This document shows, piece after piece, positions 1 through 64,000 of a DNA stretch of 64,000 nucleotides (position 1 is its first letter; every line of letters starts with the position of its first letter). Position numbers and translations under genes: made by a program. The DNA is taken from IMG/VR virus record IMGVR_UViG_3300011865_000035; one strand, given 5' to 3'. The stretch is from a virus. Taxonomy: Duplodnaviria; Heunggongvirae; Uroviricota; Caudoviricetes. The notes beneath the pieces are model-generated. The model did not search any database. It had not been told where the DNA came from and saw only the letters and a list, made by a program, of their open reading frames with translations.

Positions 1-1
1 T

Positions 2-979
2 GCTTTATTTTTATGGCCTTGTCTAACTTTAATATCTTTAGTTTTCTACGCTCAAAATCTCGAAGATATAGATTTTTTATATTTTGTATTTTTAATTTGT
101 TTATTTTCTACATTATTAACATTATTTAGAATGATAAAGCTGAATTTATCATATGTTGACGATTTTTCTGATAATTCGAAAGAAGAAATTTATATATACT
201 CAAAAGAAGATCAGTTAATTAATTCTTATAATATCAATGAAACAAATGAGAAAATTTTGAAAAACAGGAATGCTATATTAGCTACAAGAGAAGGTTTTCT
301 AAGTGTCGGATTCTCTTTAAATGATAAAATATTAAGTATAAAAATGGATGAAAGTATAAAAAGAGGAATTTATTCTGGAAATTTTATTATCTTATCTTTA
401 AGAGATTGGTTGGCGATATCAGTAAATGCCAATAATTTAAAAGTTCCATTTAAAAAAAATATAATAATACTACCAAATCCTATAAAAAATAAGAAATTTG
501 ATTTATTTATGAGTATAAATATTGAAAAGAATAATGCTGGTGATAATTGTATTGATTATTTAAGAGACTATAATTTTGGAGATAATGTAAAAGATATAAA
601 TTGGAAAAAAACAGCAAAATACAATAAATTAAAAATAAATGAATATTCCTATGAAAATATAGAAAAAAAGAAAGCAATTACATTAATTATAGATTCAAAA
701 GGGAAAAAGGAAAATAAAGATTATTTTGAAAATTTATTAGAAACTGTTATGTATTTAATTGAAAGTTCAGAATTTGAAATTAATGGTATCTATATCGAAA
801 ATATTTTATATAAAATGGAAAACAAAGAACTTTTATTAAAGACAATAGCAGGTCTAAAATATAATAATAGTAAATTTACTGACGAAATCAATCATATTAA
901 AGACTCTATATTATTAACCACAAACAAAAAAAGAAATGCAAATACTTTTAGTTTCCAGGAATATTATGAAAAAGATTAA
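2..979 (+). CDS. DUF58-family protein (MoxR-operon associated), 5' end outside window
   Basis: Frame 2 is open from nt 2 through the annotated ORF and the upstream part is hydrophobic (TM helices), as is typical for DUF58. The DUF58 core is recognisable: 'GDNCIDYLRDYNFGDNVKDINWKKTAKYNKLKINEY...ITLIIDS' fits the RxYxxGD..IdWk..AR...vrE...vlD signature. It is followed by a transglutaminase membrane protein, as in the B. subtilis yeaC-yeaD-yebA operon. Confidence 0.6.
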   Translation, partial: ALFLWPCLTLISLVFYAQNLEDIDFLYFVFLICLFSTLLTLFRMIKLNLSYVDDFSDNSKEEIYIYSKEDQLINSYNINETNEKILKNRNAILATREGFLSVGFSLNDKILSIKMDESIKRGIYSGNFIILSLRDWLAISVNANNLKVPFKKNIIILPNPIKNKKFDLFMSINIEKNNAGDNCIDYLRDYNFGDNVKDINWKKTAKYNKLKINEYSYENIEKKKAITLIIDSKGKKENKDYFENLLETVMYLIESSEFEINGIYIENILYKMENKELLLKTIAGLKYNNSKFTDEINHIKDSILLTTNKKRNANTFSFQEYYEKD

Positions 980-3002
980 TACAAAAGATATAGTACTCAT
1001 TTTATTTTTATTAATAAGCCTTTTTTTTGCTAATAATATAGTTCTGTTTAGTTCAATATTAATAATGTCATTACTTTTAATAGTTAAAAAATCAGGATTT
1101 ATTAATATTGAAGATTCAAAATTTGATTATTCGTTATTAATCTTATTTTGTGTTGTAAATATAGGATATTTTATTGCATTAAATGAAAACATATTTCATA
1201 TATCTGCCAATATTTTTATTTGTTATATTATGAGTCTGTTTTGTTTAAATATGAAACTGAAAGACAGAATTAGATTAATGTATATCGGAATGCCATTAGT
1301 ATTCATGTTATTTTCATTAAATGAAACTATATTAATGTATGTTTATACATTAATATTTTTAATAGTATTTATTTATTTTGCAAATAAAAGCCTCAAAAAA
1401 TTAATTATTATAGCAGCCTGTCTTTTTATTGCACTGATAACAAATAATGTAATGAATGAATTTATTTCTCAAAAAGCAGATCCTGACTGGACGGATAAAC
1501 TTTCAGCTATATCAGAAACATCAATAGGTAATTCTGATATATCAAAAGTGAGAATGAAAAACAGAGTTATGTTCACTGCTGTTGGCGATATGCCAAATAG
1601 TAAAAAAATGCCAAATTTAATGAGTAATATTCTTGCTGAAACTGAAAATAATGAAATTTTATGGATGGGATACACTCCTGAATTATCATTTAATTATATA
1701 GATCATTTAAAACATGCGGTATCTCAAAAAGAATATTATGTAACAACTACTGAAAAAGCTGAATTTATAGAAACAAAAAAATATACATATAATTATATGA
1801 TAGATAAAGTATTAATAGATAGATTCTTTATAAGAGAACAAACAATATATTCAAATAAAGAAGATTTGATGGAAATATTGAAAGGACAAAATCAGGTAGT
1901 AAATAAATATTTTCAAGATAATGGTTTTTTACAATTAATAAATTTATTAAGGAATGAGAATAAAATTAATTATAAAAAATTTAATGTTAAATTTTTAAAT
2001 AAACAAGCTATAAATAAAGATAAAAACATAGTAATTTCATTTAAACAGGGAATGGTTAAAGAAAAACCATATATGGTTGAATCTGTTTCAGTATTAAATA
2101 ACAGAAAAGTTGTTCTAACAAATGGGTATGAAGATGCTATTATACAAAAAGATACTCAAATTAAATTTAATTATTTAGATTCGATTTATAAAATGTATTC
2201 AGAGCCTACATTTGGTGATAAATTTGTTTATCAAAAGTATTCAAAAACTATCAAAAAAGTAATTGAAGAAATGGGAATAGATCAGAAAAATGATAGTATT
2301 GATCTAAAAGTATACAAAGTTCATTTATGGTTTGCTCGTAATTTTTCCTATACTCTTGATAAAAGATTCGAAAGAAGACAAAGAACTATTGAGGATTTTT
2401 TACTGTATGACAGAAAAGGTCATTGTGAATATTTCGCAACAGCAACAGCCTTAATATTAAGAGAATTGGGTATACCTTCTAAATATGTTACTGGTTATAA
2501 TTTAACAGAAGAAGATGGAGTCATTATAGGTAATTTAAGAAATGCACATGCATGGAATTTATATTATGATGGAGCAGGCTGGAAAGAAGTTGATAATACT
2601 GTGGGTAATTCAATAGACAGTAATTCATTCTTATTTAGTTTCTTAAAATCTAACTTTAATTTAAATACTGAAATGCTATCATTCAAATTTAAAAATATAA
2701 TTCCAGATATTAAACTAGATAATATTTTTAAAGATTCTAAAATAGCAGATAAAATGAACACTTATTATTTGTTAATAGTGCCAATAATAATACTTTTAAT
2801 GATTTTTGCTTTTATAATAAGAAAAATAAATATTGAAAAAAAAGCAACAGATTATTATTTAAAGAAAAAACTAAAAAAAGTATTGTTAAAATACCCCAAA
2901 AATGAATTTAAACCCTGGATGACTTGGGCTAAAGAAATAAATGATGAATTCGCTATAAATGAAGTTAAAAAATATTATAAAAAGATATATGGTGAAGAAT
3001 AG
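936..3002 (+). CDS. transglutaminase-like (TGc) domain membrane protein, YebA-like
   Basis: There are about 6 N-terminal TM helices. The Cys-His-Asp TGc core is 'GHCEYFATATALILRELGIPSKYVTGY...NAHAWNLYYDGAGWKEVDNT'. A C-terminal TM follows. The 3' end overlaps the DUF58 gene in operon fashion. Confidence 0.7.
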   Translation: MQILLVSRNIMKKINTKDIVLILFLLISLFFANNIVLFSSILIMSLLLIVKKSGFINIEDSKFDYSLLILFCVVNIGYFIALNENIFHISANIFICYIMSLFCLNMKLKDRIRLMYIGMPLVFMLFSLNETILMYVYTLIFLIVFIYFANKSLKKLIIIAACLFIALITNNVMNEFISQKADPDWTDKLSAISETSIGNSDISKVRMKNRVMFTAVGDMPNSKKMPNLMSNILAETENNEILWMGYTPELSFNYIDHLKHAVSQKEYYVTTTEKAEFIETKKYTYNYMIDKVLIDRFFIREQTIYSNKEDLMEILKGQNQVVNKYFQDNGFLQLINLLRNENKINYKKFNVKFLNKQAINKDKNIVISFKQGMVKEKPYMVESVSVLNNRKVVLTNGYEDAIIQKDTQIKFNYLDSIYKMYSEPTFGDKFVYQKYSKTIKKVIEEMGIDQKNDSIDLKVYKVHLWFARNFSYTLDKRFERRQRTIEDFLLYDRKGHCEYFATATALILRELGIPSKYVTGYNLTEEDGVIIGNLRNAHAWNLYYDGAGWKEVDNTVGNSIDSNSFLFSFLKSNFNLNTEMLSFKFKNIIPDIKLDNIFKDSKIADKMNTYYLLIVPIIILLMIFAFIIRKINIEKKATDYYLKKKLKKVLLKYPKNEFKPWMTWAKEINDEFAINEVKKYYKKIYGEE

Positions 3003-3289
3003 CTATTGATTATTTTCAAATTTAAGATAGCATAAATATGCTCATTTATGAGTAAGATAGCTATGATTTAAAGTTAAACAAAATTATTGCTATTTATCAG
3101 TAAGTTACAATATAAAAAATAAAATATTGTATTTTTTATATTTGTAATATAACTAATTGATTTTAAAGTGAATAATTTATTTTAAAATGAGTATCCTGCA
3201 CTATGCGCAGTTAAGAAAAGTAATAAAAAAGATGTATTACAGTCAGGAATGTATCCTGCACTATGTGCAGCATGTAATAAAAAATAAAA

Positions 3290-3316
3290 GTCTGCACTAG
3301 CTGCAGATTTTTTTAT
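3290..3316 (+). terminator. rho-independent terminator (third of three related hairpins)
   Basis: Hairpin tctgca-ctagc-tgcaga followed by T8. Confidence 0.6.
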
Positions 3317-3325
3317 TTATGTTAA

Positions 3326-3353
3326 TTATCAATTTTTAAAAATATGTTATAAT
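3326..3353 (+). promoter_or_regulatory. sigma70-like promoter TTATCA-16-TATAAT
   Basis: It sits between the terminator and the 3371 ORF, which has no other obvious expression signal. AT-rich DNA makes chance matches likely. Confidence 0.3.
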
Positions 3354-3370
3354 AATAAAGTATACAAAAA

Positions 3371-4531
3371 ATGGAAATAAAAATGATAAATTTTGATTTA
3401 ATCAAAAAAATCCCCAAAATATTATCAGAAATTGAAGTTAAAGATAATGAAAAATCTATAGAAATGATAGAAGCATTAGATAACGAGGATTTTTATAAAG
3501 CAATAGAATTACTAAAATGTAATGCTGAACCGAATATTGCCGTGTATGATGGAAGCAGAGAAGAATTTATTACAGTAATACAGGTGTTATTTGATAAGTT
3601 ATATGAATCTGAATCAAAAGTATCATTTTTTAAAGATTATATAGATTTAAATCCTGATGAAGAAGAATTATCTCTCGCGGAAAATAAGCATTTGAAAGCA
3701 CCTTATGAAGAAATTAGTTTATTTATAAAAGAATGGAAAAAATACGGTGGTTCTCTAAATGCTAATCTTATAAAAATTAAAAAACATGAATATAATGAAA
3801 TAAAAGATAACGAAATTAGAACAATGAGTGATTCCATTTTTAATTCATTATTTATTTGTACTGAAAAACAAAACTGGAATAATTATTATAGTTCTGCTTA
3901 TCTTGATGATCTTACCCGAATATTACTTTCATTGTCAGAAATAATGAATGAAAAATTAAAACCAGTGTTTTTGGAGAAACCAGTATTAAGTCTTGTATTA
4001 AAAGAATGTTGGCCGTTTTACACTACATTAGATTTTTTAGAAATTTTAAATCAAGAACATGATGAGTTTTTAATAAATAAAAGAAAAGGTGAAACAGTGT
4101 TACACACTTTAGTTGATTTAAGGAAGGAAAATAATTATTGTTTAGTTAAATATAGTAATCCAGATTATTTTAAATTTATAAATGAAACTATAGAAAATAT
4201 TAATAAAATATATCCTCCTGAATTATTATTAATTAAAAATAAAGAAGGTCTTTTACCTGTAGAATATTTTGCTAAAAAAGAGTCATGGAGCCAATTTATA
4301 ATTATGGATTCTTTAATGAAAAAAAATAATTATAAATATGAATTAACACAAGAAATAATAGATTCATTCCCAGAAGATTTAACCAAATTAGGAATGATTA
4401 GAGAAAATTTAACTGAAGAAAAATTAAAAGAAATGTTTGCTGAAATTTATACGCTCAAAGAGAAATCAGTATTAAATAAAGAAATTAGCGAAGATAAAGA
4501 AGTTAAAATTCAAAAAAACAATAGATTATAA
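3371..4531 (+). CDS. hypothetical protein with C-terminal KNNRL tail
   Basis: A 386-aa ORF with no recognisable domain. It ends ...QKNNRL. Confidence 0.5.
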   Translation: MEIKMINFDLIKKIPKILSEIEVKDNEKSIEMIEALDNEDFYKAIELLKCNAEPNIAVYDGSREEFITVIQVLFDKLYESESKVSFFKDYIDLNPDEEELSLAENKHLKAPYEEISLFIKEWKKYGGSLNANLIKIKKHEYNEIKDNEIRTMSDSIFNSLFICTEKQNWNNYYSSAYLDDLTRILLSLSEIMNEKLKPVFLEKPVLSLVLKECWPFYTTLDFLEILNQEHDEFLINKRKGETVLHTLVDLRKENNYCLVKYSNPDYFKFINETIENINKIYPPELLLIKNKEGLLPVEYFAKKESWSQFIIMDSLMKKNNYKYELTQEIIDSFPEDLTKLGMIRENLTEEKLKEMFAEIYTLKEKSVLNKEISEDKEVKIQKNNRL

Positions 4532-4605
4532 TAAAGATGTATTGACATTATATAAATAGTTTATTAATTGATGTTAAAGGAAATATTAAATGAGGTAAAC
4601 TATTT

Positions 4606-4785
4606 ATGTCAGAACAAGAAATAAAAACAGTAATATGTAGTCGTTGTGGAACAACAAAGGCAAAAAAAGTACAAGCTTCTATAGGAAGATCTGAAAATGA
4701 AGTTGTACCAGGAAACTTTCCGGTATTTATTTGTATGACATGTGGTGGAATAGTAAATGTTCCGGTCACAGCTAAAAAAGAATAA
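4606..4785 (+). CDS. small zinc-ribbon protein (59 aa, CxxC...CxxC)
   Basis: Not in the ORF track because it is under 60 aa. It has the SD GAGGT 8 nt upstream and two CxxC pairs (CSRCG...CMTCGG), and it is followed by a perfect 12-bp hairpin terminator. Confidence 0.45.
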   Translation: MSEQEIKTVICSRCGTTKAKKVQASIGRSENEVVPGNFPVFICMTCGGIVNVPVTAKKE

Positions 4786-4790
4786 TAAAA

Positions 4791-4829
4791 AAAGCTTTAT
4801 ATCTTGGAAATATAAAGCTTTAATTTTTT
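4791..4829. terminator. bidirectional rho-independent terminator
   Basis: aaagctttatat-cttggaa-atataaagcttt hairpin flanked by A-run and T-run, between convergent genes. Confidence 0.7.
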
Positions 4830-5658
4830 AAAGTCTTTGTTTATGTCCAGAAGGAATAGATTGAATAGTACAATCTAAAAATAATTTTTGTATTTCTGTT
4901 TGTTGTTCAACAGTAAAATTATTAATGTTTATTTTTTCATTAAATTGATTAAAGAATTTTTCATTATTATTATAACTATGTTTTGCTATCCATAAAAATT
5001 TTTCTAAATCCTCAATTAAACGAGGTATCTTAAGGTTATGTGGAGAACTATGAGTTTGTAAAGTATCTTTCATAGTTTGCAAATAAGAGTTATAATATAA
5101 TTCAAAATTATGTTTTAATTCCGTTGAATCACTTTTGAATATATCTAATATTATTTTTTGTTTATCTGAACTATTTTTTAATTCATTTACATTTATTTCT
5201 TTCATAATGTAATGGAAATTACTTTTATTAACGAATAATCTTTCTGATAAAACGGTTGAAAGTTCTGTGTTTGTTAATTCTGGGAATAATTGATTATAGA
5301 AATCAATGTTATTAAAGATAAATTTAAAATGTTGCAAATAAATTGCTTCTTTTAATTGTTCTGTGTTTTCATTTTTAATATTAGAAGTAAACATTATTTT
5401 ACGACAAATATCAACATGATCAGAATTTTCTTCTCCTATCTTAATAGGAATATTTTTAAAAAATTCAAAAAAATCAGAAACAAGATAACCTTTTTTATTG
5501 ATAATGGAGTTTATTTCTTGTTGAGTATAAGAATAAATATTTTCAGAATGAACTAAAGAAAGTGTGGTGAAAATCAAGTCCTTGTTAACCGAAGAATTAT
5601 CTTCAGGGAAATTTAAAAGTAAATGTAGAAATTCTTCTTTAGAAAGAGCTAAAGTCAT
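4828..5658 (-). CDS. hypothetical protein with C-terminal KQRL tail
   Basis: A 276-aa ORF that ends ...GHKQRL. Confidence 0.5.
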   Translation of the reverse strand: MTLALSKEEFLHLLLNFPEDNSSVNKDLIFTTLSLVHSENIYSYTQQEINSIINKKGYLVSDFFEFFKNIPIKIGEENSDHVDICRKIMFTSNIKNENTEQLKEAIYLQHFKFIFNNIDFYNQLFPELTNTELSTVLSERLFVNKSNFHYIMKEINVNELKNSSDKQKIILDIFKSDSTELKHNFELYYNSYLQTMKDTLQTHSSPHNLKIPRLIEDLEKFLWIAKHSYNNNEKFFNQFNEKININNFTVEQQTEIQKLFLDCTIQSIPSGHKQRL

Positions 5659-5862
5659 ATTATCAATCCATATTTGTTTGTATTGAGTTATTATATAATA
5701 AGAAGGAGAATTAATCTAATTTTAATAATAACTATAGATATATTTATGTATATGTTTGTTTTTTTTAAAGATAAATTAACAATAAATCCTTGATAGATGA
5801 TGATTTATGGTGTATATACTATTTAAGCTCATTTAATACCACTTGATGTTTTTGGAGGATCT

Positions 5863-6069
5863 ATGACAAGTATTTTACGTTTTTTAGGGCTTGCTCCTGG
5901 TAAAGATGAAGAAGAAATGGTTAGGAAATTAAAGAATACCTATTCATCGTTAAAAGTGGTCGGTCGCGGGACTATAACAGTTTCTGCTGATGAAGTTATT
6001 AATAATCCTGAGTTTAAAGAGTTGTACATACGAGCTAGTAAAATTGTAGAACGCAGTAAAAATCAATAA
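5863..6069 (+). CDS. small hypothetical protein (68 aa)
   Basis: SD GGAGG 6 nt upstream. No recognisable domain. Confidence 0.35.
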   Translation: MTSILRFLGLAPGKDEEEMVRKLKNTYSSLKVVGRGTITVSADEVINNPEFKELYIRASKIVERSKNQ

Positions 6070-6309
6070 TTGTACATGTTTGTTTTTTCTTATACCTGAA
6101 AAATGCCTAATATGGTCTTTATTCAATGATCCTTGTAGTGTTTTTTATTTATGCCTCTGGCTCTCTGAGCATACCATATGGAACTTAAAAGTTTGATAAA
6201 TATTTACTAAATCTCCCCATAAAGTCTCGTGATTTAATGCTGGGAGTATAACAATACCTTCGAAAATAGATTTAACTCTTATAAACGAAGGTATTATAAA
6301 AAACAATAA

Positions 6310-7434
6310 TTAAATTAAATCAGAAATACTAATATTAACAACTTCATTAGTTTCCCTATTTAACAATTCAACAATTTTAGTTTCTCTTGTCGTTTTGTTA
6401 ATAATAATCCTTTTATGTATACAAATTAACTCACTGTCATAGAATTTTTTACCAGCTTTGATTTTACGATCATCTAATAAAACTTTTTTACCAGCTTGTT
6501 TTAATTGTTGATATAAACTATCTGCAATATCTTTATCTGTTGCATAATCGATAACAGAGATAATGTAATCAAAAGTGTTGAATTTTGCAGTTCCTTTAAA
6601 TCCTTTTTCATCTCTGTTTTGCTCTAATAATGCCATAATAAGACGAGAAACACCTATGCCAAAACAACCCATTAAAACATGATTCTTTTGATTATCTTTT
6701 AAATCAAAGTTTCTGCTGTAACGATCTCCCAAATTAAAGATATGCCCAATTTCAAGATAATTATCGCCATCTGAACCTTTGTCTTCTCCAAAAGAGCTTT
6801 TACAACGAAATTCTTCTGAAAAGTTTCCACCCATTTCACCCACATCAGACGATACTATTTCAAATTGAATACCTAAACGTGTGAAAATTTTAATATAGGC
6901 AGACCTTACTTCATTATAAGTATTAATTAATTCTTCATCACTATGAGAAAAGCAATAAGCATCAGACATTAAAAATTCTTTTCCTCTGATTAAACCGCCT
7001 TTAGCTCTCATTTCATCACGATATTTATTACCAATTTGATATACTTTTATATCCATGCGAGAATTATTATAGTATTTTTTCATAATTGAAGTGATTGCTT
7101 CTTCACATGTCGCTCCTAAAACAAACTCTCTGTTTTTTCTGTTTTTAAGTTTGAATAATTCTGCTCCATATGAGTCATATCTGTCAGAAGTTTTCCATAA
7201 ATCTGCATCCTGAATTAAACTTAATCTCATTTGAGAAAAACCAATATTATCCAATTCTTCCTGGATAACTTGTTCTACTCTTTTTTCAAGTAAATAGCCT
7301 AATGATAAAGTTGAAAACACACCAGCACTGTCCTGAGTATAGAATCCAGCTTTTTGAACTAAATCAACAAGATCTAATTGAGAGTTTTCTTTTACGAAAG
7401 AATTGCTATTAAAAAACATATTTGAAAATTTCAT
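6310..7434 (-). CDS. proS: prolyl-tRNA synthetase, minimal form lacking INS editing domain
   Basis: Class II motif 2 'YQIGNKYRDEMRAKGGLIRGKEFLMSDAYCF' matches E. coli '[25 protein letters not shown]'. Motif 3 is 'GCFGIGVSRLIMALLEQ'. The anticodon-binding domain is present. At 374 aa the ~180-aa INS insertion is absent. Confidence 0.85.
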   Translation of the reverse strand: MKFSNMFFNSNSFVKENSQLDLVDLVQKAGFYTQDSAGVFSTLSLGYLLEKRVEQVIQEELDNIGFSQMRLSLIQDADLWKTSDRYDSYGAELFKLKNRKNREFVLGATCEEAITSIMKKYYNNSRMDIKVYQIGNKYRDEMRAKGGLIRGKEFLMSDAYCFSHSDEELINTYNEVRSAYIKIFTRLGIQFEIVSSDVGEMGGNFSEEFRCKSSFGEDKGSDGDNYLEIGHIFNLGDRYSRNFDLKDNQKNHVLMGCFGIGVSRLIMALLEQNRDEKGFKGTAKFNTFDYIISVIDYATDKDIADSLYQQLKQAGKKVLLDDRKIKAGKKFYDSELICIHKRIIINKTTRETKIVELLNRETNEVVNISISDLI

Positions 7435-7473
7435 ATTGTATTCCTTATTAAGTTTCTGTTTATTAAATTTTAG

Positions 7474-7616
7474 ATAATAAAAAAACGCCTACATGAGGCG
7501 TTTAAAAGAGAAACTCAATAATATCTGAGCAATAGTCTTCTGACGCCTTATGTAGGCGTTTGTGGTCGTATACCTTTTAAGAAAACTTGATTATTGCACA
7601 TGATATTTTCCTTCAT
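7474..7616 (-). promoter_or_regulatory. candidate transcription attenuator of proS: leader peptide, hairpin and terminator
   Basis: Minus-strand leader ORF 7601..7548 (MCNNQVFLKGIRPQTPT, SD AAGGA, alternative start 7616). Its two Pro codons and stop lie inside hairpin 7542-7560. Then a 40-nt spacer and terminator hairpin 7484-7502 plus U7, 40 nt before the proS ATG. Confidence 0.3.
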
Positions 7617-7737
7617 TATTTTTCGTTGTTATTCCATATTAATTATCAAAGTAAAAGAAGTCAAGTTTTATTTTATGAATTGCTGAAATCTTATTATTTT
7701 ATTATAATAAAACATATACATTAAGTGAGAGCAAAGA

Positions 7738-8796
7738 ATGGATAGTAAATATAGTTTTGAGAATAAAAGGATTTATGCTGAAAGAGAAGCATTATTGCCA
7801 GAAACAGATGTTAATTATGCTATAAGAAAAATATTGTTGATTGAAAAAATTTTTCAAAATGAAGAAGTTTCTTCAATAAGACCTACTTTTTCTTTATTTT
7901 TTGATGCATCAAATAATATCTTTTTTGAGCAAGATTTTTTAATATCCTGGAAATATAATTCTAAAATATCAAATAGTTTGCACCATGATATAAATAATAT
8001 ATTAGAGGAAATTAAAATATTAGATGAAGCTTTTGCTAATTTTTATATATTAAACAACTATTACAATTATGAAAATGATGCTTATATTAAAGAAAAAATA
8101 GAAAGAGAAATGATTGAAAAAATGAATAATTTGTTGGTTAATTCCACAATTCATCGATATAACAGGTTCGATTTATATACAAAAGATGAATCCTTTATAG
8201 ATTTATTTAATGAGAATAACCGAAAATATTTTAAAGAATATATAGAGACATTAAGAGAAAATAAAAATTATATATCACCCAAAATAGAAATTTATGGAGA
8301 AGAATTTGCATTAATTCCTGTTGATTTTAATGATTTTCAGGTCACAGATATCGGGAGAATGAAATATTATAAAAAACAATTTTATTTTGAAGAAATAAAA
8401 GAATTTATTATTGAATCATTTGATAATCTATATAACAATGCTGTTCAAAATTCTAGTTCTGTAGAGAAAATAAATATGACTATTGATAGTAAAAACCAGA
8501 ATATATCCTCGGTGTATATTGATAATGAAAATCATTTTTCTTTATTAAATTACAGGACAAAAATATTACCCTGTCTTTCTGATACTAAAGAATTCTCAAT
8601 AGAGTTAGAAAATTTAAAAGAATCATTGGAAAAAAACCTTACTGATATTTTTGAATTTACTAAAATAAAAAATCATGACACAAATATATCTCAAATAGCT
8701 AATGAAATAGAAATATTAATAAATAAAAAGGTATTAAATAATTTATTGTCAGGAAATAGTGAAATTAATAATAAAATTCATAAAAATAGATTTTAA
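7738..8796 (+). CDS. hypothetical protein (ends HKNRF)
   Basis: A 352-aa ORF with no recognisable domain. Confidence 0.5.
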   Translation: MDSKYSFENKRIYAEREALLPETDVNYAIRKILLIEKIFQNEEVSSIRPTFSLFFDASNNIFFEQDFLISWKYNSKISNSLHHDINNILEEIKILDEAFANFYILNNYYNYENDAYIKEKIEREMIEKMNNLLVNSTIHRYNRFDLYTKDESFIDLFNENNRKYFKEYIETLRENKNYISPKIEIYGEEFALIPVDFNDFQVTDIGRMKYYKKQFYFEEIKEFIIESFDNLYNNAVQNSSSVEKINMTIDSKNQNISSVYIDNENHFSLLNYRTKILPCLSDTKEFSIELENLKESLEKNLTDIFEFTKIKNHDTNISQIANEIEILINKKVLNNLLSGNSEINNKIHKNRF

Positions 8797-8852
8797 TGTT
8801 CAACTCTTATTTAAAATAGAATATAATATATAAATACAATTAGGAGAAAACT

Positions 8853-28091: not shown

Positions 28092-28829
28092 ATGATTAAA
28101 GATGTGCAACTTTATAATGATGATTGTTTATGGATAATGGACTCGATTCCAGATAATAGTATTGATTTAATTTTATGTGATTTACCATATGGAACGACTC
28201 AAAATAAATGGGATATAATGCTTCCATTAGACAAATTGTGGAAGCAGTATATGAGAATATCCAAAGGAGCCATTGTTCTTCATGCTGCTCAACCATTCAC
28301 ATCATTATTGGTTTCTTCAAATTTAAAATATTTTAAATATGACTGGATTTGGGAAAAAACAAAAGCAACAGGGCATTTGAATGCAAAAAAACAACCATTA
28401 AGAAACAAAGAAGATATTTTAGTTTTTTATAAAAAACAACCAACTTATAATCCCCAAATGACACAAGGGGAACCATATAAAAATAAAGCAGGAAAAGATC
28501 ATACTAGCCAAAGTTCAATGACAGGATCATATGGAAAATACAGTAATTATAGACCAGATAATGAAGGAACACGATATCCAAAACAAATTCTAAAATTTAA
28601 TGTAGTGCAACGTGGAACTTTACATCCAACTGAAAAACCTGTAGCATTACTGGAATATTTAATAAAAACCTATACTAACCCTGGTGATTTGGTTCTGGAT
28701 AATTGTATGGGTTCTGGAAGTACTGGTGAAGCTGCATTAAGAACAGGTAGAAAATTTATAGGAATAGAAAAAGATAAGGATTTTTTTGATATTGCCAGTA
28801 ATAGAATTTTAAATTTAATAGATCATTAA
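28092..28829 (+). CDS. DNA methyltransferase, beta-class N6-adenine/N4-cytosine (PF01555-like), orphan
   Basis: Motif IV is 'SIDLILCDLPYG' (a DPPY variant). Motif I is C-terminal, 'VLDNCMGSGSTGEAALRTGRKFIGIE'. 'PTEKPVALLEYLI' is also present. The motif IV-before-I order is the beta class. No restriction endonuclease is nearby. Confidence 0.8.
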   Translation: MIKDVQLYNDDCLWIMDSIPDNSIDLILCDLPYGTTQNKWDIMLPLDKLWKQYMRISKGAIVLHAAQPFTSLLVSSNLKYFKYDWIWEKTKATGHLNAKKQPLRNKEDILVFYKKQPTYNPQMTQGEPYKNKAGKDHTSQSSMTGSYGKYSNYRPDNEGTRYPKQILKFNVVQRGTLHPTEKPVALLEYLIKTYTNPGDLVLDNCMGSGSTGEAALRTGRKFIGIEKDKDFFDIASNRILNLIDH

Positions 28830-29476
28830 TGGAAAATAAAATGAAAATAATTTTTGCGGATATTAATAAAAGTTTTATCAATGAAGTGGATGAATTTTTA
28901 CAGTCTAATTTATTAGAAGATATCGAGAATGTGTCCACTTTTTGCGGAAGTTTTGAAAAAGCTGTAAATAATGATAATAACATCAATTGCATGGTTGGTG
29001 CAGGAAATTCATTTGGTTCATTAAGTGGTGGTGTCGATTTAGCAATTAAAAACCATTTTGGTTTTCAACTTCAAGAAAGATTACAAAATAAAATTGATGA
29101 AGATTTTTGTGGAGAATTAAATGTAGGCTCTTCTCTTATAGTAGAGACATTAGATAATAAAATTCAATTATTAGGATATACTCCGACCATGAGAGTCCCA
29201 AAAAGTATAAAGAATACGGATATTCCTTACATGGCAACATGGTCTATGTTAACAACTATTAATAAATTTAATAAAAGTAACCCTAATAAAATAGATAATG
29301 TTATTTTTCCAGGTATGGGAACAGGAACGGGTGAAGTTGATTTTGAAATTGCCGCAAAACAAATGTTATATGCAATAAGTAATTTTAACAAGTTTTTAAA
29401 AGGCAAGAACAAAACAAGAGGATTAAGAAAAGGTTATGTTATTGAAGATAATTTAGGAATACTGGATTTAATCTAA
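28829..29476 (+). CDS. macro-domain (ADP-ribose binding / processing) protein
   Basis: 'NCMVGAGNSFGSLSGGVDLAIKNHFG' matches the macro motif 'NAAN..L.GGGGVDGAIHRAAG'. Its start overlaps the methyltransferase stop (TAATG), or it uses the in-frame ATG at 28841. Confidence 0.7.
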   Translation: MENKMKIIFADINKSFINEVDEFLQSNLLEDIENVSTFCGSFEKAVNNDNNINCMVGAGNSFGSLSGGVDLAIKNHFGFQLQERLQNKIDEDFCGELNVGSSLIVETLDNKIQLLGYTPTMRVPKSIKNTDIPYMATWSMLTTINKFNKSNPNKIDNVIFPGMGTGTGEVDFEIAAKQMLYAISNFNKFLKGKNKTRGLRKGYVIEDNLGILDLI

Positions 29477-29482
29477 AATCAT

Positions 29483-29524
29483 AAATCCGTTCAATGTTTT
29501 TGATAAATTGAACGGATTTTTTAT
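29483..29524. terminator. bidirectional rho-independent terminator
   Basis: aaatccgttcaat-gtttttgataa-attgaacggattt followed by a T-run. Confidence 0.7.
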
Positions 29525-29527
29525 TAA

Positions 29528-30160
29528 TTATTTATGTTTAAAAGTAGAATGTTTTTCGTCAAAAAATTTATAAGGATCTCTTTTTTCTTCTTCTTTTTCA
29601 GCCAACTCTTGTTCTGCTTTATGTCTTGCTTCCATAAGAGATAACTTTCTTTTTATTTCTTTAACACCAGAAATATTATGTTTCTTATTAGATTTTTTAA
29701 TATCAAAATTGTGAGTTTCAATTGTAATTTGTCTGTTAATATCTTTAATTAAGTTTTCATTATCCACATAAGTGGATTTTAAACGATTAATATTTTTTTT
29801 AAATAAATTAAGAAGAAAATCTATTTCCTGAATATTTTTATTATAACCTAATGATTTATCAATTAGTTGATTTTTATGCTTCTCTAATTCATCTATATCT
29901 GCATTATATTTTGGAGATCTTTCTTTTTTGAATTGTGTAATTCTTTCTTCTATTTGTTGAATAGCTTTGATTGTTTCATTATCATGAAATTTTTCTATCA
30001 ACATTAATCCCATTTGTTCTTCATAAAGTTTTTCGTATTTTTTAATATTATCCTGAATATCTTTATTGTTTTTATAAAGAGTTAATTGGATATTTTTAAG
30101 TTTGCTTGTGTCATCCGAAAAAATATTATTAAAAATAGAAGAAAGCTTTTTAAAAAACAT
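29528..30160 (-). CDS. coiled-coil protein, possibly PspA/IM30-like
   Basis: 210 aa, predicted helical throughout, with an amphipathic N-terminus MFFKKLSSIFNNIF. Its similarity to PspA is weak. Confidence 0.4.
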   Translation of the reverse strand: MFFKKLSSIFNNIFSDDTSKLKNIQLTLYKNNKDIQDNIKKYEKLYEEQMGLMLIEKFHDNETIKAIQQIEERITQFKKERSPKYNADIDELEKHKNQLIDKSLGYNKNIQEIDFLLNLFKKNINRLKSTYVDNENLIKDINRQITIETHNFDIKKSNKKHNISGVKEIKRKLSLMEARHKAEQELAEKEEEKRDPYKFFDEKHSTFKHK

Positions 30161-30288
30161 TTTAAAACTCCTGAATTACATAAATAATGCAATTATAACT
30201 ATGAAATATAAATAAAACAAGAAAAAATTTTTGAAAAATAGCTTATCACCAGGTAATCTATTAACAAATTATATATGAGGAAAAATAA

Positions 30289-30939
30289 ATGAATCAGCTT
30301 TCAATTTTTATAGATAAATTAGTCGAATTTCCAACAGTCTTTCCTGCAGTATTAGCAATAACCGCAACAATGTTAATGTTGTTATCTATAATAATATCTA
30401 TAGACCATTTGTTTGCTGATGCATGGCATTTCGATGTAGATCATGATCATAGTATGGAAACAAGTTTTTCTAATAATTTTATTGCATTTTTAGGGCTTAA
30501 AAGACGAATACCACTTGTTCCTTTAATAGCATTAATTACATGGGGAATGACATTAACATGTCTTTTTATCACTTCATTTGTAGATTTATCGTCATCATGG
30601 TGGAGAATAATATTAGGTATATTACTTTTAGTGGTATTGTTGCCCGTATTTTCTAGAATAGCCTATTTATTAATGTTGCCATTAGCTAAATTAATTGAAA
30701 ATAATTCTGGTAAAGAATATACCCTCATTGGTAAATTTGGTTATGTTTCAAGCATAAATCCAAACGAAAGTTATGTGACTATAGAAATAAAAAATGAAGG
30801 AATTGATAGTTCTGTTATCGTATTTGTGGATATATCGGAAATAAACAAGATTGAACCAGGAGATAAAGTTTTAATTGTGAAAAAAGAATTAAATAAAGAA
30901 AATAATTCTTATTATTATCATGGTGGGAAAATAAATTAA
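30289..30939 (+). CDS. NfeD-family membrane protein (YqiJ-like)
   Basis: N-terminal TM helices with a C-terminal OB/beta-barrel, 'GKFGYVSSINPNESYVTIEIKNEGIDSSVIVFVDISEINKIEPGDKVLIVKKE'. It lies directly upstream of a flotillin gene, as in E. coli yqiJK. Confidence 0.65.
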   Translation: MNQLSIFIDKLVEFPTVFPAVLAITATMLMLLSIIISIDHLFADAWHFDVDHDHSMETSFSNNFIAFLGLKRRIPLVPLIALITWGMTLTCLFITSFVDLSSSWWRIILGILLLVVLLPVFSRIAYLLMLPLAKLIENNSGKEYTLIGKFGYVSSINPNESYVTIEIKNEGIDSSVIVFVDISEINKIEPGDKVLIVKKELNKENNSYYYHGGKIN

Positions 30940-31019
30940 ATTATTTTTGCAATGTTAAATTTTTATAGGCTATCATACTTTTGTTAAATAAACTGAAAAA
31001 TGAAATAGGGGTTTGAATT

Positions 31020-32987
31020 ATGGAGAATATGAATTGGTTGTATTTAGGAATTCCAGTGGCACTATTTATAATAGTGGCAATATTTTGTGCAACCAGATAT
31101 GTGTTAGTAAAAGAGACTTCAAGTGTATTAGTTATTAAACGTTTGGGTGGGAAAATAGTTGTAGAAAAAACAGGTGGTTTTGTTTGGCCATTTATCAACT
31201 CTTACACTGTTGTAAGTTTAACTCCAAGAGTAATCACTGTATATTCAGGTAATCCTCAAAATATGATAACAGGAACAGAAGATACTCAAAATGAATACAA
31301 TACTCATCTTCGTATTGGTGATGGTAGTTATTGCAGAAATGATATTAAAGTTGATATAGCTGTTACTTTTAAATTGAGTATTCCATTTGATTCATTAGCA
31401 GAGATCGCAGGTCAATTTGATCCTAATATATTAAATAATATAAAAGAATTAGCTAATTTCTTTGAACCAACATTTGCAGAAGCTTTAAAAAGTGCAACCC
31501 GCCAACATGATTACCTTGATTTAATAAATGATCGTACCGGTTATCGTGAATCAGTTCGTAAGGCTATTGCTAAAGAATTACATAGTTTTAACTTAGCTGA
31601 TGTGTTAATTTCTGAAATTCGTCAAACTCCGGTGGATAAATTAAATCCTAATGATATTCTTGATGCACAAGGTTTAGAGTTGATCACTAAAACAACTACT
31701 GAAAAAAATGTGAATATTAAGAAAATTAAAGAAGAAGGTGACACCCAGTTTACTGAACAAGAAGTAAAAGGAAAACAGGCTCGCTTGCAGTTGAACCTTA
31801 GCTGGAAAGAAGAAGAGTTTAAGACTAATAGTGCTATTGAAGTGACCCGTCTTGAAGAAGAAACAAAAGTTAAAAATAAAGAAGCAGAAGAAAATCTTGA
31901 AAGAGCTAAAATTAAAATTAGAACTGAGCAAGAATCTCGTATAGCAGAACAAAATTCTGAACGTGAAATCCAGACTTCTGAAATAAATAATAAGCAAATG
32001 CTTGGTATTAAAGAACAAGAAAGCTTAAAAGAAGTTAGACTTGCAGAAGTTGAAACAAATAATGAAGTTGCTAAAAAAGATATTGAAAATAGTGTTATCA
32101 TTGCTTCTAAAAATGTTGAACTTCATACTAAAGAAGCAGAAGTGGTTGGTATTAAGAAAGAAATAGAAAAAGAAGAACAAAATACCTTAGATATTAAAGC
32201 ATTTAGCACTGCAGAACGTAATAAGAAAGTTAAATTAACAGAAGCAGAAGCAGAAGCTACGGCTGTACAAATTAAAGAAGTTACTTATGCTGATACAGAA
32301 AAACAAAAAACTGTAATACGTGCTGAAACTCAAGAAATTGATGCTAATGCTAAACTTGTTGTTCTGGAAAAAGAAGTTGTAGGTCGTAAAAAATTAGCCG
32401 AAGTAAGTCAGGACGAAATTGCTGCACAAGGTATTGGTGAAGCTAAAGCGATGAATGCTAAAACAGAAGCCGCAGAAAAATCAGGTGCTGTTGAAGCGAA
32501 AAATATTGAAATTATCGGTAATGCCAAAGCTGAAGCTCAAAAAGCTAACTATGCAGCAATGGAAGTCCCTGAGTCTACAAGAAATCACGAACTTGCTCTT
32601 AAGAAAATGGAAAATGAATTGTCTGTTGAAACTAAGCAAATTGATGCTAATCGTGAAATCGGTGTTGCAGATGCCCAAGCTAGAGGTAAGGCTATGGAAA
32701 ATGCGAAGATTGATATTATAGGAGATGCTGGAACTCTTGAAGCATTAACAAGAAGTCGCACTACTGGTTTATCTCTTGATCGTAAGATTCGTGGTAGTGA
32801 TTTGTTGAGTAAAGTAGCAGAACCTTATTTAAGTGGTGAAAAAGATTTACCTGCTGATATGGCAAACATATTAAAAGAAATCACTGCTGACGGTTCCGAT
32901 ATAATGAACTTAACAATAGCACAAGCAATGACGAATCCAAAATTTAGTGGATTGATAAATAAAATGTTATTTGGTAGTAAAGAATAA
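31020..32987 (+). CDS. flotillin-like SPFH/band-7 protein (YqiK/FloT-like)
   Basis: N-terminal TM then the SPFH core 'RYVLVKETSSVLVIKRLGGKIVVEKTGGFVWPFINSYTVVSLTPRVITV', followed by a long E/A/K-rich coiled coil. 655 aa. Confidence 0.8.
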   Translation: MENMNWLYLGIPVALFIIVAIFCATRYVLVKETSSVLVIKRLGGKIVVEKTGGFVWPFINSYTVVSLTPRVITVYSGNPQNMITGTEDTQNEYNTHLRIGDGSYCRNDIKVDIAVTFKLSIPFDSLAEIAGQFDPNILNNIKELANFFEPTFAEALKSATRQHDYLDLINDRTGYRESVRKAIAKELHSFNLADVLISEIRQTPVDKLNPNDILDAQGLELITKTTTEKNVNIKKIKEEGDTQFTEQEVKGKQARLQLNLSWKEEEFKTNSAIEVTRLEEETKVKNKEAEENLERAKIKIRTEQESRIAEQNSEREIQTSEINNKQMLGIKEQESLKEVRLAEVETNNEVAKKDIENSVIIASKNVELHTKEAEVVGIKKEIEKEEQNTLDIKAFSTAERNKKVKLTEAEAEATAVQIKEVTYADTEKQKTVIRAETQEIDANAKLVVLEKEVVGRKKLAEVSQDEIAAQGIGEAKAMNAKTEAAEKSGAVEAKNIEIIGNAKAEAQKANYAAMEVPESTRNHELALKKMENELSVETKQIDANREIGVADAQARGKAMENAKIDIIGDAGTLEALTRSRTTGLSLDRKIRGSDLLSKVAEPYLSGEKDLPADMANILKEITADGSDIMNLTIAQAMTNPKFSGLINKMLFGSKE

Positions 32988-33009
32988 TATTAAATATGAA
33001 TAAATAAGT

Positions 33010-33038
33010 AAAAAGCCACTTGATAGTGGCTTTTTTTA
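33010..33038 (+). terminator. rho-independent terminator
   Basis: aaaaagccact-tgat-agtggcttttttt. Confidence 0.7.
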
Positions 33039-33117
33039 TAAATTATTTTTGTAATTTATATGATTTTTAAGGTAATATAGTTTGATATTTAAAATATGAA
33101 AAAAGGATTAAGATATA

Positions 33118-36100
33118 ATGCAAAATGAAAATTTAGCTCAACAAGAAAAAAATTCATTAGCTTTAATTCAGAAAAGAATGGAAGGTAATAATAGAACATT
33201 ACAAGAAATTTCTGCAAGTTTAAATAAAGAAAGGAATGAAGCATTTAAAAAAATAGATTTAACTCTTGTAACAACTCTTTCTTTAAAAAGTAATGTGAAT
33301 GCAATTCCTATTGATATTGTTAATATTAATGGTTATATTCTTGCTGGTTATAAAACAGAAAAAACAGTTGTTCAAAAAACCGAACTTTCTGATATATTTT
33401 CATATGCAAAAATTGAGAATGATGATATAGATAATTTTTCAGTTAAAGAACAAAATCCTTTTGATTCCATTTTATTTGAAGAAAAATTTAAAACAGAATT
33501 TGCTCATCTTTTTAGATATTATAAATCTGCTGAATTTTATCAGTTTATAAAAACGACAAGTAGCCTATTAATTGTTTTTAAGATTGGTGCAGATTTAGAA
33601 AATATCAAAGCATATCGTTGGGATATTGATCGTAATAGTAATTATAAATATGTTGGAGAAGTCCAAGGTTCAACACTTATACCAAATATACAAAAAGAAT
33701 TAGTTAAATTCGAAGAAGCAATGATTAGTTCTAATAAAAAAAATGGTATAGAAATATCTTCTGAATTATTCCTTAATAACTATAAAGGAAAAGCAACATT
33801 TACACATACTAAAAATGGTATTATTTTTGAAGAAGATTTAACACAAAAACTTCAATCAATCGAAGACAGCAAACTATTAAAAGTAAAAATGGGCAATTTA
33901 ATTCTAATAAAATTTATGCCTTATAATGAATTGCCACGCTTTTATATCTTTGATGAAGTGAGTCGCAAAATAATAAAAACTGAAAATTTTGAATATTCTT
34001 TACAGGAATTACCAGAAAATAATGGTATTATTTTTGCGAATGGTTTTTATTTAAATGATGGTCAATATAAACAGTTTAGTTTTGATCTTGATGCTAATAA
34101 ACATGAAAATTATAAATCACCAAATGGAGAAGATTATCTTTTTGTTTTTTATAGCAGAAGAAATAATAATTACATTATTTACAATTATAATCTTGTTTCA
34201 AAAGAAATGACTCCTCCTGTTATAGCCAAAGGTGTTACATTATTAGATAATGGTGGATTAATAGTACTGAAAGAGTCCGAAGAATTAAGTACAGTTCATT
34301 ATATTCAAATATGGAGAAGCCCTTATTTTTCGGATAATTACTATAACGAATTACTGAAAAATACTAAAGAAACCCGAATATCTAAAATTGGCAATAATGA
34401 AATTGTAAAAGCAATTGGTTCTATAAACTCTATTATTAATTTTATAGCTAATAAAGAGATAAGTGTGTCTGTTTATAATACGATTATAAATATGATAGAA
34501 ACAACAGTGGATACTTATCATTGGCTAAATGAATTTAATGATATTAAAGTTGTGCCTACCTTACATGAAGTTAAAGATACAGCACAGCAAGTTATTAATG
34601 AATATCAAAAAGTTGAAGAACTAAAAGCATTTGCTAAAAATAAAATAACAAAAGCTAAAGAAAATTTTGAAGAAATAAACAGAGTATCCAGGACTAAAAC
34701 AAATGAATTGAATCATATGTTAGATGTTCTGGTAAATATTAAAGCTTTCATTGGTCAAACTTTCATTTTAAAAGAAGACCGTTATATTGATGCTGCTATT
34801 ATTGATAGTCTATTAGAAACTGCTGAAAAAAGACGAATTGAAATAAATAATATTATTATAGAACTTTTAGATAAACCAGAAACATATTCTGCATTAACCA
34901 CAGCAATAAAAGAAATCGGTCAGGATATTGATACTGAAAATTCGTATAAAAATATAAAAGAATTAAATATTAAGATAAATCATATTACTAAAAATCTAAG
35001 CATTTTGAATCAAGAAATAAACTCTTTAGATTTTGAAGATAATTCTTTATTGGCTGAGATATTAGAAAAAATAGCTTCAGTGTTTGCTATTGTAAATCAG
35101 GTAAAATCTCGTGGTAAGCAAAAAGAACAGGATTTAGCTTTTGAAGAGGCAAAAATAGAATTTGCTTCTCATTCTAAATTACTTGAACAAACTTTAAAAA
35201 ATTCATTAAATAATGCTGAAACTCTTGAAAAAACTGAAGAGGAATATGCAAAAGTTTTAGCCTTATTACAAGAACAAGAAGCTAGATTTTCTGAATTTAA
35301 TACCGATGAATTTACATTAACAATTTCGAAACAAAGAGAAGATATACTGTCTGCTTTTGGTAGTCATAAGCAGAAATTAAGAGCAGAATTACAAAAGAAA
35401 ACAGAAAATTTAGTTAATGCTATTAAAGTTAGTTTACGTAGTATTCAAAACAAAGCTGGACAAGCTGAAACTGTTAATGACGTATCCAGTATATTCTTGA
35501 CAGATGGTATTGTTTTAAGAGCTAAAAAATTAATATCTCAGGTTCGTGAATTGGGAGATGTTTCCCAATCAGAAGATTTGGATGCTCAACTTCGTAAAAT
35601 AGAAAAAGATGCAATCAAGAAAGTTAGAGATGATTTAGATATTTTTGAAAATGGTGGTTCTGTTTTAAAATTAGGCTCATACCGTTTTGCTGTAAATAAA
35701 AGACCTTTTGAAGTTGTTTTAATTAAACGAGAAGGAAAAGTTTATACACATATTGAAACCACTGATTATTATAAAGAAATAGATTTATCTACAATAAACG
35801 AACATTTATATAAATACTGGAATTATGATTTTATTTCAGAAAGTAATAATTTATATCGTGCGGAGTATTTAGTTTATTCAATATTAGATGATATTAAAAA
35901 TAAAAGAAATGATTTAAATCCTGAACTTATTAATGACATTTTTAAGAAAGGCATCCGTTTCACTAAAAATTATAGTTTATTAAATTTAGTTCAGGATTAT
36001 TCAAGTAAATTATATAAAGAAGGTTATATAAAAGGTATTCATGATAATGACGCCGCTGCTATTTTAAAAGCGATTCTTGAACAACAAGAAAAAGCCCATG

Positions 36101-37992
36101 AGTTACAATATAATTCAACAGATCGTTTAACTGCATGGATTTTAAGAGCCAGAATAACATTAACTGAACAAAAACATGATGATAAGATAGAAAAAGATAT
36201 TGATAAAGGATTAAAGTTATTAGCAAAAATTAATACTCCTTTGTTGTTAAATTCAGCCATAAAGGAATTAAAAGATGAATTGCAAACGGAAAGAGATTTT
36301 AGTCTGGATTCTTTAGATTATCTTGTTAATTATACTAAAAAAGAAGATGTAAAAACTTCAATACAGGTAAAAGATTTTTATGATACAATGTTTAAAGAAT
36401 TAAATGAATTTATTCTGGATTTTAAAGAATCTTTTGAAGAAAAAGAGAATTTTGAAGATAAGATGTCAATAATAAAAGATTTTGGTTTATTTATTGAAGC
36501 GTATTGTAATCATCATAATTTAACAAAATCATTAATTAATGAAGTTGTAATTTATTTCATTCGTAAAGAAATACTGGAAACAGAAATAAACGCTGAAAAA
36601 ATAGAATATTTAATTGAAATAAATAATCTTTATGGGGAACATCCAAATATAAAAAATGCAACTCTTATTTTTACAACCGAAGATTTTAATATGAGAAATA
36701 AATATCATCGTGAACATATTATCCCGGCTTATGCTGGTGTCGATGAATTTAAAAAGAAAACTTTAGACAAAGAAAAAGAATTTATAAATATAAATAGCTT
36801 TAAATCAAAACCTTTAACTTCTTTTGTGAAAAATAAACTAATATCAGAATCTTATTTTCCTAAATTTGGAGCCAACCTTGCAAAACAAATAGGTGAAACC
36901 GGAGAAAGCAGAAAATCTGATACTATGGGTATGTTATTACTGACATCTCCTCCTGGTTATGGGAAGACTACTCTAGTAGAATATGTGGTAAATAAATTAG
37001 GTATGGTATTTGTTAAAATAAATTGTCCATCAATTGGTCATAATGTAACTTCACTTGATCCAAATGATGCCCCTGATTTAACAGCCAGAAAAGAAATTGA
37101 AAAAATAAATCTTTCGTTTGAAATGGGTAATAATGTTTGTCTATATTTAGATGATATTCAACATACAAATCCAGAATTTTTACAAAAATTTATTCCTCTT
37201 TGTGACGGAACAAGAACCGTTGAAGGAGTATGGGAAGGTAAATCCAAAACTTATAATTTAAGAAATAAGCGGTTTGCGGTTATCATGGCAGGGAACCCTT
37301 ATACGGAAAGTGGAGAAAGTTTTAAAATTCCTGATATGTTAGCAAACCGAGCAGATACTTATAATCTGGGAGATATTTCCAGTGATGACAGAACTGTGTT
37401 TGAAATGAGTTATATAGAAAATGCTATTGTTAGTAATCCTACAACAGAACCATTAACTAATCGTAGTATGAAAGATATTTATTTATTCTTAAAAATGGTA
37501 GACGGTCTGGAAGTAAACAGAGAAGATTTTGATTATGAATATAGTGGAATAGAAATTGACGAAATTATCAAAGTATTAAAAATGATGAAAAAAGTTCAAA
37601 GTGTTGTTTTAAAAGTTAATGAACAATATATTTATTCAGCTTCACAAAATAATGAATATAGAAATGAACCGCCTTTTAAATTACAAGGTTCTTATCGTAA
37701 TATGTCTAAAATAGTAGAAAAAATACTACCATTAATGACAGAAAAAGAAATTGATAATTTAATAATGGATCACTATCAAGCAGAATCTCAAACATTAACA
37801 AAAAGTAATGAAGAAAATTTACTTAAGTTTAAAGAAATATTTAATATAATGACTGAGAAAGAAAAAGAAAGATGGATCGAATTGAAAAACACATTTAAGA
37901 AATTAAATGGAAGCAATGATAAAGTTATATTGCAGGAAATAAGTGATAGCTTAAATAATATTGCAGAGACAATGAAAAATAATAATAAATAA
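33118..37992 (+). CDS. giant (1624 aa) coiled-coil protein with C-terminal MoxR/AAA_5-type AAA+ ATPase domain
   Basis: Walker A 'LLLTSPPGYGKTTLVEY', Walker B 'VCLYLDDIQHT' and sensor region 'VIMAGNPYTESGESFKIPDMLANRADTYNLGD' are all AAA_5-like. The N-terminal ~1250 aa have no recognisable domain and include long coiled coils. It has no basic C-terminal tail (ends NNNK). Confidence 0.7.
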   Translation: MQNENLAQQEKNSLALIQKRMEGNNRTLQEISASLNKERNEAFKKIDLTLVTTLSLKSNVNAIPIDIVNINGYILAGYKTEKTVVQKTELSDIFSYAKIENDDIDNFSVKEQNPFDSILFEEKFKTEFAHLFRYYKSAEFYQFIKTTSSLLIVFKIGADLENIKAYRWDIDRNSNYKYVGEVQGSTLIPNIQKELVKFEEAMISSNKKNGIEISSELFLNNYKGKATFTHTKNGIIFEEDLTQKLQSIEDSKLLKVKMGNLILIKFMPYNELPRFYIFDEVSRKIIKTENFEYSLQELPENNGIIFANGFYLNDGQYKQFSFDLDANKHENYKSPNGEDYLFVFYSRRNNNYIIYNYNLVSKEMTPPVIAKGVTLLDNGGLIVLKESEELSTVHYIQIWRSPYFSDNYYNELLKNTKETRISKIGNNEIVKAIGSINSIINFIANKEISVSVYNTIINMIETTVDTYHWLNEFNDIKVVPTLHEVKDTAQQVINEYQKVEELKAFAKNKITKAKENFEEINRVSRTKTNELNHMLDVLVNIKAFIGQTFILKEDRYIDAAIIDSLLETAEKRRIEINNIIIELLDKPETYSALTTAIKEIGQDIDTENSYKNIKELNIKINHITKNLSILNQEINSLDFEDNSLLAEILEKIASVFAIVNQVKSRGKQKEQDLAFEEAKIEFASHSKLLEQTLKNSLNNAETLEKTEEEYAKVLALLQEQEARFSEFNTDEFTLTISKQREDILSAFGSHKQKLRAELQKKTENLVNAIKVSLRSIQNKAGQAETVNDVSSIFLTDGIVLRAKKLISQVRELGDVSQSEDLDAQLRKIEKDAIKKVRDDLDIFENGGSVLKLGSYRFAVNKRPFEVVLIKREGKVYTHIETTDYYKEIDLSTINEHLYKYWNYDFISESNNLYRAEYLVYSILDDIKNKRNDLNPELINDIFKKGIRFTKNYSLLNLVQDYSSKLYKEGYIKGIHDNDAAAILKAILEQQEKAHELQYNSTDRLTAWILRARITLTEQKHDDKIEKDIDKGLKLLAKINTPLLLNSAIKELKDELQTERDFSLDSLDYLVNYTKKEDVKTSIQVKDFYDTMFKELNEFILDFKESFEEKENFEDKMSIIKDFGLFIEAYCNHHNLTKSLINEVVIYFIRKEILETEINAEKIEYLIEINNLYGEHPNIKNATLIFTTEDFNMRNKYHREHIIPAYAGVDEFKKKTLDKEKEFININSFKSKPLTSFVKNKLISESYFPKFGANLAKQIGETGESRKSDTMGMLLLTSPPGYGKTTLVEYVVNKLGMVFVKINCPSIGHNVTSLDPNDAPDLTARKEIEKINLSFEMGNNVCLYLDDIQHTNPEFLQKFIPLCDGTRTVEGVWEGKSKTYNLRNKRFAVIMAGNPYTESGESFKIPDMLANRADTYNLGDISSDDRTVFEMSYIENAIVSNPTTEPLTNRSMKDIYLFLKMVDGLEVNREDFDYEYSGIEIDEIIKVLKMMKKVQSVVLKVNEQYIYSASQNNEYRNEPPFKLQGSYRNMSKIVEKILPLMTEKEIDNLIMDHYQAESQTLTKSNEENLLKFKEIFNIMTEKEKERWIELKNTFKKLNGSNDKVILQEISDSLNNIAETMKNNNK

Positions 37993-37997
37993 TAAAA

Positions 37998-38026
37998 AAG
38001 AAGCTCACAATGGTGGGCTTCTTTAT
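37998..38026 (+). terminator. rho-independent terminator
   Basis: gaagctcac-aatg-gtgggcttc followed by tttatt. Confidence 0.55.
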
Positions 38027-38089
38027 TGTATCAAATTTAGTTTAATATTATAATGTATTATTAGATTAAATTAAATAAAGGTATTTGGT

Positions 38090-39175
38090 ATGTCAGAAAT
38101 AGATTTGCAAAATTTATCCAAGGAAGAACTTATTCAATTAATAAAAGATAAAGAAATTGATTATTTAAATCAAAAAGAAATTGAATTTATAGATGCAGCA
38201 TTAGAAGTACCGGATATAAATCTTGAAAAACTAAAAGAAAGTATTAATGATTTTTCGTTAGATTTATCTTCTCTTGAAAATGAAGAAATAGATAATTCAA
38301 GCGAAATTAAAGATGCTGAAAGAGATATTGAAAAACAAGTAGAAGATATTTCTGAAAATTTTTCTAATGTTGTCTATGAAATAGCGAATCAATTTTATAA
38401 TTCAGTAGAAAAGATAACTGAATTTAAGAAAGAAAATTATCCCGATTTTAGACAATTTATAAGTTGGGAAAGTTTTTTCCAGGATTATTCATTATCTATG
38501 ACCAGTTATATAAGAACTTTACTTGAGTTGGTTCATGAAGATAATAAACATGATTTTTATCAACATGTAATGTATGATAGATATTTGTTAAATAAAGATG
38601 AGTTGGTTTCTTTTTTATTAGGTGATAGTGAAAATATAAAAAATTTTATTGATTTAATCATTAATGACGAAAATTTGGATTCAAAAACCAAAAATTATGG
38701 TTTACTTAAAGCATGTCAAAAACATTATGCACGTGCAGAAATGAATTTAAATGTATTGAATTTATTATTTGAAAAGACAGACATAAAAGAAGAACATATA
38801 ACCCAAGATATGATATTAAATACATTTAACACTAAATTAAATGAAATAACCAGAAACAAAACTAATAATTATCAGTTAGTAGTTGATCAAGCTTTTGAAC
38901 CATTGTTGAAAAAAGGATTATATAAAGAATTTTTCAATTCCACTAATGATAATAAAAATGAGTTTAAAGAAATTTTTAAAGAACCTAATACTCAAAAAGT
39001 TATTCATATGCAACATTATAAAAATAAAGCAGCAGCAGGAGCTTTAATTTTTAAAGATTTTATAGAAATAGCAGGGAATAATAAAGAATTACAAAGTATT
39101 TTAGAAAAAATGTTATTAATTGATGCATTAAATGAAAATTCAAAAAATGAACCAACAGCGAAAAGAAGATTATAA
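38090..39175 (+). CDS. hypothetical protein, C-terminal KRRL
   Basis: 361 aa. Confidence 0.5.
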   Translation: MSEIDLQNLSKEELIQLIKDKEIDYLNQKEIEFIDAALEVPDINLEKLKESINDFSLDLSSLENEEIDNSSEIKDAERDIEKQVEDISENFSNVVYEIANQFYNSVEKITEFKKENYPDFRQFISWESFFQDYSLSMTSYIRTLLELVHEDNKHDFYQHVMYDRYLLNKDELVSFLLGDSENIKNFIDLIINDENLDSKTKNYGLLKACQKHYARAEMNLNVLNLLFEKTDIKEEHITQDMILNTFNTKLNEITRNKTNNYQLVVDQAFEPLLKKGLYKEFFNSTNDNKNEFKEIFKEPNTQKVIHMQHYKNKAAAGALIFKDFIEIAGNNKELQSILEKMLLIDALNENSKNEPTAKRRL

Positions 39176-39186
39176 CAAGGAAAAAT

Positions 39187-40128
39187 ATGAATAAATCAGC
39201 AGAAGAATTATTTTTAACTCAAGCATTAAATGACAATAATATAAATCTCAATATAAAAAATTGGCATAAAGTATTTGAAAAAAAGAAAGTAGGTTATAAA
39301 AAGTTTTATTGTTATGGTAATAATGAAAATGGAATTAGAATTTCTTTTGAAAAAGATTATGAAGAAAAATGTTCATCGTTGAATATTGATAAAACTTTTG
39401 AAAATGTCTCAAATTTAGATGAAAAAGTTGGAACAGTAAGAGAATTGTTCGCAAGAGTGGTTTATCAATCTATTAGTAATGAAATAAATTATCAGTTAAA
39501 AACTAATAAAAATATTAAGGAAGACTTTCCTGAAATAGTAGAATCATTTAATTCGAGTTTGAATGATATATTCAAAGGAAAAATGAATGAATTATCTGTA
39601 AAAAATGTTTTAGATTTATTAAAAAATAAAGATATTTCAATAATAACTGATTTAATAATTGATGACGAAGTTTTATATAAAAATCCTGATATTACATTAT
39701 ATGGTTTCGATACATGTTTTGGAGACGCTAAATTTTTTGAACCTTGTTTGAGTGAAAATCTTGGAATCAAATATAATACAGAAAATTTTAGCATTCGTTT
39801 AATTTGTGATGAAAAAACAGGTATTCCACTTTTAGAAGTAAGTGTTGGAGGAGATTGGGAAGTTGAATTAGTTTTTATTTTTTATTTTGATAAAGAAAAA
39901 GATCAATTTGATTTTTTCTTTGATTATGGAAATAATGACATCTATGATGTTAAGAATAAAATTGCTTATGGAAATGAAGTGGAAGGATACGAAAATTATC
40001 ATGAAGAACAAAGAAATAGAATATATTCTTCTGAAAATCAGAAAGAAATAAGACAAAACATAATTAATCATTTTTTTGAGAAACTTTCAAATAAATATAA
40101 TCAAAACAAGCTAAAAATGAAAAGATAA
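39187..40128 (+). CDS. hypothetical protein
   Basis: 313 aa. A 15-nt tandem repeat spans its stop codon. Confidence 0.5.
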   Translation: MNKSAEELFLTQALNDNNINLNIKNWHKVFEKKKVGYKKFYCYGNNENGIRISFEKDYEEKCSSLNIDKTFENVSNLDEKVGTVRELFARVVYQSISNEINYQLKTNKNIKEDFPEIVESFNSSLNDIFKGKMNELSVKNVLDLLKNKDISIITDLIIDDEVLYKNPDITLYGFDTCFGDAKFFEPCLSENLGIKYNTENFSIRLICDEKTGIPLLEVSVGGDWEVELVFIFYFDKEKDQFDFFFDYGNNDIYDVKNKIAYGNEVEGYENYHEEQRNRIYSSENQKEIRQNIINHFFEKLSNKYNQNKLKMKR

Positions 40129-40151
40129 AATATGAAAAGATAAAATATGAA

Positions 40152-40183
40152 AAGAGAGTCGTCATACTCTCTTTTATTTTTTG
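40152..40183 (+). terminator. rho-independent terminator
   Basis: aagagagt-cgtcat-actctctt followed by ttatttttt. Confidence 0.7.
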
Positions 40184-40195
40184 TGTGAGTTAATG

Positions 40196-41233
40196 TTATA
40201 ATCTTCTAACAGGTTTATCTTCTATAACAGTATCTGTAATATGCTTACTAATTAAATGTTTATCATGTGAAGCTAATAATGCTTCAATATCTGTATTTGG
40301 AATCTTAAAATAAGAAAGTAATGGTAAAATATCGGTTAAATCAGAATTTGGCTGGATCGAAAAAGATGATCTTATTTTTCTATCAATAGCTAAATATTTA
40401 GGGTCAACCCAAAAGCTATTGTATATAGTTCCTTTTTCATAACGAGAATAACGGTAAGGTTGATCTTCCGATTGTTTTAAATGAAAATTAGTAAATAGTA
40501 TTGCATTACAGTTCGGAGAAAGATCACCATATCTAAGATTAATGTTAATTTGTTCAATATTTGAATCTTTATGTAATAAATCAACTAATTCTTCAATATA
40601 AAGGAAACTTTTTAATTGATTAAATTGAGTATGGAGATGTTCTATGTGCATATAGAAAGAATAACGCATTCCTTCTTTAAAAGCATTTAAAGATTTTGGT
40701 AATATTATAGACTCGCCTAAAATTGTGTTATCATAGCCAATCTTCTCCCATTCTAAAGGAGTGTTTAAATTATTAACAATGAAGTTCGGCTGTTTAAATT
40801 CATTAATAATAGAATTTATACCTGAAATTAAACCAAAAGTATGTTTTTCATAAATAGAAAATCGATCTTCTACTGATTGTATATATCTAAAATCATTTAA
40901 TATCTTTTTACATACATCTTGTTTGTTTACAAAATCAGGTAAATTTCTATTTTTTTCATATAAAGTTAATGAAAAATCACTAATAATGTGCAGTGATTGT
41001 CTTGAAATAGAAAAATCTTCGAATCCGTCTTTATTAACTGGAAAAATTTTTAATGTATTATAAAAAGACATTTTATCTTTTATAGAGTCATTATATGTAT
41101 AATCAAAAGCTAATAATTCTTTATTTAACTGATAAGCTGTTTCAATACTTAAAATTAAATCATAAACAACCATATTCTCCATGGTTTTGATTGCTCGATT
41201 AAATTTATCCAGTAATACTTTGCAGTCACTCAT
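40196..41233 (-). CDS. hypothetical protein, C-terminal VRRL
   Basis: 345 aa. Confidence 0.5.
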   Translation of the reverse strand: MSDCKVLLDKFNRAIKTMENMVVYDLILSIETAYQLNKELLAFDYTYNDSIKDKMSFYNTLKIFPVNKDGFEDFSISRQSLHIISDFSLTLYEKNRNLPDFVNKQDVCKKILNDFRYIQSVEDRFSIYEKHTFGLISGINSIINEFKQPNFIVNNLNTPLEWEKIGYDNTILGESIILPKSLNAFKEGMRYSFYMHIEHLHTQFNQLKSFLYIEELVDLLHKDSNIEQININLRYGDLSPNCNAILFTNFHLKQSEDQPYRYSRYEKGTIYNSFWVDPKYLAIDRKIRSSFSIQPNSDLTDILPLLSYFKIPNTDIEALLASHDKHLISKHITDTVIEDKPVRRL

Positions 41234-41362
41234 TTTCAGTCCTTATGGCATATTTTTAATATATTATAAAGTAGATGTACAAAAATAGATAGCTATAATC
41301 TTTATTTATTATATATTTTTACTATAATATAAGAAATACTAAAATTAACAGGAATAGATGAT

Positions 41363-42913
41363 ATGTGGGAAGAAAATGATTATGATGTTATGGAAGATAT
41401 TAAATTTTATCTAAAAGATCATAATATCGATTTGGATAAAAAAGACCAGTCACCGCATTTGATGAATGCTCTATTGGATAAAGCATTATCTTATGAAAAT
41501 GTAAAAGCTCTGGAATATATTATAGATATAGGTTTTGATTTAAAAAAATCTACAATGGAGTTAACTCGTTTATTTGATTCATTAGCAGAAAAAGAATATT
41601 TTACTGCTTTTGTAGAACAATTTAAAAGATTAGGAGTTTTTGATAACCTTAAAAATGAATTACCTAAAGAATATTGTATTCTTTCTACACTTTTCGAAAG
41701 AAATGAACCTAAAAAAATAAAAATCTTATTAGAATCAGGTTATCCAAAAATATTTTCAGGATATTATAATCACATACATTCTTTAATTAATAAAAATAAA
41801 TATGAAGAAGTTAAAAATTTAATAATAGAAGAAGGTTATAGCTTTAATTTATTAACATTCGATAAAATTATTAATTATAAACAAGACGGTAATATTGTTG
41901 ATGTCGTAGATTTACTTATTGATAATGCGAAAAATAATACTCTAGATGAGATTAAAGAAATCAAATCTAAATTATTGGTTGATTTGTTTGCTCAATACCA
42001 TGTAGAGTTAGATGATTTAAAAAAATTAATAAACAAAGAGCCTTATGTTGATTTAGATATTGTACATTTAATGACAAATGTGATGATTATTTCAGGGGAT
42101 TCATTCTATAATGTTTTAGAAAAAAATGATTATGAGAAATTATTATTTTTAAATGAAACACCAATTTTTAATAAAGAAGAAAATAAGAGAAAAATAGAAT
42201 CAATAATATTTAAAAGTATAGAAAAACTTTTATTAAGAGACCAGGTGGATGAATTTAAAGAAATCCTCAATAAGACAAATCAAACACTTGATAAATTTTT
42301 AGAACACCGTCGATATATAATTCAAGAGTTATTTAAATTAAGCAGAGAAGATAGTATTCAGTTTATAAAAGATGTCGCTCCTAAATCACTGGAGAATAAT
42401 AACTTAATTTTAGCTTCTGTTGAATACTCATTAGAGACATGGGAAGAATCTCAGTTTAATAAAAGATTACTAAATTTTATAGGGAATTTTGGTCTAAATG
42501 AAGAAACAATAAATAAAAAATTTGATATCAAAATATCAAAAGAAACCCCTTATAAAGAAACAACCACATTATTTGATTTGGCTATACAATACAGAAATGA
42601 TGAACTGTTTCAAAAAGTAGCTAATTTTCCTGGGTTTGATCTAAATGTTCATATGGAAACTTTGTTTTATTCGACATTAAGAAATAATAGTGTTTATTCT
42701 GATTTATTATATATAACAAAACAACCAGGTTTTGAAATTTTTCCTAATGAAGAAATATTAGCTTTAAGAGAAAAAGCAGAAAATAAAATTGTAAAGGCAG
42801 AAGAAGTACATAATGTGTTGCTTTCATTTTTTGCTGAAAAAGAAAAAGAAATTTTATTAGAAAATTTAAAAGAAAATGGTATTATTAATAAGCCATCGAC
42901 AAGAAGATTATAA
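41363..42913 (+). CDS. hypothetical protein with degenerate ANK-like helices, C-terminal TRRL
   Basis: 516 aa. Confidence 0.5.
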   Translation: MWEENDYDVMEDIKFYLKDHNIDLDKKDQSPHLMNALLDKALSYENVKALEYIIDIGFDLKKSTMELTRLFDSLAEKEYFTAFVEQFKRLGVFDNLKNELPKEYCILSTLFERNEPKKIKILLESGYPKIFSGYYNHIHSLINKNKYEEVKNLIIEEGYSFNLLTFDKIINYKQDGNIVDVVDLLIDNAKNNTLDEIKEIKSKLLVDLFAQYHVELDDLKKLINKEPYVDLDIVHLMTNVMIISGDSFYNVLEKNDYEKLLFLNETPIFNKEENKRKIESIIFKSIEKLLLRDQVDEFKEILNKTNQTLDKFLEHRRYIIQELFKLSREDSIQFIKDVAPKSLENNNLILASVEYSLETWEESQFNKRLLNFIGNFGLNEETINKKFDIKISKETPYKETTTLFDLAIQYRNDELFQKVANFPGFDLNVHMETLFYSTLRNNSVYSDLLYITKQPGFEIFPNEEILALREKAENKIVKAEEVHNVLLSFFAEKEKEILLENLKENGIINKPSTRRL

Positions 42914-42922
42914 GGAAAATAA

Positions 42923-43408
42923 ATGAATAAAATTTTTAAAGCACCTCAAAATGTATTAATACCTGAAAACCATATTTCTTTGTTTTTAGGTGGAAGTATA
43001 GAAAATGGTAAAGCAGATTTATGGCAAGATAAGTTATCTGAAACATTAATAAATAAGTTTAAAAATATCATTATTTTAAATCCCAGACGTGAAAACTGGA
43101 ATAGTGCTTTAAAACAAGATTTAACTAATCCAGAATTTTATGAACAAGTAGACTGGGAATATAATAGTCTTGAAAGCTCAGATTATATCCTTATTTATTT
43201 TCAACCCAATACTTATTCACCTATATCTTTAATGGAACTTGGACTTTTTGCTGCCAACAAAAAAGTTATTGTTTGTTGTCCAGAAGGATTCTGGAGAAAA
43301 GGAAATGTCGATTTTATTTGTAAAAAATTTGAGTTAACTGTAATTGAGAATTATGAAGATATTGTGTCTATATTAGAAAGAGATAAAAACATAATAGTAA
43401 AAGAGTAG
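42923..43408 (+). CDS. nucleoside 2-deoxyribosyltransferase-like (NDT/Rcl flavodoxin-like fold) protein
   Basis: 'ISLFLGGSI' at the N-terminus and 'SPISLMELGLFAANKKVIVCC' resemble NDT-family motifs. Its start is 10 nt after the upstream stop, with SD AAGGA. Confidence 0.45.
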   Translation: MNKIFKAPQNVLIPENHISLFLGGSIENGKADLWQDKLSETLINKFKNIIILNPRRENWNSALKQDLTNPEFYEQVDWEYNSLESSDYILIYFQPNTYSPISLMELGLFAANKKVIVCCPEGFWRKGNVDFICKKFELTVIENYEDIVSILERDKNIIVKE

Positions 43409-43430
43409 CAGATGCTACTCTTTATTTTTA
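43401..43430 (+). terminator. rho-independent terminator
   Basis: agagtagc-agat-gctactct followed by ttatttttaaat. Confidence 0.65.
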
Positions 43431-43481
43431 AATACTGTAAAATAATTTAAACATGATTTTCTTATCTGTTGTACGAAACAG

Positions 43482-44051
43482 TTAACGATTGTTTGCCAGA
43501 AGAAAATCTGCAATTTCTTCCATAGGAATGAAATATGATTCTGTTTTAGTTTTACTCGTTCCAAGAATCATTCCAATAACTTCACCTTGTTTATTATATA
43601 CTGGTCCACCTGACATTCCCTGATAAACTTTTGCATTAACTACGGCTAATTTACAGTTTTTAGTGTAATTAAAATCCTTAAGTATAGAGTAGCCAATAAT
43701 TTTAGCTTTAACTTCTAATTCTTCACTCCTTGCTCCTGGATGTCCATACATAAGAACTTCTTCGCCTAATTTAGATTTTTGGAAAGTGGGAAGATCTTCT
43801 TCTTTATTTTTTTCTGGAATTAATGCAGCATCACAATGTGAATTAAGAAGAAATTTTTGTTGATAGTTTTGGATGTCTCCAATAACATGAATATTAGTTA
43901 AACTATAACTTGGAGAAAATGGGAATTTTGAACCAAGTTTTACAACATTAGTTTGGTAAAAAGCCTGAACAATATCAGACTTTTGTATCGTTGTGCCAGC
44001 AAATGCAACAGGAGTAATAAGAAATGCAATAAAAGTAATAAATTTAAACAT
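43482..44051 (-). CDS. secreted trypsin-like (S1 family) serine peptidase
   Basis: Signal peptide MFKFITFIAFLITPVAFA. The catalytic Ser motif is GMSGGPV (a GDSGGP variant). 'NSHCDAAL' supplies the His. Confidence 0.65.
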   Translation of the reverse strand: MFKFITFIAFLITPVAFAGTTIQKSDIVQAFYQTNVVKLGSKFPFSPSYSLTNIHVIGDIQNYQQKFLLNSHCDAALIPEKNKEEDLPTFQKSKLGEEVLMYGHPGARSEELEVKAKIIGYSILKDFNYTKNCKLAVVNAKVYQGMSGGPVYNKQGEVIGMILGTSKTKTESYFIPMEEIADFLLANNR

Positions 44052-44253
44052 GTTATAGGCTCCTTTTCAATGTCTTTATATTACTACATTTTGAATGTTA
44101 TTGCTACAGATATTTTAATGTGCAATATACCGCTCATTATTATATAAAATAGTTATTAATGAGCAGTATAATACTCATTACCAGATTATAAAACTTAATC
44201 CTTCTGGAATAGCGATATCATGGTTTGTTCTTGTTTAAAAATAATAGCACGAT

Positions 44254-44275
44254 ATAATATATATATATATATAAT
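44254..44275. repeat. (TA)n dinucleotide microsatellite in 5' region of ankyrin gene
   Basis: tataat followed by (at)7-8. It lies downstream of TTGTTT-16-TATAAT. Confidence 0.6.
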
Positions 44276-44293
44276 AAAAAAATAAGGTATCGT

Positions 44294-45283
44294 ATGTCTC
44301 AGTTAAAATATTTAATTTTAAAAGCAAAAGCAAAAATAACCAAAGACGGTGGAGATGAGTGGTTGTTACACATGTATAAAAAAAACATGGATTTAATTAG
44401 CAAAGTTAAAGCTTCCGGAATTCCTTTATCTCAATCTCCTGAAATTTTACCTTTATTATTTTCAAAAGATTCACCTTTAGAACTTTTAAAATTATTTGTT
44501 TCCAGTGGAATAGATATAAATATAAAAGATAAAAATGGTAATTCTTTATTAATGCAACAACCATATAATGTGAATAGTACAAAATATTTGATTAGTAAAG
44601 GTATAGATATTAATGCCGTTAATAATAATGGAGAGAATGCTTTTTTTATGGCAGATTTAGATAATAAAAAATTATTGTTAGAGCATGGTGTTAATAAGAA
44701 TCAAATAAATAAAAAAGGCGAAAATGCATTATTTAAATCTTTGGGTAATTCAGATTATATAAAATTTTTATTAGAAAATGGAGTAAGATCTGATATTTTA
44801 AATAATAATGGTGATTCAATCATTTCATTAAATCCTCAAGTAATAGATATGTTAACAAAAGAACAGCTTAATAAGATTGTAAAATTAAAACCAGGAAATG
44901 AAATATTTAATGATGTTGTTTTTACATTGATAGCCAATTCCATAAAAGGTAGTGCATTGAATGATATCCAAACAATAAAGAAAAAAATGGAAATAGATAA
45001 TACCGATTGGTTTATGATTAATAGTAAAGGAAATAATTTGTATAGTATATGCTTTACAAAAGATATTTTAAGTTTTTTAAATCATAAAGGTGTATCATTA
45101 AATATAAAAAATAAAGATAATGAATCTATGTTTGATTTAATTATGAAAAGACACAATAGTGATCCATTATTTATAGAAAAGTTAAAAGAAATTAAAGTGA
45201 CTCATGATTTAAGAGAACTTAATGAAATATTACCTTTTGATGTAAATATTGCAAAAGATGCAAAACAGAAAAAAAGATTATAA
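44294..45283 (+). CDS. ankyrin-repeat protein, C-terminal KKRL
   Basis: 329 aa with at least 5 ANK units ('KNGNSLLMQQ..LISKGIDINAVNNNGENAFFMA..LLEHGVNKNQINKKGENALFKS..'). Confidence 0.7.
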   Translation: MSQLKYLILKAKAKITKDGGDEWLLHMYKKNMDLISKVKASGIPLSQSPEILPLLFSKDSPLELLKLFVSSGIDINIKDKNGNSLLMQQPYNVNSTKYLISKGIDINAVNNNGENAFFMADLDNKKLLLEHGVNKNQINKKGENALFKSLGNSDYIKFLLENGVRSDILNNNGDSIISLNPQVIDMLTKEQLNKIVKLKPGNEIFNDVVFTLIANSIKGSALNDIQTIKKKMEIDNTDWFMINSKGNNLYSICFTKDILSFLNHKGVSLNIKNKDNESMFDLIMKRHNSDPLFIEKLKEIKVTHDLRELNEILPFDVNIAKDAKQKKRL

Positions 45284-46333
45284 CCTGTTTTTAAATGATT
45301 TTTTTATATGATTGTCATTTTCTAATAAGATATTTAATAGCTCTTTGTTATCAATAGAAATGACTATTTCATTAAATTTGTCTTTTGTTATTGTCGTTTT
45401 CATTAGATCGTAATTATAACCTAATGTGCTTCTGAAAAATGTATAAACAATATCAGATAAATTTTCTTGATTGACAGAAGATGTTATTTCTTTTTTATCT
45501 TTTAAAAAGATATTGGTTAAAGATTCATTGAATGGGACATTAAAAATATTTTTAGTAGAATGTTCTAAAATAGAAATAATCGGTTTTTTATTTTGTTGTT
45601 CCATTTTAAAAGTAAAAGAATCATTCTTATTATACAAGTATTCACATATTTTAGTAATCCCTTGTAATAACTCATCGACATTAGATTTCTGCATATATGA
45701 AATATATGATTCTTCCTTTTTAGATAATAATTCTCTTGATGTCGATAAAAAGAGTGCTGGTTTATCGTTATTATCATAAGAAGTATCAATGAGTATATCA
45801 CTTTCTTGTTTCTGTTTTAAAGAATCTATAAAATTGTTAACATGGTTATCATATGAATTAAGATTATTATTCAATAAAAATTGATTTAATATTTGTTTAT
45901 AAGTGTTAAAACGTTCATCTTTTTGGAAAGACTTGTCATAAATATTTGCTTTTATGATGTTTACTACTAAATCTCTTTTATTTTTGTCGGTGGGTAAATA
46001 AAAGTTAAAACATTCATTTGTTGCCCATAAATCGGCGGTTCTGGAAAGTAGTTGTTTTTCATAAGATTTACCAGTAAGGTTAATACCAGAAGATGCTGAA
46101 AATATTATAGATTCATGTAATCCTTCTAGAGGATCAATATCCTTTTTTATTTTAAATTTAAAATTATTTTTTTTATCTTGTGTAAAAAAATCTTCTACTT
46201 CTAATATTAATAGATTATAAAAATTAAGTTCAGCCGAATTTATAGCATGAAATTCGCTATTATTTAAATTAGTGAAATTTGGAATTTCTTGATTTCTTTT
46301 AGTTAATAAATAATGTTGTAATTTTTTAAACAT
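45278..46333 (-). CDS. hypothetical protein, C-terminal KNRL
   Basis: 351 aa. Its 3' end overlaps the convergent ankyrin gene by 6 nt. Confidence 0.5.
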   Translation of the reverse strand: MFKKLQHYLLTKRNQEIPNFTNLNNSEFHAINSAELNFYNLLILEVEDFFTQDKKNNFKFKIKKDIDPLEGLHESIIFSASSGINLTGKSYEKQLLSRTADLWATNECFNFYLPTDKNKRDLVVNIIKANIYDKSFQKDERFNTYKQILNQFLLNNNLNSYDNHVNNFIDSLKQKQESDILIDTSYDNNDKPALFLSTSRELLSKKEESYISYMQKSNVDELLQGITKICEYLYNKNDSFTFKMEQQNKKPIISILEHSTKNIFNVPFNESLTNIFLKDKKEITSSVNQENLSDIVYTFFRSTLGYNYDLMKTTITKDKFNEIVISIDNKELLNILLENDNHIKKSFKNRL

Positions 46334-46481
46334 AAAATCTCACATATTGATAATTTCTATATAAGATTAATTATAACATATTGATATATTAATGCATTAT
46401 ATGGCGATAATTATTTTACAATAATGCACTAAAAAGATATAATAATAAAATATAATAATAGAGAGATGTAAGGTTTAAAAT

Positions 46482-47288
46482 ATGAATTTAGAAAACTTTT
46501 TTAATAAATTGTCTCCAATTGAAAAAAAAGAGAAATCTGTTTTTTTCTCTCTTGAACAACATCTATTTTATTTTATTACCAATGAATATGAAAAATACAA
46601 TAAAGGTAAACAAAGTTTATTCAATAATACTGTATTATACCCATATGAAAATCATCTTTTATTATCTTTATTTTTTATTATAAATGATTCGAATGCTACA
46701 TTACCAGTTTTGGCAACAAATGATCCAAAATTGAAAAAAAAGATGAACATATTTTCATTATTACAAGAAGAATATAAAGAAAAAATAAGCAAACAAGAAA
46801 TAGATCTATATACTCTGAAGTTATACTACAATCTTATAATAGATTATAAGTTAGTGAATGATATTGATGACTTTCTCAATAAATTTACAAGTAAATTTCA
46901 AGAAATGAAAGTCCCTGCTAAAATAAATATAAAAATGGATTATTTTAGTATATTAAATAAAATGACTGAAAATTTTGAGACTAAGCAAGAATTTGACACT
47001 TTTTTAAACAAATTACATAGTAACCAAAAATTTTATGATGTTAATATTGAATCAATGTTACAAAAGAATGTGCATTTATTAACCAAAGATAATTTACCAA
47101 TAATAAAACTAAATGATTTTTCTATGACAAAGAAAAATAAAAATGGTATTATTTTAATGGATTTATTATCTTCAGGACAAATAGAAGAATTCAGGCCTTT
47201 TTTTGAAAAAGAATTCGCTGAATATGAGAAAAAAAAGATTGAAGCTATTTTAGCAGGCAATCGTATTACAATAAAAAACAGATTATAA
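46482..47288 (+). CDS. hypothetical protein, C-terminal KNRL
   Basis: 268 aa. Confidence 0.5.
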   Translation: MNLENFFNKLSPIEKKEKSVFFSLEQHLFYFITNEYEKYNKGKQSLFNNTVLYPYENHLLLSLFFIINDSNATLPVLATNDPKLKKKMNIFSLLQEEYKEKISKQEIDLYTLKLYYNLIIDYKLVNDIDDFLNKFTSKFQEMKVPAKINIKMDYFSILNKMTENFETKQEFDTFLNKLHSNQKFYDVNIESMLQKNVHLLTKDNLPIIKLNDFSMTKKNKNGIILMDLLSSGQIEEFRPFFEKEFAEYEKKKIEAILAGNRITIKNRL

Positions 47289-47300
47289 AGAGATATAAAA

Positions 47301-49040
47301 ATGTCAACAATAAAAGCTGAACTTAAATTTGATGGTAAAGACACTTATTTTAATCGTTTCTTAAAAAGAAGCTCAGATGAAAATATTATTAATTATATAA
47401 ATAATGCCACAAAAGAAAACATTAATATTTTTTTAGAATATGACGATGAGAACGATTATTTATGTATGTATCCTTTATATTTTAACTTTATTATAAACTG
47501 TATTAAAAAAGATAAGAAAGATATTTTAATTGCAATCGAAAATAATGGCTTTAATGCTTTTTCAATTTCAAACCAAGAACAAAATAATGAAAATTTCTAT
47601 ACCTATTTGCTTAAAAGAAAAATGCAGCCAGCTATTTTAAAGATGTCGCCAGTGTTCAATAATTATTTAATTACACATTTAAAAAATAAATTAACATCGG
47701 AAAATGTAGATGATATAGTATCTTTAATTAAAAAGACTGAAAGAGAATTGAAATTCGCTGGAAAAAAGACCTCCGATAATTTCTTGCATTTATTAAATGA
47801 AAAAGAGTTTTATAACATACCTAAAATAAAAGAAAGAATAGTCTTTAATTCAACTTTAATTAATAATTTTTCTGCTGAAGAAATTAAACTAATATTAGAT
47901 AAAAATAATTTACATGATAATGAAAAAGTAAGAAGGAATTTGTTGAACTATTTTACGCATCATAATTTTATAAATATTGAAGAATCAGTCAATATTTTAT
48001 TTAAAAACCAGCAGGATTTTTTAGACAAAATAATTACTCCTTATTTTGCAGAAGTTTCTTATAATTTAGCTGATTATATAGTCCGTCTACCAACAGGTCA
48101 AGGATTACACATAGATAATAAAAACACAGAGCCATCGTTATTAATTAAAGCACTAAGTTTATATGCAGATAAAAATTATGTAAATTTAAAAAATTTAGGA
48201 GTGAATATAAATGAGAAAGATTTATTCCATCCTTTATTTGAATATAATAATGATATAAGTGCTATTTTTTATTCTGATAATTTGGAAAAACAAGCTGATT
48301 TGAAATATAAATTTATTCAAAATTTAATCAAGGATGTTGAGAATTTAAAATATAAAGATATGTTAAAAATTGAAAAAATAATGAATAGCACTAATTTTAT
48401 GATGTTTAATGAAAAACATTTTAGTGTTTTAACTAAATTGTTAATAAAGAAAAGAGAACAAATAAAAAAAATAAGTTTTGCTGATGTTAATAATAGAAAT
48501 GAATTATATCATGCAGGAGAATGTGTAAGACTTATATTTATTGGTTTATATAATCAATTAAAAGATAAAGGTTTTGTCGATAAAGTATTAACAGAAAATA
48601 ATAGTATACCTCATGTTTTTGCTAATTATATTGGTTTTATGGAATTTCATCGTGATTTATTGGAAAAGTCAAAAAATGAATATTTTGCAACAATAGAAAA
48701 TAGTAGTTTTTTTGGTCCTTTATATAAAAAAAATATAGCCAATATATTTAATTTTGAACTATATAAAAACAATGATTTGAATATATTACGGTTAACTATT
48801 TTTCCAAGATATAATGAAGTATTATCATGGGAAAATAATGAAAACACTTATTTTAGTGCCGGAAGTGAAAATAAGTTTTTAAAATTTATTATAGATAACA
48901 AATATGAAGAAATATTAATTGATTATATGGGAAAAGAAAATCAAAATAGAAATCAAAATGCTGTTGAAGTAGAAAAAAGATTATTACTCATACATATGAG
49001 TAATAATAAATTAGAACCTGTAAGTAAAAAAAGGTTGTGA
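47301..49040 (+). CDS. hypothetical protein, C-terminal KKRL
   Basis: 579 aa. Confidence 0.5.
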   Translation: MSTIKAELKFDGKDTYFNRFLKRSSDENIINYINNATKENINIFLEYDDENDYLCMYPLYFNFIINCIKKDKKDILIAIENNGFNAFSISNQEQNNENFYTYLLKRKMQPAILKMSPVFNNYLITHLKNKLTSENVDDIVSLIKKTERELKFAGKKTSDNFLHLLNEKEFYNIPKIKERIVFNSTLINNFSAEEIKLILDKNNLHDNEKVRRNLLNYFTHHNFINIEESVNILFKNQQDFLDKIITPYFAEVSYNLADYIVRLPTGQGLHIDNKNTEPSLLIKALSLYADKNYVNLKNLGVNINEKDLFHPLFEYNNDISAIFYSDNLEKQADLKYKFIQNLIKDVENLKYKDMLKIEKIMNSTNFMMFNEKHFSVLTKLLIKKREQIKKISFADVNNRNELYHAGECVRLIFIGLYNQLKDKGFVDKVLTENNSIPHVFANYIGFMEFHRDLLEKSKNEYFATIENSSFFGPLYKKNIANIFNFELYKNNDLNILRLTIFPRYNEVLSWENNENTYFSAGSENKFLKFIIDNKYEEILIDYMGKENQNRNQNAVEVEKRLLLIHMSNNKLEPVSKKRL

Positions 49041-49055
49041 TTTTTTAATTAATAA

Positions 49056-49084
49056 TAAAAAAGAGGGATTCCCCTCTTTTTTAA
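49056..49084. terminator. bidirectional rho-independent terminator
   Basis: aaaaaagaggg-att-cccctctttttt. Confidence 0.7.
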
Positions 49085-49842
49085 ATTCTTCTTTTAACTA
49101 TTGAGTTTTCTTTAATATTACTAGCTAATATCGATTCTAATGCTTTCTTTTGATAAGCAGCTTCTTCTACTGTAAAACGATTATACCAGTTTTTAGGCAT
49201 TCTATGTATTTCTTTTATTTCGCTAACCTGACAGCCTAATTTAACTAATGACATAATGAATTTTTCTTTATCATCATAATTCATTACCCATTTATCTACT
49301 TTTAGAATATGATCAATAATATTATAGCCTTTATTATCTTTTTGATTGATTTCGTATCCTTTTTGCATAAGGAATTCTAGTTTTTTCGTGCTATGATTTT
49401 TCTCATGAATAGCTAATGCAAATAGAGCATTTTGACCTTGTGGGTTTAAATATTCTAAATTTAGTTGATTAAAATCTAATACTTTTAAAAGTTTTATTGA
49501 AGAATATTTTATGAGATTATTACCTTCTTCATCGGTGAAATTATATGAAAGAAAACCACTATTTAATAATGTTACGATGTGTTTTTCGTTTTTTGCAGTC
49601 ATAGCTAATGATTTACCATTACCTGTGACTGTATTTAAATCATCAATATAATGCCTGTTCATTAAAAAAGTAATGTCATCAATTAATGATTCAGAATTTT
49701 TTGTATTATTGAGAAAACGATCAAATAATTGAAAAACTTTATGTGGATTATTTTTAAATGACAATCTTGGGATATTTAATAGCTCTTCTCTGTTATAATG
49801 TTCAATTCTTTTAAAGAAAGATACTTTTTCAGTGTTAGACAT
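49081..49842 (-). CDS. ankyrin-repeat protein, C-terminal KRRI
   Basis: 253 aa. The ANK units are 'GNGKSLAMTA..LLNSGF', 'NPQGQNALFALA', 'LMQKGYEINQKDNKGYNIIDHIL'. Confidence 0.65.
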   Translation of the reverse strand: MSNTEKVSFFKRIEHYNREELLNIPRLSFKNNPHKVFQLFDRFLNNTKNSESLIDDITFLMNRHYIDDLNTVTGNGKSLAMTAKNEKHIVTLLNSGFLSYNFTDEEGNNLIKYSSIKLLKVLDFNQLNLEYLNPQGQNALFALAIHEKNHSTKKLEFLMQKGYEINQKDNKGYNIIDHILKVDKWVMNYDDKEKFIMSLVKLGCQVSEIKEIHRMPKNWYNRFTVEEAAYQKKALESILASNIKENSIVKRRI

Positions 49843-49888
49843 TTTATTCTCTTTATTTAGTTAATATATTTAGTATACATTAATATAA

Positions 49889-49922
49889 AGAAAAATAAAC
49901 AGGATAGCATGGCTATCCTGTT
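49889..49922 (-). terminator. rho-independent terminator of small basic-protein gene
   Basis: aacaggatagc-atg-gctatcctgtt followed on the minus strand by a T-run. Confidence 0.65.
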
Positions 49923-49937
49923 ATCAAGTATGTAATT

Positions 49938-50039
49938 TTATTTTTTAACATTCTTTTTGTGTTCATTAGAATCTTTTTTATTAGATCCTTGTTTACCATT
50001 TTTATTATGGTTGTTTTGATTGTTATTTTGATTAGTCAT
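49938..50039 (-). CDS. small highly basic N/K/Q-rich protein (33 aa)
   Basis: MTNQNNNQNNHNKNGKQGSNKKDSNEHKKNVKK. It has a strong SD GGAGGTG at 5 nt spacing and its own perfect terminator. It is absent from the ORF track because it is under 60 aa. Confidence 0.35.
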   Translation of the reverse strand: MTNQNNNQNNHNKNGKQGSNKKDSNEHKKNVKK

Positions 50040-50255
50040 AATGCACCTCCGAAAGGATATAATATAATAAGTAGATTTTGTTTTTATTGTTGCTATTGGT
50101 TGTTATAGTAATCAAGTATCAGAAATAAACAAGCGAAAAGTAAAGACTTCATTAAAACTGCATATTTATAAAATAATATTTTTGAAAATATTGATTATTA
50201 TAAAATAAATGATAAATTTTGAAAATAAATAAATTAAATAATACGGAGATAAAAT

Positions 50256-50798
50256 ATGAAAAAAATAATTCCTTTGTTGCTAGTCGTTCCTTTTTTAAGT
50301 CAAGCTGAAGATATGAAAAAAGAAGTAAATGCTCCGACAGGTGCATTTGGTATAGAATTTGGGCAAAAGTTGTCAACATTGAAAGTTTTGAATAAGGGTG
50401 AGTTAACTAGTGGTGAAGCAATTTATCAAGTTCAATCACCGAACCCTTTAAAAGGAAAATTAGACCAATATTTTGTATTAATAACCCCGAAAAGACAAAA
50501 AGTTCATACTATATGGGGAAATAAAGAGTATGAAGGTTTTAGTAAACAAAAATGCGAAGCAGAAAAAAGTGATATTGTATCAATATTAGAAAATAAATAT
50601 GGAGAGTCTAAACCTGTTAGAGAAATAAATATTGATAATGATAGAATGTTTGAAGTAAAGAATGTTAATATTTTTACTGTATGTCAAGGTATGGGAAGCA
50701 CATTAAGTATTAGATATATAAACAATGAATTTTCAGATCTAGCGGATCAAGAAAAAAAAGAAAGTGTTATAGAAAAAACAGATGCTAGTATGTTATAA
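50256..50798 (+). CDS. secreted hypothetical protein
   Basis: Signal peptide MKKIIPLLLVVPFLSQA, 180 aa, SD ACGGAGA. Confidence 0.5.
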   Translation: MKKIIPLLLVVPFLSQAEDMKKEVNAPTGAFGIEFGQKLSTLKVLNKGELTSGEAIYQVQSPNPLKGKLDQYFVLITPKRQKVHTIWGNKEYEGFSKQKCEAEKSDIVSILENKYGESKPVREINIDNDRMFEVKNVNIFTVCQGMGSTLSIRYINNEFSDLADQEKKESVIEKTDASML

Positions 50799-50800
50799 TT

Positions 50801-51976
50801 TTGACTATAAGGAACAAATTTCAAAGAATCAATTTGTTCCTTTTATTTTTAATTAGGAGAAATATGTTTTTTTTATATACGACAACACTCTGCATATACT
50901 TATTATTTAGAACCGTACTGTTTTTATCAATACCAATTTATGCAAAAATAATTTTAGGTATCTTTATTATACTTGGAACAAACTTTCATTTTATATCAAA
51001 GCAAATAAGTGGAATGCTTGTTGCTGATTATCCAAAATTAATATTATATTCATGGGAGTTTTTATTTGCTTTTTGTGTAGTTTTATTTTTAATAACATTA
51101 TCATTAGATATTGTTAGAGTAATTTCACTGTTACCATTTTTAAAATCAATAAATGTATTGTTAATTTCTAATAACACAACATTTATCTCACTTGGTCTTT
51201 CCTTTATTTTAGCAATTTATGGATTATATCAAGGAAACAGGGTCCCAGATATTAAGGCTCAAAATATTTATATTGAAAATTGGCCTAAAGAATTGAATGG
51301 ATTTAAGGTTATTCAATTAACAGATCTACATGTTAGTAACTTATTAACTAAAAAATGGTTAAATAAGGTTGTGAATAAATCAAATGAAGAAAATCCTGAT
51401 TTAATAGTAATCACTGGTGATTTAACAGATGGATATCCAGAGAATTATAAAAATAATTTATTACCATTAAAGAACTTAAAAGCGAAATATGGAGTTTTTG
51501 GTTCACAAGGTAATCATGAATATTATTTTGATTTTAACGGTTGGAATAAAGAATATAAATTAAATAATGTGGAAATGTTAAATAATAGTCATGTATCAAT
51601 TGATAATAAATTTATTTTAGCTGGAGTTACTGATCCTGTTGCCAAACAATTCGGTCTTGAACCACCTGATATAGAAAAAGCATTATTAAATACTAATAAA
51701 GATTTACCTATAATCTTATTAGATCACAGACCAACAAATGTAGAAATAAATGAAAAAAATGGAGTTGATTTGCAATTATCAGGTCATACTCATGGTGGCA
51801 TGATGCCTTTATTAGCCCAAGTCGTAAAAAAAATGAATAAAGGATTTAATTCTGGATATTATCAAATAGGTAATTTGCAGTTGTATCTTAGTAATGGGAC
51901 TGGAATATGGAATGGTTTTCCTATAAGATTGGGATATAATTCAGAAATAACATTAATAAAAATTTACAGGAGATAA
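50801..51976 (+). CDS. membrane-anchored calcineurin-like metallophosphoesterase
   Basis: 4-5 N-terminal TM helices. The metallophosphoesterase motifs are 'IQLTDLHVS' (DxH), 'VITGDLTDG' (GDxxD), 'GNHEY' and 'GHTHGG'. Confidence 0.7.
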   Translation: MTIRNKFQRINLFLLFLIRRNMFFLYTTTLCIYLLFRTVLFLSIPIYAKIILGIFIILGTNFHFISKQISGMLVADYPKLILYSWEFLFAFCVVLFLITLSLDIVRVISLLPFLKSINVLLISNNTTFISLGLSFILAIYGLYQGNRVPDIKAQNIYIENWPKELNGFKVIQLTDLHVSNLLTKKWLNKVVNKSNEENPDLIVITGDLTDGYPENYKNNLLPLKNLKAKYGVFGSQGNHEYYFDFNGWNKEYKLNNVEMLNNSHVSIDNKFILAGVTDPVAKQFGLEPPDIEKALLNTNKDLPIILLDHRPTNVEINEKNGVDLQLSGHTHGGMMPLLAQVVKKMNKGFNSGYYQIGNLQLYLSNGTGIWNGFPIRLGYNSEITLIKIYRR

Positions 51977-51978
51977 AA

Positions 51979-52003
51979 TAAAGCCTCTATGAGGCTTTAT
52001 TAT
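51979..52003. terminator. bidirectional rho-independent terminator
   Basis: aaagcctc-tat-gaggcttt followed by attatt. Confidence 0.6.
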
Positions 52004-52343
52004 TGTTGTGTTCTGGTATTAATGATAAAAGACCAATTAACATAGCTTCTATCTTAGGATCATTTTGATAATGAATATAAACTTCTTCTAATTTAGGTTG
52101 CCATGCAGTCAGTAAATCTTTTAGAGCATAGGTACTTCTCAACAACGAAACAGCCTCTCTTAAGGATAAATCAACTAAATTAGCATTGATTAACATTTTA
52201 TTTAAAGAATGGTAATCTTTATTCATAATATAAACAACACTTTTTTTCATAATTAATCTGGACTTTTCTCTTTCGTTCATTAATTCATTCCTTTGGTTAT
52301 TATTTTTATATTCTATCATATTTTTTAATCTCTTAAATAACAA
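51987..52343 (-). CDS. hypothetical protein
   Basis: 118 aa. It overlaps the upstream gene by 11 nt. Confidence 0.4.
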   Translation of the reverse strand: MLFKRLKNMIEYKNNNQRNELMNEREKSRLIMKKSVVYIMNKDYHSLNKMLINANLVDLSLREAVSLLRSTYALKDLLTAWQPKLEEVYIHYQNDPKIEAMLIGLLSLIPEHNNNKAS

Positions 52344-52812
52344 TGGTCAAATAATTACCAAAAGAAGAACAATTAGAGCTTTTCGCATCTGTATTATTAA
52401 GGCTAACATTATATTTATTTTTCAATTGAGTTACAAAATTTTGGCATACACTTTTAGACATCGAAGTGATATTTAATGACTGAATATTATTCTTGTTTTG
52501 CATAAAAATATGAGTGTTAGATAAACTAATAAAATGATCATCGACATTACTATTTTTGCTAATCATAAATCCCGAAGTTAATGGTATGATATTTTCCTGC
52601 ATTGCTGTATCGATATTAAAATTATGCTGTAAAACGGTTTGTTTGGTATGAATATTATCAATAAAAGAATTAATCCAAGAAATATCTTTATTGATTTGAT
52701 TTTGAGTAGCCGGTCGGTTTAAAGAATAACCATAAATAATAATACTGACAATAAAAGCAAAAAATAAAAAAAGATCTTTGTGTTCTTTAATAAATTTTTG
52801 AATAGATTTCAT
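52333..52812 (-). CDS. membrane-anchored/secreted hypothetical protein
   Basis: 159 aa with an N-terminal hydrophobic anchor LFLFFAFIVSIIIYGYSL. Confidence 0.45.
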   Translation of the reverse strand: MKSIQKFIKEHKDLFLFFAFIVSIIIYGYSLNRPATQNQINKDISWINSFIDNIHTKQTVLQHNFNIDTAMQENIIPLTSGFMISKNSNVDDHFISLSNTHIFMQNKNNIQSLNITSMSKSVCQNFVTQLKNKYNVSLNNTDAKSSNCSSFGNYLTIVI

Positions 52813-53001
52813 AATATATTCCCGTTTGTTAAATGTAATTGCTTATATTACCATTTGAAAAAACGGAATTCAATCTATTTTTATTAATTAAACAATACTT
52901 TTATATTATTGTTGAAAAAATTTTGTTCAAATTCAAAGCTAAAATTTGAAATAATAAAATTAATACAGTATGTTTTTATAAAATAAAATCAGGAGAAAAT
53001 C

Positions 53002-53571
53002 ATGAAATTATTTAAAATAAGATCTAATACAAAAGACTATGCAAGTTTTTTACAAAAAAATTATACAACTTACTACGAAAGCATAAAATACAAAGCATTA
53101 CATGAACAAAAATGGCAACCATTTGATATTGAAAAATATATAATTCCAGAGTTCGAAATATTGACAAGTGATACAGGGAAAAGAAATTTCCAATTTGATT
53201 TTTCTTCTCACCCTTCACCATTTTATATTTTTAGTGAAAATGCAGTTGAAGCTTTAAAAGACATACTTGAACCAAGGGGGAAATTTCTACCTATAAAGAC
53301 TCCAAGTAAAAGAAAAAAATTTATTGGTTATTATCCCACTAATGCAATTAAGGGATTGGTTGATTTGGAAAAATCAGGTATTTATGATTTAAGTTTAAAT
53401 TTTGAGACTGATAATTTAAAATTTAGAGAAAACATTGCAATTGATGAATATATGTTTTGTATTTCAGAAAGTAGAAATTGTATTCTTTTTACTGAAAAAT
53501 TCAAAGAAAGAGTTGAAGAAACAAAACTAAACAGTTTTTCTTTTTTATCTGTAGATGTGGATTTTGTTTAA
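53002..53571 (+). CDS. paralog A of tandem 190-aa family (immunity-protein-like)
   Basis: The shared core is 'KA(L/M)HEQKW(Q/K)PF...PEFE...SDTGK(R/K)NFQ(F/H)D...SPF(Y/F)(I/V)FSENA(V/I)EALKDILEPRG(K/Q)FLPI(K/I)TPSKRKKFIGYYPTN'. There is no signal peptide. Confidence 0.55.
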   Translation: MKLFKIRSNTKDYASFLQKNYTTYYESIKYKALHEQKWQPFDIEKYIIPEFEILTSDTGKRNFQFDFSSHPSPFYIFSENAVEALKDILEPRGKFLPIKTPSKRKKFIGYYPTNAIKGLVDLEKSGIYDLSLNFETDNLKFRENIAIDEYMFCISESRNCILFTEKFKERVEETKLNSFSFLSVDVDFV

Positions 53572-53584
53572 AGAGAAATAAACA

Positions 53585-54178
53585 ATGAGAAAAGTAATGC
53601 TATATACAATACAAGGAAATACAAAAGATTATTCGGATTTTTTGGAAATAAATTATTGTAATGTGGAAAAGTGCATTCAAGTAAAAGCAATGCACGAACA
53701 AAATTGGAAACCTTTTGATATGGAAAAGTTTGTAATTCCAGAATTCGAATTGGCTAGGAGTGATACAGGTAAAAAAAATTTCCAGCATGATATTTCTACT
53801 CATGAAAGTCCATTTTATATCTTTAGCAAAAATGCAGTTGAAGCTTTAAAAGATATACTCGAACCACGAGGACAATTCTTACCTATAAAAACTCCAAGTA
53901 AAAGAAAAAAATTTATAGGTTATTATCCAACAAATCCATTAATTAATGCAATAGATATAGAAAAATCTGGAATGAAAGATTATAACTACAAAGTATTAGG
54001 TATAAAAAAAGAGAGTCTTCATTTTAAGAAAGGGATAGTATTAGATGAATATCTTTTCAGTTTATCAGAAGACAGGCGTTATGTTTTTGTTACTGAAAAA
54101 TTCAGACAACGTGTGGAAGAAGCTGAATTAAAAGGATTTGATTTTGAAGGTAGAGACTTTATAGTTACGGTGGATTAA
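53585..54178 (+). CDS. paralog B of tandem family
   Basis: About 85% identical to 54769..55362. Confidence 0.55.
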   Translation: MRKVMLYTIQGNTKDYSDFLEINYCNVEKCIQVKAMHEQNWKPFDMEKFVIPEFELARSDTGKKNFQHDISTHESPFYIFSKNAVEALKDILEPRGQFLPIKTPSKRKKFIGYYPTNPLINAIDIEKSGMKDYNYKVLGIKKESLHFKKGIVLDEYLFSLSEDRRYVFVTEKFRQRVEEAELKGFDFEGRDFIVTVD

Positions 54179-54760
54179 ATGAAAATAAAATTATTCGAAT
54201 TAGAAAGTAATAGTGGGAATTATTCTAGTTTTTTGCAAACCAACTGGAATAAATATTATGAAACCATACAATATAAAGCCATGCATGAACAAAAATGGAA
54301 ACCCTTTAATTTAGATACTTATATTACTCCAGAGTTTGAAGTAGAAAGTAGTGATACAGGAAAAAAAAACTTTCAACATGATATATCTTCAAATGCTAGT
54401 CCTTTTTTTGTTTTCAGTGAAAATGCAATTGAAGCTTTAAAAGATATACTTGAACCTAGAGGACAATTTTTACCAATAATAACTCCAAGTAAAAGAAAAA
54501 AATTTATTGGTTATTATCCAACTAATGTTATTAATGGATTAGTTGATTTACAAAAATCAGGTAATGATGATTTAGATAGACCATTTACAACAAAAAATTT
54601 ATTCTTTAAAAAAGAAGTTGTATTTGATGATTATCTTTTTTGTATTGGCGAAAGTAGAGGTTGTGTATTAATTACTGAAAAATTTAAAAAGAGAGTTGAA
54701 GATGCTGGTTTAAAAGGTTTTGATTTTGTTTATTCTAAAATTACTGCAAAAATAGAATGA
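54179..54760 (+). CDS. paralog A' of tandem family
   Basis: Closest to 53002..53571. Its start abuts the upstream stop. Confidence 0.55.
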   Translation: MKIKLFELESNSGNYSSFLQTNWNKYYETIQYKAMHEQKWKPFNLDTYITPEFEVESSDTGKKNFQHDISSNASPFFVFSENAIEALKDILEPRGQFLPIITPSKRKKFIGYYPTNVINGLVDLQKSGNDDLDRPFTTKNLFFKKEVVFDDYLFCIGESRGCVLITEKFKKRVEDAGLKGFDFVYSKITAKIE

Positions 54761-54768
54761 AATAAATA

Positions 54769-55362
54769 ATGAAAAAAGTAAAACTATATAGAATAGAAGC
54801 AAATACAAAAGATTATTCTGGTTTTCTGGAAATTAATTATGGTAACGTAAAAAAAAGTATACAAGTAAAAGCTATGCATGAACAAAATTGGAAGCCTTTT
54901 AATTTTAATAGATATGTTGTACCTGAATTTGAACTTATAAGTAGCGATACAGGAAAAAAGAACTTTCAGCATGATATTTCTACTGATGTAAGCCCATTTT
55001 ATATATTTAGTGAATATGCAGTTGAAGCTTTACAAGATATTCTTGAACCAAGAGGACAATTTTTACTGATAAAGACTCCGAGCAAAAGAAAAAAATTCAT
55101 AGGTTATTATCCAACAAACCCATTAATTAATGCAGTTGATATAGAAAAATCAGGTATGAAAAATTATGACTATAAGACTATGGGCATAAAAAGGGATGAT
55201 ATTCACTTTAAAAAAGGAACAATTTTAGATGACTATCTTTTTAGTTTATCAGAAGACAGGCGTTATGTTTTTATTACTGAAAAATTCAGGCAACGTGTAG
55301 AAGAAGCTGGATTAAAAGGGTTTGATTTTGAAGGTAGAGACTTTATAGTTACGGTGGATTAG
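54769..55362 (+). CDS. paralog B' of tandem family
   Basis: About 85% identical to 53585..54178, including the identical C-terminus 'GFDFEGRDFIVTVD'. Confidence 0.55.
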   Translation: MKKVKLYRIEANTKDYSGFLEINYGNVKKSIQVKAMHEQNWKPFNFNRYVVPEFELISSDTGKKNFQHDISTDVSPFYIFSEYAVEALQDILEPRGQFLLIKTPSKRKKFIGYYPTNPLINAVDIEKSGMKNYDYKTMGIKRDDIHFKKGTILDDYLFSLSEDRRYVFITEKFRQRVEEAGLKGFDFEGRDFIVTVD

Positions 55363-55482
55363 AATATTCCCGGACAAATTTTAAACATATGAAACTAAAT
55401 TTTATTATTTTAATTTGGTAAATAAGGTGTTGCATTTTTGTTCGACTATATGGTACTATTTATTTAATGAAGTTATTAAATA

Positions 55483-56274
55483 ATGTCGAGGAATAAAATG
55501 AATGCTATCGTAGATTACCAAACATACACTAATGAAATGCTGAAAGGCATTGAAGATAAGCTCTTTTTTATGGATAAAATTAAGTTTTCGACCTTATTAG
55601 ATTATGGTTGTGCCGATGGCGCTTTAATTGAAATAATGAAAGATTTTTATCCTCATAAAAAATATGTAGGTTATGATTTTAACCCAAATATGATTCGCAG
55701 AGCGAATGCAAAAAAAATCGATAATGCTCATTTCTTTGATAAAATTGAAGAAGCAAATATTGAAATGGAAAAAGAACATGGAAAAAAAGCAGTATTATCC
55801 AGTTCTCTTATTCATGAAGTATATTCATATTGTACAGAAGAACAAATCAATATTTTTTGGCAAAACATTTTCTCTGGTAATTATGATTATGTGATTATTC
55901 GAGATATGGCATTATCTAAAAGTAATGTGAATAAATATAAATTTGCTAAAAAAGAAGATATTTATTTAGTTAAAAAATATGCGAATCATCAACAGTTAGA
56001 ACAATTTGAAAAAATTTGGGGAAGTATTACATATCAATGCAATCTTGTCCATTTCTTAATGAAATATCGATATATCAATAACTGGAGCCGAGAAGTAGAG
56101 GAAAACTATTTTCCTATTTATTTTGAAGATTATCTGGATAAGATTCCTGATAATTATGAAATTGAATTGCTGGAACATTACACTCTACCATTCCATAAAG
56201 ATATTATTTATAAAGATTTTGGCATTAATTTTGAAGAAAAAACTCATTTGAAATTAATTTTGAAAAAAGTTTAA
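55483..56274 (+). CDS. class I SAM-dependent methyltransferase
   Basis: Motif I is 'LLDYGCADGALIE'. Motif II acidic residue is in 'YVGYDFNP'. 263 aa. Confidence 0.6.
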   Translation: MSRNKMNAIVDYQTYTNEMLKGIEDKLFFMDKIKFSTLLDYGCADGALIEIMKDFYPHKKYVGYDFNPNMIRRANAKKIDNAHFFDKIEEANIEMEKEHGKKAVLSSSLIHEVYSYCTEEQINIFWQNIFSGNYDYVIIRDMALSKSNVNKYKFAKKEDIYLVKKYANHQQLEQFEKIWGSITYQCNLVHFLMKYRYINNWSREVEENYFPIYFEDYLDKIPDNYEIELLEHYTLPFHKDIIYKDFGINFEEKTHLKLILKKV

Positions 56275-56297
56275 ACAATAAAATAGAATAAAATAAA

Positions 56298-56322
56298 GAA
56301 GAGAGCTATTAGCTCTCTTTTT
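56298..56322. terminator. bidirectional rho-independent terminator
   Basis: aagagagct-att-agctctctttttg. Confidence 0.7.
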
Positions 56323-56324
56323 GT

Positions 56325-64000: not shown

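Follow-up and report, generated by a model that had tools for sequence, protein, structure and literature searches.

In textbook leader-peptide attenuators, runs of cognate codons are typical, though not strictly defining: pheM carries five Phe codons, while trpL has two. T-box riboswitches, which bind uncharged tRNA directly and need no translation, occur upstream of proS in Firmicutes. At aminoacyl-tRNA synthetase genes, classical attenuators are known for pheST in E. coli and have been predicted for trpS and leuS in Streptomyces (PMC1262725). Pro codons within a leader ORF are also known to relieve attenuation when tRNAPro is undercharged, both in ilvL (PMC8384417) and in mgtP (PMC3641672). 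The E. coli proS gene itself was reported not to be induced upon tRNAPro undercharging (PMC8384417), and our literature search found no paper describing a leader-peptide attenuator for proS.

Here we analyze the leader of a short prolyl-tRNA synthetase (ProRS) gene within a 64,000-nt stretch of DNA, hereafter the window. With a probability of roughly 80%, we read this element as a ribosome-mediated (leader-peptide) transcription attenuator that would match output of the short ProRS gene to Pro-tRNAPro availability, most likely raising its expression when charged proline-tRNA is scarce. This would be a known kind of mechanism for which we found no prior description at a ProRS gene.

Like pheST and the Streptomyces trpS and leuS systems, the predicted element is a leader-peptide attenuator in which cognate codons control an aminoacyl-tRNA synthetase gene, and it combines a short ORF, alternative 1:2, 2:3 and 3:4 pairings between four RNA arms, and an intrinsic terminator close upstream of the gene. 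Unlike those systems, it uses Pro, and the gene is a mini-ProRS without the INS editing domain; unlike pheM, it appears to have one effective control codon instead of a run. A further difference from pheST, trpS and leuS is the complementarity of arm 1 to arm 4, for which reason the ribosome-free RNA is predicted to be one nested long hairpin. We found no sequence or Rfam relationship between those attenuators and the proS leader. The proS leader resembles trpL and hisL in that the control codon is located within segment 1 or immediately before it, the stop codon (in the class A leaders described below) is placed so that a terminating ribosome would cover segment 2, and the predicted default is termination, with a stalled ribosome leading to read-through. 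It differs from them in regulating a tRNA synthetase instead of a biosynthetic operon, in a 1:4 pairing that would provide a second termination route, and in the inverted-copy relationship between its two hairpins. As with the Firmicutes proS T-box, we propose that low tRNAPro charging leads to antitermination and more ProRS, though here through translation of a leader whose conserved core is only ∼90 nt and overlaps an ORF. Finally, as in Salmonella mgtL and mgtP and E. coli ilvL, Pro codons in the leader would couple Pro-tRNAPro availability or decoding speed to downstream transcription (PMC3641672, PMC8384417), but mgtL and mgtP control Mg2+ transport and virulence genes, ilvL controls branched-chain amino-acid genes, none of them controls ProRS, and their leader structures are unrelated to that of the proS leader.

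Results

Anatomy of the leader

The gene downstream of the leader encodes a short ProRS (Table 1) with the Pfam domains tRNA-synt_2b and HGTP_anticodon, a TIGR00409 score of 350 bits (above the cut-off), and an alignment to residues 33–229 and 415–569 of the solved ProRS 8w8j. It is preceded by a Shine–Dalgarno sequence, AAGGA, at 7446–7442. The surrounding genome is AT-rich, with many orphan and ankyrin-repeat genes (Pfam, ∼44 window ORFs). On the far side of proS, a GC-richer gap (5659–6309) has no Rfam match and no similarity to the other loci.

Table 1. Features of the proS leader and gene in the window
Feature	Position	Strand	Description	Basis
Sigma-70-like promoter (predicted)	7636..7664	-	-35 TTGACT (7664-7659), 17-nt spacer, -10 TAATAT (7641-7636)	promoter scan
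Leader Shine-Dalgarno	7609..7613	-	AAGGA, 7 nt before ATG 7601	sequence
Leader ORF	7548..7601	-	17 codons plus stop, MCNNQVFLKGIRPQTPT	
R1 match (conserved attenuator core)	7479..7571	-	87 bits, E = 5e-24	
Arm 1	7550..7561	-	AAACGCCU (7561-7554), lengthened to AAACGCCUACAU in 1:4	folding, covariation, swap test
Arm 2	7543..7548	-	AGGCGU; partner arm 1 (hairpin 1) or arm 3 (antiterminator)	
Spacer	7504..7541	-		minimum-free-energy fold, energies
Arm 3	7496..7503	-	AAACGCCU; terminator 5′ arm, or partner of arm 2	
Arm 4	7479..7490	-	AGGCGUUU (7490-7483), overlaps U7 tract (7485-7479)	terminator scan, energies
proS	6310..7434	-	374 aa, bacterial-type prolyl-tRNA synthetase without INS editing domain	Pfam, TIGR00409, alignment

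An initial annotation of this DNA had described two GC-rich hairpins between proS and the gene at 7738. Both are present, reading AACGCCT-ACATG-AGGCGTT at 7484–7502 and GACGCCT-TATGT-AGGCGTT at 7542–7560 on the plus strand, with full extents of 7483–7503 and 7542–7561, and together they form a mutual 19-nt inverted repeat that is 95% complementary. Their common core, ACGCCTN5AGGCGT, occurs exactly twice in the 64 kb, versus 0.14 occurrences expected, and when up to two mismatches were allowed, none of 100 shuffled sequences reached three matches. The third, two-mismatch match in the window (51981) is an unrelated terminator-like hairpin with convergent ORFs on either side.

A terminator scan of positions 6000–9000 returned a single site, on the minus strand at 7503..7483, with eight pairs followed by TTTTTTT. 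This bears out the proposal that the distal hairpin is a terminator ∼40 nt before the proS ATG (7434–7432): the 8-bp stem is formed by arms 3 and 4 around the loop CAUGU (7495–7491), and the gap between its U7 tract and the ATG is 44 nt. An intrinsic terminator between leader ORF and proS, present in the window at 7503–7479, is kept in the orthologues. On the other side, arm 1 can pair with either arm 2 or arm 4. Within the spacer, AGAAGA (7541–7536) can pair with UCUUUU (7509–7504), lengthening the 2:3 antiterminator, and a small hairpin forms mid-spacer between GCUCA (7530–7526) and UGAGU (7517–7513).

The predicted promoter places the start of the leader transcript near 7629. A strongly conserved motif of the form TTGAC[AT]-17/18-TAnnnT recurs in the majority of AT-rich orthologous loci, 35–66 nt upstream of the leader start codon, and this conserved promoter gives good support to the predicted transcription from upstream of the hairpins. 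The 17-aa ORF and its Shine–Dalgarno spacing are exactly as first described, and the arrangement AAGGAAAA-N-ATG is common to four orthologous leaders (L081, L082, L096 and L175). Within the ORF, we identified an Arg codon CGA (7568–7566), a first Pro codon CCA (Pro1, 7565–7563), a second Pro codon CCU (Pro2, 7556–7554), and the stop codon UAA (7550–7548). The initial annotation had placed both Pro codons and the stop in the 5′ arm of the proximal hairpin, which holds for Pro2 only. Pro1 falls just short of arm 1, one nucleotide before AAACGCCU and four before the ACGCCU core, and the stop codon is in the hairpin loop, touching the 3′ arm. The two Pro codons are separated, such that the window leader lacks a run of consecutive cognate codons; Pro makes up only 2.2% of the codons in the window.

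Occurrence among relatives

A scan of GTDB genomes with a ProRS alignment found no close relative, the best hit being a 48% identical Burkholderia paralogue. For that reason, we assembled the comparative loci from Logan, ENA and JGI contigs. Two of these, L173 and L174, come from close strains with leaders identical to that of the window and therefore add nothing to the comparison. The leaders of the relatives repeat this layout: a sequence resembling a promoter, then a short ORF whose Pro codons adjoin arm 1, and, ahead of proS, a terminator-like hairpin followed by a U-run. The expectation that orthologous leaders would keep the ORF and the hairpins was borne out in all retrieved relatives of the short ProRS at ≥45% identity, with three exceptions: the U-run is missing from L116, L001 is truncated at its contig end, and L117 has no in-frame ATG. 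An equivalent leader ORF is found in 38 of 40 distinct orthologous leaders (not in L001 or L117).

We built a covariance model, R1, on 11 leaders. It matches 44 loci down to 45% protein identity, always directly upstream of a short ProRS gene of the INS-less family (∼375 aa), so that the gene downstream of the leader is always ProRS. The plus-strand palindromic mirror of the window leader scores only 34.6 bits. The carriers range from roughly 24% GC (the window genome) to leader regions of 65% GC (Burkholderiaceae), their flanking genes differ, and in Burkholderia, Paraburkholderia and Cupriavidus the ProRS gene concerned is a second copy. We infer that these Burkholderiaceae also have a canonical proS, with the short ProRS as the second copy. 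Around the Paraburkholderia copy lie M20 peptidase, RidA-like and LysR genes, which give no functional hint. No R1 match was found upstream of ∼110 more distant ProRS genes. The plasmid and phage collections searched yielded no close homologue of the short ProRS, their best hits being canonical proS genes of <40% identity, and they provided no evidence of a plasmid-borne cassette.

These data speak to the idea, raised as an alternative in the initial annotation, that the hairpins belong to a REP/MITE-like palindromic element inserted by chance between proS and its neighbour, as near-identical inverted hairpin copies in AT-rich DNA might suggest. The window, however, contains just two copies, both in the proS leader. 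R1 matches the window once, as it does each of the 44 loci with their unrelated neighbours, and matches nowhere else in ∼1.07 Mb (the window plus the loci), so that no dispersed copies were found; moreover, the arm sequences co-vary within each genome. On the sequence searched, we therefore reject a chance insertion as highly improbable.

We also compared the leader with known RNA families. At the gathering score, Rfam gave no match in the whole window or in 10 related loci, and at E-values up to 10 only chance-level matches, and nothing relevant, appeared in 7200–7900. Known leader families were thereby rejected, and so was a T-box riboswitch, as the leader has no specifier loop, T-box sequence or RF00230 match. 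A thrS-type tRNA-mimic operator was not supported, as the loops ACAUA and CAUGU have no NGG anticodon and are variable and covarying between orthologues.

Conservation of the Pro codons

Outside its Pro codons, the leader peptide is variable across orthologues in both its N-terminal residues and its length. By contrast, no class A or Burkholderia-type leader lacks Pro1, which lies shortly before arm 1 and varies only at its third base (CCA, CCU or CCC), while class C leaders have two to four Pro codons at the hairpin. Class A leaders end in P-x-x-P-x-stop throughout, except for P-x-P in L101 and L102, and their stop codon is always one codon beyond Pro2, immediately 5′ of arm 2. Since Pro1 is unpaired in every conformer, RNA structure leaves its conservation unexplained. 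The codon before Pro1 is CGA in all but two leaders with the R/x-P motif, the exceptions being L119 (CGC) and L176 (UUC). Since L176 has F-P where others have R-P, Pro, not Arg, is the constant residue. CGA is rare in the window genome, at 6% of Arg codons, and among 18,598 codons it is followed by CCN at just one other place.

Covariation of the four arms

When applied to all class A leaders, MAFFT misaligned the variable spacer in distant members. For that reason, we used a seed of closer leaders, a covariance-model alignment, and an alignment-free swap test, and terminators were taken by anchored extraction, the automatic finder being noisy. In the seed alignment, the nested fold (1:4 plus 2:3) has 81.8% of cells paired, versus 31–56% with slid partners, and 18 cells with double changes (0 of 500 shuffles). 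For the 13 leaders outside those used to build R1, whose alignment was fitted to the model structure and of which eight are closely related, 85% of cells are paired versus 35–45% with slid partners, and both sides have changed in 19 of 27 pairs (0 of 500). The 2:3 helix shows double changes at eight of 10 pairs in leaders independent of R1.

In the swap test, within-genome duplexes were more stable than those of permuted genomes for 1:2, 3:4, 2:3 and 1:4 (each 0 of 5000; for 2:3, -15.8 versus -11.3 kcal/mol), while the control pairings 1:3 and 2:4 showed barely any difference. The local hairpins 1:2 and 3:4 are 80–88% paired with little covariation of their own. Their loops, which differ among orthologues, covary with one another, and the mid-spacer hairpin is conserved, with both-side changes at two pairs.

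The strongest covariation backs a nested hairpin that needs no ribosome, which could suggest that the structured leader acts without translation and that the ORF is incidental. Such a leader might act as an operator bound by ProRS or by a different protein, bind tRNA or a ligand directly, or give rise to a small terminated RNA that has a function of its own; the short terminated transcript would then be constitutive, and the leader without an in-frame ATG (L117) fits this reading. Yet a Shine–Dalgarno sequence, an ATG, a frame of 15–31 codons and a Pro codon are kept across diverse sequences and GC contents, where a 16-codon open frame at 24% GC has a chance of ∼0.2 per lineage by a base-composition estimate. 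The restriction of Pro1 variation to the third base and the fixed stop codon of class A leaders, adjoining arm 2, likewise argue for translation, whereas the loops are non-conserved with no tRNAPro-like NGG anticodon, and neither a T-box nor any other Rfam family was matched. We thus regard a translation-independent leader as very unlikely.

Energies of the alternative conformers and ribosome masking

The minus-strand leader folds with -39.3 kcal/mol (z = -6.2), and none of 200 shuffled sequences was as stable. The initial annotation had claimed that 1:2/3:4 (terminated) and 2:3 (read-through) pairings are both possible, and both fit the computed energies and our simulations of ribosome masking. 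Absent from that scheme was the 1:4 pairing, which also exists and is conserved: in the window leader, the terminated conformer has -21.7 kcal/mol and the nested conformer -36.6 kcal/mol. The 3:4 helix alone contributes -9.2 kcal/mol and the 2:3 helix with its extension -9.9 kcal/mol, or -17.0 with the mid-spacer hairpin. With arm 1 masked, the antiterminator reaches -17.0 to -19.2 kcal/mol, versus -13.3 kcal/mol for 3:4 together with the mid-spacer hairpin.

We scored each masked state by whether arm 4 was paired with anything, in place of the probability of 3:4, which is 0 in the free RNA and misleading because the nested 1:4 fold wins. In all 18 of 18 class A leaders, and at three footprint sizes, arm 4 was unpaired only across 2–3 codons centred on Pro1, giving a simulated read-through window that covers Arg, Pro1 and the next codon. 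Pro2 falls outside of it: with the A site at Pro2 or at the stop codon of the window leader, 3:4 forms, and a ribosome halted at either is expected to cause termination. Pro1 is thus predicted to be the sole effective control codon, as opposed to the runs of textbook attenuators, which we count against the attenuator reading. The conserved Pro2 has no role in the attenuator model and may have arisen as a side effect of the GCCU core of the stem. Equilibrium simulation of the GC-rich Burkholderia-type and class C (L105, L107 and L109) leaders gave a partial effect or none, and we therefore claim the detailed geometry for class A alone.

Since the simulated window extends over Arg and the codon after Pro1, the leader might instead be a general translation-coupling or stress sensor of ribosome slowing near arm 1 that is not specific to Pro-tRNAPro. 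Candidate triggers include the supply of Arg-tRNA(ICG) at CGA, EF-P status at PP motifs, and m1G37 or other tRNA-modification defects. The rare CGA before Pro1 in nearly all R/x-P leaders, the PP found in several orthologues (RPPVP, RPPKP and RPIPP), and the Pro-codon leaders mgtL and mgtP, which report more than plain proline shortage (PMC3641672), are in accordance with such a sensor. On the other hand, every leader precedes a ProRS gene, Pro1 occurs throughout, even in the two leaders with another codon in place of CGA, and the window leader has no PP motif; in a HisL reporter, no intrinsic pausing was seen at non-consecutive prolines such as RPAP (PMC8129111). We consider a general sensor unlikely.

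Discussion

The initial proposal of a proline-keyed attenuator is supported by the orthologous leaders, the single-locus occurrence, the conserved promoter, the energies and the mask simulations. In the attenuator model, we infer that transcription begins at the predicted promoter and that the 17-codon leader ORF is translated as RNA polymerase makes the four arms. The default would be termination at the U7 tract, either because arm 1 is free of a ribosome, in which case the RNA would adopt the nested long hairpin, or because the ribosome has moved on as far as Pro2 or the stop, where it covers arm 2. Either way, arm 4 would be paired, locally with arm 3 or with arm 1. When charged tRNAPro is scarce, the ribosome would stall with Pro1 in the A site, and its footprint would cover arm 1 and spare arm 2. 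Arm 2 and its extension could then pair with arm 3, leaving arm 4 single-stranded and allowing polymerase to read through into proS.

A bolder reading, which we advance tentatively and as a minority possibility, is that the mini-ProRS and its Pro leader together constitute an ‘emergency ProRS’ cassette, self-contained and spread by horizontal transfer, that has unusual attenuator logic and serves as a backup in Burkholderiaceae. Such a cassette would be silent until Pro-tRNAPro charging fails, for example when tRNAPro modification is defective or when a proline analogue or naturally occurring ProRS inhibitor is present, and its carriers would also include uncultured AT-rich, ankyrin-rich bacteria that are probably host-associated. 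Its single control codon would be sensitised by the preceding rare CGA, and its fully inter-complementary arms (1:2, 3:4, 2:3 and 1:4) would make the antiterminator insufficient unless a ribosome hides arm 1.

Attenuation of aminoacyl-tRNA synthetase genes is established for pheST and has been predicted at a small number of trpS and leuS genes in actinobacteria, to which the proS leader would add another. The leader offers a compact candidate Pro-specific sensor (∼90 nt) in which one codon apparently exerts control, and it is well suited to clean studies of how a single stalled ribosome could pick between nested and local terminator folds. The culturable Paraburkholderia and Cupriavidus carriers, among them P. 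dipogonis, P. strydomiana and C. basilensis (loci L003–L008), make the predicted attenuator directly testable. Across a span from 24% GC genomes to leaders of ∼65% GC, the leader is conserved and travels with the editing-domain-less ProRS, and we therefore propose that it marks this enzyme as induced by a failure of tRNAPro charging. Such predicted induction would be a clue to the function of an uncharacterised family of short ProRS enzymes.

Architecture of the proS leader

The 303-nt intergenic region between proS (minus strand, 6310-7434) and a plus-strand gene at 7738-8796 holds two hairpins that are inverted copies of one another, making up a 19-nt inverted repeat that is 95% complementary. 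A pattern search for ACGCCTN5AGGCGT returned exactly two matches in the 64-kb window, against 0.14 expected. The initial annotation had described two near-identical hairpins before proS, the distal one a terminator about 40 nt from the proS ATG, and a short ORF with a Shine-Dalgarno (SD) sequence that ends inside the proximal one, and all of this is borne out by the features in the table: the leader terminator is the sole site in 3 kb in a terminator scan, and its U7 tract leaves a gap of 44 nt. The ATG of proS has an AAGGA of its own. The annotation had also put both Pro codons of the leader ORF in the 5′ arm of the proximal hairpin, which fails for the first (Pro1), just upstream of arm 1, and holds for the second (Pro2); the stop codon, assigned to the same arm, sits in the loop.

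Features of the proS leader, in window positions (asterisk, stop codon)
Feature	Sequence	Position	Strand	Basis	Remark
Hairpin	AACGCCT-ACATG-AGGCGTT	7484-7502		sequence	plus-strand reading
Hairpin	GACGCCT-TATGT-AGGCGTT	7542-7560		sequence	plus-strand reading
Sigma-70-like promoter	TTGACT-17-TAATAT	7664-7636	minus	promoter scan	
SD of leader ORF	AAGGA	7613-7609	minus	sequence	upstream of leader ORF
Leader ORF	MCNNQVFLKGIRPQTPT*	7601-7548	minus	sequence	17 codons
Arm 1	AAACGCCU	7561-7554	minus	sequence	
Arm 2	AGGCGU	7548-7543	minus	sequence	
Spacer with small mid hairpin	GCUCA/UGAGU		minus		between arms 2 and 3
Arm 3	AAACGCCU	7503-7496	minus	sequence	
Arm 4	AGGCGUUU	7490-7483	minus	sequence	runs into U7
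U7 tract		7485-7479	minus		44 nt before proS ATG

Translation from an in-frame ATG five codons earlier (7614-7616, minus strand) would produce 22 aa (MKENIM...); ATG 7601 is the likelier start, given where the SD sequence lies and what the orthologues show. Pro accounts for 2.2% of codons in this genome, and CGA for 6% of Arg codons.

Leaders in related genomes

Loci of other genomes were obtained by exact-protein look-up and by scans of genome and metagenome collections. Related genomes had been named in the initial annotation as a place to look for the same leader, and every fetched relative of at least 45% identity has one of this kind directly upstream of proS, notwithstanding its neighbours. 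The leaders fall into three groups: class A, which includes the window, Burkholderia-type and class C. Class A peptides end P-x-x-P-x-stop (RPQTPT*, RPQSPV*, RPQPPI*, RPIPPI*, RPLPPI*, RPLMPI*, RPPKPR*, RPQLPK*, RPLLPS*, RPLLPT* and FPRSPM*), with L101 and L102 of the same class ending RPLPLMLG.*; Burkholderia-type peptides read M.F.R.L.QRPP[VM]PA[MV]AAGV... (31 aa), and those of class C contain LPASPP, LPIFSP, PAPSLP, APTPCTPP or KRPGKPP. The N-termini and lengths of the peptides vary freely among relatives, while the Pro codon beside arm 1 is constant, differing at its third base only. The Arg codon before Pro1 is CGA in nearly all leaders, the exceptions being L176 (UUC) and L119 (CGC). AT-rich loci have a TTGAC[AT]-17/18-TAnnnT promoter 35-66 nt before the leader ATG.

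Some loci depart from this plan. In L107, L111 and L119 as little as 6-9 nt separates the -10 box from the start of the leader ORF, a spacing that points to probable translation of these peptides from leaderless mRNAs. The more distant leaders L105, L106, L107, L109, L111 and L119, several of them class C, have a U-run after hairpin 1 too and so contain two terminator-like hairpins in succession, which suggests a somewhat different wiring. L116 lacks a U-run after its last hairpin. L117 (383-485) keeps an intact leader motif (QRPLWPE...) in a frame that has no in-frame ATG (ATG ACA TAA ATT ...); its start may be non-canonical, the leader may be decaying, or the sequence may contain an error.

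The initial annotation had offered a palindromic REP/MITE-like insertion as an alternative. A covariance model of the nested structure, built from 11 leaders, was searched over the window and 176 loci (about 1.07 Mb) and matched at 44 loci, each time immediately upstream of a short proS. The window has a single match (7479-7571, minus strand), with 87 bits as against 34.6 bits for its palindromic mirror on the plus strand. Some 110 ProRS genes of greater divergence (Patescibacteria, Chlamydiae, Ruminococcaceae and others) had no match upstream. Because the matches within this 1.07 Mb are confined to short-proS leaders, a dispersed repeat element is rejected. We also rejected as a third copy of the leader hairpin AAGCCTCTATGAGGCTT (51981-51997), which has A-rich and T-rich flanks and looks like an ordinary bidirectional terminator between convergent ORFs 50801-51976 (plus) and 51987-52343 (minus). 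The window and 10 related loci gave no Rfam family match.

Alternative pairings and their covariation

The four arms can pair as hairpin 1 (1:2), a terminator (3:4), an antiterminator (2:3) and a nested fold (1:4 with 2:3). In the seed alignment 81.8% of cells are paired in the nested fold, compared with 31-56% when the partners are slid, and 18 cells show double changes (0/500 shuffles). Covariation links the 'loop' bases of hairpin 1 to those of the terminator, which makes sense only under 1:4 pairing; between L099 and L100, for example, arms 1 and 4 read CGCCC/GGGCG versus CGCCU/AGGCG. For 13 leaders outside the seed (Burkholderia-type, L090, L092, L115, L117 and L119), in an alignment fitted to the model and with eight rows from close relatives, 85% of cells pair against 35-45% when slid, with both-side changes in 19 of 27 pairs (0/500 shuffles). 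Pairing in the local hairpins (1:2 and 3:4) stands at 80-88%, but these helices covary little in their own right.

A swap test, which needs no alignment, set duplex energies of anchored windows from the same genome against those from permuted genomes. Same-genome duplexes were the more stable for 1:2 (-12.5 against -10.4 kcal/mol), 3:4 (-11.4 against -9.1), 2:3 (-15.8 against -11.3) and 1:4 (-14.3 against -9.6), with 0/5000 permutations as low as observed in each case; for the non-functional controls 1:3 and 2:4 the difference was below 1 kcal/mol. The 1:2/3:4 versus 2:3 choice proposed by the initial annotation fits the energies and the masking simulation given below, though as a set it was incomplete, for 1:4 exists too.

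Folding and ribosome-position simulation

Without a ribosome the leader RNA folds as one nested long hairpin (-39.3 kcal/mol, z = -6.2 versus shuffles), in which AAACGCCUACAU pairs with AUGUAGGCGUUU as the 1:4 helix and AGGCGU with ACGCCU as the 2:3 helix, the latter extended by AGAAGA with UCUUUU, plus the small mid hairpin. By explicit energy the window's nested conformer reaches -36.6 kcal/mol and its terminated conformer (1:2, mid and 3:4) -21.7 kcal/mol. With arm 1 masked, 2:3 with its extension and the mid hairpin (-17.0 to -19.2 kcal/mol) beats 3:4 with the mid hairpin (-13.3 kcal/mol). Masking arm 2 instead, as by a ribosome whose A site holds Pro2 or the stop codon, lets 3:4 form as the local terminator. 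Across these states of the window leader, arm 4 is paired beside the U-tract whenever arm 1 is free or arm 2 covered, and is single-stranded solely with arm 1 hidden and arm 2 free.

The masking was repeated at every codon of 18 class A leaders, hiding the RNA to 9, 12 or 14 nt past the first A-site base and reading out the probability of arm 4 being paired. In 18/18 leaders and at 3/3 footprints, the stalls that left arm 4 unpaired were confined to 2-3 codons with Pro1 at their centre; arm 4 was paired with no ribosome, with stalls further upstream and with stalls at Pro2 or the stop codon. GC-rich Burkholderia-type and class C leaders showed a partial effect or none in the equilibrium calculation, and we claim the detailed stall geometry, as modelled, for class A leaders only. 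Since Pro1 is unpaired in every conformer, RNA structure does not explain its conservation.

The short ProRS and its genomic setting

The proS product is a bacterial-type ProRS of 374 aa with the class II core and the anticodon-binding domain, from which the whole INS editing domain is absent; in alignment with the solved ProRS 8w8j it matches residues 33-229 and 415-569. Its family, proteins of about 370-385 aa, is found in uncultured organisms on AT-rich metagenomic contigs whose lengths reach 1.3-1.9 Mb. Burkholderia, Paraburkholderia and Cupriavidus have a member as a second copy, and there the paralogues go by the name 'aminoacyl-tRNA ligase-related protein'. The collections searched yielded none on plasmids or phages, and the literature searched no description of the family. 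Just downstream of its short proS, L088 has a tandem run of seven tRNA genes (4302-5172), each about 81 nt long.

Downstream of the window's proS, 5659-6309 is GC-richer (32-36% versus about 20%) and has no long ORF; one Logan contig annotates a 68-aa ORF within it (5863-6069, plus) as a gene. This segment has no Rfam match and no similarity to other proS loci. The genome is 24% GC with many orphan and ankyrin-repeat genes, which suggests a host-associated bacterium; ankyrin-repeat proteins are encoded at 21154-22026 (minus) and 44294-45283 (plus), amid mostly orphan genes. Tandem arrays of paralogous ORFs occupy 24206-28037 and 53002-55362 (eight of 140-165 aa, four of about 190 aa), with no Pfam match for the one member scanned per array. 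At 22566-23459 (plus) lies the gene of a 297-aa, GluQRS/YadB-like protein made up of nothing but the catalytic domain of a class I Glu/Gln-tRNA synthetase; all its relatives are metagenomic proteins without a name.

A proposed proline-keyed attenuator

Among synthetase genes, pheST has a known classical attenuator, and predictions exist for trpS and leuS of Streptomyces (PMC1262725). Pro codons of leader ORFs relieve attenuation at ilvL under tRNAPro undercharging (PMC8384417) and act in mgtP and mgtL (PMC3641672). Expression of E. coli proS is unchanged under tRNAPro undercharging (PMC8384417), and Firmicutes proS is under T-box control according to the Rfam context cited in PMC2836559. The literature searched did not describe any leader attenuator with Pro codons for proS.

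From sequence and modelling, we propose that this leader is a leader-peptide transcription attenuator keyed to Pro-tRNAPro. With ample charged tRNAPro, the ribosome would reach Pro2 or the stop codon and cover arm 2, or would already have left, so that arm 4 would pair with arm 3 or arm 1 and transcription would end at U7. With charged tRNAPro scarce, the ribosome would pause while its A site holds CCA (7565-7563), hiding arm 1; arm 2 would capture arm 3, and arm 4 would be left free for proS to be transcribed; the 2:3 antiterminator would not suffice unless arm 1 were physically occluded. The nearly invariant, rare CGA before Pro1 may serve as a slow-decoding sensitiser, and the conserved Pro2 is possibly no more than what the GCCU stem core spells in frame. 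A second route to termination, through the 1:4 pairing, would set this leader apart from trp, his and pheST.

Follow-up and report, generated by a model that had tools for sequence, protein, structure and literature searches.

Phage-borne orphan beta-class N6-adenine methyltransferases (PF01555; phrog_67) are proteins of about 240–250 aa with a permuted motif order, motif IV coming first and motif I last, and they occur without a nuclease partner. Stand-alone macro domain proteins have been described in other settings. In the DarTG toxin-antitoxin system, the gene for DarT (DUF4433) adjoins that for DarG, in which the macro domain is fused to a DarT-binding C-terminal domain. AdfM, a DarG2-like macro factor of phages directed against DarT, is represented by gp108 of phage PhiPA3 and gp104 of PhiKZ, and both DarG and AdfM have been characterized as orphan or stand-alone macro proteins able to act on ADP-ribosylated DNA (PMC13309987). 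A scheme that sorts macro domains into six clades places DarG in the ALC1-type (ALC1/TARG1) clade, whereas the only studied member of the Macro2-type clade is the yeast protein YMR087W, which converts ADP-ribose-1''-phosphate to ADP-ribose and has been reported to lack de-MARylating activity (PMC6397177).

The locus analysed here combines a DNA methyltransferase gene (hereafter, methylase) with a macro domain gene in a 64-kb stretch of DNA (the window) that comes from an uncultured bacterium with a small genome and 24% GC content, where most of the ORFs are ORFans. The methylase resembles the phage orphan enzymes in its size, its permuted motif order and the absence of a nuclease partner. However, it lies in a bacterial chromosome context, and phage genes are absent from the 64 kb according to the Pfam census of 60 ORFs (25 of the 29 matched families). 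The macro gene is flanked by the methylase and a convergent ORFan instead of by a DarT gene, and it encodes a single domain of 211 aa instead of a DarG-like fusion. The features of the locus are as follows.

24206–28037, upstream of the methylase: tandem array of genes for two-transmembrane (2-TM) proteins
28038–28091, plus strand: 54-nt spacer separating the last gene of the 2-TM array from the methylase; an SD-like AGG lies at −12 relative to the ATG
28092–28829, plus strand: orphan beta-class DNA methyltransferase of 245 aa (PF01555, PADLOC MTase_II, phrog_67)
28830–28840, plus strand: 11-nt spacer that separates the methylase stop from the probable start of the macro gene and contains an SD-like GGA at 28831–28833
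28841–29476, plus strand: stand-alone Macro2-type (YMR087W-like) macro domain protein (PF14519, PF01661, phmmer, Foldseek, phrog_2613)
29483–29525, plus strand: hairpin resembling an intrinsic terminator (13-bp stem, 11-nt loop, U-run)
29528–30160, minus strand: convergent ORF of 210 aa
31020–32987, downstream of the macro gene: Band_7/flotillin gene

We consider it likely that these are two individually ordinary genes that became neighbours by an accident of insertion, and that they do not constitute a two-component system. The methylase belongs to a very large, mostly phage-borne, orphan family of small beta-class SAM-dependent enzymes; in the scenario that we infer for its horizontal origin, for the co-transcription of the pair and for the substrates of both enzymes, it would have been acquired horizontally by the lineage of this species and would have landed between the tandem 2-TM array and a resident macro gene.

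Family, start codon and predicted activity of the macro protein

The ORF 28829–29476 matches two macro families of Pfam, PF14519 (Macro_2, the top family; E 1.4e-12, 47.9 bits versus a cut-off of 27) and PF01661 (Macro; E 1.9e-10, likewise above its own cut-off), and the product contains a single domain, in agreement with the earlier note, which had described it as a stand-alone macro domain. It also matches phrog_2613 (7.8e-50). The ADP-ribose-binding loops are N60-S61-x-G63, G67-G68-x-D70, P161 and G166-x-G168 (215-aa numbering); their nine specified residues (N60, S61, G63, G67, G68, D70, P161, G166 and G168) show no variation across 11 homologues and line up with the loops of YMR087W (PDB 1njr), with which the window protein has the patterns GNS(F/Y)G..GG(V/F)D and PG..TG.G in common. 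In a phmmer search of the PDB, 1njr was the sole match (E 1.1e-05). The identity between the two proteins is only 24%, however, and the window protein is bacterial and approximately 70 residues shorter.

The AlphaFold2 model of the macro protein, built on an 11-sequence alignment (mean pLDDT 82.9), consists of a single macro fold and one low-confidence terminal helix. When Foldseek was used to compare this model with PDB entries, 1njr came first once more (E 1.2e-11, 206 columns, TM 0.67 query-normalised), five orders of magnitude ahead of the next match, DarG (5m3i; 2e-6 over 138 columns, 17% identity). Thus, as judged from the sequence comparisons and the predicted fold, the window protein is of the Macro2 type and not of the DarG/ALC1-type clade (PMC6397177); its likeness to DarG and AdfM consists in the macro fold. 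The analogy with DarTG drawn in the earlier note fails on this point, and also in view of PADLOC, whose models, those of DarG included, gave no match to the macro protein at E <= 0.01, and of the lack of an ADP-ribosyltransferase family among 25 of the 29 matched Pfam families of the 60 window ORFs. We also considered membership in the AdfM group and rejected it, since the PhiPA3 homologue of the window protein is gp271, whereas AdfM of this phage is gp108 (PMC13309987).

These comparisons bear on a reading in which the macro protein is an independent orphan guard that, like AdfM or DarG, removes ADP-ribose adducts introduced by toxins, host enzymes or phages. Its family is common cargo of prophages and jumbo phages (Gifsy-1, SEN4/5, PhiPA3 gp271) and is represented by phrog_2613 and by at least 278 matches in IMG/VR, the ADP-ribose-binding loops are intact, and DarG is the second-best fold match. 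Nevertheless, we regard such a guard as unlikely: YMR087W is by far the better structural match, over 206 columns versus 138 for DarG, no DarG model of PADLOC recognises the protein, its cellular homologues have no recurrent partner, and the Macro2 type has been reported without de-MARylating activity (PMC6397177). Under the preferred reading of two ordinary genes, the product would be a cytosolic Macro2-type enzyme related to YMR087W that would most likely bind an ADP-ribose derivative and release ADP-ribose by hydrolysis of ADP-ribose-1''-phosphate or of a comparable small ester.

The start codon of the macro gene determines how the two genes adjoin. The string TAATG is present at 28827–28831, where the methylase stop and the first ATG in the macro frame share one base; a start at 28829 gives a protein of 215 aa, whereas a start at the second ATG, 28841, gives 211 aa. 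All ten homologues from outside the species (10 of 10) begin at the residue matching the second ATG, and M5 is invariant. Most genes of the window have an SD-like GGA, AGG or GAG 9–12 nt upstream of the start codon; the ATG at 28841 has GGA at −10, whereas the 25 nt upstream of the ATG at 28829 contain no SD-like element. Although six conspecific contigs do not differ in their DNA at the junction, gene callers are split between the 215-aa and the 211-aa form; the lone NCBI record of the protein has 211 aa. The ATG at 28829, which creates the TAATG overlap, is therefore probably not used as the macro start, and the homologue starts together with the SD position point to a spacer of approximately 11 nt that carries the macro gene's own ribosome-binding site. 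Of the 1-nt overlap claimed previously, the string itself exists in the DNA, but the translational coupling read from it is not borne out by the homologues and the SD element, both of which point to 28841. In a genome this AT-rich, tight spacing and a TAATG junction would in any case be weak evidence of a functional pair.

The methylase and the search for a restriction partner

The methylase ORF (28092–28829) matches PF01555 (N6_N4_Mtase) with E 1.9e-30 and a score of 106.9 bits (cut-off 26.7), which bears out its earlier assignment to the PF01555-type N6A/N4C methyltransferases. The match is full-length, residues 24–235 covering positions 1–219 of the 221 in the profile. The best PADLOC model is MTase_II (PDLC03251, 2.1e-79), and the PHROG match is phrog_67, annotated as 'DNA methyltransferase' (8.6e-76). 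The catalytic motif IV, which reads DLPYG, is located N-terminally at residues 30–34, and the SAM-binding motif I, DNCMGSGSTG, C-terminally at residues 203–212, giving the permuted order of the beta class. In an alignment of the window methylase with 13 relatives, all 14 proteins have the same residues at D30, L31, P32, Y33, G34, D203, N204, G207 and G209. Relatives with structures in the PDB include CcrM (6pbd), a DpnA-type enzyme of H. pylori (5hek), M.MboIIA (1g60) and M.RsrI, and they align with the window methylase mainly across the C-terminal SAM-binding region. In contrast to the textbook motif DPPY, the window enzyme has DLPY, which is invariant in its subfamily. An Asp at the first position of motif IV favours N6-adenine over N4-cytosine, and because this motif reads D-L-P-Y, the methylase is probably N6-adenine specific.

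We searched the surroundings of the methylase for a cognate nuclease. No restriction-enzyme family was present among 25 of the 29 Pfam families matched by the 60 window ORFs, and PADLOC returned no matches for the eight flanking proteins. The earlier observation that no restriction partner lies nearby is thus upheld within the 64-kb window. Pfam often fails to recognise Type II nucleases on account of their divergence. Because of this, and because 64 kb of the genome are visible, the methylase is an orphan in a local sense: this status is supported within the 64-kb window and not genome-wide.

An alternative reading makes the methylase one of the two components of a Type II restriction-modification system, the nuclease being either an unrecognisable ORFan nearby or a gene elsewhere in the genome. 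Such an arrangement would agree with the MTase_II model being the best in PADLOC, with the divergence of these nucleases and with the abundance of ORFans in the window. We find it quite unlikely, since the neighbours of the methylase are a member of the 2-TM array, the macro gene and a Lys/Glu-rich convergent ORF of 210 aa that has no match in Pfam, PADLOC or PHROG, since no nuclease appears among the 25 of 29 matched Pfam families, and since close homologues of the methylase occur on their own in phages and on phage-like contigs. In the preferred reading of two unrelated neighbours, the enzyme would methylate a short motif in the DNA of its own cell and would thereby either shield this DNA from foreign restriction enzymes or serve as an epigenetic mark; we propose this orphan action because there is no nuclease partner in sight. 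The methylase shows a dN/dS of 0.03 and the macro gene one of 0.08, both in comparison with the conspecific strain L344, so that both genes are under purifying selection and functional.

Probable transcription unit and surroundings

The hairpin at 29483–29525 closes a string of co-directional genes and faces the convergent gene at 29528–30160. Its predicted RNA fold has −15.5 kcal/mol and a z-score of −4.25, and none of 200 shuffled sequences was as stable. A pattern scan for terminators missed this hairpin because of its long loop. At the other end of the pair, a terminator scan of the 28038–28091 spacer detected none, which makes read-through from the 2-TM array possible. The methylase and macro genes are probably co-transcribed, as suggested by the layout of the sequence, and they may possibly be co-transcribed with the upstream array as well. 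Both genes would probably lie on one transcript, approximately 11 nt apart, with the macro gene having its own Shine-Dalgarno element and one strong terminator following it. The shared transcript, the tight spacing and the shared terminator would then be consequences of the site at which the methylase was inserted.

A scan for sigma-70 promoters was uninformative, with 63 sites in the sequence versus 61.6 expected in shuffles, and an Rfam scan of the window at gathering thresholds gave no matches. The placement of the pair described previously, between the 2-TM array (24206–28037) and the Band_7 gene of the flotillin cluster (31020–32987), is correct, as is the remark that neither protein has the RL tail; a K/R-x-R-L tail is found on 24 of 62 window ORFs.

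Distribution of the gene pair and origin of the methylase gene

We analysed the neighbourhoods of homologues of both proteins. The macro set comprised 246 loci from outside the species (the best 80 GTDB genomes, the best 80 metagenome contigs, the best 80 IMG/VR records and six loci from Logan/ENA), and the methylase set comprised 85 loci, including the best 80 from IMG/VR; each locus was searched with both window proteins (tblastn, E <= 1e-3, within 5–8 kb). Each set of 80 consists of the best loci from a collection scan that gave at least 600 stretches, and the neighbourhoods analysed are thus a sample. The methylase had no match in any of the 246 macro loci, and the macro protein had none in the 85 methylase loci outside the species, so that the pair does not recur in these loci; a lack of conservation elsewhere was one of the two outcomes that the earlier note had named as speaking against its reading. 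A methylase-family HMM likewise found no matches in the 166 of the 246 macro loci that come from sources other than IMG/VR. Among the closest relatives, the three nearest macro homologues on sufficiently long contigs (58%, 56% and 51% identity) have no adjoining methylase, and the three nearest methylase homologues (77–78% identity) have no adjoining macro gene. A GTDB scan with the macro alignment yielded no match above 45% identity.

As for the genes that do surround macro homologues, the Pfam census of 127 immediate neighbours gave no DNA methyltransferase or ADP-ribosyltransferase among the top 25 of 125 matched families. In cellular genomes these neighbours are lineage-specific housekeeping genes (FemAB and others), and in prophages they are tail-fibre and tail-fibre-assembly genes. 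The window is part of a JGI contig of 393,835 bp, and contigs of the same species extend to 619 kb. We observed the pair only in the conspecific contigs L001–L007 and in the more diverged conspecific strain L344. L001–L007 share the gene order 2-TM array, methylase, macro, convergent 210-aa gene, 216-aa gene and flotillin, and L344 has the same order. Since this order is kept in all conspecific contigs, including L344, the methylase-macro junction must be old and stable within the species.

A different configuration is found in L013, a relative with 27% GC whose macro protein is 58% identical to that of the window. It carries the w19975 homologue, the w23572 homologue, 2-TM genes, the macro gene and the w38090 homologue, collinear with the window, and has 118 nt in place of the methylase. 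In five other low-GC relatives (L008, L009 and L099–L101), the macro gene is located near homologues of w39187, w40196, w44294 or w23572, and there is no methylase. Given its presence without the methylase in L013 and these five relatives, the macro gene is a resident of the clade. The gene order of L013 itself would be explained equally well by two deletions there or by two insertions in the window lineage.

The relatives of the methylase are mostly phage-borne. Of the nearest homologues outside the species, at 77–78% identity, two are located on phage-like contigs (34% and 43% GC) that are full of small ORFs and have T4-type Pfam matches. Homologues are present in 1,559 phage records, the best being a 'DNA methylase' of Vibrio phage jenny 12G5 (64% identity), which sits by itself in a group of early genes. 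Annotated phage enzymes, such as an 'adenine-specific methyltransferase' of Salmonella phage S102, are 57–64% identical to the window methylase. Resident proteins show 27–58% identity between the same clade relatives. The simplest reading of these comparisons is that the methylase was horizontally acquired from a phage-type source.

We looked for a compositional trace of the transfer and saw none, the GC3 of the methylase (0.163) being like that of its neighbours (0.12–0.20). In L344, the methylase block has a dS of ~0.6 and the junction is retained, and this divergence together with the neighbour-like GC3 indicates that the transfer did not happen recently. We also considered a recombination breakpoint at the methylase/macro boundary and rejected it: nucleotide identity between the window and L344 steps from ~90% to ~99% inside the macro gene, at ~29055–29119, and a step at this position, away from the boundary, carries no information on modularity.

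The same data weigh on the possibility of a genuine lineage-specific module of two genes, either an anti-defence or modification-reversal cassette or a pair in which one enzyme regulates the other. In one version of it, the macro protein would reverse ADP-ribosylation of DNA or protein, and the methylase would mark self DNA. Such a module would account for the tight spacing, the co-orientation, the single terminator and the gene order that diverged strains of the species have kept; members of both families are common in phages, and phage macro proteins can serve in anti-defence, as AdfM does against DarT2 (PMC13309987). We consider it very unlikely, given that the families do not co-occur in the 246 and 85 related loci, that the collinear relative L013 lacks the methylase, and that the macro protein is of the Macro2 type and not of the DarG2/AdfM type, its sole characterised relative having no de-MARylating activity (PMC6397177). 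A literature search for a methylase-macro system found no such system. The phage-derived epigenetic or anti-defence cassette, or DNA-modification reversal pair, put forward in the earlier note thus finds no support, given both the lack of recurrence and the collinear relative without the methylase. If such a module did exist, it would have no described counterpart.

It is likewise very improbable that a captured phage methylase and a Macro2 enzyme have been recruited to a shared operon and a lineage-restricted role in common, for example one that would couple the marking of self DNA with the clearing of ADP-ribose adducts or ADP-ribose-derived signals in conflict with phages or a host.

We therefore return to two ordinary genes that became neighbours by insertion. 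The occurrence of the methylase-macro order in every conspecific contig counts against an accident, and a functional link would also predict it.

On the reading of accidental neighbours, the pair matters little: it extends the known orphan phage-type methylases and the uncharacterised Macro2-type enzymes by one entry each. The individual genes are of modest value. An orphan methylase that a small genome rich in ORFans keeps under purifying selection this strong (dN/dS 0.03) may play an epigenetic role. For the Macro2 family, which is widespread among Chloroflexota, Cyanobacteria and prophages, any biochemical data would be new, since a single member, from yeast, has been studied so far.

DNA flanking the macro gene and its variation among strains

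The block at 29528-37992, downstream of the macro gene, is missing as a whole from the collinear relative L013 (compared with L013:3913-4020), in which the next gene after the macro gene is the homologue of the window ORF starting at 38090. Lineage-specific DNA therefore lies on both sides of the macro gene. PADLOC, applied to eight proteins flanking the methylase and macro genes, returned no match for this block, the contents of which are as follows.

Contents of the block 29528-37992
convergent ORF, 210-aa coiled-coil protein
216-aa membrane protein
655-aa Band_7/flotillin protein
1624-aa DUF3686/DUF7902/AAA protein

Within the species, the copy number of the two-transmembrane (2-TM) array upstream of the methylase varies among contigs, with nine members in the conspecific contig L004 versus eight in the window; the window has a 207-nt gap at 25511-25717 (compared with L004:7145-8052) in place of the extra gene. 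Strain mosaicism was found between 26300 and 31500 when the window was compared with L344, a more diverged conspecific strain. Identity is ~88-94% across the array, the methylase and the macro gene up to its nucleotide ~230-280, and it rises to 97-100% downstream of a switch at about 29055-29119, up to position 31500. The switch indicates that strains have undergone homologous recombination.

Homologues of the macro protein

Among enterobacterial prophages, a homologue of the macro protein (~43% identity) is flanked by the genes for the side tail fibre and for tail-fibre assembly, as seen in Gifsy-1 and in IMG/VR loci (L182-L261).

NC_010392.1 5354-6178 (locus L342), macro homologue at the tail-fibre locus of Gifsy-1

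We sampled 127 neighbours of macro homologues from 72 loci, 24 of them viral; by Pfam, these neighbours included Caudo_TAP (22/127) and tail Collar (11/127) proteins. In some records, the macro homologue itself is annotated as a tail protein (phrog_14717).

One further record, HCJ8469682.1 (P0147; 211 aa), shares a 90% cluster with the window macro protein and is labelled by NCBI as 'TPA: macro domain-containing protein [Escherichia coli]', with contigs of up to 83.7 kb. Given its 24% GC, the sequence almost certainly entered an E. coli assembly as a contaminant contig, and the record may hint at a sample where E. coli and the window organism co-occur.

Shortened aminoacyl-tRNA synthetases

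Two shortened aminoacyl-tRNA synthetases are encoded in the window.

6310-7434, minus strand, 374-aa shortened ProRS; bacterial ProRS models are matched at both ends only, the middle region being missing
22566-23459, plus strand, 297-aa GluRS-like protein, comprising only the catalytic domain of GluRS/GluQRS

Relatives of this ProRS with 75-82% identity were found on contigs of ~1.3 Mb, and contigs of this size suggest that the clade has small genomes.

C-terminal tails and tandem paralogues

A basic C-terminal tail of the form K/R-x-R-L (KKRL, KNRL, KRRL, and so on) was identified in 24 of the 62 window ORFs, with RI endings in three more and RF in one. Tail-bearing examples are spread over the whole window.

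3371-4531
8853-10448
24206-28037 (2-TM array)
38090-39175
47301-49040

Even when 60 unrelated window proteins are aligned, the consensus C-terminus is 'KxRL'. The tail is missing from proteins of housekeeping type, namely ProRS, the GluRS-like protein, the methylase, the macro protein and flotillin. It looks like a candidate C-terminal sorting or secretion signal.

Towards the end of the window lies a set of tandem paralogues.

53002-55362, tandem array of four paralogous ORFs (189-197 aa each)

Two of the four share an identical RDFIVTVD ending. Three window proteins, which are probably members of this set, have matches (best E 2.9e-06) to Imm11, a Pfam family of immunity proteins for polymorphic toxins.

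Follow-up and report, generated by a model that had tools for sequence, protein, structure and literature searches.

Ravi, Anantharaman et al. (2024, mSystems; PMC11237479) defined a bacterial operon that unites genes for a CesT/Tir-like protein, PspA, a YqiJ-type protein, a Band-7/flotillin protein and an AAA+ ATPase, noted abbreviated operons without the CesT/Tir-PspA genes, and proposed for the operon a role in chaperone-like, ESCRT-analogous sub-membrane dynamics. A cluster of this kind has been approached experimentally in Pseudomonas aeruginosa, where the bacABCDEF genes are transcribed together, mutation of bacA raises the levels of all six encoded proteins jointly, and strains mutated in bacA or bacB are defective in biofilm formation, rhamnolipid production, swarming and virulence (PMC10948618). 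This 'biofilm-associated cluster' (PA3732-PA3727 or PA14_16140-16200, depending on the strain) has been studied experimentally only through bacA and bacB, and bacE is without a described function. PA3728, which adjoins bacD, carries an ATPase annotation (PMC8190622). Other Pseudomonas loci (e.g. our locus L010) exhibit a bacABCDEF-like order of genes for a DUF2170 protein, PspA, a small membrane protein, a flotillin-like protein and a large ATPase, followed by one or more further genes; from this order and the 'ATPase' annotation we infer that bacE is PA3728 and belongs to the DUF3686 family. Simpler relatives are the pairs YqiJ-YqiK of Escherichia coli and YuaF-FloT (YuaG) of Bacillus subtilis, i.e. 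the SPFH2 family, in which an NfeD-like protein with three transmembrane (TM) segments likewise precedes a flotillin of like topology; in the literature considered here these are, however, described as two-gene SPFH-NfeD operons with no ATPase mentioned, and their flotillins are shorter than those discussed below. The module bears on two questions, namely how SPFH/flotillin proteins assemble, turn over and are coupled to membrane repair, in bacteria and eukaryotes alike, and which ATPase, if any, recycles the bacterial PspA/ESCRT-III-like polymers.

The genes found between positions 30289 and 37992 of the window (the whole stretch of 64,000 nucleotides analysed here) represent the abbreviated form of this module, consisting of a YqiJ/DUF1449-type membrane protein, an SPFH/flotillin protein and a giant AAA+ ATPase of the DUF3686 family (table 1). 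In many Proteobacteria and Bacteroidota this triad forms the core of a longer operon, with genes for a CesT/Tir-like (DUF2170) protein and PspA/IM30 placed ahead of it. Compared with the operon of Ravi et al., the window copy is devoid of the DUF2170/CesT, PspA and PLD genes (Pfam searches found neither DUF2170 nor PspA_IM30 among the neighbouring ORFs), and its lineage adds a conserved terminator between the flotillin and ATPase genes. By gene order, the module also appears to correspond to bacABCDEF, with only the bacC-D-E equivalents present. Our result is mainly corrective, as the giant gene is no orphan and comparative genomics had already linked it to flotillin; what we add is a count of how often the two genes are linked, models of the domain structures, a fold-based assignment of the AAA clade, an invariant Asp-Asp Walker B motif and the internal terminator conserved in the window lineage. 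The module is widespread but mechanistically uncharacterised and barely studied. A role in membrane remodelling is the most reasonable reading of it, and the giant ATPase probably remodels the flotillin scaffold. The original prediction, made from the window alone, had delimited four ORFs at this place, all of which are recovered at the same coordinates, and had suggested a DUF58-transglutaminase operon at the very start of the window, where we indeed find a weak DUF58 ORF and an ORF with a transglutaminase core.

Table 1. Predicted genes, protein domains and RNA hairpin of the flotillin-ATPase locus in the window.
Feature	Position	Strand	Remarks
210-aa all-helical protein	29528..30160	-	ORF; divergent orientation; module membership uncertain
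YqiJ/DUF1449-type (YuaF-like, 'NfeD-like') membrane protein, 216 aa	30289..30939	+	ORF; about 3 TM segments, then C-terminal β-rich soluble domain
SPFH/flotillin-type scaffold, 655 aa	31020..32987	+	N-terminal TM segment or hairpin, Band_7, long E/A/K-rich coiled coil, conserved C-terminal segment
GC-rich hairpin with U-run (intrinsic terminator or attenuator)	33010..33035	+	between flotillin and ATPase genes
DUF3686-family giant AAA+ ATPase, 1624 aa, soluble	33118..37992	+	PGAP name 'DNA repair ATPase'
Predicted β-propeller (aa ~46-405), DUF3686 core	33253..34332	+	preceded by long N-terminal helix (aa 2-43)
Helical or coiled-coil region (aa ~406-845)	34333..35652	+	includes DUF7902 (aa 591-671, nt 34888-35130)
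Small β domain (aa ~846-900) and all-helical middle domain (aa ~901-1265)	35653..36912	+	no fold match
AAA+ α/β core (aa ~1266-1440)	36913..37437	+	Walker A, Walker B, sensor-1, candidate Arg finger
AAA+ lid and C-terminal helical extension (aa ~1441-1624)	37438..37989	+	invariant LQGSYRNM motif (R1527, candidate sensor 2)

The 1624-residue protein had been regarded as an orphan whose first ~1250 residues resemble nothing recognisable. This view has to be abandoned: residues 28-468 correspond to the Pfam family DUF3686 (E 1.5e-99) and residues 591-671 to DUF7902 (E 1.5e-10), the protein database contains at least 65 homologues that match it over the full length and share its architecture, and relatives are encoded in the genomes of at least 595 GTDB species from many phyla. 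When the N-terminal 700 residues were used as a query, 392 clusters at 50% identity were matched, and in the full-length matches the region sits at the N-terminus of proteins of ~1600-2000 residues. The AlphaFold2 model of residues 1-700 (mean pLDDT 86) displays strands from residue 49 to residue 400, followed by long helices (residues 406-699). The supposedly novel N-terminus belongs to a known family and is modelled as a β-propeller, and the part behind the propeller is modelled as helical bundles. A Foldseek search with the propeller against the PDB retrieved generic β-propellers only (IFT-A, the WD40 domain of DCAF1, TolB and prolyl oligopeptidase; E 2e-7 to 1e-4), and fold comparison gave no match for the middle domain. 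As modelled, the protein is composed of an N-terminal helix, the β-propeller, a helical bundle or coiled coil of ~440 residues, a small β domain, a helical middle domain and the C-terminal AAA+ module; the window protein has the features of the ATPase of this module, namely a large size, a predicted DUF3686 propeller at the N-terminus, regions of helix or coiled coil and just one AAA+ domain at the C-terminus.

Both the Pfam description of DUF3686 and the PGAP product name call this protein a 'DNA repair ATPase', implying an SMC/SbcC-type enzyme that merely adjoins a flotillin operon, an idea with which the long coiled coils and a DNA methylase gene 1.5 kb upstream in the window would agree. 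The P-loop is, however, of the AAA+ type rather than that of an ABC/SMC head, the Pfam matches include no DNA-binding or nuclease domain (nor any protease domain), its two constant partners throughout the phyla are membrane proteins, no repair gene recurs nearby, and the literature searched contains no mention of DUF3686. We therefore give this explanation next to no credence, and the name is unsupported and probably misleading.

The C-terminal ATPase with the motifs originally quoted is present: Walker A reads GYGKTT (K1283) and Walker B YLDD (D1345, D1346), with sensor-1 at N1393, a candidate Arg finger at R1411 and a predicted pre-sensor-1 β-hairpin at residues ~1367-1380. In an alignment of 20 diverse sequences K1283, D1345/D1346, N1393 and R1411 are invariant, as is R1527; to judge from the alignment the active site is kept rather than degenerate. 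Across phyla, identity amounts to 67% in the AAA core, compared with 20-33% for the other, non-AAA segments; the lid, helical in the model, shows 46% identity to distant homologues. Note that Walker B is invariantly Asp-Asp in place of the usual Asp-Glu, and hydrolysis may consequently be slow, or the protein may work as a switch gated by nucleotide and not unfold substrates processively. A search for a conserved aromatic motif in the pore loops found none.

The assignment to the MoxR/AAA_5 group is doubtful. The AAA_5 model does exceed its cut-off (27.9 bits, cut-off 22), but the AAA model (PF00004), also above its cut-off, scores higher (31.9 bits), the best PDB matches of the domain at the sequence level are classical AAA proteins (Rix7, NVL and p97; E ~2e-4). 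By sequence the domain fits classical AAA slightly better than AAA_5. The structure model contains no clear helix-2 insert. Within the MoxR/AAA_5 group (CbbQ, NorQ and RavA; dynein and midasin AAA modules), MoxR proteins proper are stand-alone ATPases of ~300-350 residues partnered with VWA or DUF58 proteins. The window protein, in contrast, has 1624 residues with a propeller, coiled coils and the Asp-Asp Walker B, and no VWA or DUF58 gene adjoins it, its neighbours being the YqiJ-like and flotillin genes.

The conservation of this neighbourhood is strong and supports the original idea of a functional module, which depended on it. A flotillin homologue (E 1e-24 to 1e-67) is encoded upstream and on the same strand as the giant gene, in most cases directly adjacent to it, in 75 of 80 loci, which span Gamma-, Beta- and Zetaproteobacteria, Myxococcota, Actinomycetota, Planctomycetota, Bacteroidota, Clostridia and Acidobacteriota; of the five loci outside this count, four have too little upstream DNA and one (L042) is undecided. 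The gap between the two genes has a median of 83 nt and is below 600 nt in 66 of the 71 pairs measured, eight pairs overlapping or abutting. The YqiJ-like gene lies directly 5' of the flotillin gene in 70 of the 80 loci. The triad is kept in two close relatives of the window lineage (L081 and L082) even though their flanking genes differ, and the same gene order is found in the independent PGAP annotation of plasmid pQBR103 and of a Hymenobacter plasmid.

The wider neighbourhood bears on what the ATPase acts upon. A CesT/DUF2170-PspA pair lies directly 5' of the YqiJ-like gene in 23 of the 80 loci, a DUF2170-PspA pair also precedes the module on the Hymenobacter plasmid, and in L081, the closest relative, a PspA gene is situated 6 kb from the module. 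It could be imagined that the ATPase, in the manner of Vps4, mainly takes apart ESCRT-III-type polymers of PspA/IM30, with flotillin and the YqiJ-like protein providing only a membrane platform; indeed, Ravi et al. called it unknown how PspA homologues lacking an AAA partner regulate their assembly (PMC11237479), and an SPFH protein is reported to tie PspA to the membrane in B. subtilis (PMC8581546). We consider such a division of roles unlikely.

In some Proteobacteria the ATPase gene is followed by genes for rhomboid, PLD and TelA proteins. These might hint at clients, i.e. membrane proteins that flotillin would corral and the ATPase would extract or unfold for quality control or complex assembly, the scaffold itself not being the substrate. 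Pairings of SPFH and AAA+ proteins do recur, FtsH-type proteases being interaction partners of SPFH1, SPFH3 and prohibitins (PMC2636767). HflK/C-FtsH and prohibitin-m-AAA, likewise combinations of an SPFH scaffold with an AAA+ ATPase, offer a functional analogy, and clients might dock on the propeller and on the large helical domains. FtsH, however, is a membrane-anchored, protease-bearing member of the classical AAA clade, not a giant soluble protein encoded beside hflKC. The giant ATPase has no protease domain, no TM segment was found in it that could anchor it, and its AAA clade is another one; moreover, no client gene is conserved beside the triad across phyla. A protease-free counterpart of HflK/C-FtsH devoted to clients is thus quite improbable.

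The same PLD-family genes, the plasmid-borne copies and the position of the window copy beside a DNA methylase and a macro-domain gene, amid fast-evolving ORFans, might evoke a membrane-associated anti-phage or abortive-infection system, and the Psp response was originally discovered through phage infection. Nevertheless, none of the seven proteins scanned in and around the module matched PADLOC, and the neighbours in the 80 loci are not defence genes, the recurrent partners being of the envelope-stress type (PspA and yjfKLMC-like polyamine genes). A defence function is accordingly very hard to credit, and remodelling of the flotillin scaffold remains our preferred reading.

The two membrane partners are compatible with it. 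The 655-residue protein carries a Band_7/SPFH domain at residues 33-201 (Pfam E 1.3e-9) behind a single N-terminal TM segment (residues 3-33), and its E/A/K-rich central region is conserved in the homologue alignment; no PDB match was obtained at the sequence level. From this succession of membrane anchor, Band_7 and long coiled coil, the protein is identified as an SPFH/flotillin. The flotillins linked to the ATPase have 650-720 residues and are so divergent that the Pfam Band_7 model detects them weakly or misses them. The 216-residue protein, with about three TM segments in a hydropathy scan, had been labelled NfeD within a YqiJ/YqiK-type pair, a label that the Pfam model does not support: NfeD (PF01957) matches none of 29 family members and YqiJ_N only one. 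The family profile aligns with a PGAP 'DUF1449 family protein' at 99.8% probability (hhalign, E 2e-29). Its C-terminal domain matches the soluble domain of YuaF (2k14) in register, but with an E-value of only 0.29.

The postulated terminator ahead of the giant gene is likewise borne out. The hairpin consists of AAAAAGCCACT-TGAT-AGTGGCTTTTT followed by T's, and an equivalent occurs at the same position, with compensatory base changes, in the related contigs L081 and L082. Since terminator-like sites are not more numerous in the region than in shuffled controls (3 versus 2.3), it is this conservation in three genomes that supports the element. The conserved terminator implies that flotillin and the ATPase can be expressed separately in the window lineage.

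Considering gene linkage and domain logic together, the best explanation we can offer, to which we would assign about an even chance, is that the giant protein is a hexameric, cytoplasmic, ATP-driven remodeller of the flotillin assembly, docked on the scaffold. With its N-terminal hairpin as the anchor and the YqiJ-like protein as co-organiser, flotillin would build an oligomer on the cytoplasmic side of the membrane, to which the propeller and the coiled-coil arm would recruit the ATPase; given the merely generic propeller matches and the unmatched middle domain, this recruitment step is a guess. The AAA+ module would drive oligomerisation of the ATPase, presumably into a hexamer, and ATP hydrolysis would power remodelling, disassembly or turnover of the flotillin assembly and, where PspA is present, remodelling of the PspA polymers docked on it. 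The ATPase would then be the energy-consuming partner of a membrane-stress and repair scaffold, comparable to Vps4 with ESCRT-III or to FtsH inside HflK/C; with the former (PspA/Vipp1 being the bacterial ESCRT-III) it would share the concept of an AAA+ ring recycling a membrane-bound polymeric scaffold. The terminator hairpin may keep the ATPase sub-stoichiometric to the scaffold in the window lineage. The Asp-Asp Walker B, the failure to find a pore-loop motif and the separable expression of the two genes weigh against this explanation.

A bolder version, which we put forward tentatively and regard as somewhat doubtful, holds that the giant ATPase is a dedicated ATP-driven machine that assembles or disassembles flotillin cages in bacteria and, by way of these cages, PspA/ESCRT-III-like polymers. 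If so, it would be the first known non-protease energy-consuming regulator of an SPFH scaffold, the invariant Asp-Asp Walker B would point to a slow, switch-like motor, and the strict genetic coupling would suggest a flotillin subfamily unable to cycle without its ATPase. Since hundreds of species pair a flotillin with this conserved AAA+ motor, and members of Pseudomonas, Vibrio, Myxococcus, Proteus and Xenorhabdus among them are tractable, both the flotillin and the PspA questions can be tested directly.

Upstream of the window module lie the methylase gene, the macro-domain gene and the divergent ORF for the 210-residue helical protein, which had been thought weakly PspA-like. Its all-helical nature stands, but the likeness to PspA stays weak: no Pfam family matches it, PF04012 included, the hhalign probability against PspA drops from 83% with a two-sequence alignment to 24% with six sequences, and the matches to Vipp1, although full-length and in register, have E-values of 0.2-0.3. 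The family has five matches, all within the window lineage, and the gene is not located beside the module in L081 or L082; the L081 homologue (26% identity, E 1e-17) is encoded directly upstream of a true PspA_IM30 gene. Judged from these alignments, a very divergent relative of PspA/IM30 is possible. The window lineage as a whole has a GC content of ~24% and is rich in ORFans, about half of which, in the window, end in K-x-R-L.

The four ORFs of the original prediction are all present in the window (table below), and the largest of them is not the orphan that it was taken to be. Its first ~1250 residues had been said to match nothing; Pfam recognizes there both DUF3686 (aa 28-468, E 1.5e-99) and DUF7902 (aa 591-671, E 1.5e-10), and the statement is therefore wrong. 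We found 65 homologues in the protein database, nearly all of them full-length (1600-1860 aa) and with an identical Pfam architecture, including metagenomic relatives (99%, 75%, 71% and ~52% identity) and proteins from Marinibactrum, Adhaeribacter, Oceanirhabdus, Fuerstiella, Labilibacter, Luteolibacter, Vallitalea and Haliovirga (30-38%). A scan of GTDB with one genome per species revealed at least 595 loci encoding a relative, the best of those among the 80 loci retained for comparison being 37% identical. When the N-terminal 700 aa were searched against 1.84 billion representatives, 392 clusters at 50% identity came back (145 with E ≤ 1e-30), and in the full-length matches of ~1600-2000 aa this region forms the N-terminus. 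The family also occurs on thirteen plasmid or chromid records. Judged from its sequence, the giant ATPase is thus a member of a broad and architecturally fixed family.

Table. Features of the window discussed in the text.
Feature	Position	Strand	Remarks
DUF58-like ORF overlapping the start of a 688-aa transglutaminase-core protein	131-3002		DUF58 weak (E 5e-4, below cut-off); transglutaminase core E 5e-19
Truncated class I Glu/Gln tRNA-synthetase catalytic domain, 297 aa	22566-23459		GluQRS/YadB-like, E 1.4e-52
Eight small ORFs in a row	24206-28037		140-165 aa
N6/N4 DNA methylase and macro-domain protein	28092-29476		directly upstream of the module; E 1.9e-30 and E 1.4e-12
210-aa ORF	29528-30160	-	no Pfam match
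216-aa ORF, YqiJ/YuaF-type	30289-30939	+	Pfam: DUF4131, sub-threshold only
Flotillin, 655 aa	31020-32987	+	Pfam Band_7/SPFH, E 1.3e-9
Hairpin with U-run	33010-33035		GC-rich; between flotillin and ATPase genes
Giant ATPase, 1624 aa	33118-37992	+	Pfam DUF3686, DUF7902, AAA/AAA_5
Walker B of giant ATPase	37147-37155		aa 1344-1346
Second terminator hairpin	~37997-38024		after ATPase stop codon
361-aa ORF	38090-39175	+	3' of ATPase gene, no Pfam match
313-aa ORF	39187-40128	+	3' of 361-aa ORF, no Pfam match
345-aa ORF	40196-41233	-	convergent, no Pfam match
Four paralogous ~190-aa proteins in tandem	53002-55362		mutual identity 55-81%
Examples of stretches with the C-terminal tail (see last paragraph)	3371-4531, 8853-10448, 16949-17998, 24206-28037, 38090-39175, 40196-41233(-), 41363-42913, 47301-49040, 56325-58052(-)		

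To evaluate the conservation of gene order, all ORFs of the 80 retained loci were translated and searched with the window proteins, and neighbouring ORFs were grouped by all-against-all clustering. In 75 of the 80 loci, a same-strand homologue of the flotillin (E 1e-24 to 1e-67) is encoded upstream of the giant gene. The loci are drawn from Gamma-, Beta- and Zetaproteobacteria, Myxococcota, Actinomycetota, Planctomycetota, Bacteroidota, Clostridia and Acidobacteriota. In four of the five exceptions (L025, L036, L046 and L062) the DNA available upstream is shorter than 1.5 kb, and the fifth (L042) has no complete ORF matching either gene. The two genes lie a median of 83 nt apart, 66 of 71 pairs being separated by no more than 600 nt, with overlap or abutment in eight. 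A family of ~220-aa proteins is encoded immediately 5' of the flotillin gene in 70 of the 80 loci, and two further families, identified by Pfam as DUF2170 (CesT/Tir-like, YjfI) and PspA_IM30, occur farther upstream in 23; no other neighbour conserved across phyla emerged from the clustering. In some Proteobacteria the ATPase gene is followed by rhomboid, PLD and TelA genes. In the two closest relatives (ATPase 75% and 53% identical) the triad of YqiJ-like, flotillin and ATPase genes is kept while every flanking gene is different. Independent PGAP annotations agree with this gene order. That of a Hymenobacter plasmid reads Tir chaperone, PspA/IM30, DUF1449 family protein, a hypothetical protein of 722 aa and DNA repair ATPase; that of pQBR103 reads DUF2491, DUF350, DUF1190, glutathionylspermidine-synthase-like, a hypothetical protein of 217 aa, SPFH and DNA repair ATPase. 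The linkage counts, the kept triad and these annotated orders together make it clear that the neighbourhood is conserved among relatives, so that the check proposed with the original prediction does not refute it. The flotillin-ATPase combination ranks with the most strictly conserved gene pairs that could be wished for, whereas coupling to PspA is facultative.

The three ORFs on the 3' side of the ATPase gene (361, 313 and 345 aa) were considered as further parts of the module and rejected, as they have no Pfam match and are not module neighbours in L081 or L082, the two related contigs with the closest ATPase relatives. Likewise, the methylase and macro-domain genes are not conserved module neighbours in the other genomes compared. 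As a side observation, the triad on pQBR103, a P. fluorescens megaplasmid, directly follows yjfKLMC-like genes (L083, 65-11199), an arrangement that unites two PspA-associated operon types kept separate by Ravi et al.; the stretch viewed contains no PspA gene.

The module as such has been described before. Ravi, Anantharaman et al. (mSystems 2024, PMC11237479) reported a four-element operon including a CesT/Tir-PspA pair, a 3-TM YqiJ/YuaF protein and sometimes PLD, and noted that abbreviated operons without PspA "are more widely distributed"; the operon in the window is such an abbreviated form. In Pseudomonas aeruginosa, the biofilm-associated cluster PA3732-PA3729 has been extended to six co-transcribed and apparently sigma-54-dependent genes, bacABCDEF; bacA and bacB have biofilm, rhamnolipid, swarming and virulence phenotypes, and all six Bac proteins accumulate in a bacA mutant (PMC10948618). 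Since genes for DUF2170, PspA, YqiJ-like, flotillin, giant ATPase, (rhomboid) and PLD follow one another in other Pseudomonas loci, and since PA3728 is listed as an "ATPase", bacE very probably encodes a member of the same ATPase family, to judge from gene order and annotation. In the literature searched, PA3728 turns up solely in lists of mutated genes, DUF3686 is not mentioned, and no functional study of the giant ATPase was found. The window therefore holds a member, from an AT-rich lineage, of a known but mechanistically uncharacterized module, to which the present analysis adds a quantified linkage, domain models, a tentative assignment of the AAA clade, the Asp-Asp Walker B motif and a lineage-specific terminator. 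The original prediction had picked out something real and mis-described it, and its interpretation was right in part. The ATPase family as a whole makes a good experimental target.

As modelled by AlphaFold2 from a 15-sequence alignment (mean pLDDT 86), aa 1-700 start with a long helix (aa 2-43), continue as a beta-rich domain (aa 49-400) and end in long helices reaching aa 699. Foldseek matched this model in the PDB only to generic beta-propellers (E 2e-7 to 1e-4, low TM-scores), among them IFT-A, the WD40 domain of DCAF1, a trilobed protease, TolB and prolyl oligopeptidase; the predicted fold agrees with the published "beta-propeller" description, and the matches offer no hint of function. 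In the model of aa 840-1624 (mean pLDDT 79), a small beta domain and a middle domain made up entirely of helices are followed by a canonical AAA+ alpha/beta core, its lid and a C-terminal extension that is again helical; a hairpin occupies the pre-sensor-1 position between alpha3 and beta4, and no helix-2 hairpin is evident. In Pfam, aa 1273-1398 score 31.9 bits with AAA and 27.9 bits with AAA_5, and the top PDB matches by sequence are classical AAA proteins, aligned around the P-loop only. The modelled structure and the narrow extent of these sequence matches therefore leave "AAA_5/MoxR-like", the term originally proposed, as probably the best structural description. The protein does not belong to the MoxR family itself, as it is of the wrong size, has no VWA or DUF58 partner and carries an ambiguous clade signature.

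Across a 20-sequence, cross-phylum alignment, the Walker A motif GYGKTT (K1283), MAGNPYTE (N1393, sensor 1), R1411 and LQGSYRNM (R1527) are invariant, and identity to distant homologues reaches 67% in the AAA core and 46% in the lid, compared with 20-33% in the other segments. The domain is thus free of inactivating substitutions, in keeping with the earlier expectation. The sole oddity of the active site is the Walker B motif YLDD (D1345, D1346), likewise invariant in all 20 aligned members, which has Asp-Asp instead of the usual AAA+ Asp-Glu and may make hydrolysis slow or switch-like. As for the database names of the family ("DNA repair ATPase" as the NCBI product name, "ATPase involved in DNA repair" in the Pfam text), nothing visible speaks for them: no domain linked to DNA turned up in the protein, it is not of the SMC/ABC type, and repair genes do not recur among its neighbours. 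A role in DNA repair was considered and rejected as hardly credible.

No TM segment was found in the giant ATPase. The flotillin has one N-terminal hydrophobic segment, followed by Band_7, a long stretch rich in E/A/K and, at the C-terminus, a conserved segment. The protein is divergent: several orthologues fall below the Pfam threshold, and its sequence has no match in the PDB. About three TM segments are seen in the 216-aa protein, which ends in a beta-rich domain. It had been called a canonical NfeD, a label that proves overstated, Pfam NfeD being matched by none of the 29 family members and YqiJ_N by one. The family profile aligns in register with the YuaF soluble domain, at E 0.29 only, and over its full length with the Hymenobacter "DUF1449 family protein" (99.8%, E 2e-29). 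Together with the Pfam counts, these matches make "YqiJ/YuaF-type, NfeD-like" the accurate label. In genetic terms, a soluble, active-looking AAA+ protein is strictly coupled to two others, the YqiJ-like protein and a membrane-anchored flotillin.

The PspA-like gene suspected upstream encodes an all-helical protein of 210 aa with no TM segment. It has only five relatives, all in the window's lineage, so that its alignment could not be deepened. Against a 19-sequence PspA alignment, hhalign gave a sub-threshold probability that fell from 83% with two sequences to 24% with six, and PDB profile searches retrieved Vipp1 full-length and in register, at E 0.2-0.3 only. In L081, the gene for its homologue (26% full-length identity, E 1e-17) is found immediately upstream of a genuine PspA_IM30 gene. 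The protein is possibly a divergent PspA paralogue, a reading to which we give somewhat less than even credence. Its gene is not beside the module in L081 or L082 and is not counted as part of it.

How might these components act together? We propose that the ATPase would dock on the cytoplasmic flotillin assembly via its propeller and coiled-coil arm, oligomerize via its AAA+ module, and remodel or recycle the scaffold plus any bound PspA, a model that we hold with roughly balanced confidence. A Vps4-like PspA disassemblase appears rather unlikely, and we also consider it improbable that the ATPase extracts clients in the manner of HflK/C-FtsH. An anti-phage function was considered and rejected as very improbable. 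PADLOC scans of seven proteins in and around the module gave no meaningful match, and neither did NCBIfam scans of the seven.

The terminator proposed between the flotillin and ATPase genes finds support. Terminator-like sites in general are no more numerous in the region than in shuffled controls, and the support therefore comes from conservation: equivalent hairpins with compensatory changes occupy the same place in L081 (~9886-9911) and L082 (~9917-9942), the flotillins of the three genomes being 45-65% identical. The AT-rich lineage of the window probably either keeps the ATPase at a level below that of the scaffold or expresses it from its own promoter. The two genes abut or overlap in many other genomes, and the corresponding P. 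aeruginosa genes are co-transcribed (PMC10948618). Promoter-like sites number 68 in the region versus 74 in shuffled controls, so no promoter is claimed.

The window has a G+C content of ~24% and a steady, strongly positive GC skew, with nearly all genes on the plus strand. Rfam and tRNA scans of its whole length found nothing, and 18 of the 20 large ORFs scanned outside the module lack a Pfam match, an extreme ORFan richness. The GluQRS-like gene is among its few housekeeping-type genes; close relatives of its product, like those of the ATPase, are metagenomic only. Several genes in L081 have weak Pfam ankyrin matches. Taken together, these features suggest an uncultured, possibly host-associated bacterium. 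The ORFs at the window start are consistent with the predicted tail of a MoxR-DUF58-TGc operon, whose MoxR gene would fall outside the window.

A further observation concerns protein C-termini. Among the 62 non-overlapping ORFs of at least 100 aa in the window, 29 end in [K/N/R/Q/S/T]-R-[L/I/M/F]-COOH, typically KKRL, KRRL or KNRL, as against ~0.5 expected from the internal dipeptide frequency. The tail also occurs in 8 of 16 ORFs in L082 and in 4 of 21 in L081, three of the latter overlapping genes with weak or faint Pfam ankyrin matches. Almost all carriers are ORFans without a Pfam match, and the tail is absent from the conserved window proteins, triad included. It has the look of a sorting or secretion signal that effector-like proteins carry at the C-terminus across the lineage; one search of the literature returned nothing relevant to it, and it may be more novel than the flotillin-ATPase finding. 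Most of the eight small ORFs in a row combine the basic K-x-R-L tail with apparent central hydrophobic stretches, and similarity among them is detectable in a few pairs only (23-32% identity). Farther along the window, the four ~190-aa paralogues form a tandem array.

Follow-up and report, generated by a model that had tools for sequence, protein, structure and literature searches.

A putative orphan array of Imm11 immunity genes, very probably directed against AHH nuclease toxins, with signs of toxin operon loss and array contraction

Experiments in Myxococcus identified MXAN_0049 as the protein that confers immunity to the AHH nuclease MXAN_0050, and Imm11 proteins cross-protected at 46% identity (PMC12077181, PMC12077131). 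Binding and neutralisation of the cognate nuclease were demonstrated for the Myxococcus homologs (PMC12077131). Zhang et al. (2012, PMC3482391) list Imm11 as one of the families from which homogeneous polyimmunity loci are built. M. xanthus delivers its toxins through the T6SS or, in the case of the SitA lipoproteins, through outer-membrane exchange. Orphan immunity arrays are found in the T6SS loci of V. cholerae, in the acquired interbacterial defence clusters of Bacteroidales and in the orphan modules of CDI and Rhs systems. Such arrays encode immunity without the matching toxin, presumably against the toxins of neighbours, and they are reshaped by recombination and exchanged horizontally. 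The MafB toxins of Neisseria start with a signal peptide, are conserved in their N-terminal domain and differ in the toxin domain at the C-terminus; an accessory envelope gene lies upstream of them, and immunity genes and orphan modules lie downstream.

The DNA analysed here, a 64-kb stretch of a 393,835-bp contig (the window), carries an ordinary, unusually well documented orphan immunity array, which is a known kind of system. The likeness to the AHH–Imm11 pairs of M. xanthus lies in the PF07791 immunity family and its fold, in the PF14412 toxin and in the position of the immunity gene directly 3' of the toxin gene, the last two seen here in relatives. Additional imm11 copies also follow some of the M. 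xanthus toxins, and cross-protection among diverged paralogs was reported there. Unlike in M. xanthus, the only delivery-related features of the toxin in relatives are its Sec-type signal peptide, one hydrophobic segment and an N-terminal domain of ~175 residues that has no annotation; two unannotated envelope genes lie upstream of it, and the window has no copy of the toxin. From homogeneous polyimmunity loci, which likewise consist of tandem, strain-variable paralogs of one immunity family associated with Tox-AHH, no essential difference was seen; the present array belongs to an uncultured AT-rich lineage and is built of a regular two-gene unit of A-type and B-type genes. The arrays of V. 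cholerae, Bacteroidales and the CDI and Rhs systems involve other immunity and toxin families, whereas the orphaning step here appears readable from population variants (a 3,605-bp deletion, a 9-bp repeat, and capture of a ribosome-binding site and start codon). The layout of the toxin locus in relatives resembles that of Neisseria MafB/MafI, but no sequence relationship and no DUF1020 or MafA match was found, and the N-terminal domain here, unlike that of MafB, occurred only with AHH domains.

The four same-strand reading frames of the initial annotation were present on the plus strand as gene A (53002-53571, 189 aa), gene B (53585-54178, 197 aa), gene A' (54179-54760, 193 aa) and gene B' (54769-55362, 197 aa). 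Genes A and A' are A-type, and genes B and B' are B-type, Imm11 immunity genes; gene A is the ortholog of the gene directly 3' of the toxin variant AHH309, and gene B is a chimera. A class I SAM-dependent methyltransferase gene (55483-56274, plus strand; Pfam Methyltransf_23/31/12) formed the right-hand flank of the array in every haplotype, with a terminator-like hairpin downstream of it (56296-56322). This gene served as a flank marker through synteny, with no functional link to the array implied. The four proteins are paralogs with 55-81% identity, and the conserved core noted earlier was borne out by 83 invariant columns in their alignment. B and B' ended in the identical C-terminus ...GFDFEGRDFIVTVD, and, as read from the sequences, -RL tails and hydrophobic N-terminal signals were lacking in all four, both as first described. 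Comparison of the DNA with itself revealed a direct repeat; its period is ~590 bp, and the repeat unit measures 1,177-1,184 bp. B and B' shared 81.2% protein and 83.5% DNA identity, slightly less than the 85% or so initially given. The A-B-A'-B' pairing that had been proposed was clear for B and B'; A and A' were 62.4% identical, barely above A and B (59.9%) or A' and B' (59.2%), so their pairing is marginal within the window and becomes clear only in a tree that includes the relatives, where two clades, A-type and B-type, were resolved.

On profile and model evidence, the four genes belong to the Imm11 (PF07791/DUF1629) immunity family. The Pfam gathering score for Imm11 is 22.1 bits; gene B reached 27.2 bits, A' (19.8 bits, E 5.4e-4) and B' (21.0 bits) fell just under the cutoff, and gene A, which had no direct Pfam match, is placed in the family through its paralogs and the A2 profile. 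Imm11 was matched by 20 of the 34 homologs of the family and by all 10 intermediate relatives that the family profile retrieved, the latter above the Pfam threshold (24.6-52.4 bits). The A2 sequence profile matched PDB 6a4c, the structure of MXAN_0049, with an E-value of 0.0048. The AF2 model of B had a pLDDT of 94.0 and a pTM of 0.89, and in a Foldseek search of the PDB with this model 6a4c was the only match with E<=0.001 (E 1.4e-4, probability 1.00, TM 0.54/0.50, 207 aligned columns). Sequence identity to MXAN_0049 was only about 14%. The fold match is a moderate one (TM about 0.5, rmsd 5.9), and 6a4c is an NMR structure. None of the four window proteins matched Imm43 (PF15570) at E<=1; one of the 34 relatives matched it (E 0.0013), and one UniRef name, that of a Proteus relative, reads Imm43. 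Imm11 thus appears to be the better assignment. The four proteins had no match among the PADLOC anti-phage defence models or in NCBIfam, and the profile search pointed to Imm11 and not to a housekeeping enzyme, with no NCBIfam enzyme-family match. The initial annotation's reading of the genes as immunity genes of a polymorphic-toxin system was supported, with Imm11 as the family and an AHH nuclease as the partner toxin in relatives.

In syntenic metagenomic relatives the array was located directly downstream of an AHH nuclease toxin gene, which was itself preceded by two envelope-protein genes. A PF14412 AHH gene (E about 1e-18) lay directly upstream of the array in L004-L009 and L096-L100, as well as on a Salmonella island (L001), in E. 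coli (L102) and in a distant relative (L103). The order of the operon was a 395-aa gene, a 477-aa gene and the AHH toxin gene. In two toxin variants, AHH309 and AHH312, the first ~175 residues were 98-100% identical, and identity dropped to 31-64% over the nuclease domain; an A-type immunity gene was found 3' of AHH309, and a B-type gene 3' of AHH312 and of the Salmonella AHH toxin. Such a constant N-terminus with a variable C-terminal nuclease domain, each variant with its own immunity type, identifies the locus in relatives as a predicted polymorphic toxin. The toxin begins with a Sec-type signal peptide and a hydrophobic segment, so it would be exported and would not be the toxin of an intracellular toxin–antitoxin pair. 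It corresponds to the signal-peptide-only ('T2SS') class that is listed for Tox-AHH (PMC3482391). By Pfam only the AHH domain was recognised in it, and no trafficking domain (PAAR/Rhs/VgrG, TPS/FHA, LXG/WXG, MafB-N or similar). The ~175-aa N-terminal domain forms a very small family, with 13 clusters in 5.8 billion proteins, and occurs only with AHH domains. The 395-aa and 477-aa proteins gave sub-threshold Pfam matches only; the former has a signal peptide and is weakly ankyrin-like, and the latter is a multi-pass membrane protein. Three haplotypes were distinguished. Haplotype I contains the 395-aa gene, the 477-aa gene, AHH312, a B-type immunity gene and more immunity genes; haplotype II contains the 395-aa gene, the 477-aa gene, AHH309 and A-B-A'-B'; haplotype III, comprising the window and L091-L095, is without the toxin.

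A tblastn search of the 64-kb window for an AHH toxin and for homologs of the 395-aa and 477-aa proteins was negative, and the array is thus an orphan within the window, in agreement with the earlier remark that no toxin adjoins it. An Imm11 gene directly 3' of a Tox-AHH/HNH/SHH gene was seen for the orthologs and not in the window. The array could be a displaced polyimmunity locus whose cognate AHH toxin or toxins lie elsewhere in the genome, since the window covers only part of its contig and a distant relative has the toxin family at another locus, with more toxin and immunity clusters nearby. This is unlikely: the 64 kb analysed hold no AHH homolog, the orthologous slot in relatives is the toxin's own place, and the family of the toxin N-terminal domain is very small. 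The toxin is missing both from the window and from the slot that holds it in relatives, and the empty slot is accounted for by a defined deletion of 3,605 bp.

Compared with haplotype II, the window lacks a 3,605-bp block that consists of the 395-aa, 477-aa and toxin genes. The junction is a 9-bp direct repeat, ATGAAATTA, at 53002-53010 on the plus strand. In toxin-bearing haplotypes this string occurs at the start of the 395-aa gene and again at an internal Met-Lys-Leu of gene A; in L098 the two copies are at 4414 and 8019, and excision of the 3,605 bp between them recreates the window sequence. The junction string was identical in five other toxin-less loci (L091-L095). The upstream intergenic region (52813-53001, plus strand), which includes the Shine-Dalgarno sequence AGGAG at 52991-52995, was about 93-97.5% identical to the region 5' of the 395-aa gene in L004, L005, L009 and L098. 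It is a putative promoter region; a promoter scan scored no better than shuffled controls and is uninformative in such AT-rich DNA. Loss of 3,605 bp from haplotype II between two ATGAAATTA copies is the best explanation of this arrangement, and gene A would then be translated from the ribosome-binding site and start codon that had served the lost 395-aa gene. Set against L004, the junction could be read as an AAATTA microhomology with 4.19 kb deleted, an immunity gene among them; haplotype II superseded this reading, since against it the 9-bp repeat delimits 3,605 bp and no immunity gene is lost.

The choice of loss over gain of the toxin operon rests on parsimony. The junction is symmetrical, with the identical 9-bp repeat on both sides, and the sequence alone does not give the direction of the change; the toxin-less state might therefore be ancestral, the relatives having gained the 395-477-AHH cassette at the start codon of gene A. 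The cassette is mobile in principle because it is present on Salmonella and E. coli islands. However, it carries no transposase or integrase, and haplotypes I and II have a common left boundary and common 395-aa and 477-aa genes. Moreover, an immunity array with no history of a toxin at the locus is harder to explain than the loss of a toxin, and a deletion between short direct repeats is common and takes a single step. Gain of the cassette is accordingly quite improbable.

The array appears to have changed in size as well. Among relatives 2-6 array genes were counted (2, 3, 4, 5 or more, or 6); 1, 2 or 3 A-B units are present in relatives, and the Salmonella array alternates proteins of 197/193/197/193 aa. 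The copy number is thus not invariant, so that the invariance which the initial annotation had named as speaking against its reading does not apply. The two-gene A-B unit is an old building block. In comparison with six-gene relatives, the 5' ~225 nt of gene B derive from array gene 2 and its 3' ~370 nt from array gene 4, the type that adjoins the toxin AHH312. Informative sites ran 2222...4444 with one switch only, which located the crossover at ~53800-53860, and the register relative to the six-gene L092 shifted by exactly 1,180 bp. BLAST segmentation against L092 and L096 was blurred by paralogy, and the informative-site and register analyses were used instead. The four-gene array is best read as a six-gene array minus one 1,180-bp unit, with the crossover inside gene B. 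The crossover points in the window and in L098 differed slightly, and the left part of the window array matched the toxin-less L092, whereas that of L098 matched the toxin-bearing L096. Either the contraction or the toxin deletion would therefore have occurred twice, or the strains have recombined.

The initial annotation had proposed the opposite event, a recent in-situ tandem duplication of a 1.18-kb unit that made A'-B' from A-B. This agrees with the unit period of 1,177-1,184 bp, with the alternation of A-type and B-type genes and with B and B' being each other's closest paralogs in the window. It is very improbable, as the two units share only 78% DNA identity and A and A' only 62% at the protein level, whereas for each copy a counterpart with 91-98% identity exists in another genome. 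A was 94.7% identical in amino acids to gene 1 of L098 and 98% to gene 2 of L004-L009, and A' was 91% identical to gene 5 of L008 and 94.3% to gene 3 of L098; a short patch of A' (~54280-54399) resembled another A-type allele, A5. B' was 92% (amino acid) and 93.8% (nucleotide) identical to 10001-10594 of L001, the immunity gene directly 3' of the AHH toxin on the Salmonella island, which is its closest relative, and it clustered at 90% with WP_021519286.1 of E. coli HVH 39. Genes at the same array position in the window and L098 were 94-96% identical, far above the identity within the window's own array. Furthermore, toxin-bearing relatives already show the four-gene order, the A5 gene of six-gene arrays is not obtainable by duplicating any part of a four-gene array, and the chimeric gene B with its exact 1,180-bp shift against six-gene arrays is the signature of unit loss, not of duplication.

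Some other role, be it as antitoxins of an intracellular system, in anti-phage defence or in an unrelated DUF function with an incidental AHH link, would agree with the weak Pfam scores and is exceedingly improbable, given the genes' place immediately behind an AHH toxin gene in five independent genomic settings, the signal peptide of that toxin, the lack of PADLOC or NCBIfam matches, and the match in sequence and fold to the validated immunity protein MXAN_0049.

The locus is thus very probably an orphan Imm11 immunity array against AHH toxins, from which the toxin operon was deleted and in which the array contracted, a reading founded on the family, fold, synteny, junction, chimerism and copy-number variation. 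If expressed, each cytoplasmic Imm11 protein would bind to the AHH nuclease domain (HNH/EndoVII fold) at the C-terminus of a secreted polymorphic toxin and so inhibit it. Recombination between the two ATGAAATTA copies would have removed the three operon genes, the first of which would have passed its ribosome-binding site and start codon on to gene A. The length of the array would change in steps of one A-B unit (1.18 kb) through unequal crossover in the conserved gene core, and the window array would be the two-unit contraction of a three-unit array. As for specificity, A-type proteins would cover AHH309-like domains, and B-type proteins would cover AHH312-like and Salmonella-like domains. 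The retained array would protect the cell against toxin-making relatives, and the cell would save the cost of toxin production.

The source population of the window is that of an uncultured prokaryote with 24% GC, which has been seen in metagenomes only. A phage origin was rejected: ten large proteins had no PHROG match, a 1,624-aa protein was unmatched in phage records, and the ProRS was only 34-39% identical to phage records. A giant-virus origin was rejected because of prokaryotic features, namely Shine-Dalgarno sequences overlapping stop codons (TAGGAG...ATG) and hairpin-plus-T-run terminators. The short ProRS family was seen in metagenomes only; its best GTDB match was a Burkholderia paralog (48% identity), and one IMG/VR contig reached 64%. 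At the DNA level, neither the 5,426 complete E. coli genomes nor the phage records gave a match, and PLSDB gave only a weak one, to Proteus; a scan of genome contigs and viral contigs with the family-alignment profile found nothing. A wider joint reading is doubtful and is offered tentatively. A new route for delivering nucleases between bacteria might be formed by the ~310-aa AHH toxins, which combine a Sec signal and a hydrophobic segment with a private ~175-aa N-domain, together with the 395-aa and 477-aa proteins. The system would be native to the uncultured 24%-GC lineage, from which mobilisable islands of 30% GC would recently have carried the toxin-immunity cassette into Salmonella and E. 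coli. On this view the window strain would be immune but unarmed, a 'cheater', with B' guarding against the enterobacterial variant. The lineage concerned is absent from GTDB, and its proteome shows an export-like C-terminal K-x-R-L tail; searching the literature for a K-R-L signal at the C-terminus gave nothing.

The current understanding of polymorphic toxin systems is unchanged by these results. The near-identical immunity alleles common to the AT-rich organism and to AT-rich islands of Salmonella and E. coli, of which the Salmonella island with the AHH toxin and the B'-like gene has 30% GC, offer a small clue to the source of island cargo. What the locus shows, on the reading preferred here, is how an orphan immunity array may arise and alter its size step by step. 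Loss of the toxin at a 9-bp repeat would have left the array on a working translation start, and whole-unit crossover in the conserved core would also yield chimeric immunity genes, possibly with new specificities.

The array lay at 53002-55362 of the window and comprised four plus-strand ORFs, namely gene A (53002-53571, 189 aa), gene B (53585-54178, 197 aa), gene A' (54179-54760, 193 aa) and gene B' (54769-55362, 197 aa), which formed four direct copies in the DNA with a period of ~590 bp. The GC content was 27% for the array and 24% for the window overall. The full-length alignment of the four proteins had 83 invariant columns, and their conserved core read ...SPF(Y/F)(I/V)FS..A.EAL.DILEPRG.FL.I.TPSKRKKFIGYYPTN.... 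All four lacked a signal peptide and also the -RL ending that is frequent among other window proteins. Protein identity was 81.2% for B/B' (83.5% in DNA), 62.4% for A/A', 59.9% for A/B, 59.2% for A'/B', 57.2% for A/B' and 55.4% for B/A'. Hence, the paralogs described in the initial annotation were real and the B/B' pairing was clear, but the A/A' pairing was marginal within the window.

The proposal that these were immunity genes was borne out by Pfam, profile and fold matches to Imm11. Gene B scored 27.2 bits against Pfam Imm11 (PF07791), above the cutoff of 22.1 bits; A' (19.8 bits) and B' (21.0 bits) fell just under it, and gene A had no Pfam match. The four proteins had no match to anti-phage defence models or NCBIfam. 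The four-sequence profile retrieved 163 relatives from the database, some labelled imm11 or DUF1629, and their sources were Salmonella, E. coli, Shigella, Proteus, Providencia, Vibrio, Gilliamella, Snodgrassella and many metagenomes. Among the aligned family members, Imm11 was matched in 20 of 34, Imm43 in 1 of 34 and the CXXCG family of the same clan in 1 of 34. An exhaustive profile search gave 1,435 cluster representatives at E<=1e-3, and Imm11 was above threshold in all 10 of the intermediate matches sampled. The profile also matched PDB 6a4c (MXAN_0049, E 0.0048), which was the sole significant Foldseek match in the PDB for the AF2 model of the gene B protein (pLDDT 94, pTM 0.89), with E 1.4e-4, prob 1.0 and TM 0.54/0.50 across 207 columns. 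MXAN_0049 has been shown to be the immunity protein for the AHH nuclease MXAN_0050, and cross-protection occurs between Imm11 paralogs at 46% identity (PMC12077181, PMC12077131). According to PMC3482391, Imm11 is one of the families that make up homogeneous polyimmunity loci, and its partners are Tox-AHH, Tox-HNH and Tox-SHH.

Exact or near-exact copies of the window proteins were found only on metagenomic contigs; the source of the window was a 393,835-bp JGI contig, and relatives reached 619 kb. All these loci shared a left flank of a Metallophos gene and two small minus-strand genes, and a right flank with a SAM-dependent methyltransferase gene. Three states occurred between the flanks. Type I (L004-L009) contained genes for a 395-aa signal-peptide protein, a 477-aa membrane protein and a 312-aa AHH toxin (PF14412, E 1.5e-18), followed by 3 to 6 or more immunity genes, B-type first. 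Type II (L096-L100) had the same 395-aa and 477-aa genes, a 309-aa AHH toxin and then the array, A-type first. In L097-L099 this array was A-B-A'-B' with the spacing of the window; DNA identity to the window array was 96.7% over 3.3 kb, and the individual proteins shared 94-96% identity with their window counterparts. Type III, to which the window and L091-L095 belong, was without the toxin operon, and its loci had 2, 4, 5 or more, or 6 immunity genes.

The left-flank homology between the window and the toxin-bearing relatives extended to 53010 and took in the first three codons, start codon included, of the 395-aa gene. In the type II locus L098, ATGAAATTA was present twice, at 4414, where the 395-aa gene begins, and at 8019, as the internal Met-Lys-Leu of gene A, which was annotated there as MKREYD-MKLFK.... 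Removal of the 3,605 bp between these copies gave the exact window sequence AGGAGAAAATCATGAAATTATTTAAAATAAGA, and the same junction was present in all five other toxin-less loci. This junction indicated that the Shine-Dalgarno site and start codon used by gene A are those that belonged to the 395-aa gene before its loss. Neither the 395-aa and 477-aa genes nor the AHH gene had left a detectable trace in the 64-kb window, within which the array was indeed an orphan, as had been proposed. The toxin-less state was taken as a probable deletion because the cassette carried no mobility gene and the boundary was common to two toxin haplotypes; insertion of the toxin cassette in the relatives was considered unlikely.

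A tree built from 46 array genes of 11 loci resolved A-type and B-type clades with recognisable alleles, and gene 3 of the Salmonella island L001 was a deep outlier. The allele order was A2-B1-A3-B4 in the window and L098, A2-B1-A5-B1-A3-B4 in L092 and L096, A2-B1 in L091 and L093, B1-A2-B1 in L004 and B4-A6-A7-A8 in L001; thus, the arrays of the metagenomic relatives mostly consisted of one, two or three A-B units. At the sites separating genes 2 and 4 of the six-gene arrays, gene B was a clean chimera with a single switch (2222...4444). Up to ~53800 the window matched L092 at ~100% in one register; from ~53860 the register was displaced by exactly 1,180 bp and the match was 97-100%. The four-gene array is accordingly best explained as a one-unit contraction with a crossover within the conserved core, since other haplotypes carried both parental gene types intact and a four-gene array could not have given rise to the extra A5 gene. 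A comparable chimera in L098 switched at a slightly different point, and its 5' portion was identical to that of L096. Either contraction or toxin loss would have occurred more than once, or strains would have recombined. Gene 3 of L005 (7457-8026) was also a mosaic, B-type in its 5' part and A-type in its 3' part, and a short stretch of A' at ~54280-54399 resembled allele A5 more than A3, the allele to which A' belongs. Such mosaics suggest that gene conversion or crossover is frequent within the conserved core. The recent tandem duplication claimed in the initial annotation was contradicted by the chimeric gene B and the other mosaics; moreover, the two 1.18-kb units were only 78% identical in DNA. 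The history was instead most probably toxin loss, with array contraction after or alongside it.

The AHH toxin of the relatives was polymorphic. The first ~175 residues, comprising a signal peptide, a hydrophobic segment and an unannotated domain, were 98-100% identical between the 309-aa and 312-aa variants, and the nuclease domains were only 31-64% identical. The nuclease domain of the 312-aa variant shared 62-85% identity with its counterpart in a Salmonella toxin of 315 aa. An A-type immunity gene lay 3' of the 309-aa toxin gene, and a B-type gene lay 3' of the 312-aa, Salmonella and E. coli HVH 39 toxin genes. The N-terminal domain occurred in 13 protein clusters only, fused to AHH in all. 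No known trafficking domain was found in the toxin apart from the signal peptide, matching the signal-peptide-only class listed for Tox-AHH (PMC3482391). The 395-aa protein (signal peptide, weak ankyrin-like repeats at the C-terminal end) and the multi-pass 477-aa membrane protein were always encoded alongside the toxin (L004 5813-8437, L098 4414-7038) and deleted together with it. Neither had a significant family match, and both genes were absent from the Salmonella and E. coli islands; these proteins may be export or delivery accessories. A distant relative (L103 5856-16016, on a 1.3-Mb metagenomic contig of 25.6% GC) had the same toxin type followed by three 198-aa Imm11 paralogs at another locus. 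Seven consecutive genes for 156-173-aa proteins on the opposite strand and a Colicin-DNase toxin gene with a 146-aa neighbour lay beside them, and this lineage appears rich in toxin/immunity clusters.

The immunity gene next to the toxin on a Salmonella enterica contig (L001 1-20594, GCA_040167025.1) matched B' with 92% protein and 93.8% DNA identity. The Salmonella cassette consisted of AHH and four immunity genes (197, 193, 197 and 193 aa) in a region of 30% GC with integrase-like, YafO, NikA-like and relaxase genes. E. coli HVH 39 (L102) carried the same kind of element, with AHH and one immunity gene. The element is rare, having no similar counterpart among 5,426 complete E. coli genomes. 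The islands and the AT-rich organism had only the toxin-immunity cassette in common.

Translation signals and terminators in the window were prokaryotic. Its genes encoded a truncated ProRS without the editing insertion (6310-7434, minus strand, 374 aa), a truncated GluRS (22566-23459, plus strand) with a 297-aa catalytic domain and no anticodon-binding part, DUF58, transglutaminase, SGNH hydrolase and ankyrin proteins; most remaining genes had no family match. The genes at 31020-37992 had the highest GC in the window (32-34%) and encoded a 655-aa protein, called flotillin by JGI and without a Pfam or NCBIfam match, and then a 1,624-aa DUF3686/DUF7902/AAA ATPase. The short ProRS family occurred almost only in metagenomes, on contigs of up to 1.36 Mb; it had no close relative among GTDB species representatives, and the best match in 185,579 GTDB species genomes was 48% (Burkholderia/Paraburkholderia paralogs). 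An -RL ending was present in 24 of the 65 window ORFs of at least 100 aa, and -R[LIMF] in 29 of 65; examples ended at 4531, 10448, 11386, 14980, 17998, 19923, 24643-28037, 39175, 42913, 45283, 47288 and 49040 on the plus strand and at 4828, 40196, 45278, 56325 and 58091 on the minus strand. The last ~25 residues loosely followed (E/K)(K/R)xxLxxx(L/I/F)xxN, 6-9 residues and K-x-R-L-stop. These proteins were without N-terminal signal peptides, and at least one had ankyrin repeats. The tail looks like a C-terminal export or targeting signal, and no description of it was found in a literature search. It was present in most proteins of a second tandem array (24206-28037), in which nine same-strand genes encoded 140-165-aa proteins, each with central hydrophobic segments, and several genes were joined via Shine-Dalgarno sites overlapping stop codons (TAGGAG).

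The window array is a further member of a well-known kind of system. The immunity proteins would remain cytoplasmic and bind incoming AHH nuclease domains, and B' might also protect against the enterobacterial toxin variant. A toxin-less strain keeping both A-type and B-type genes should survive contact with its armed relatives.
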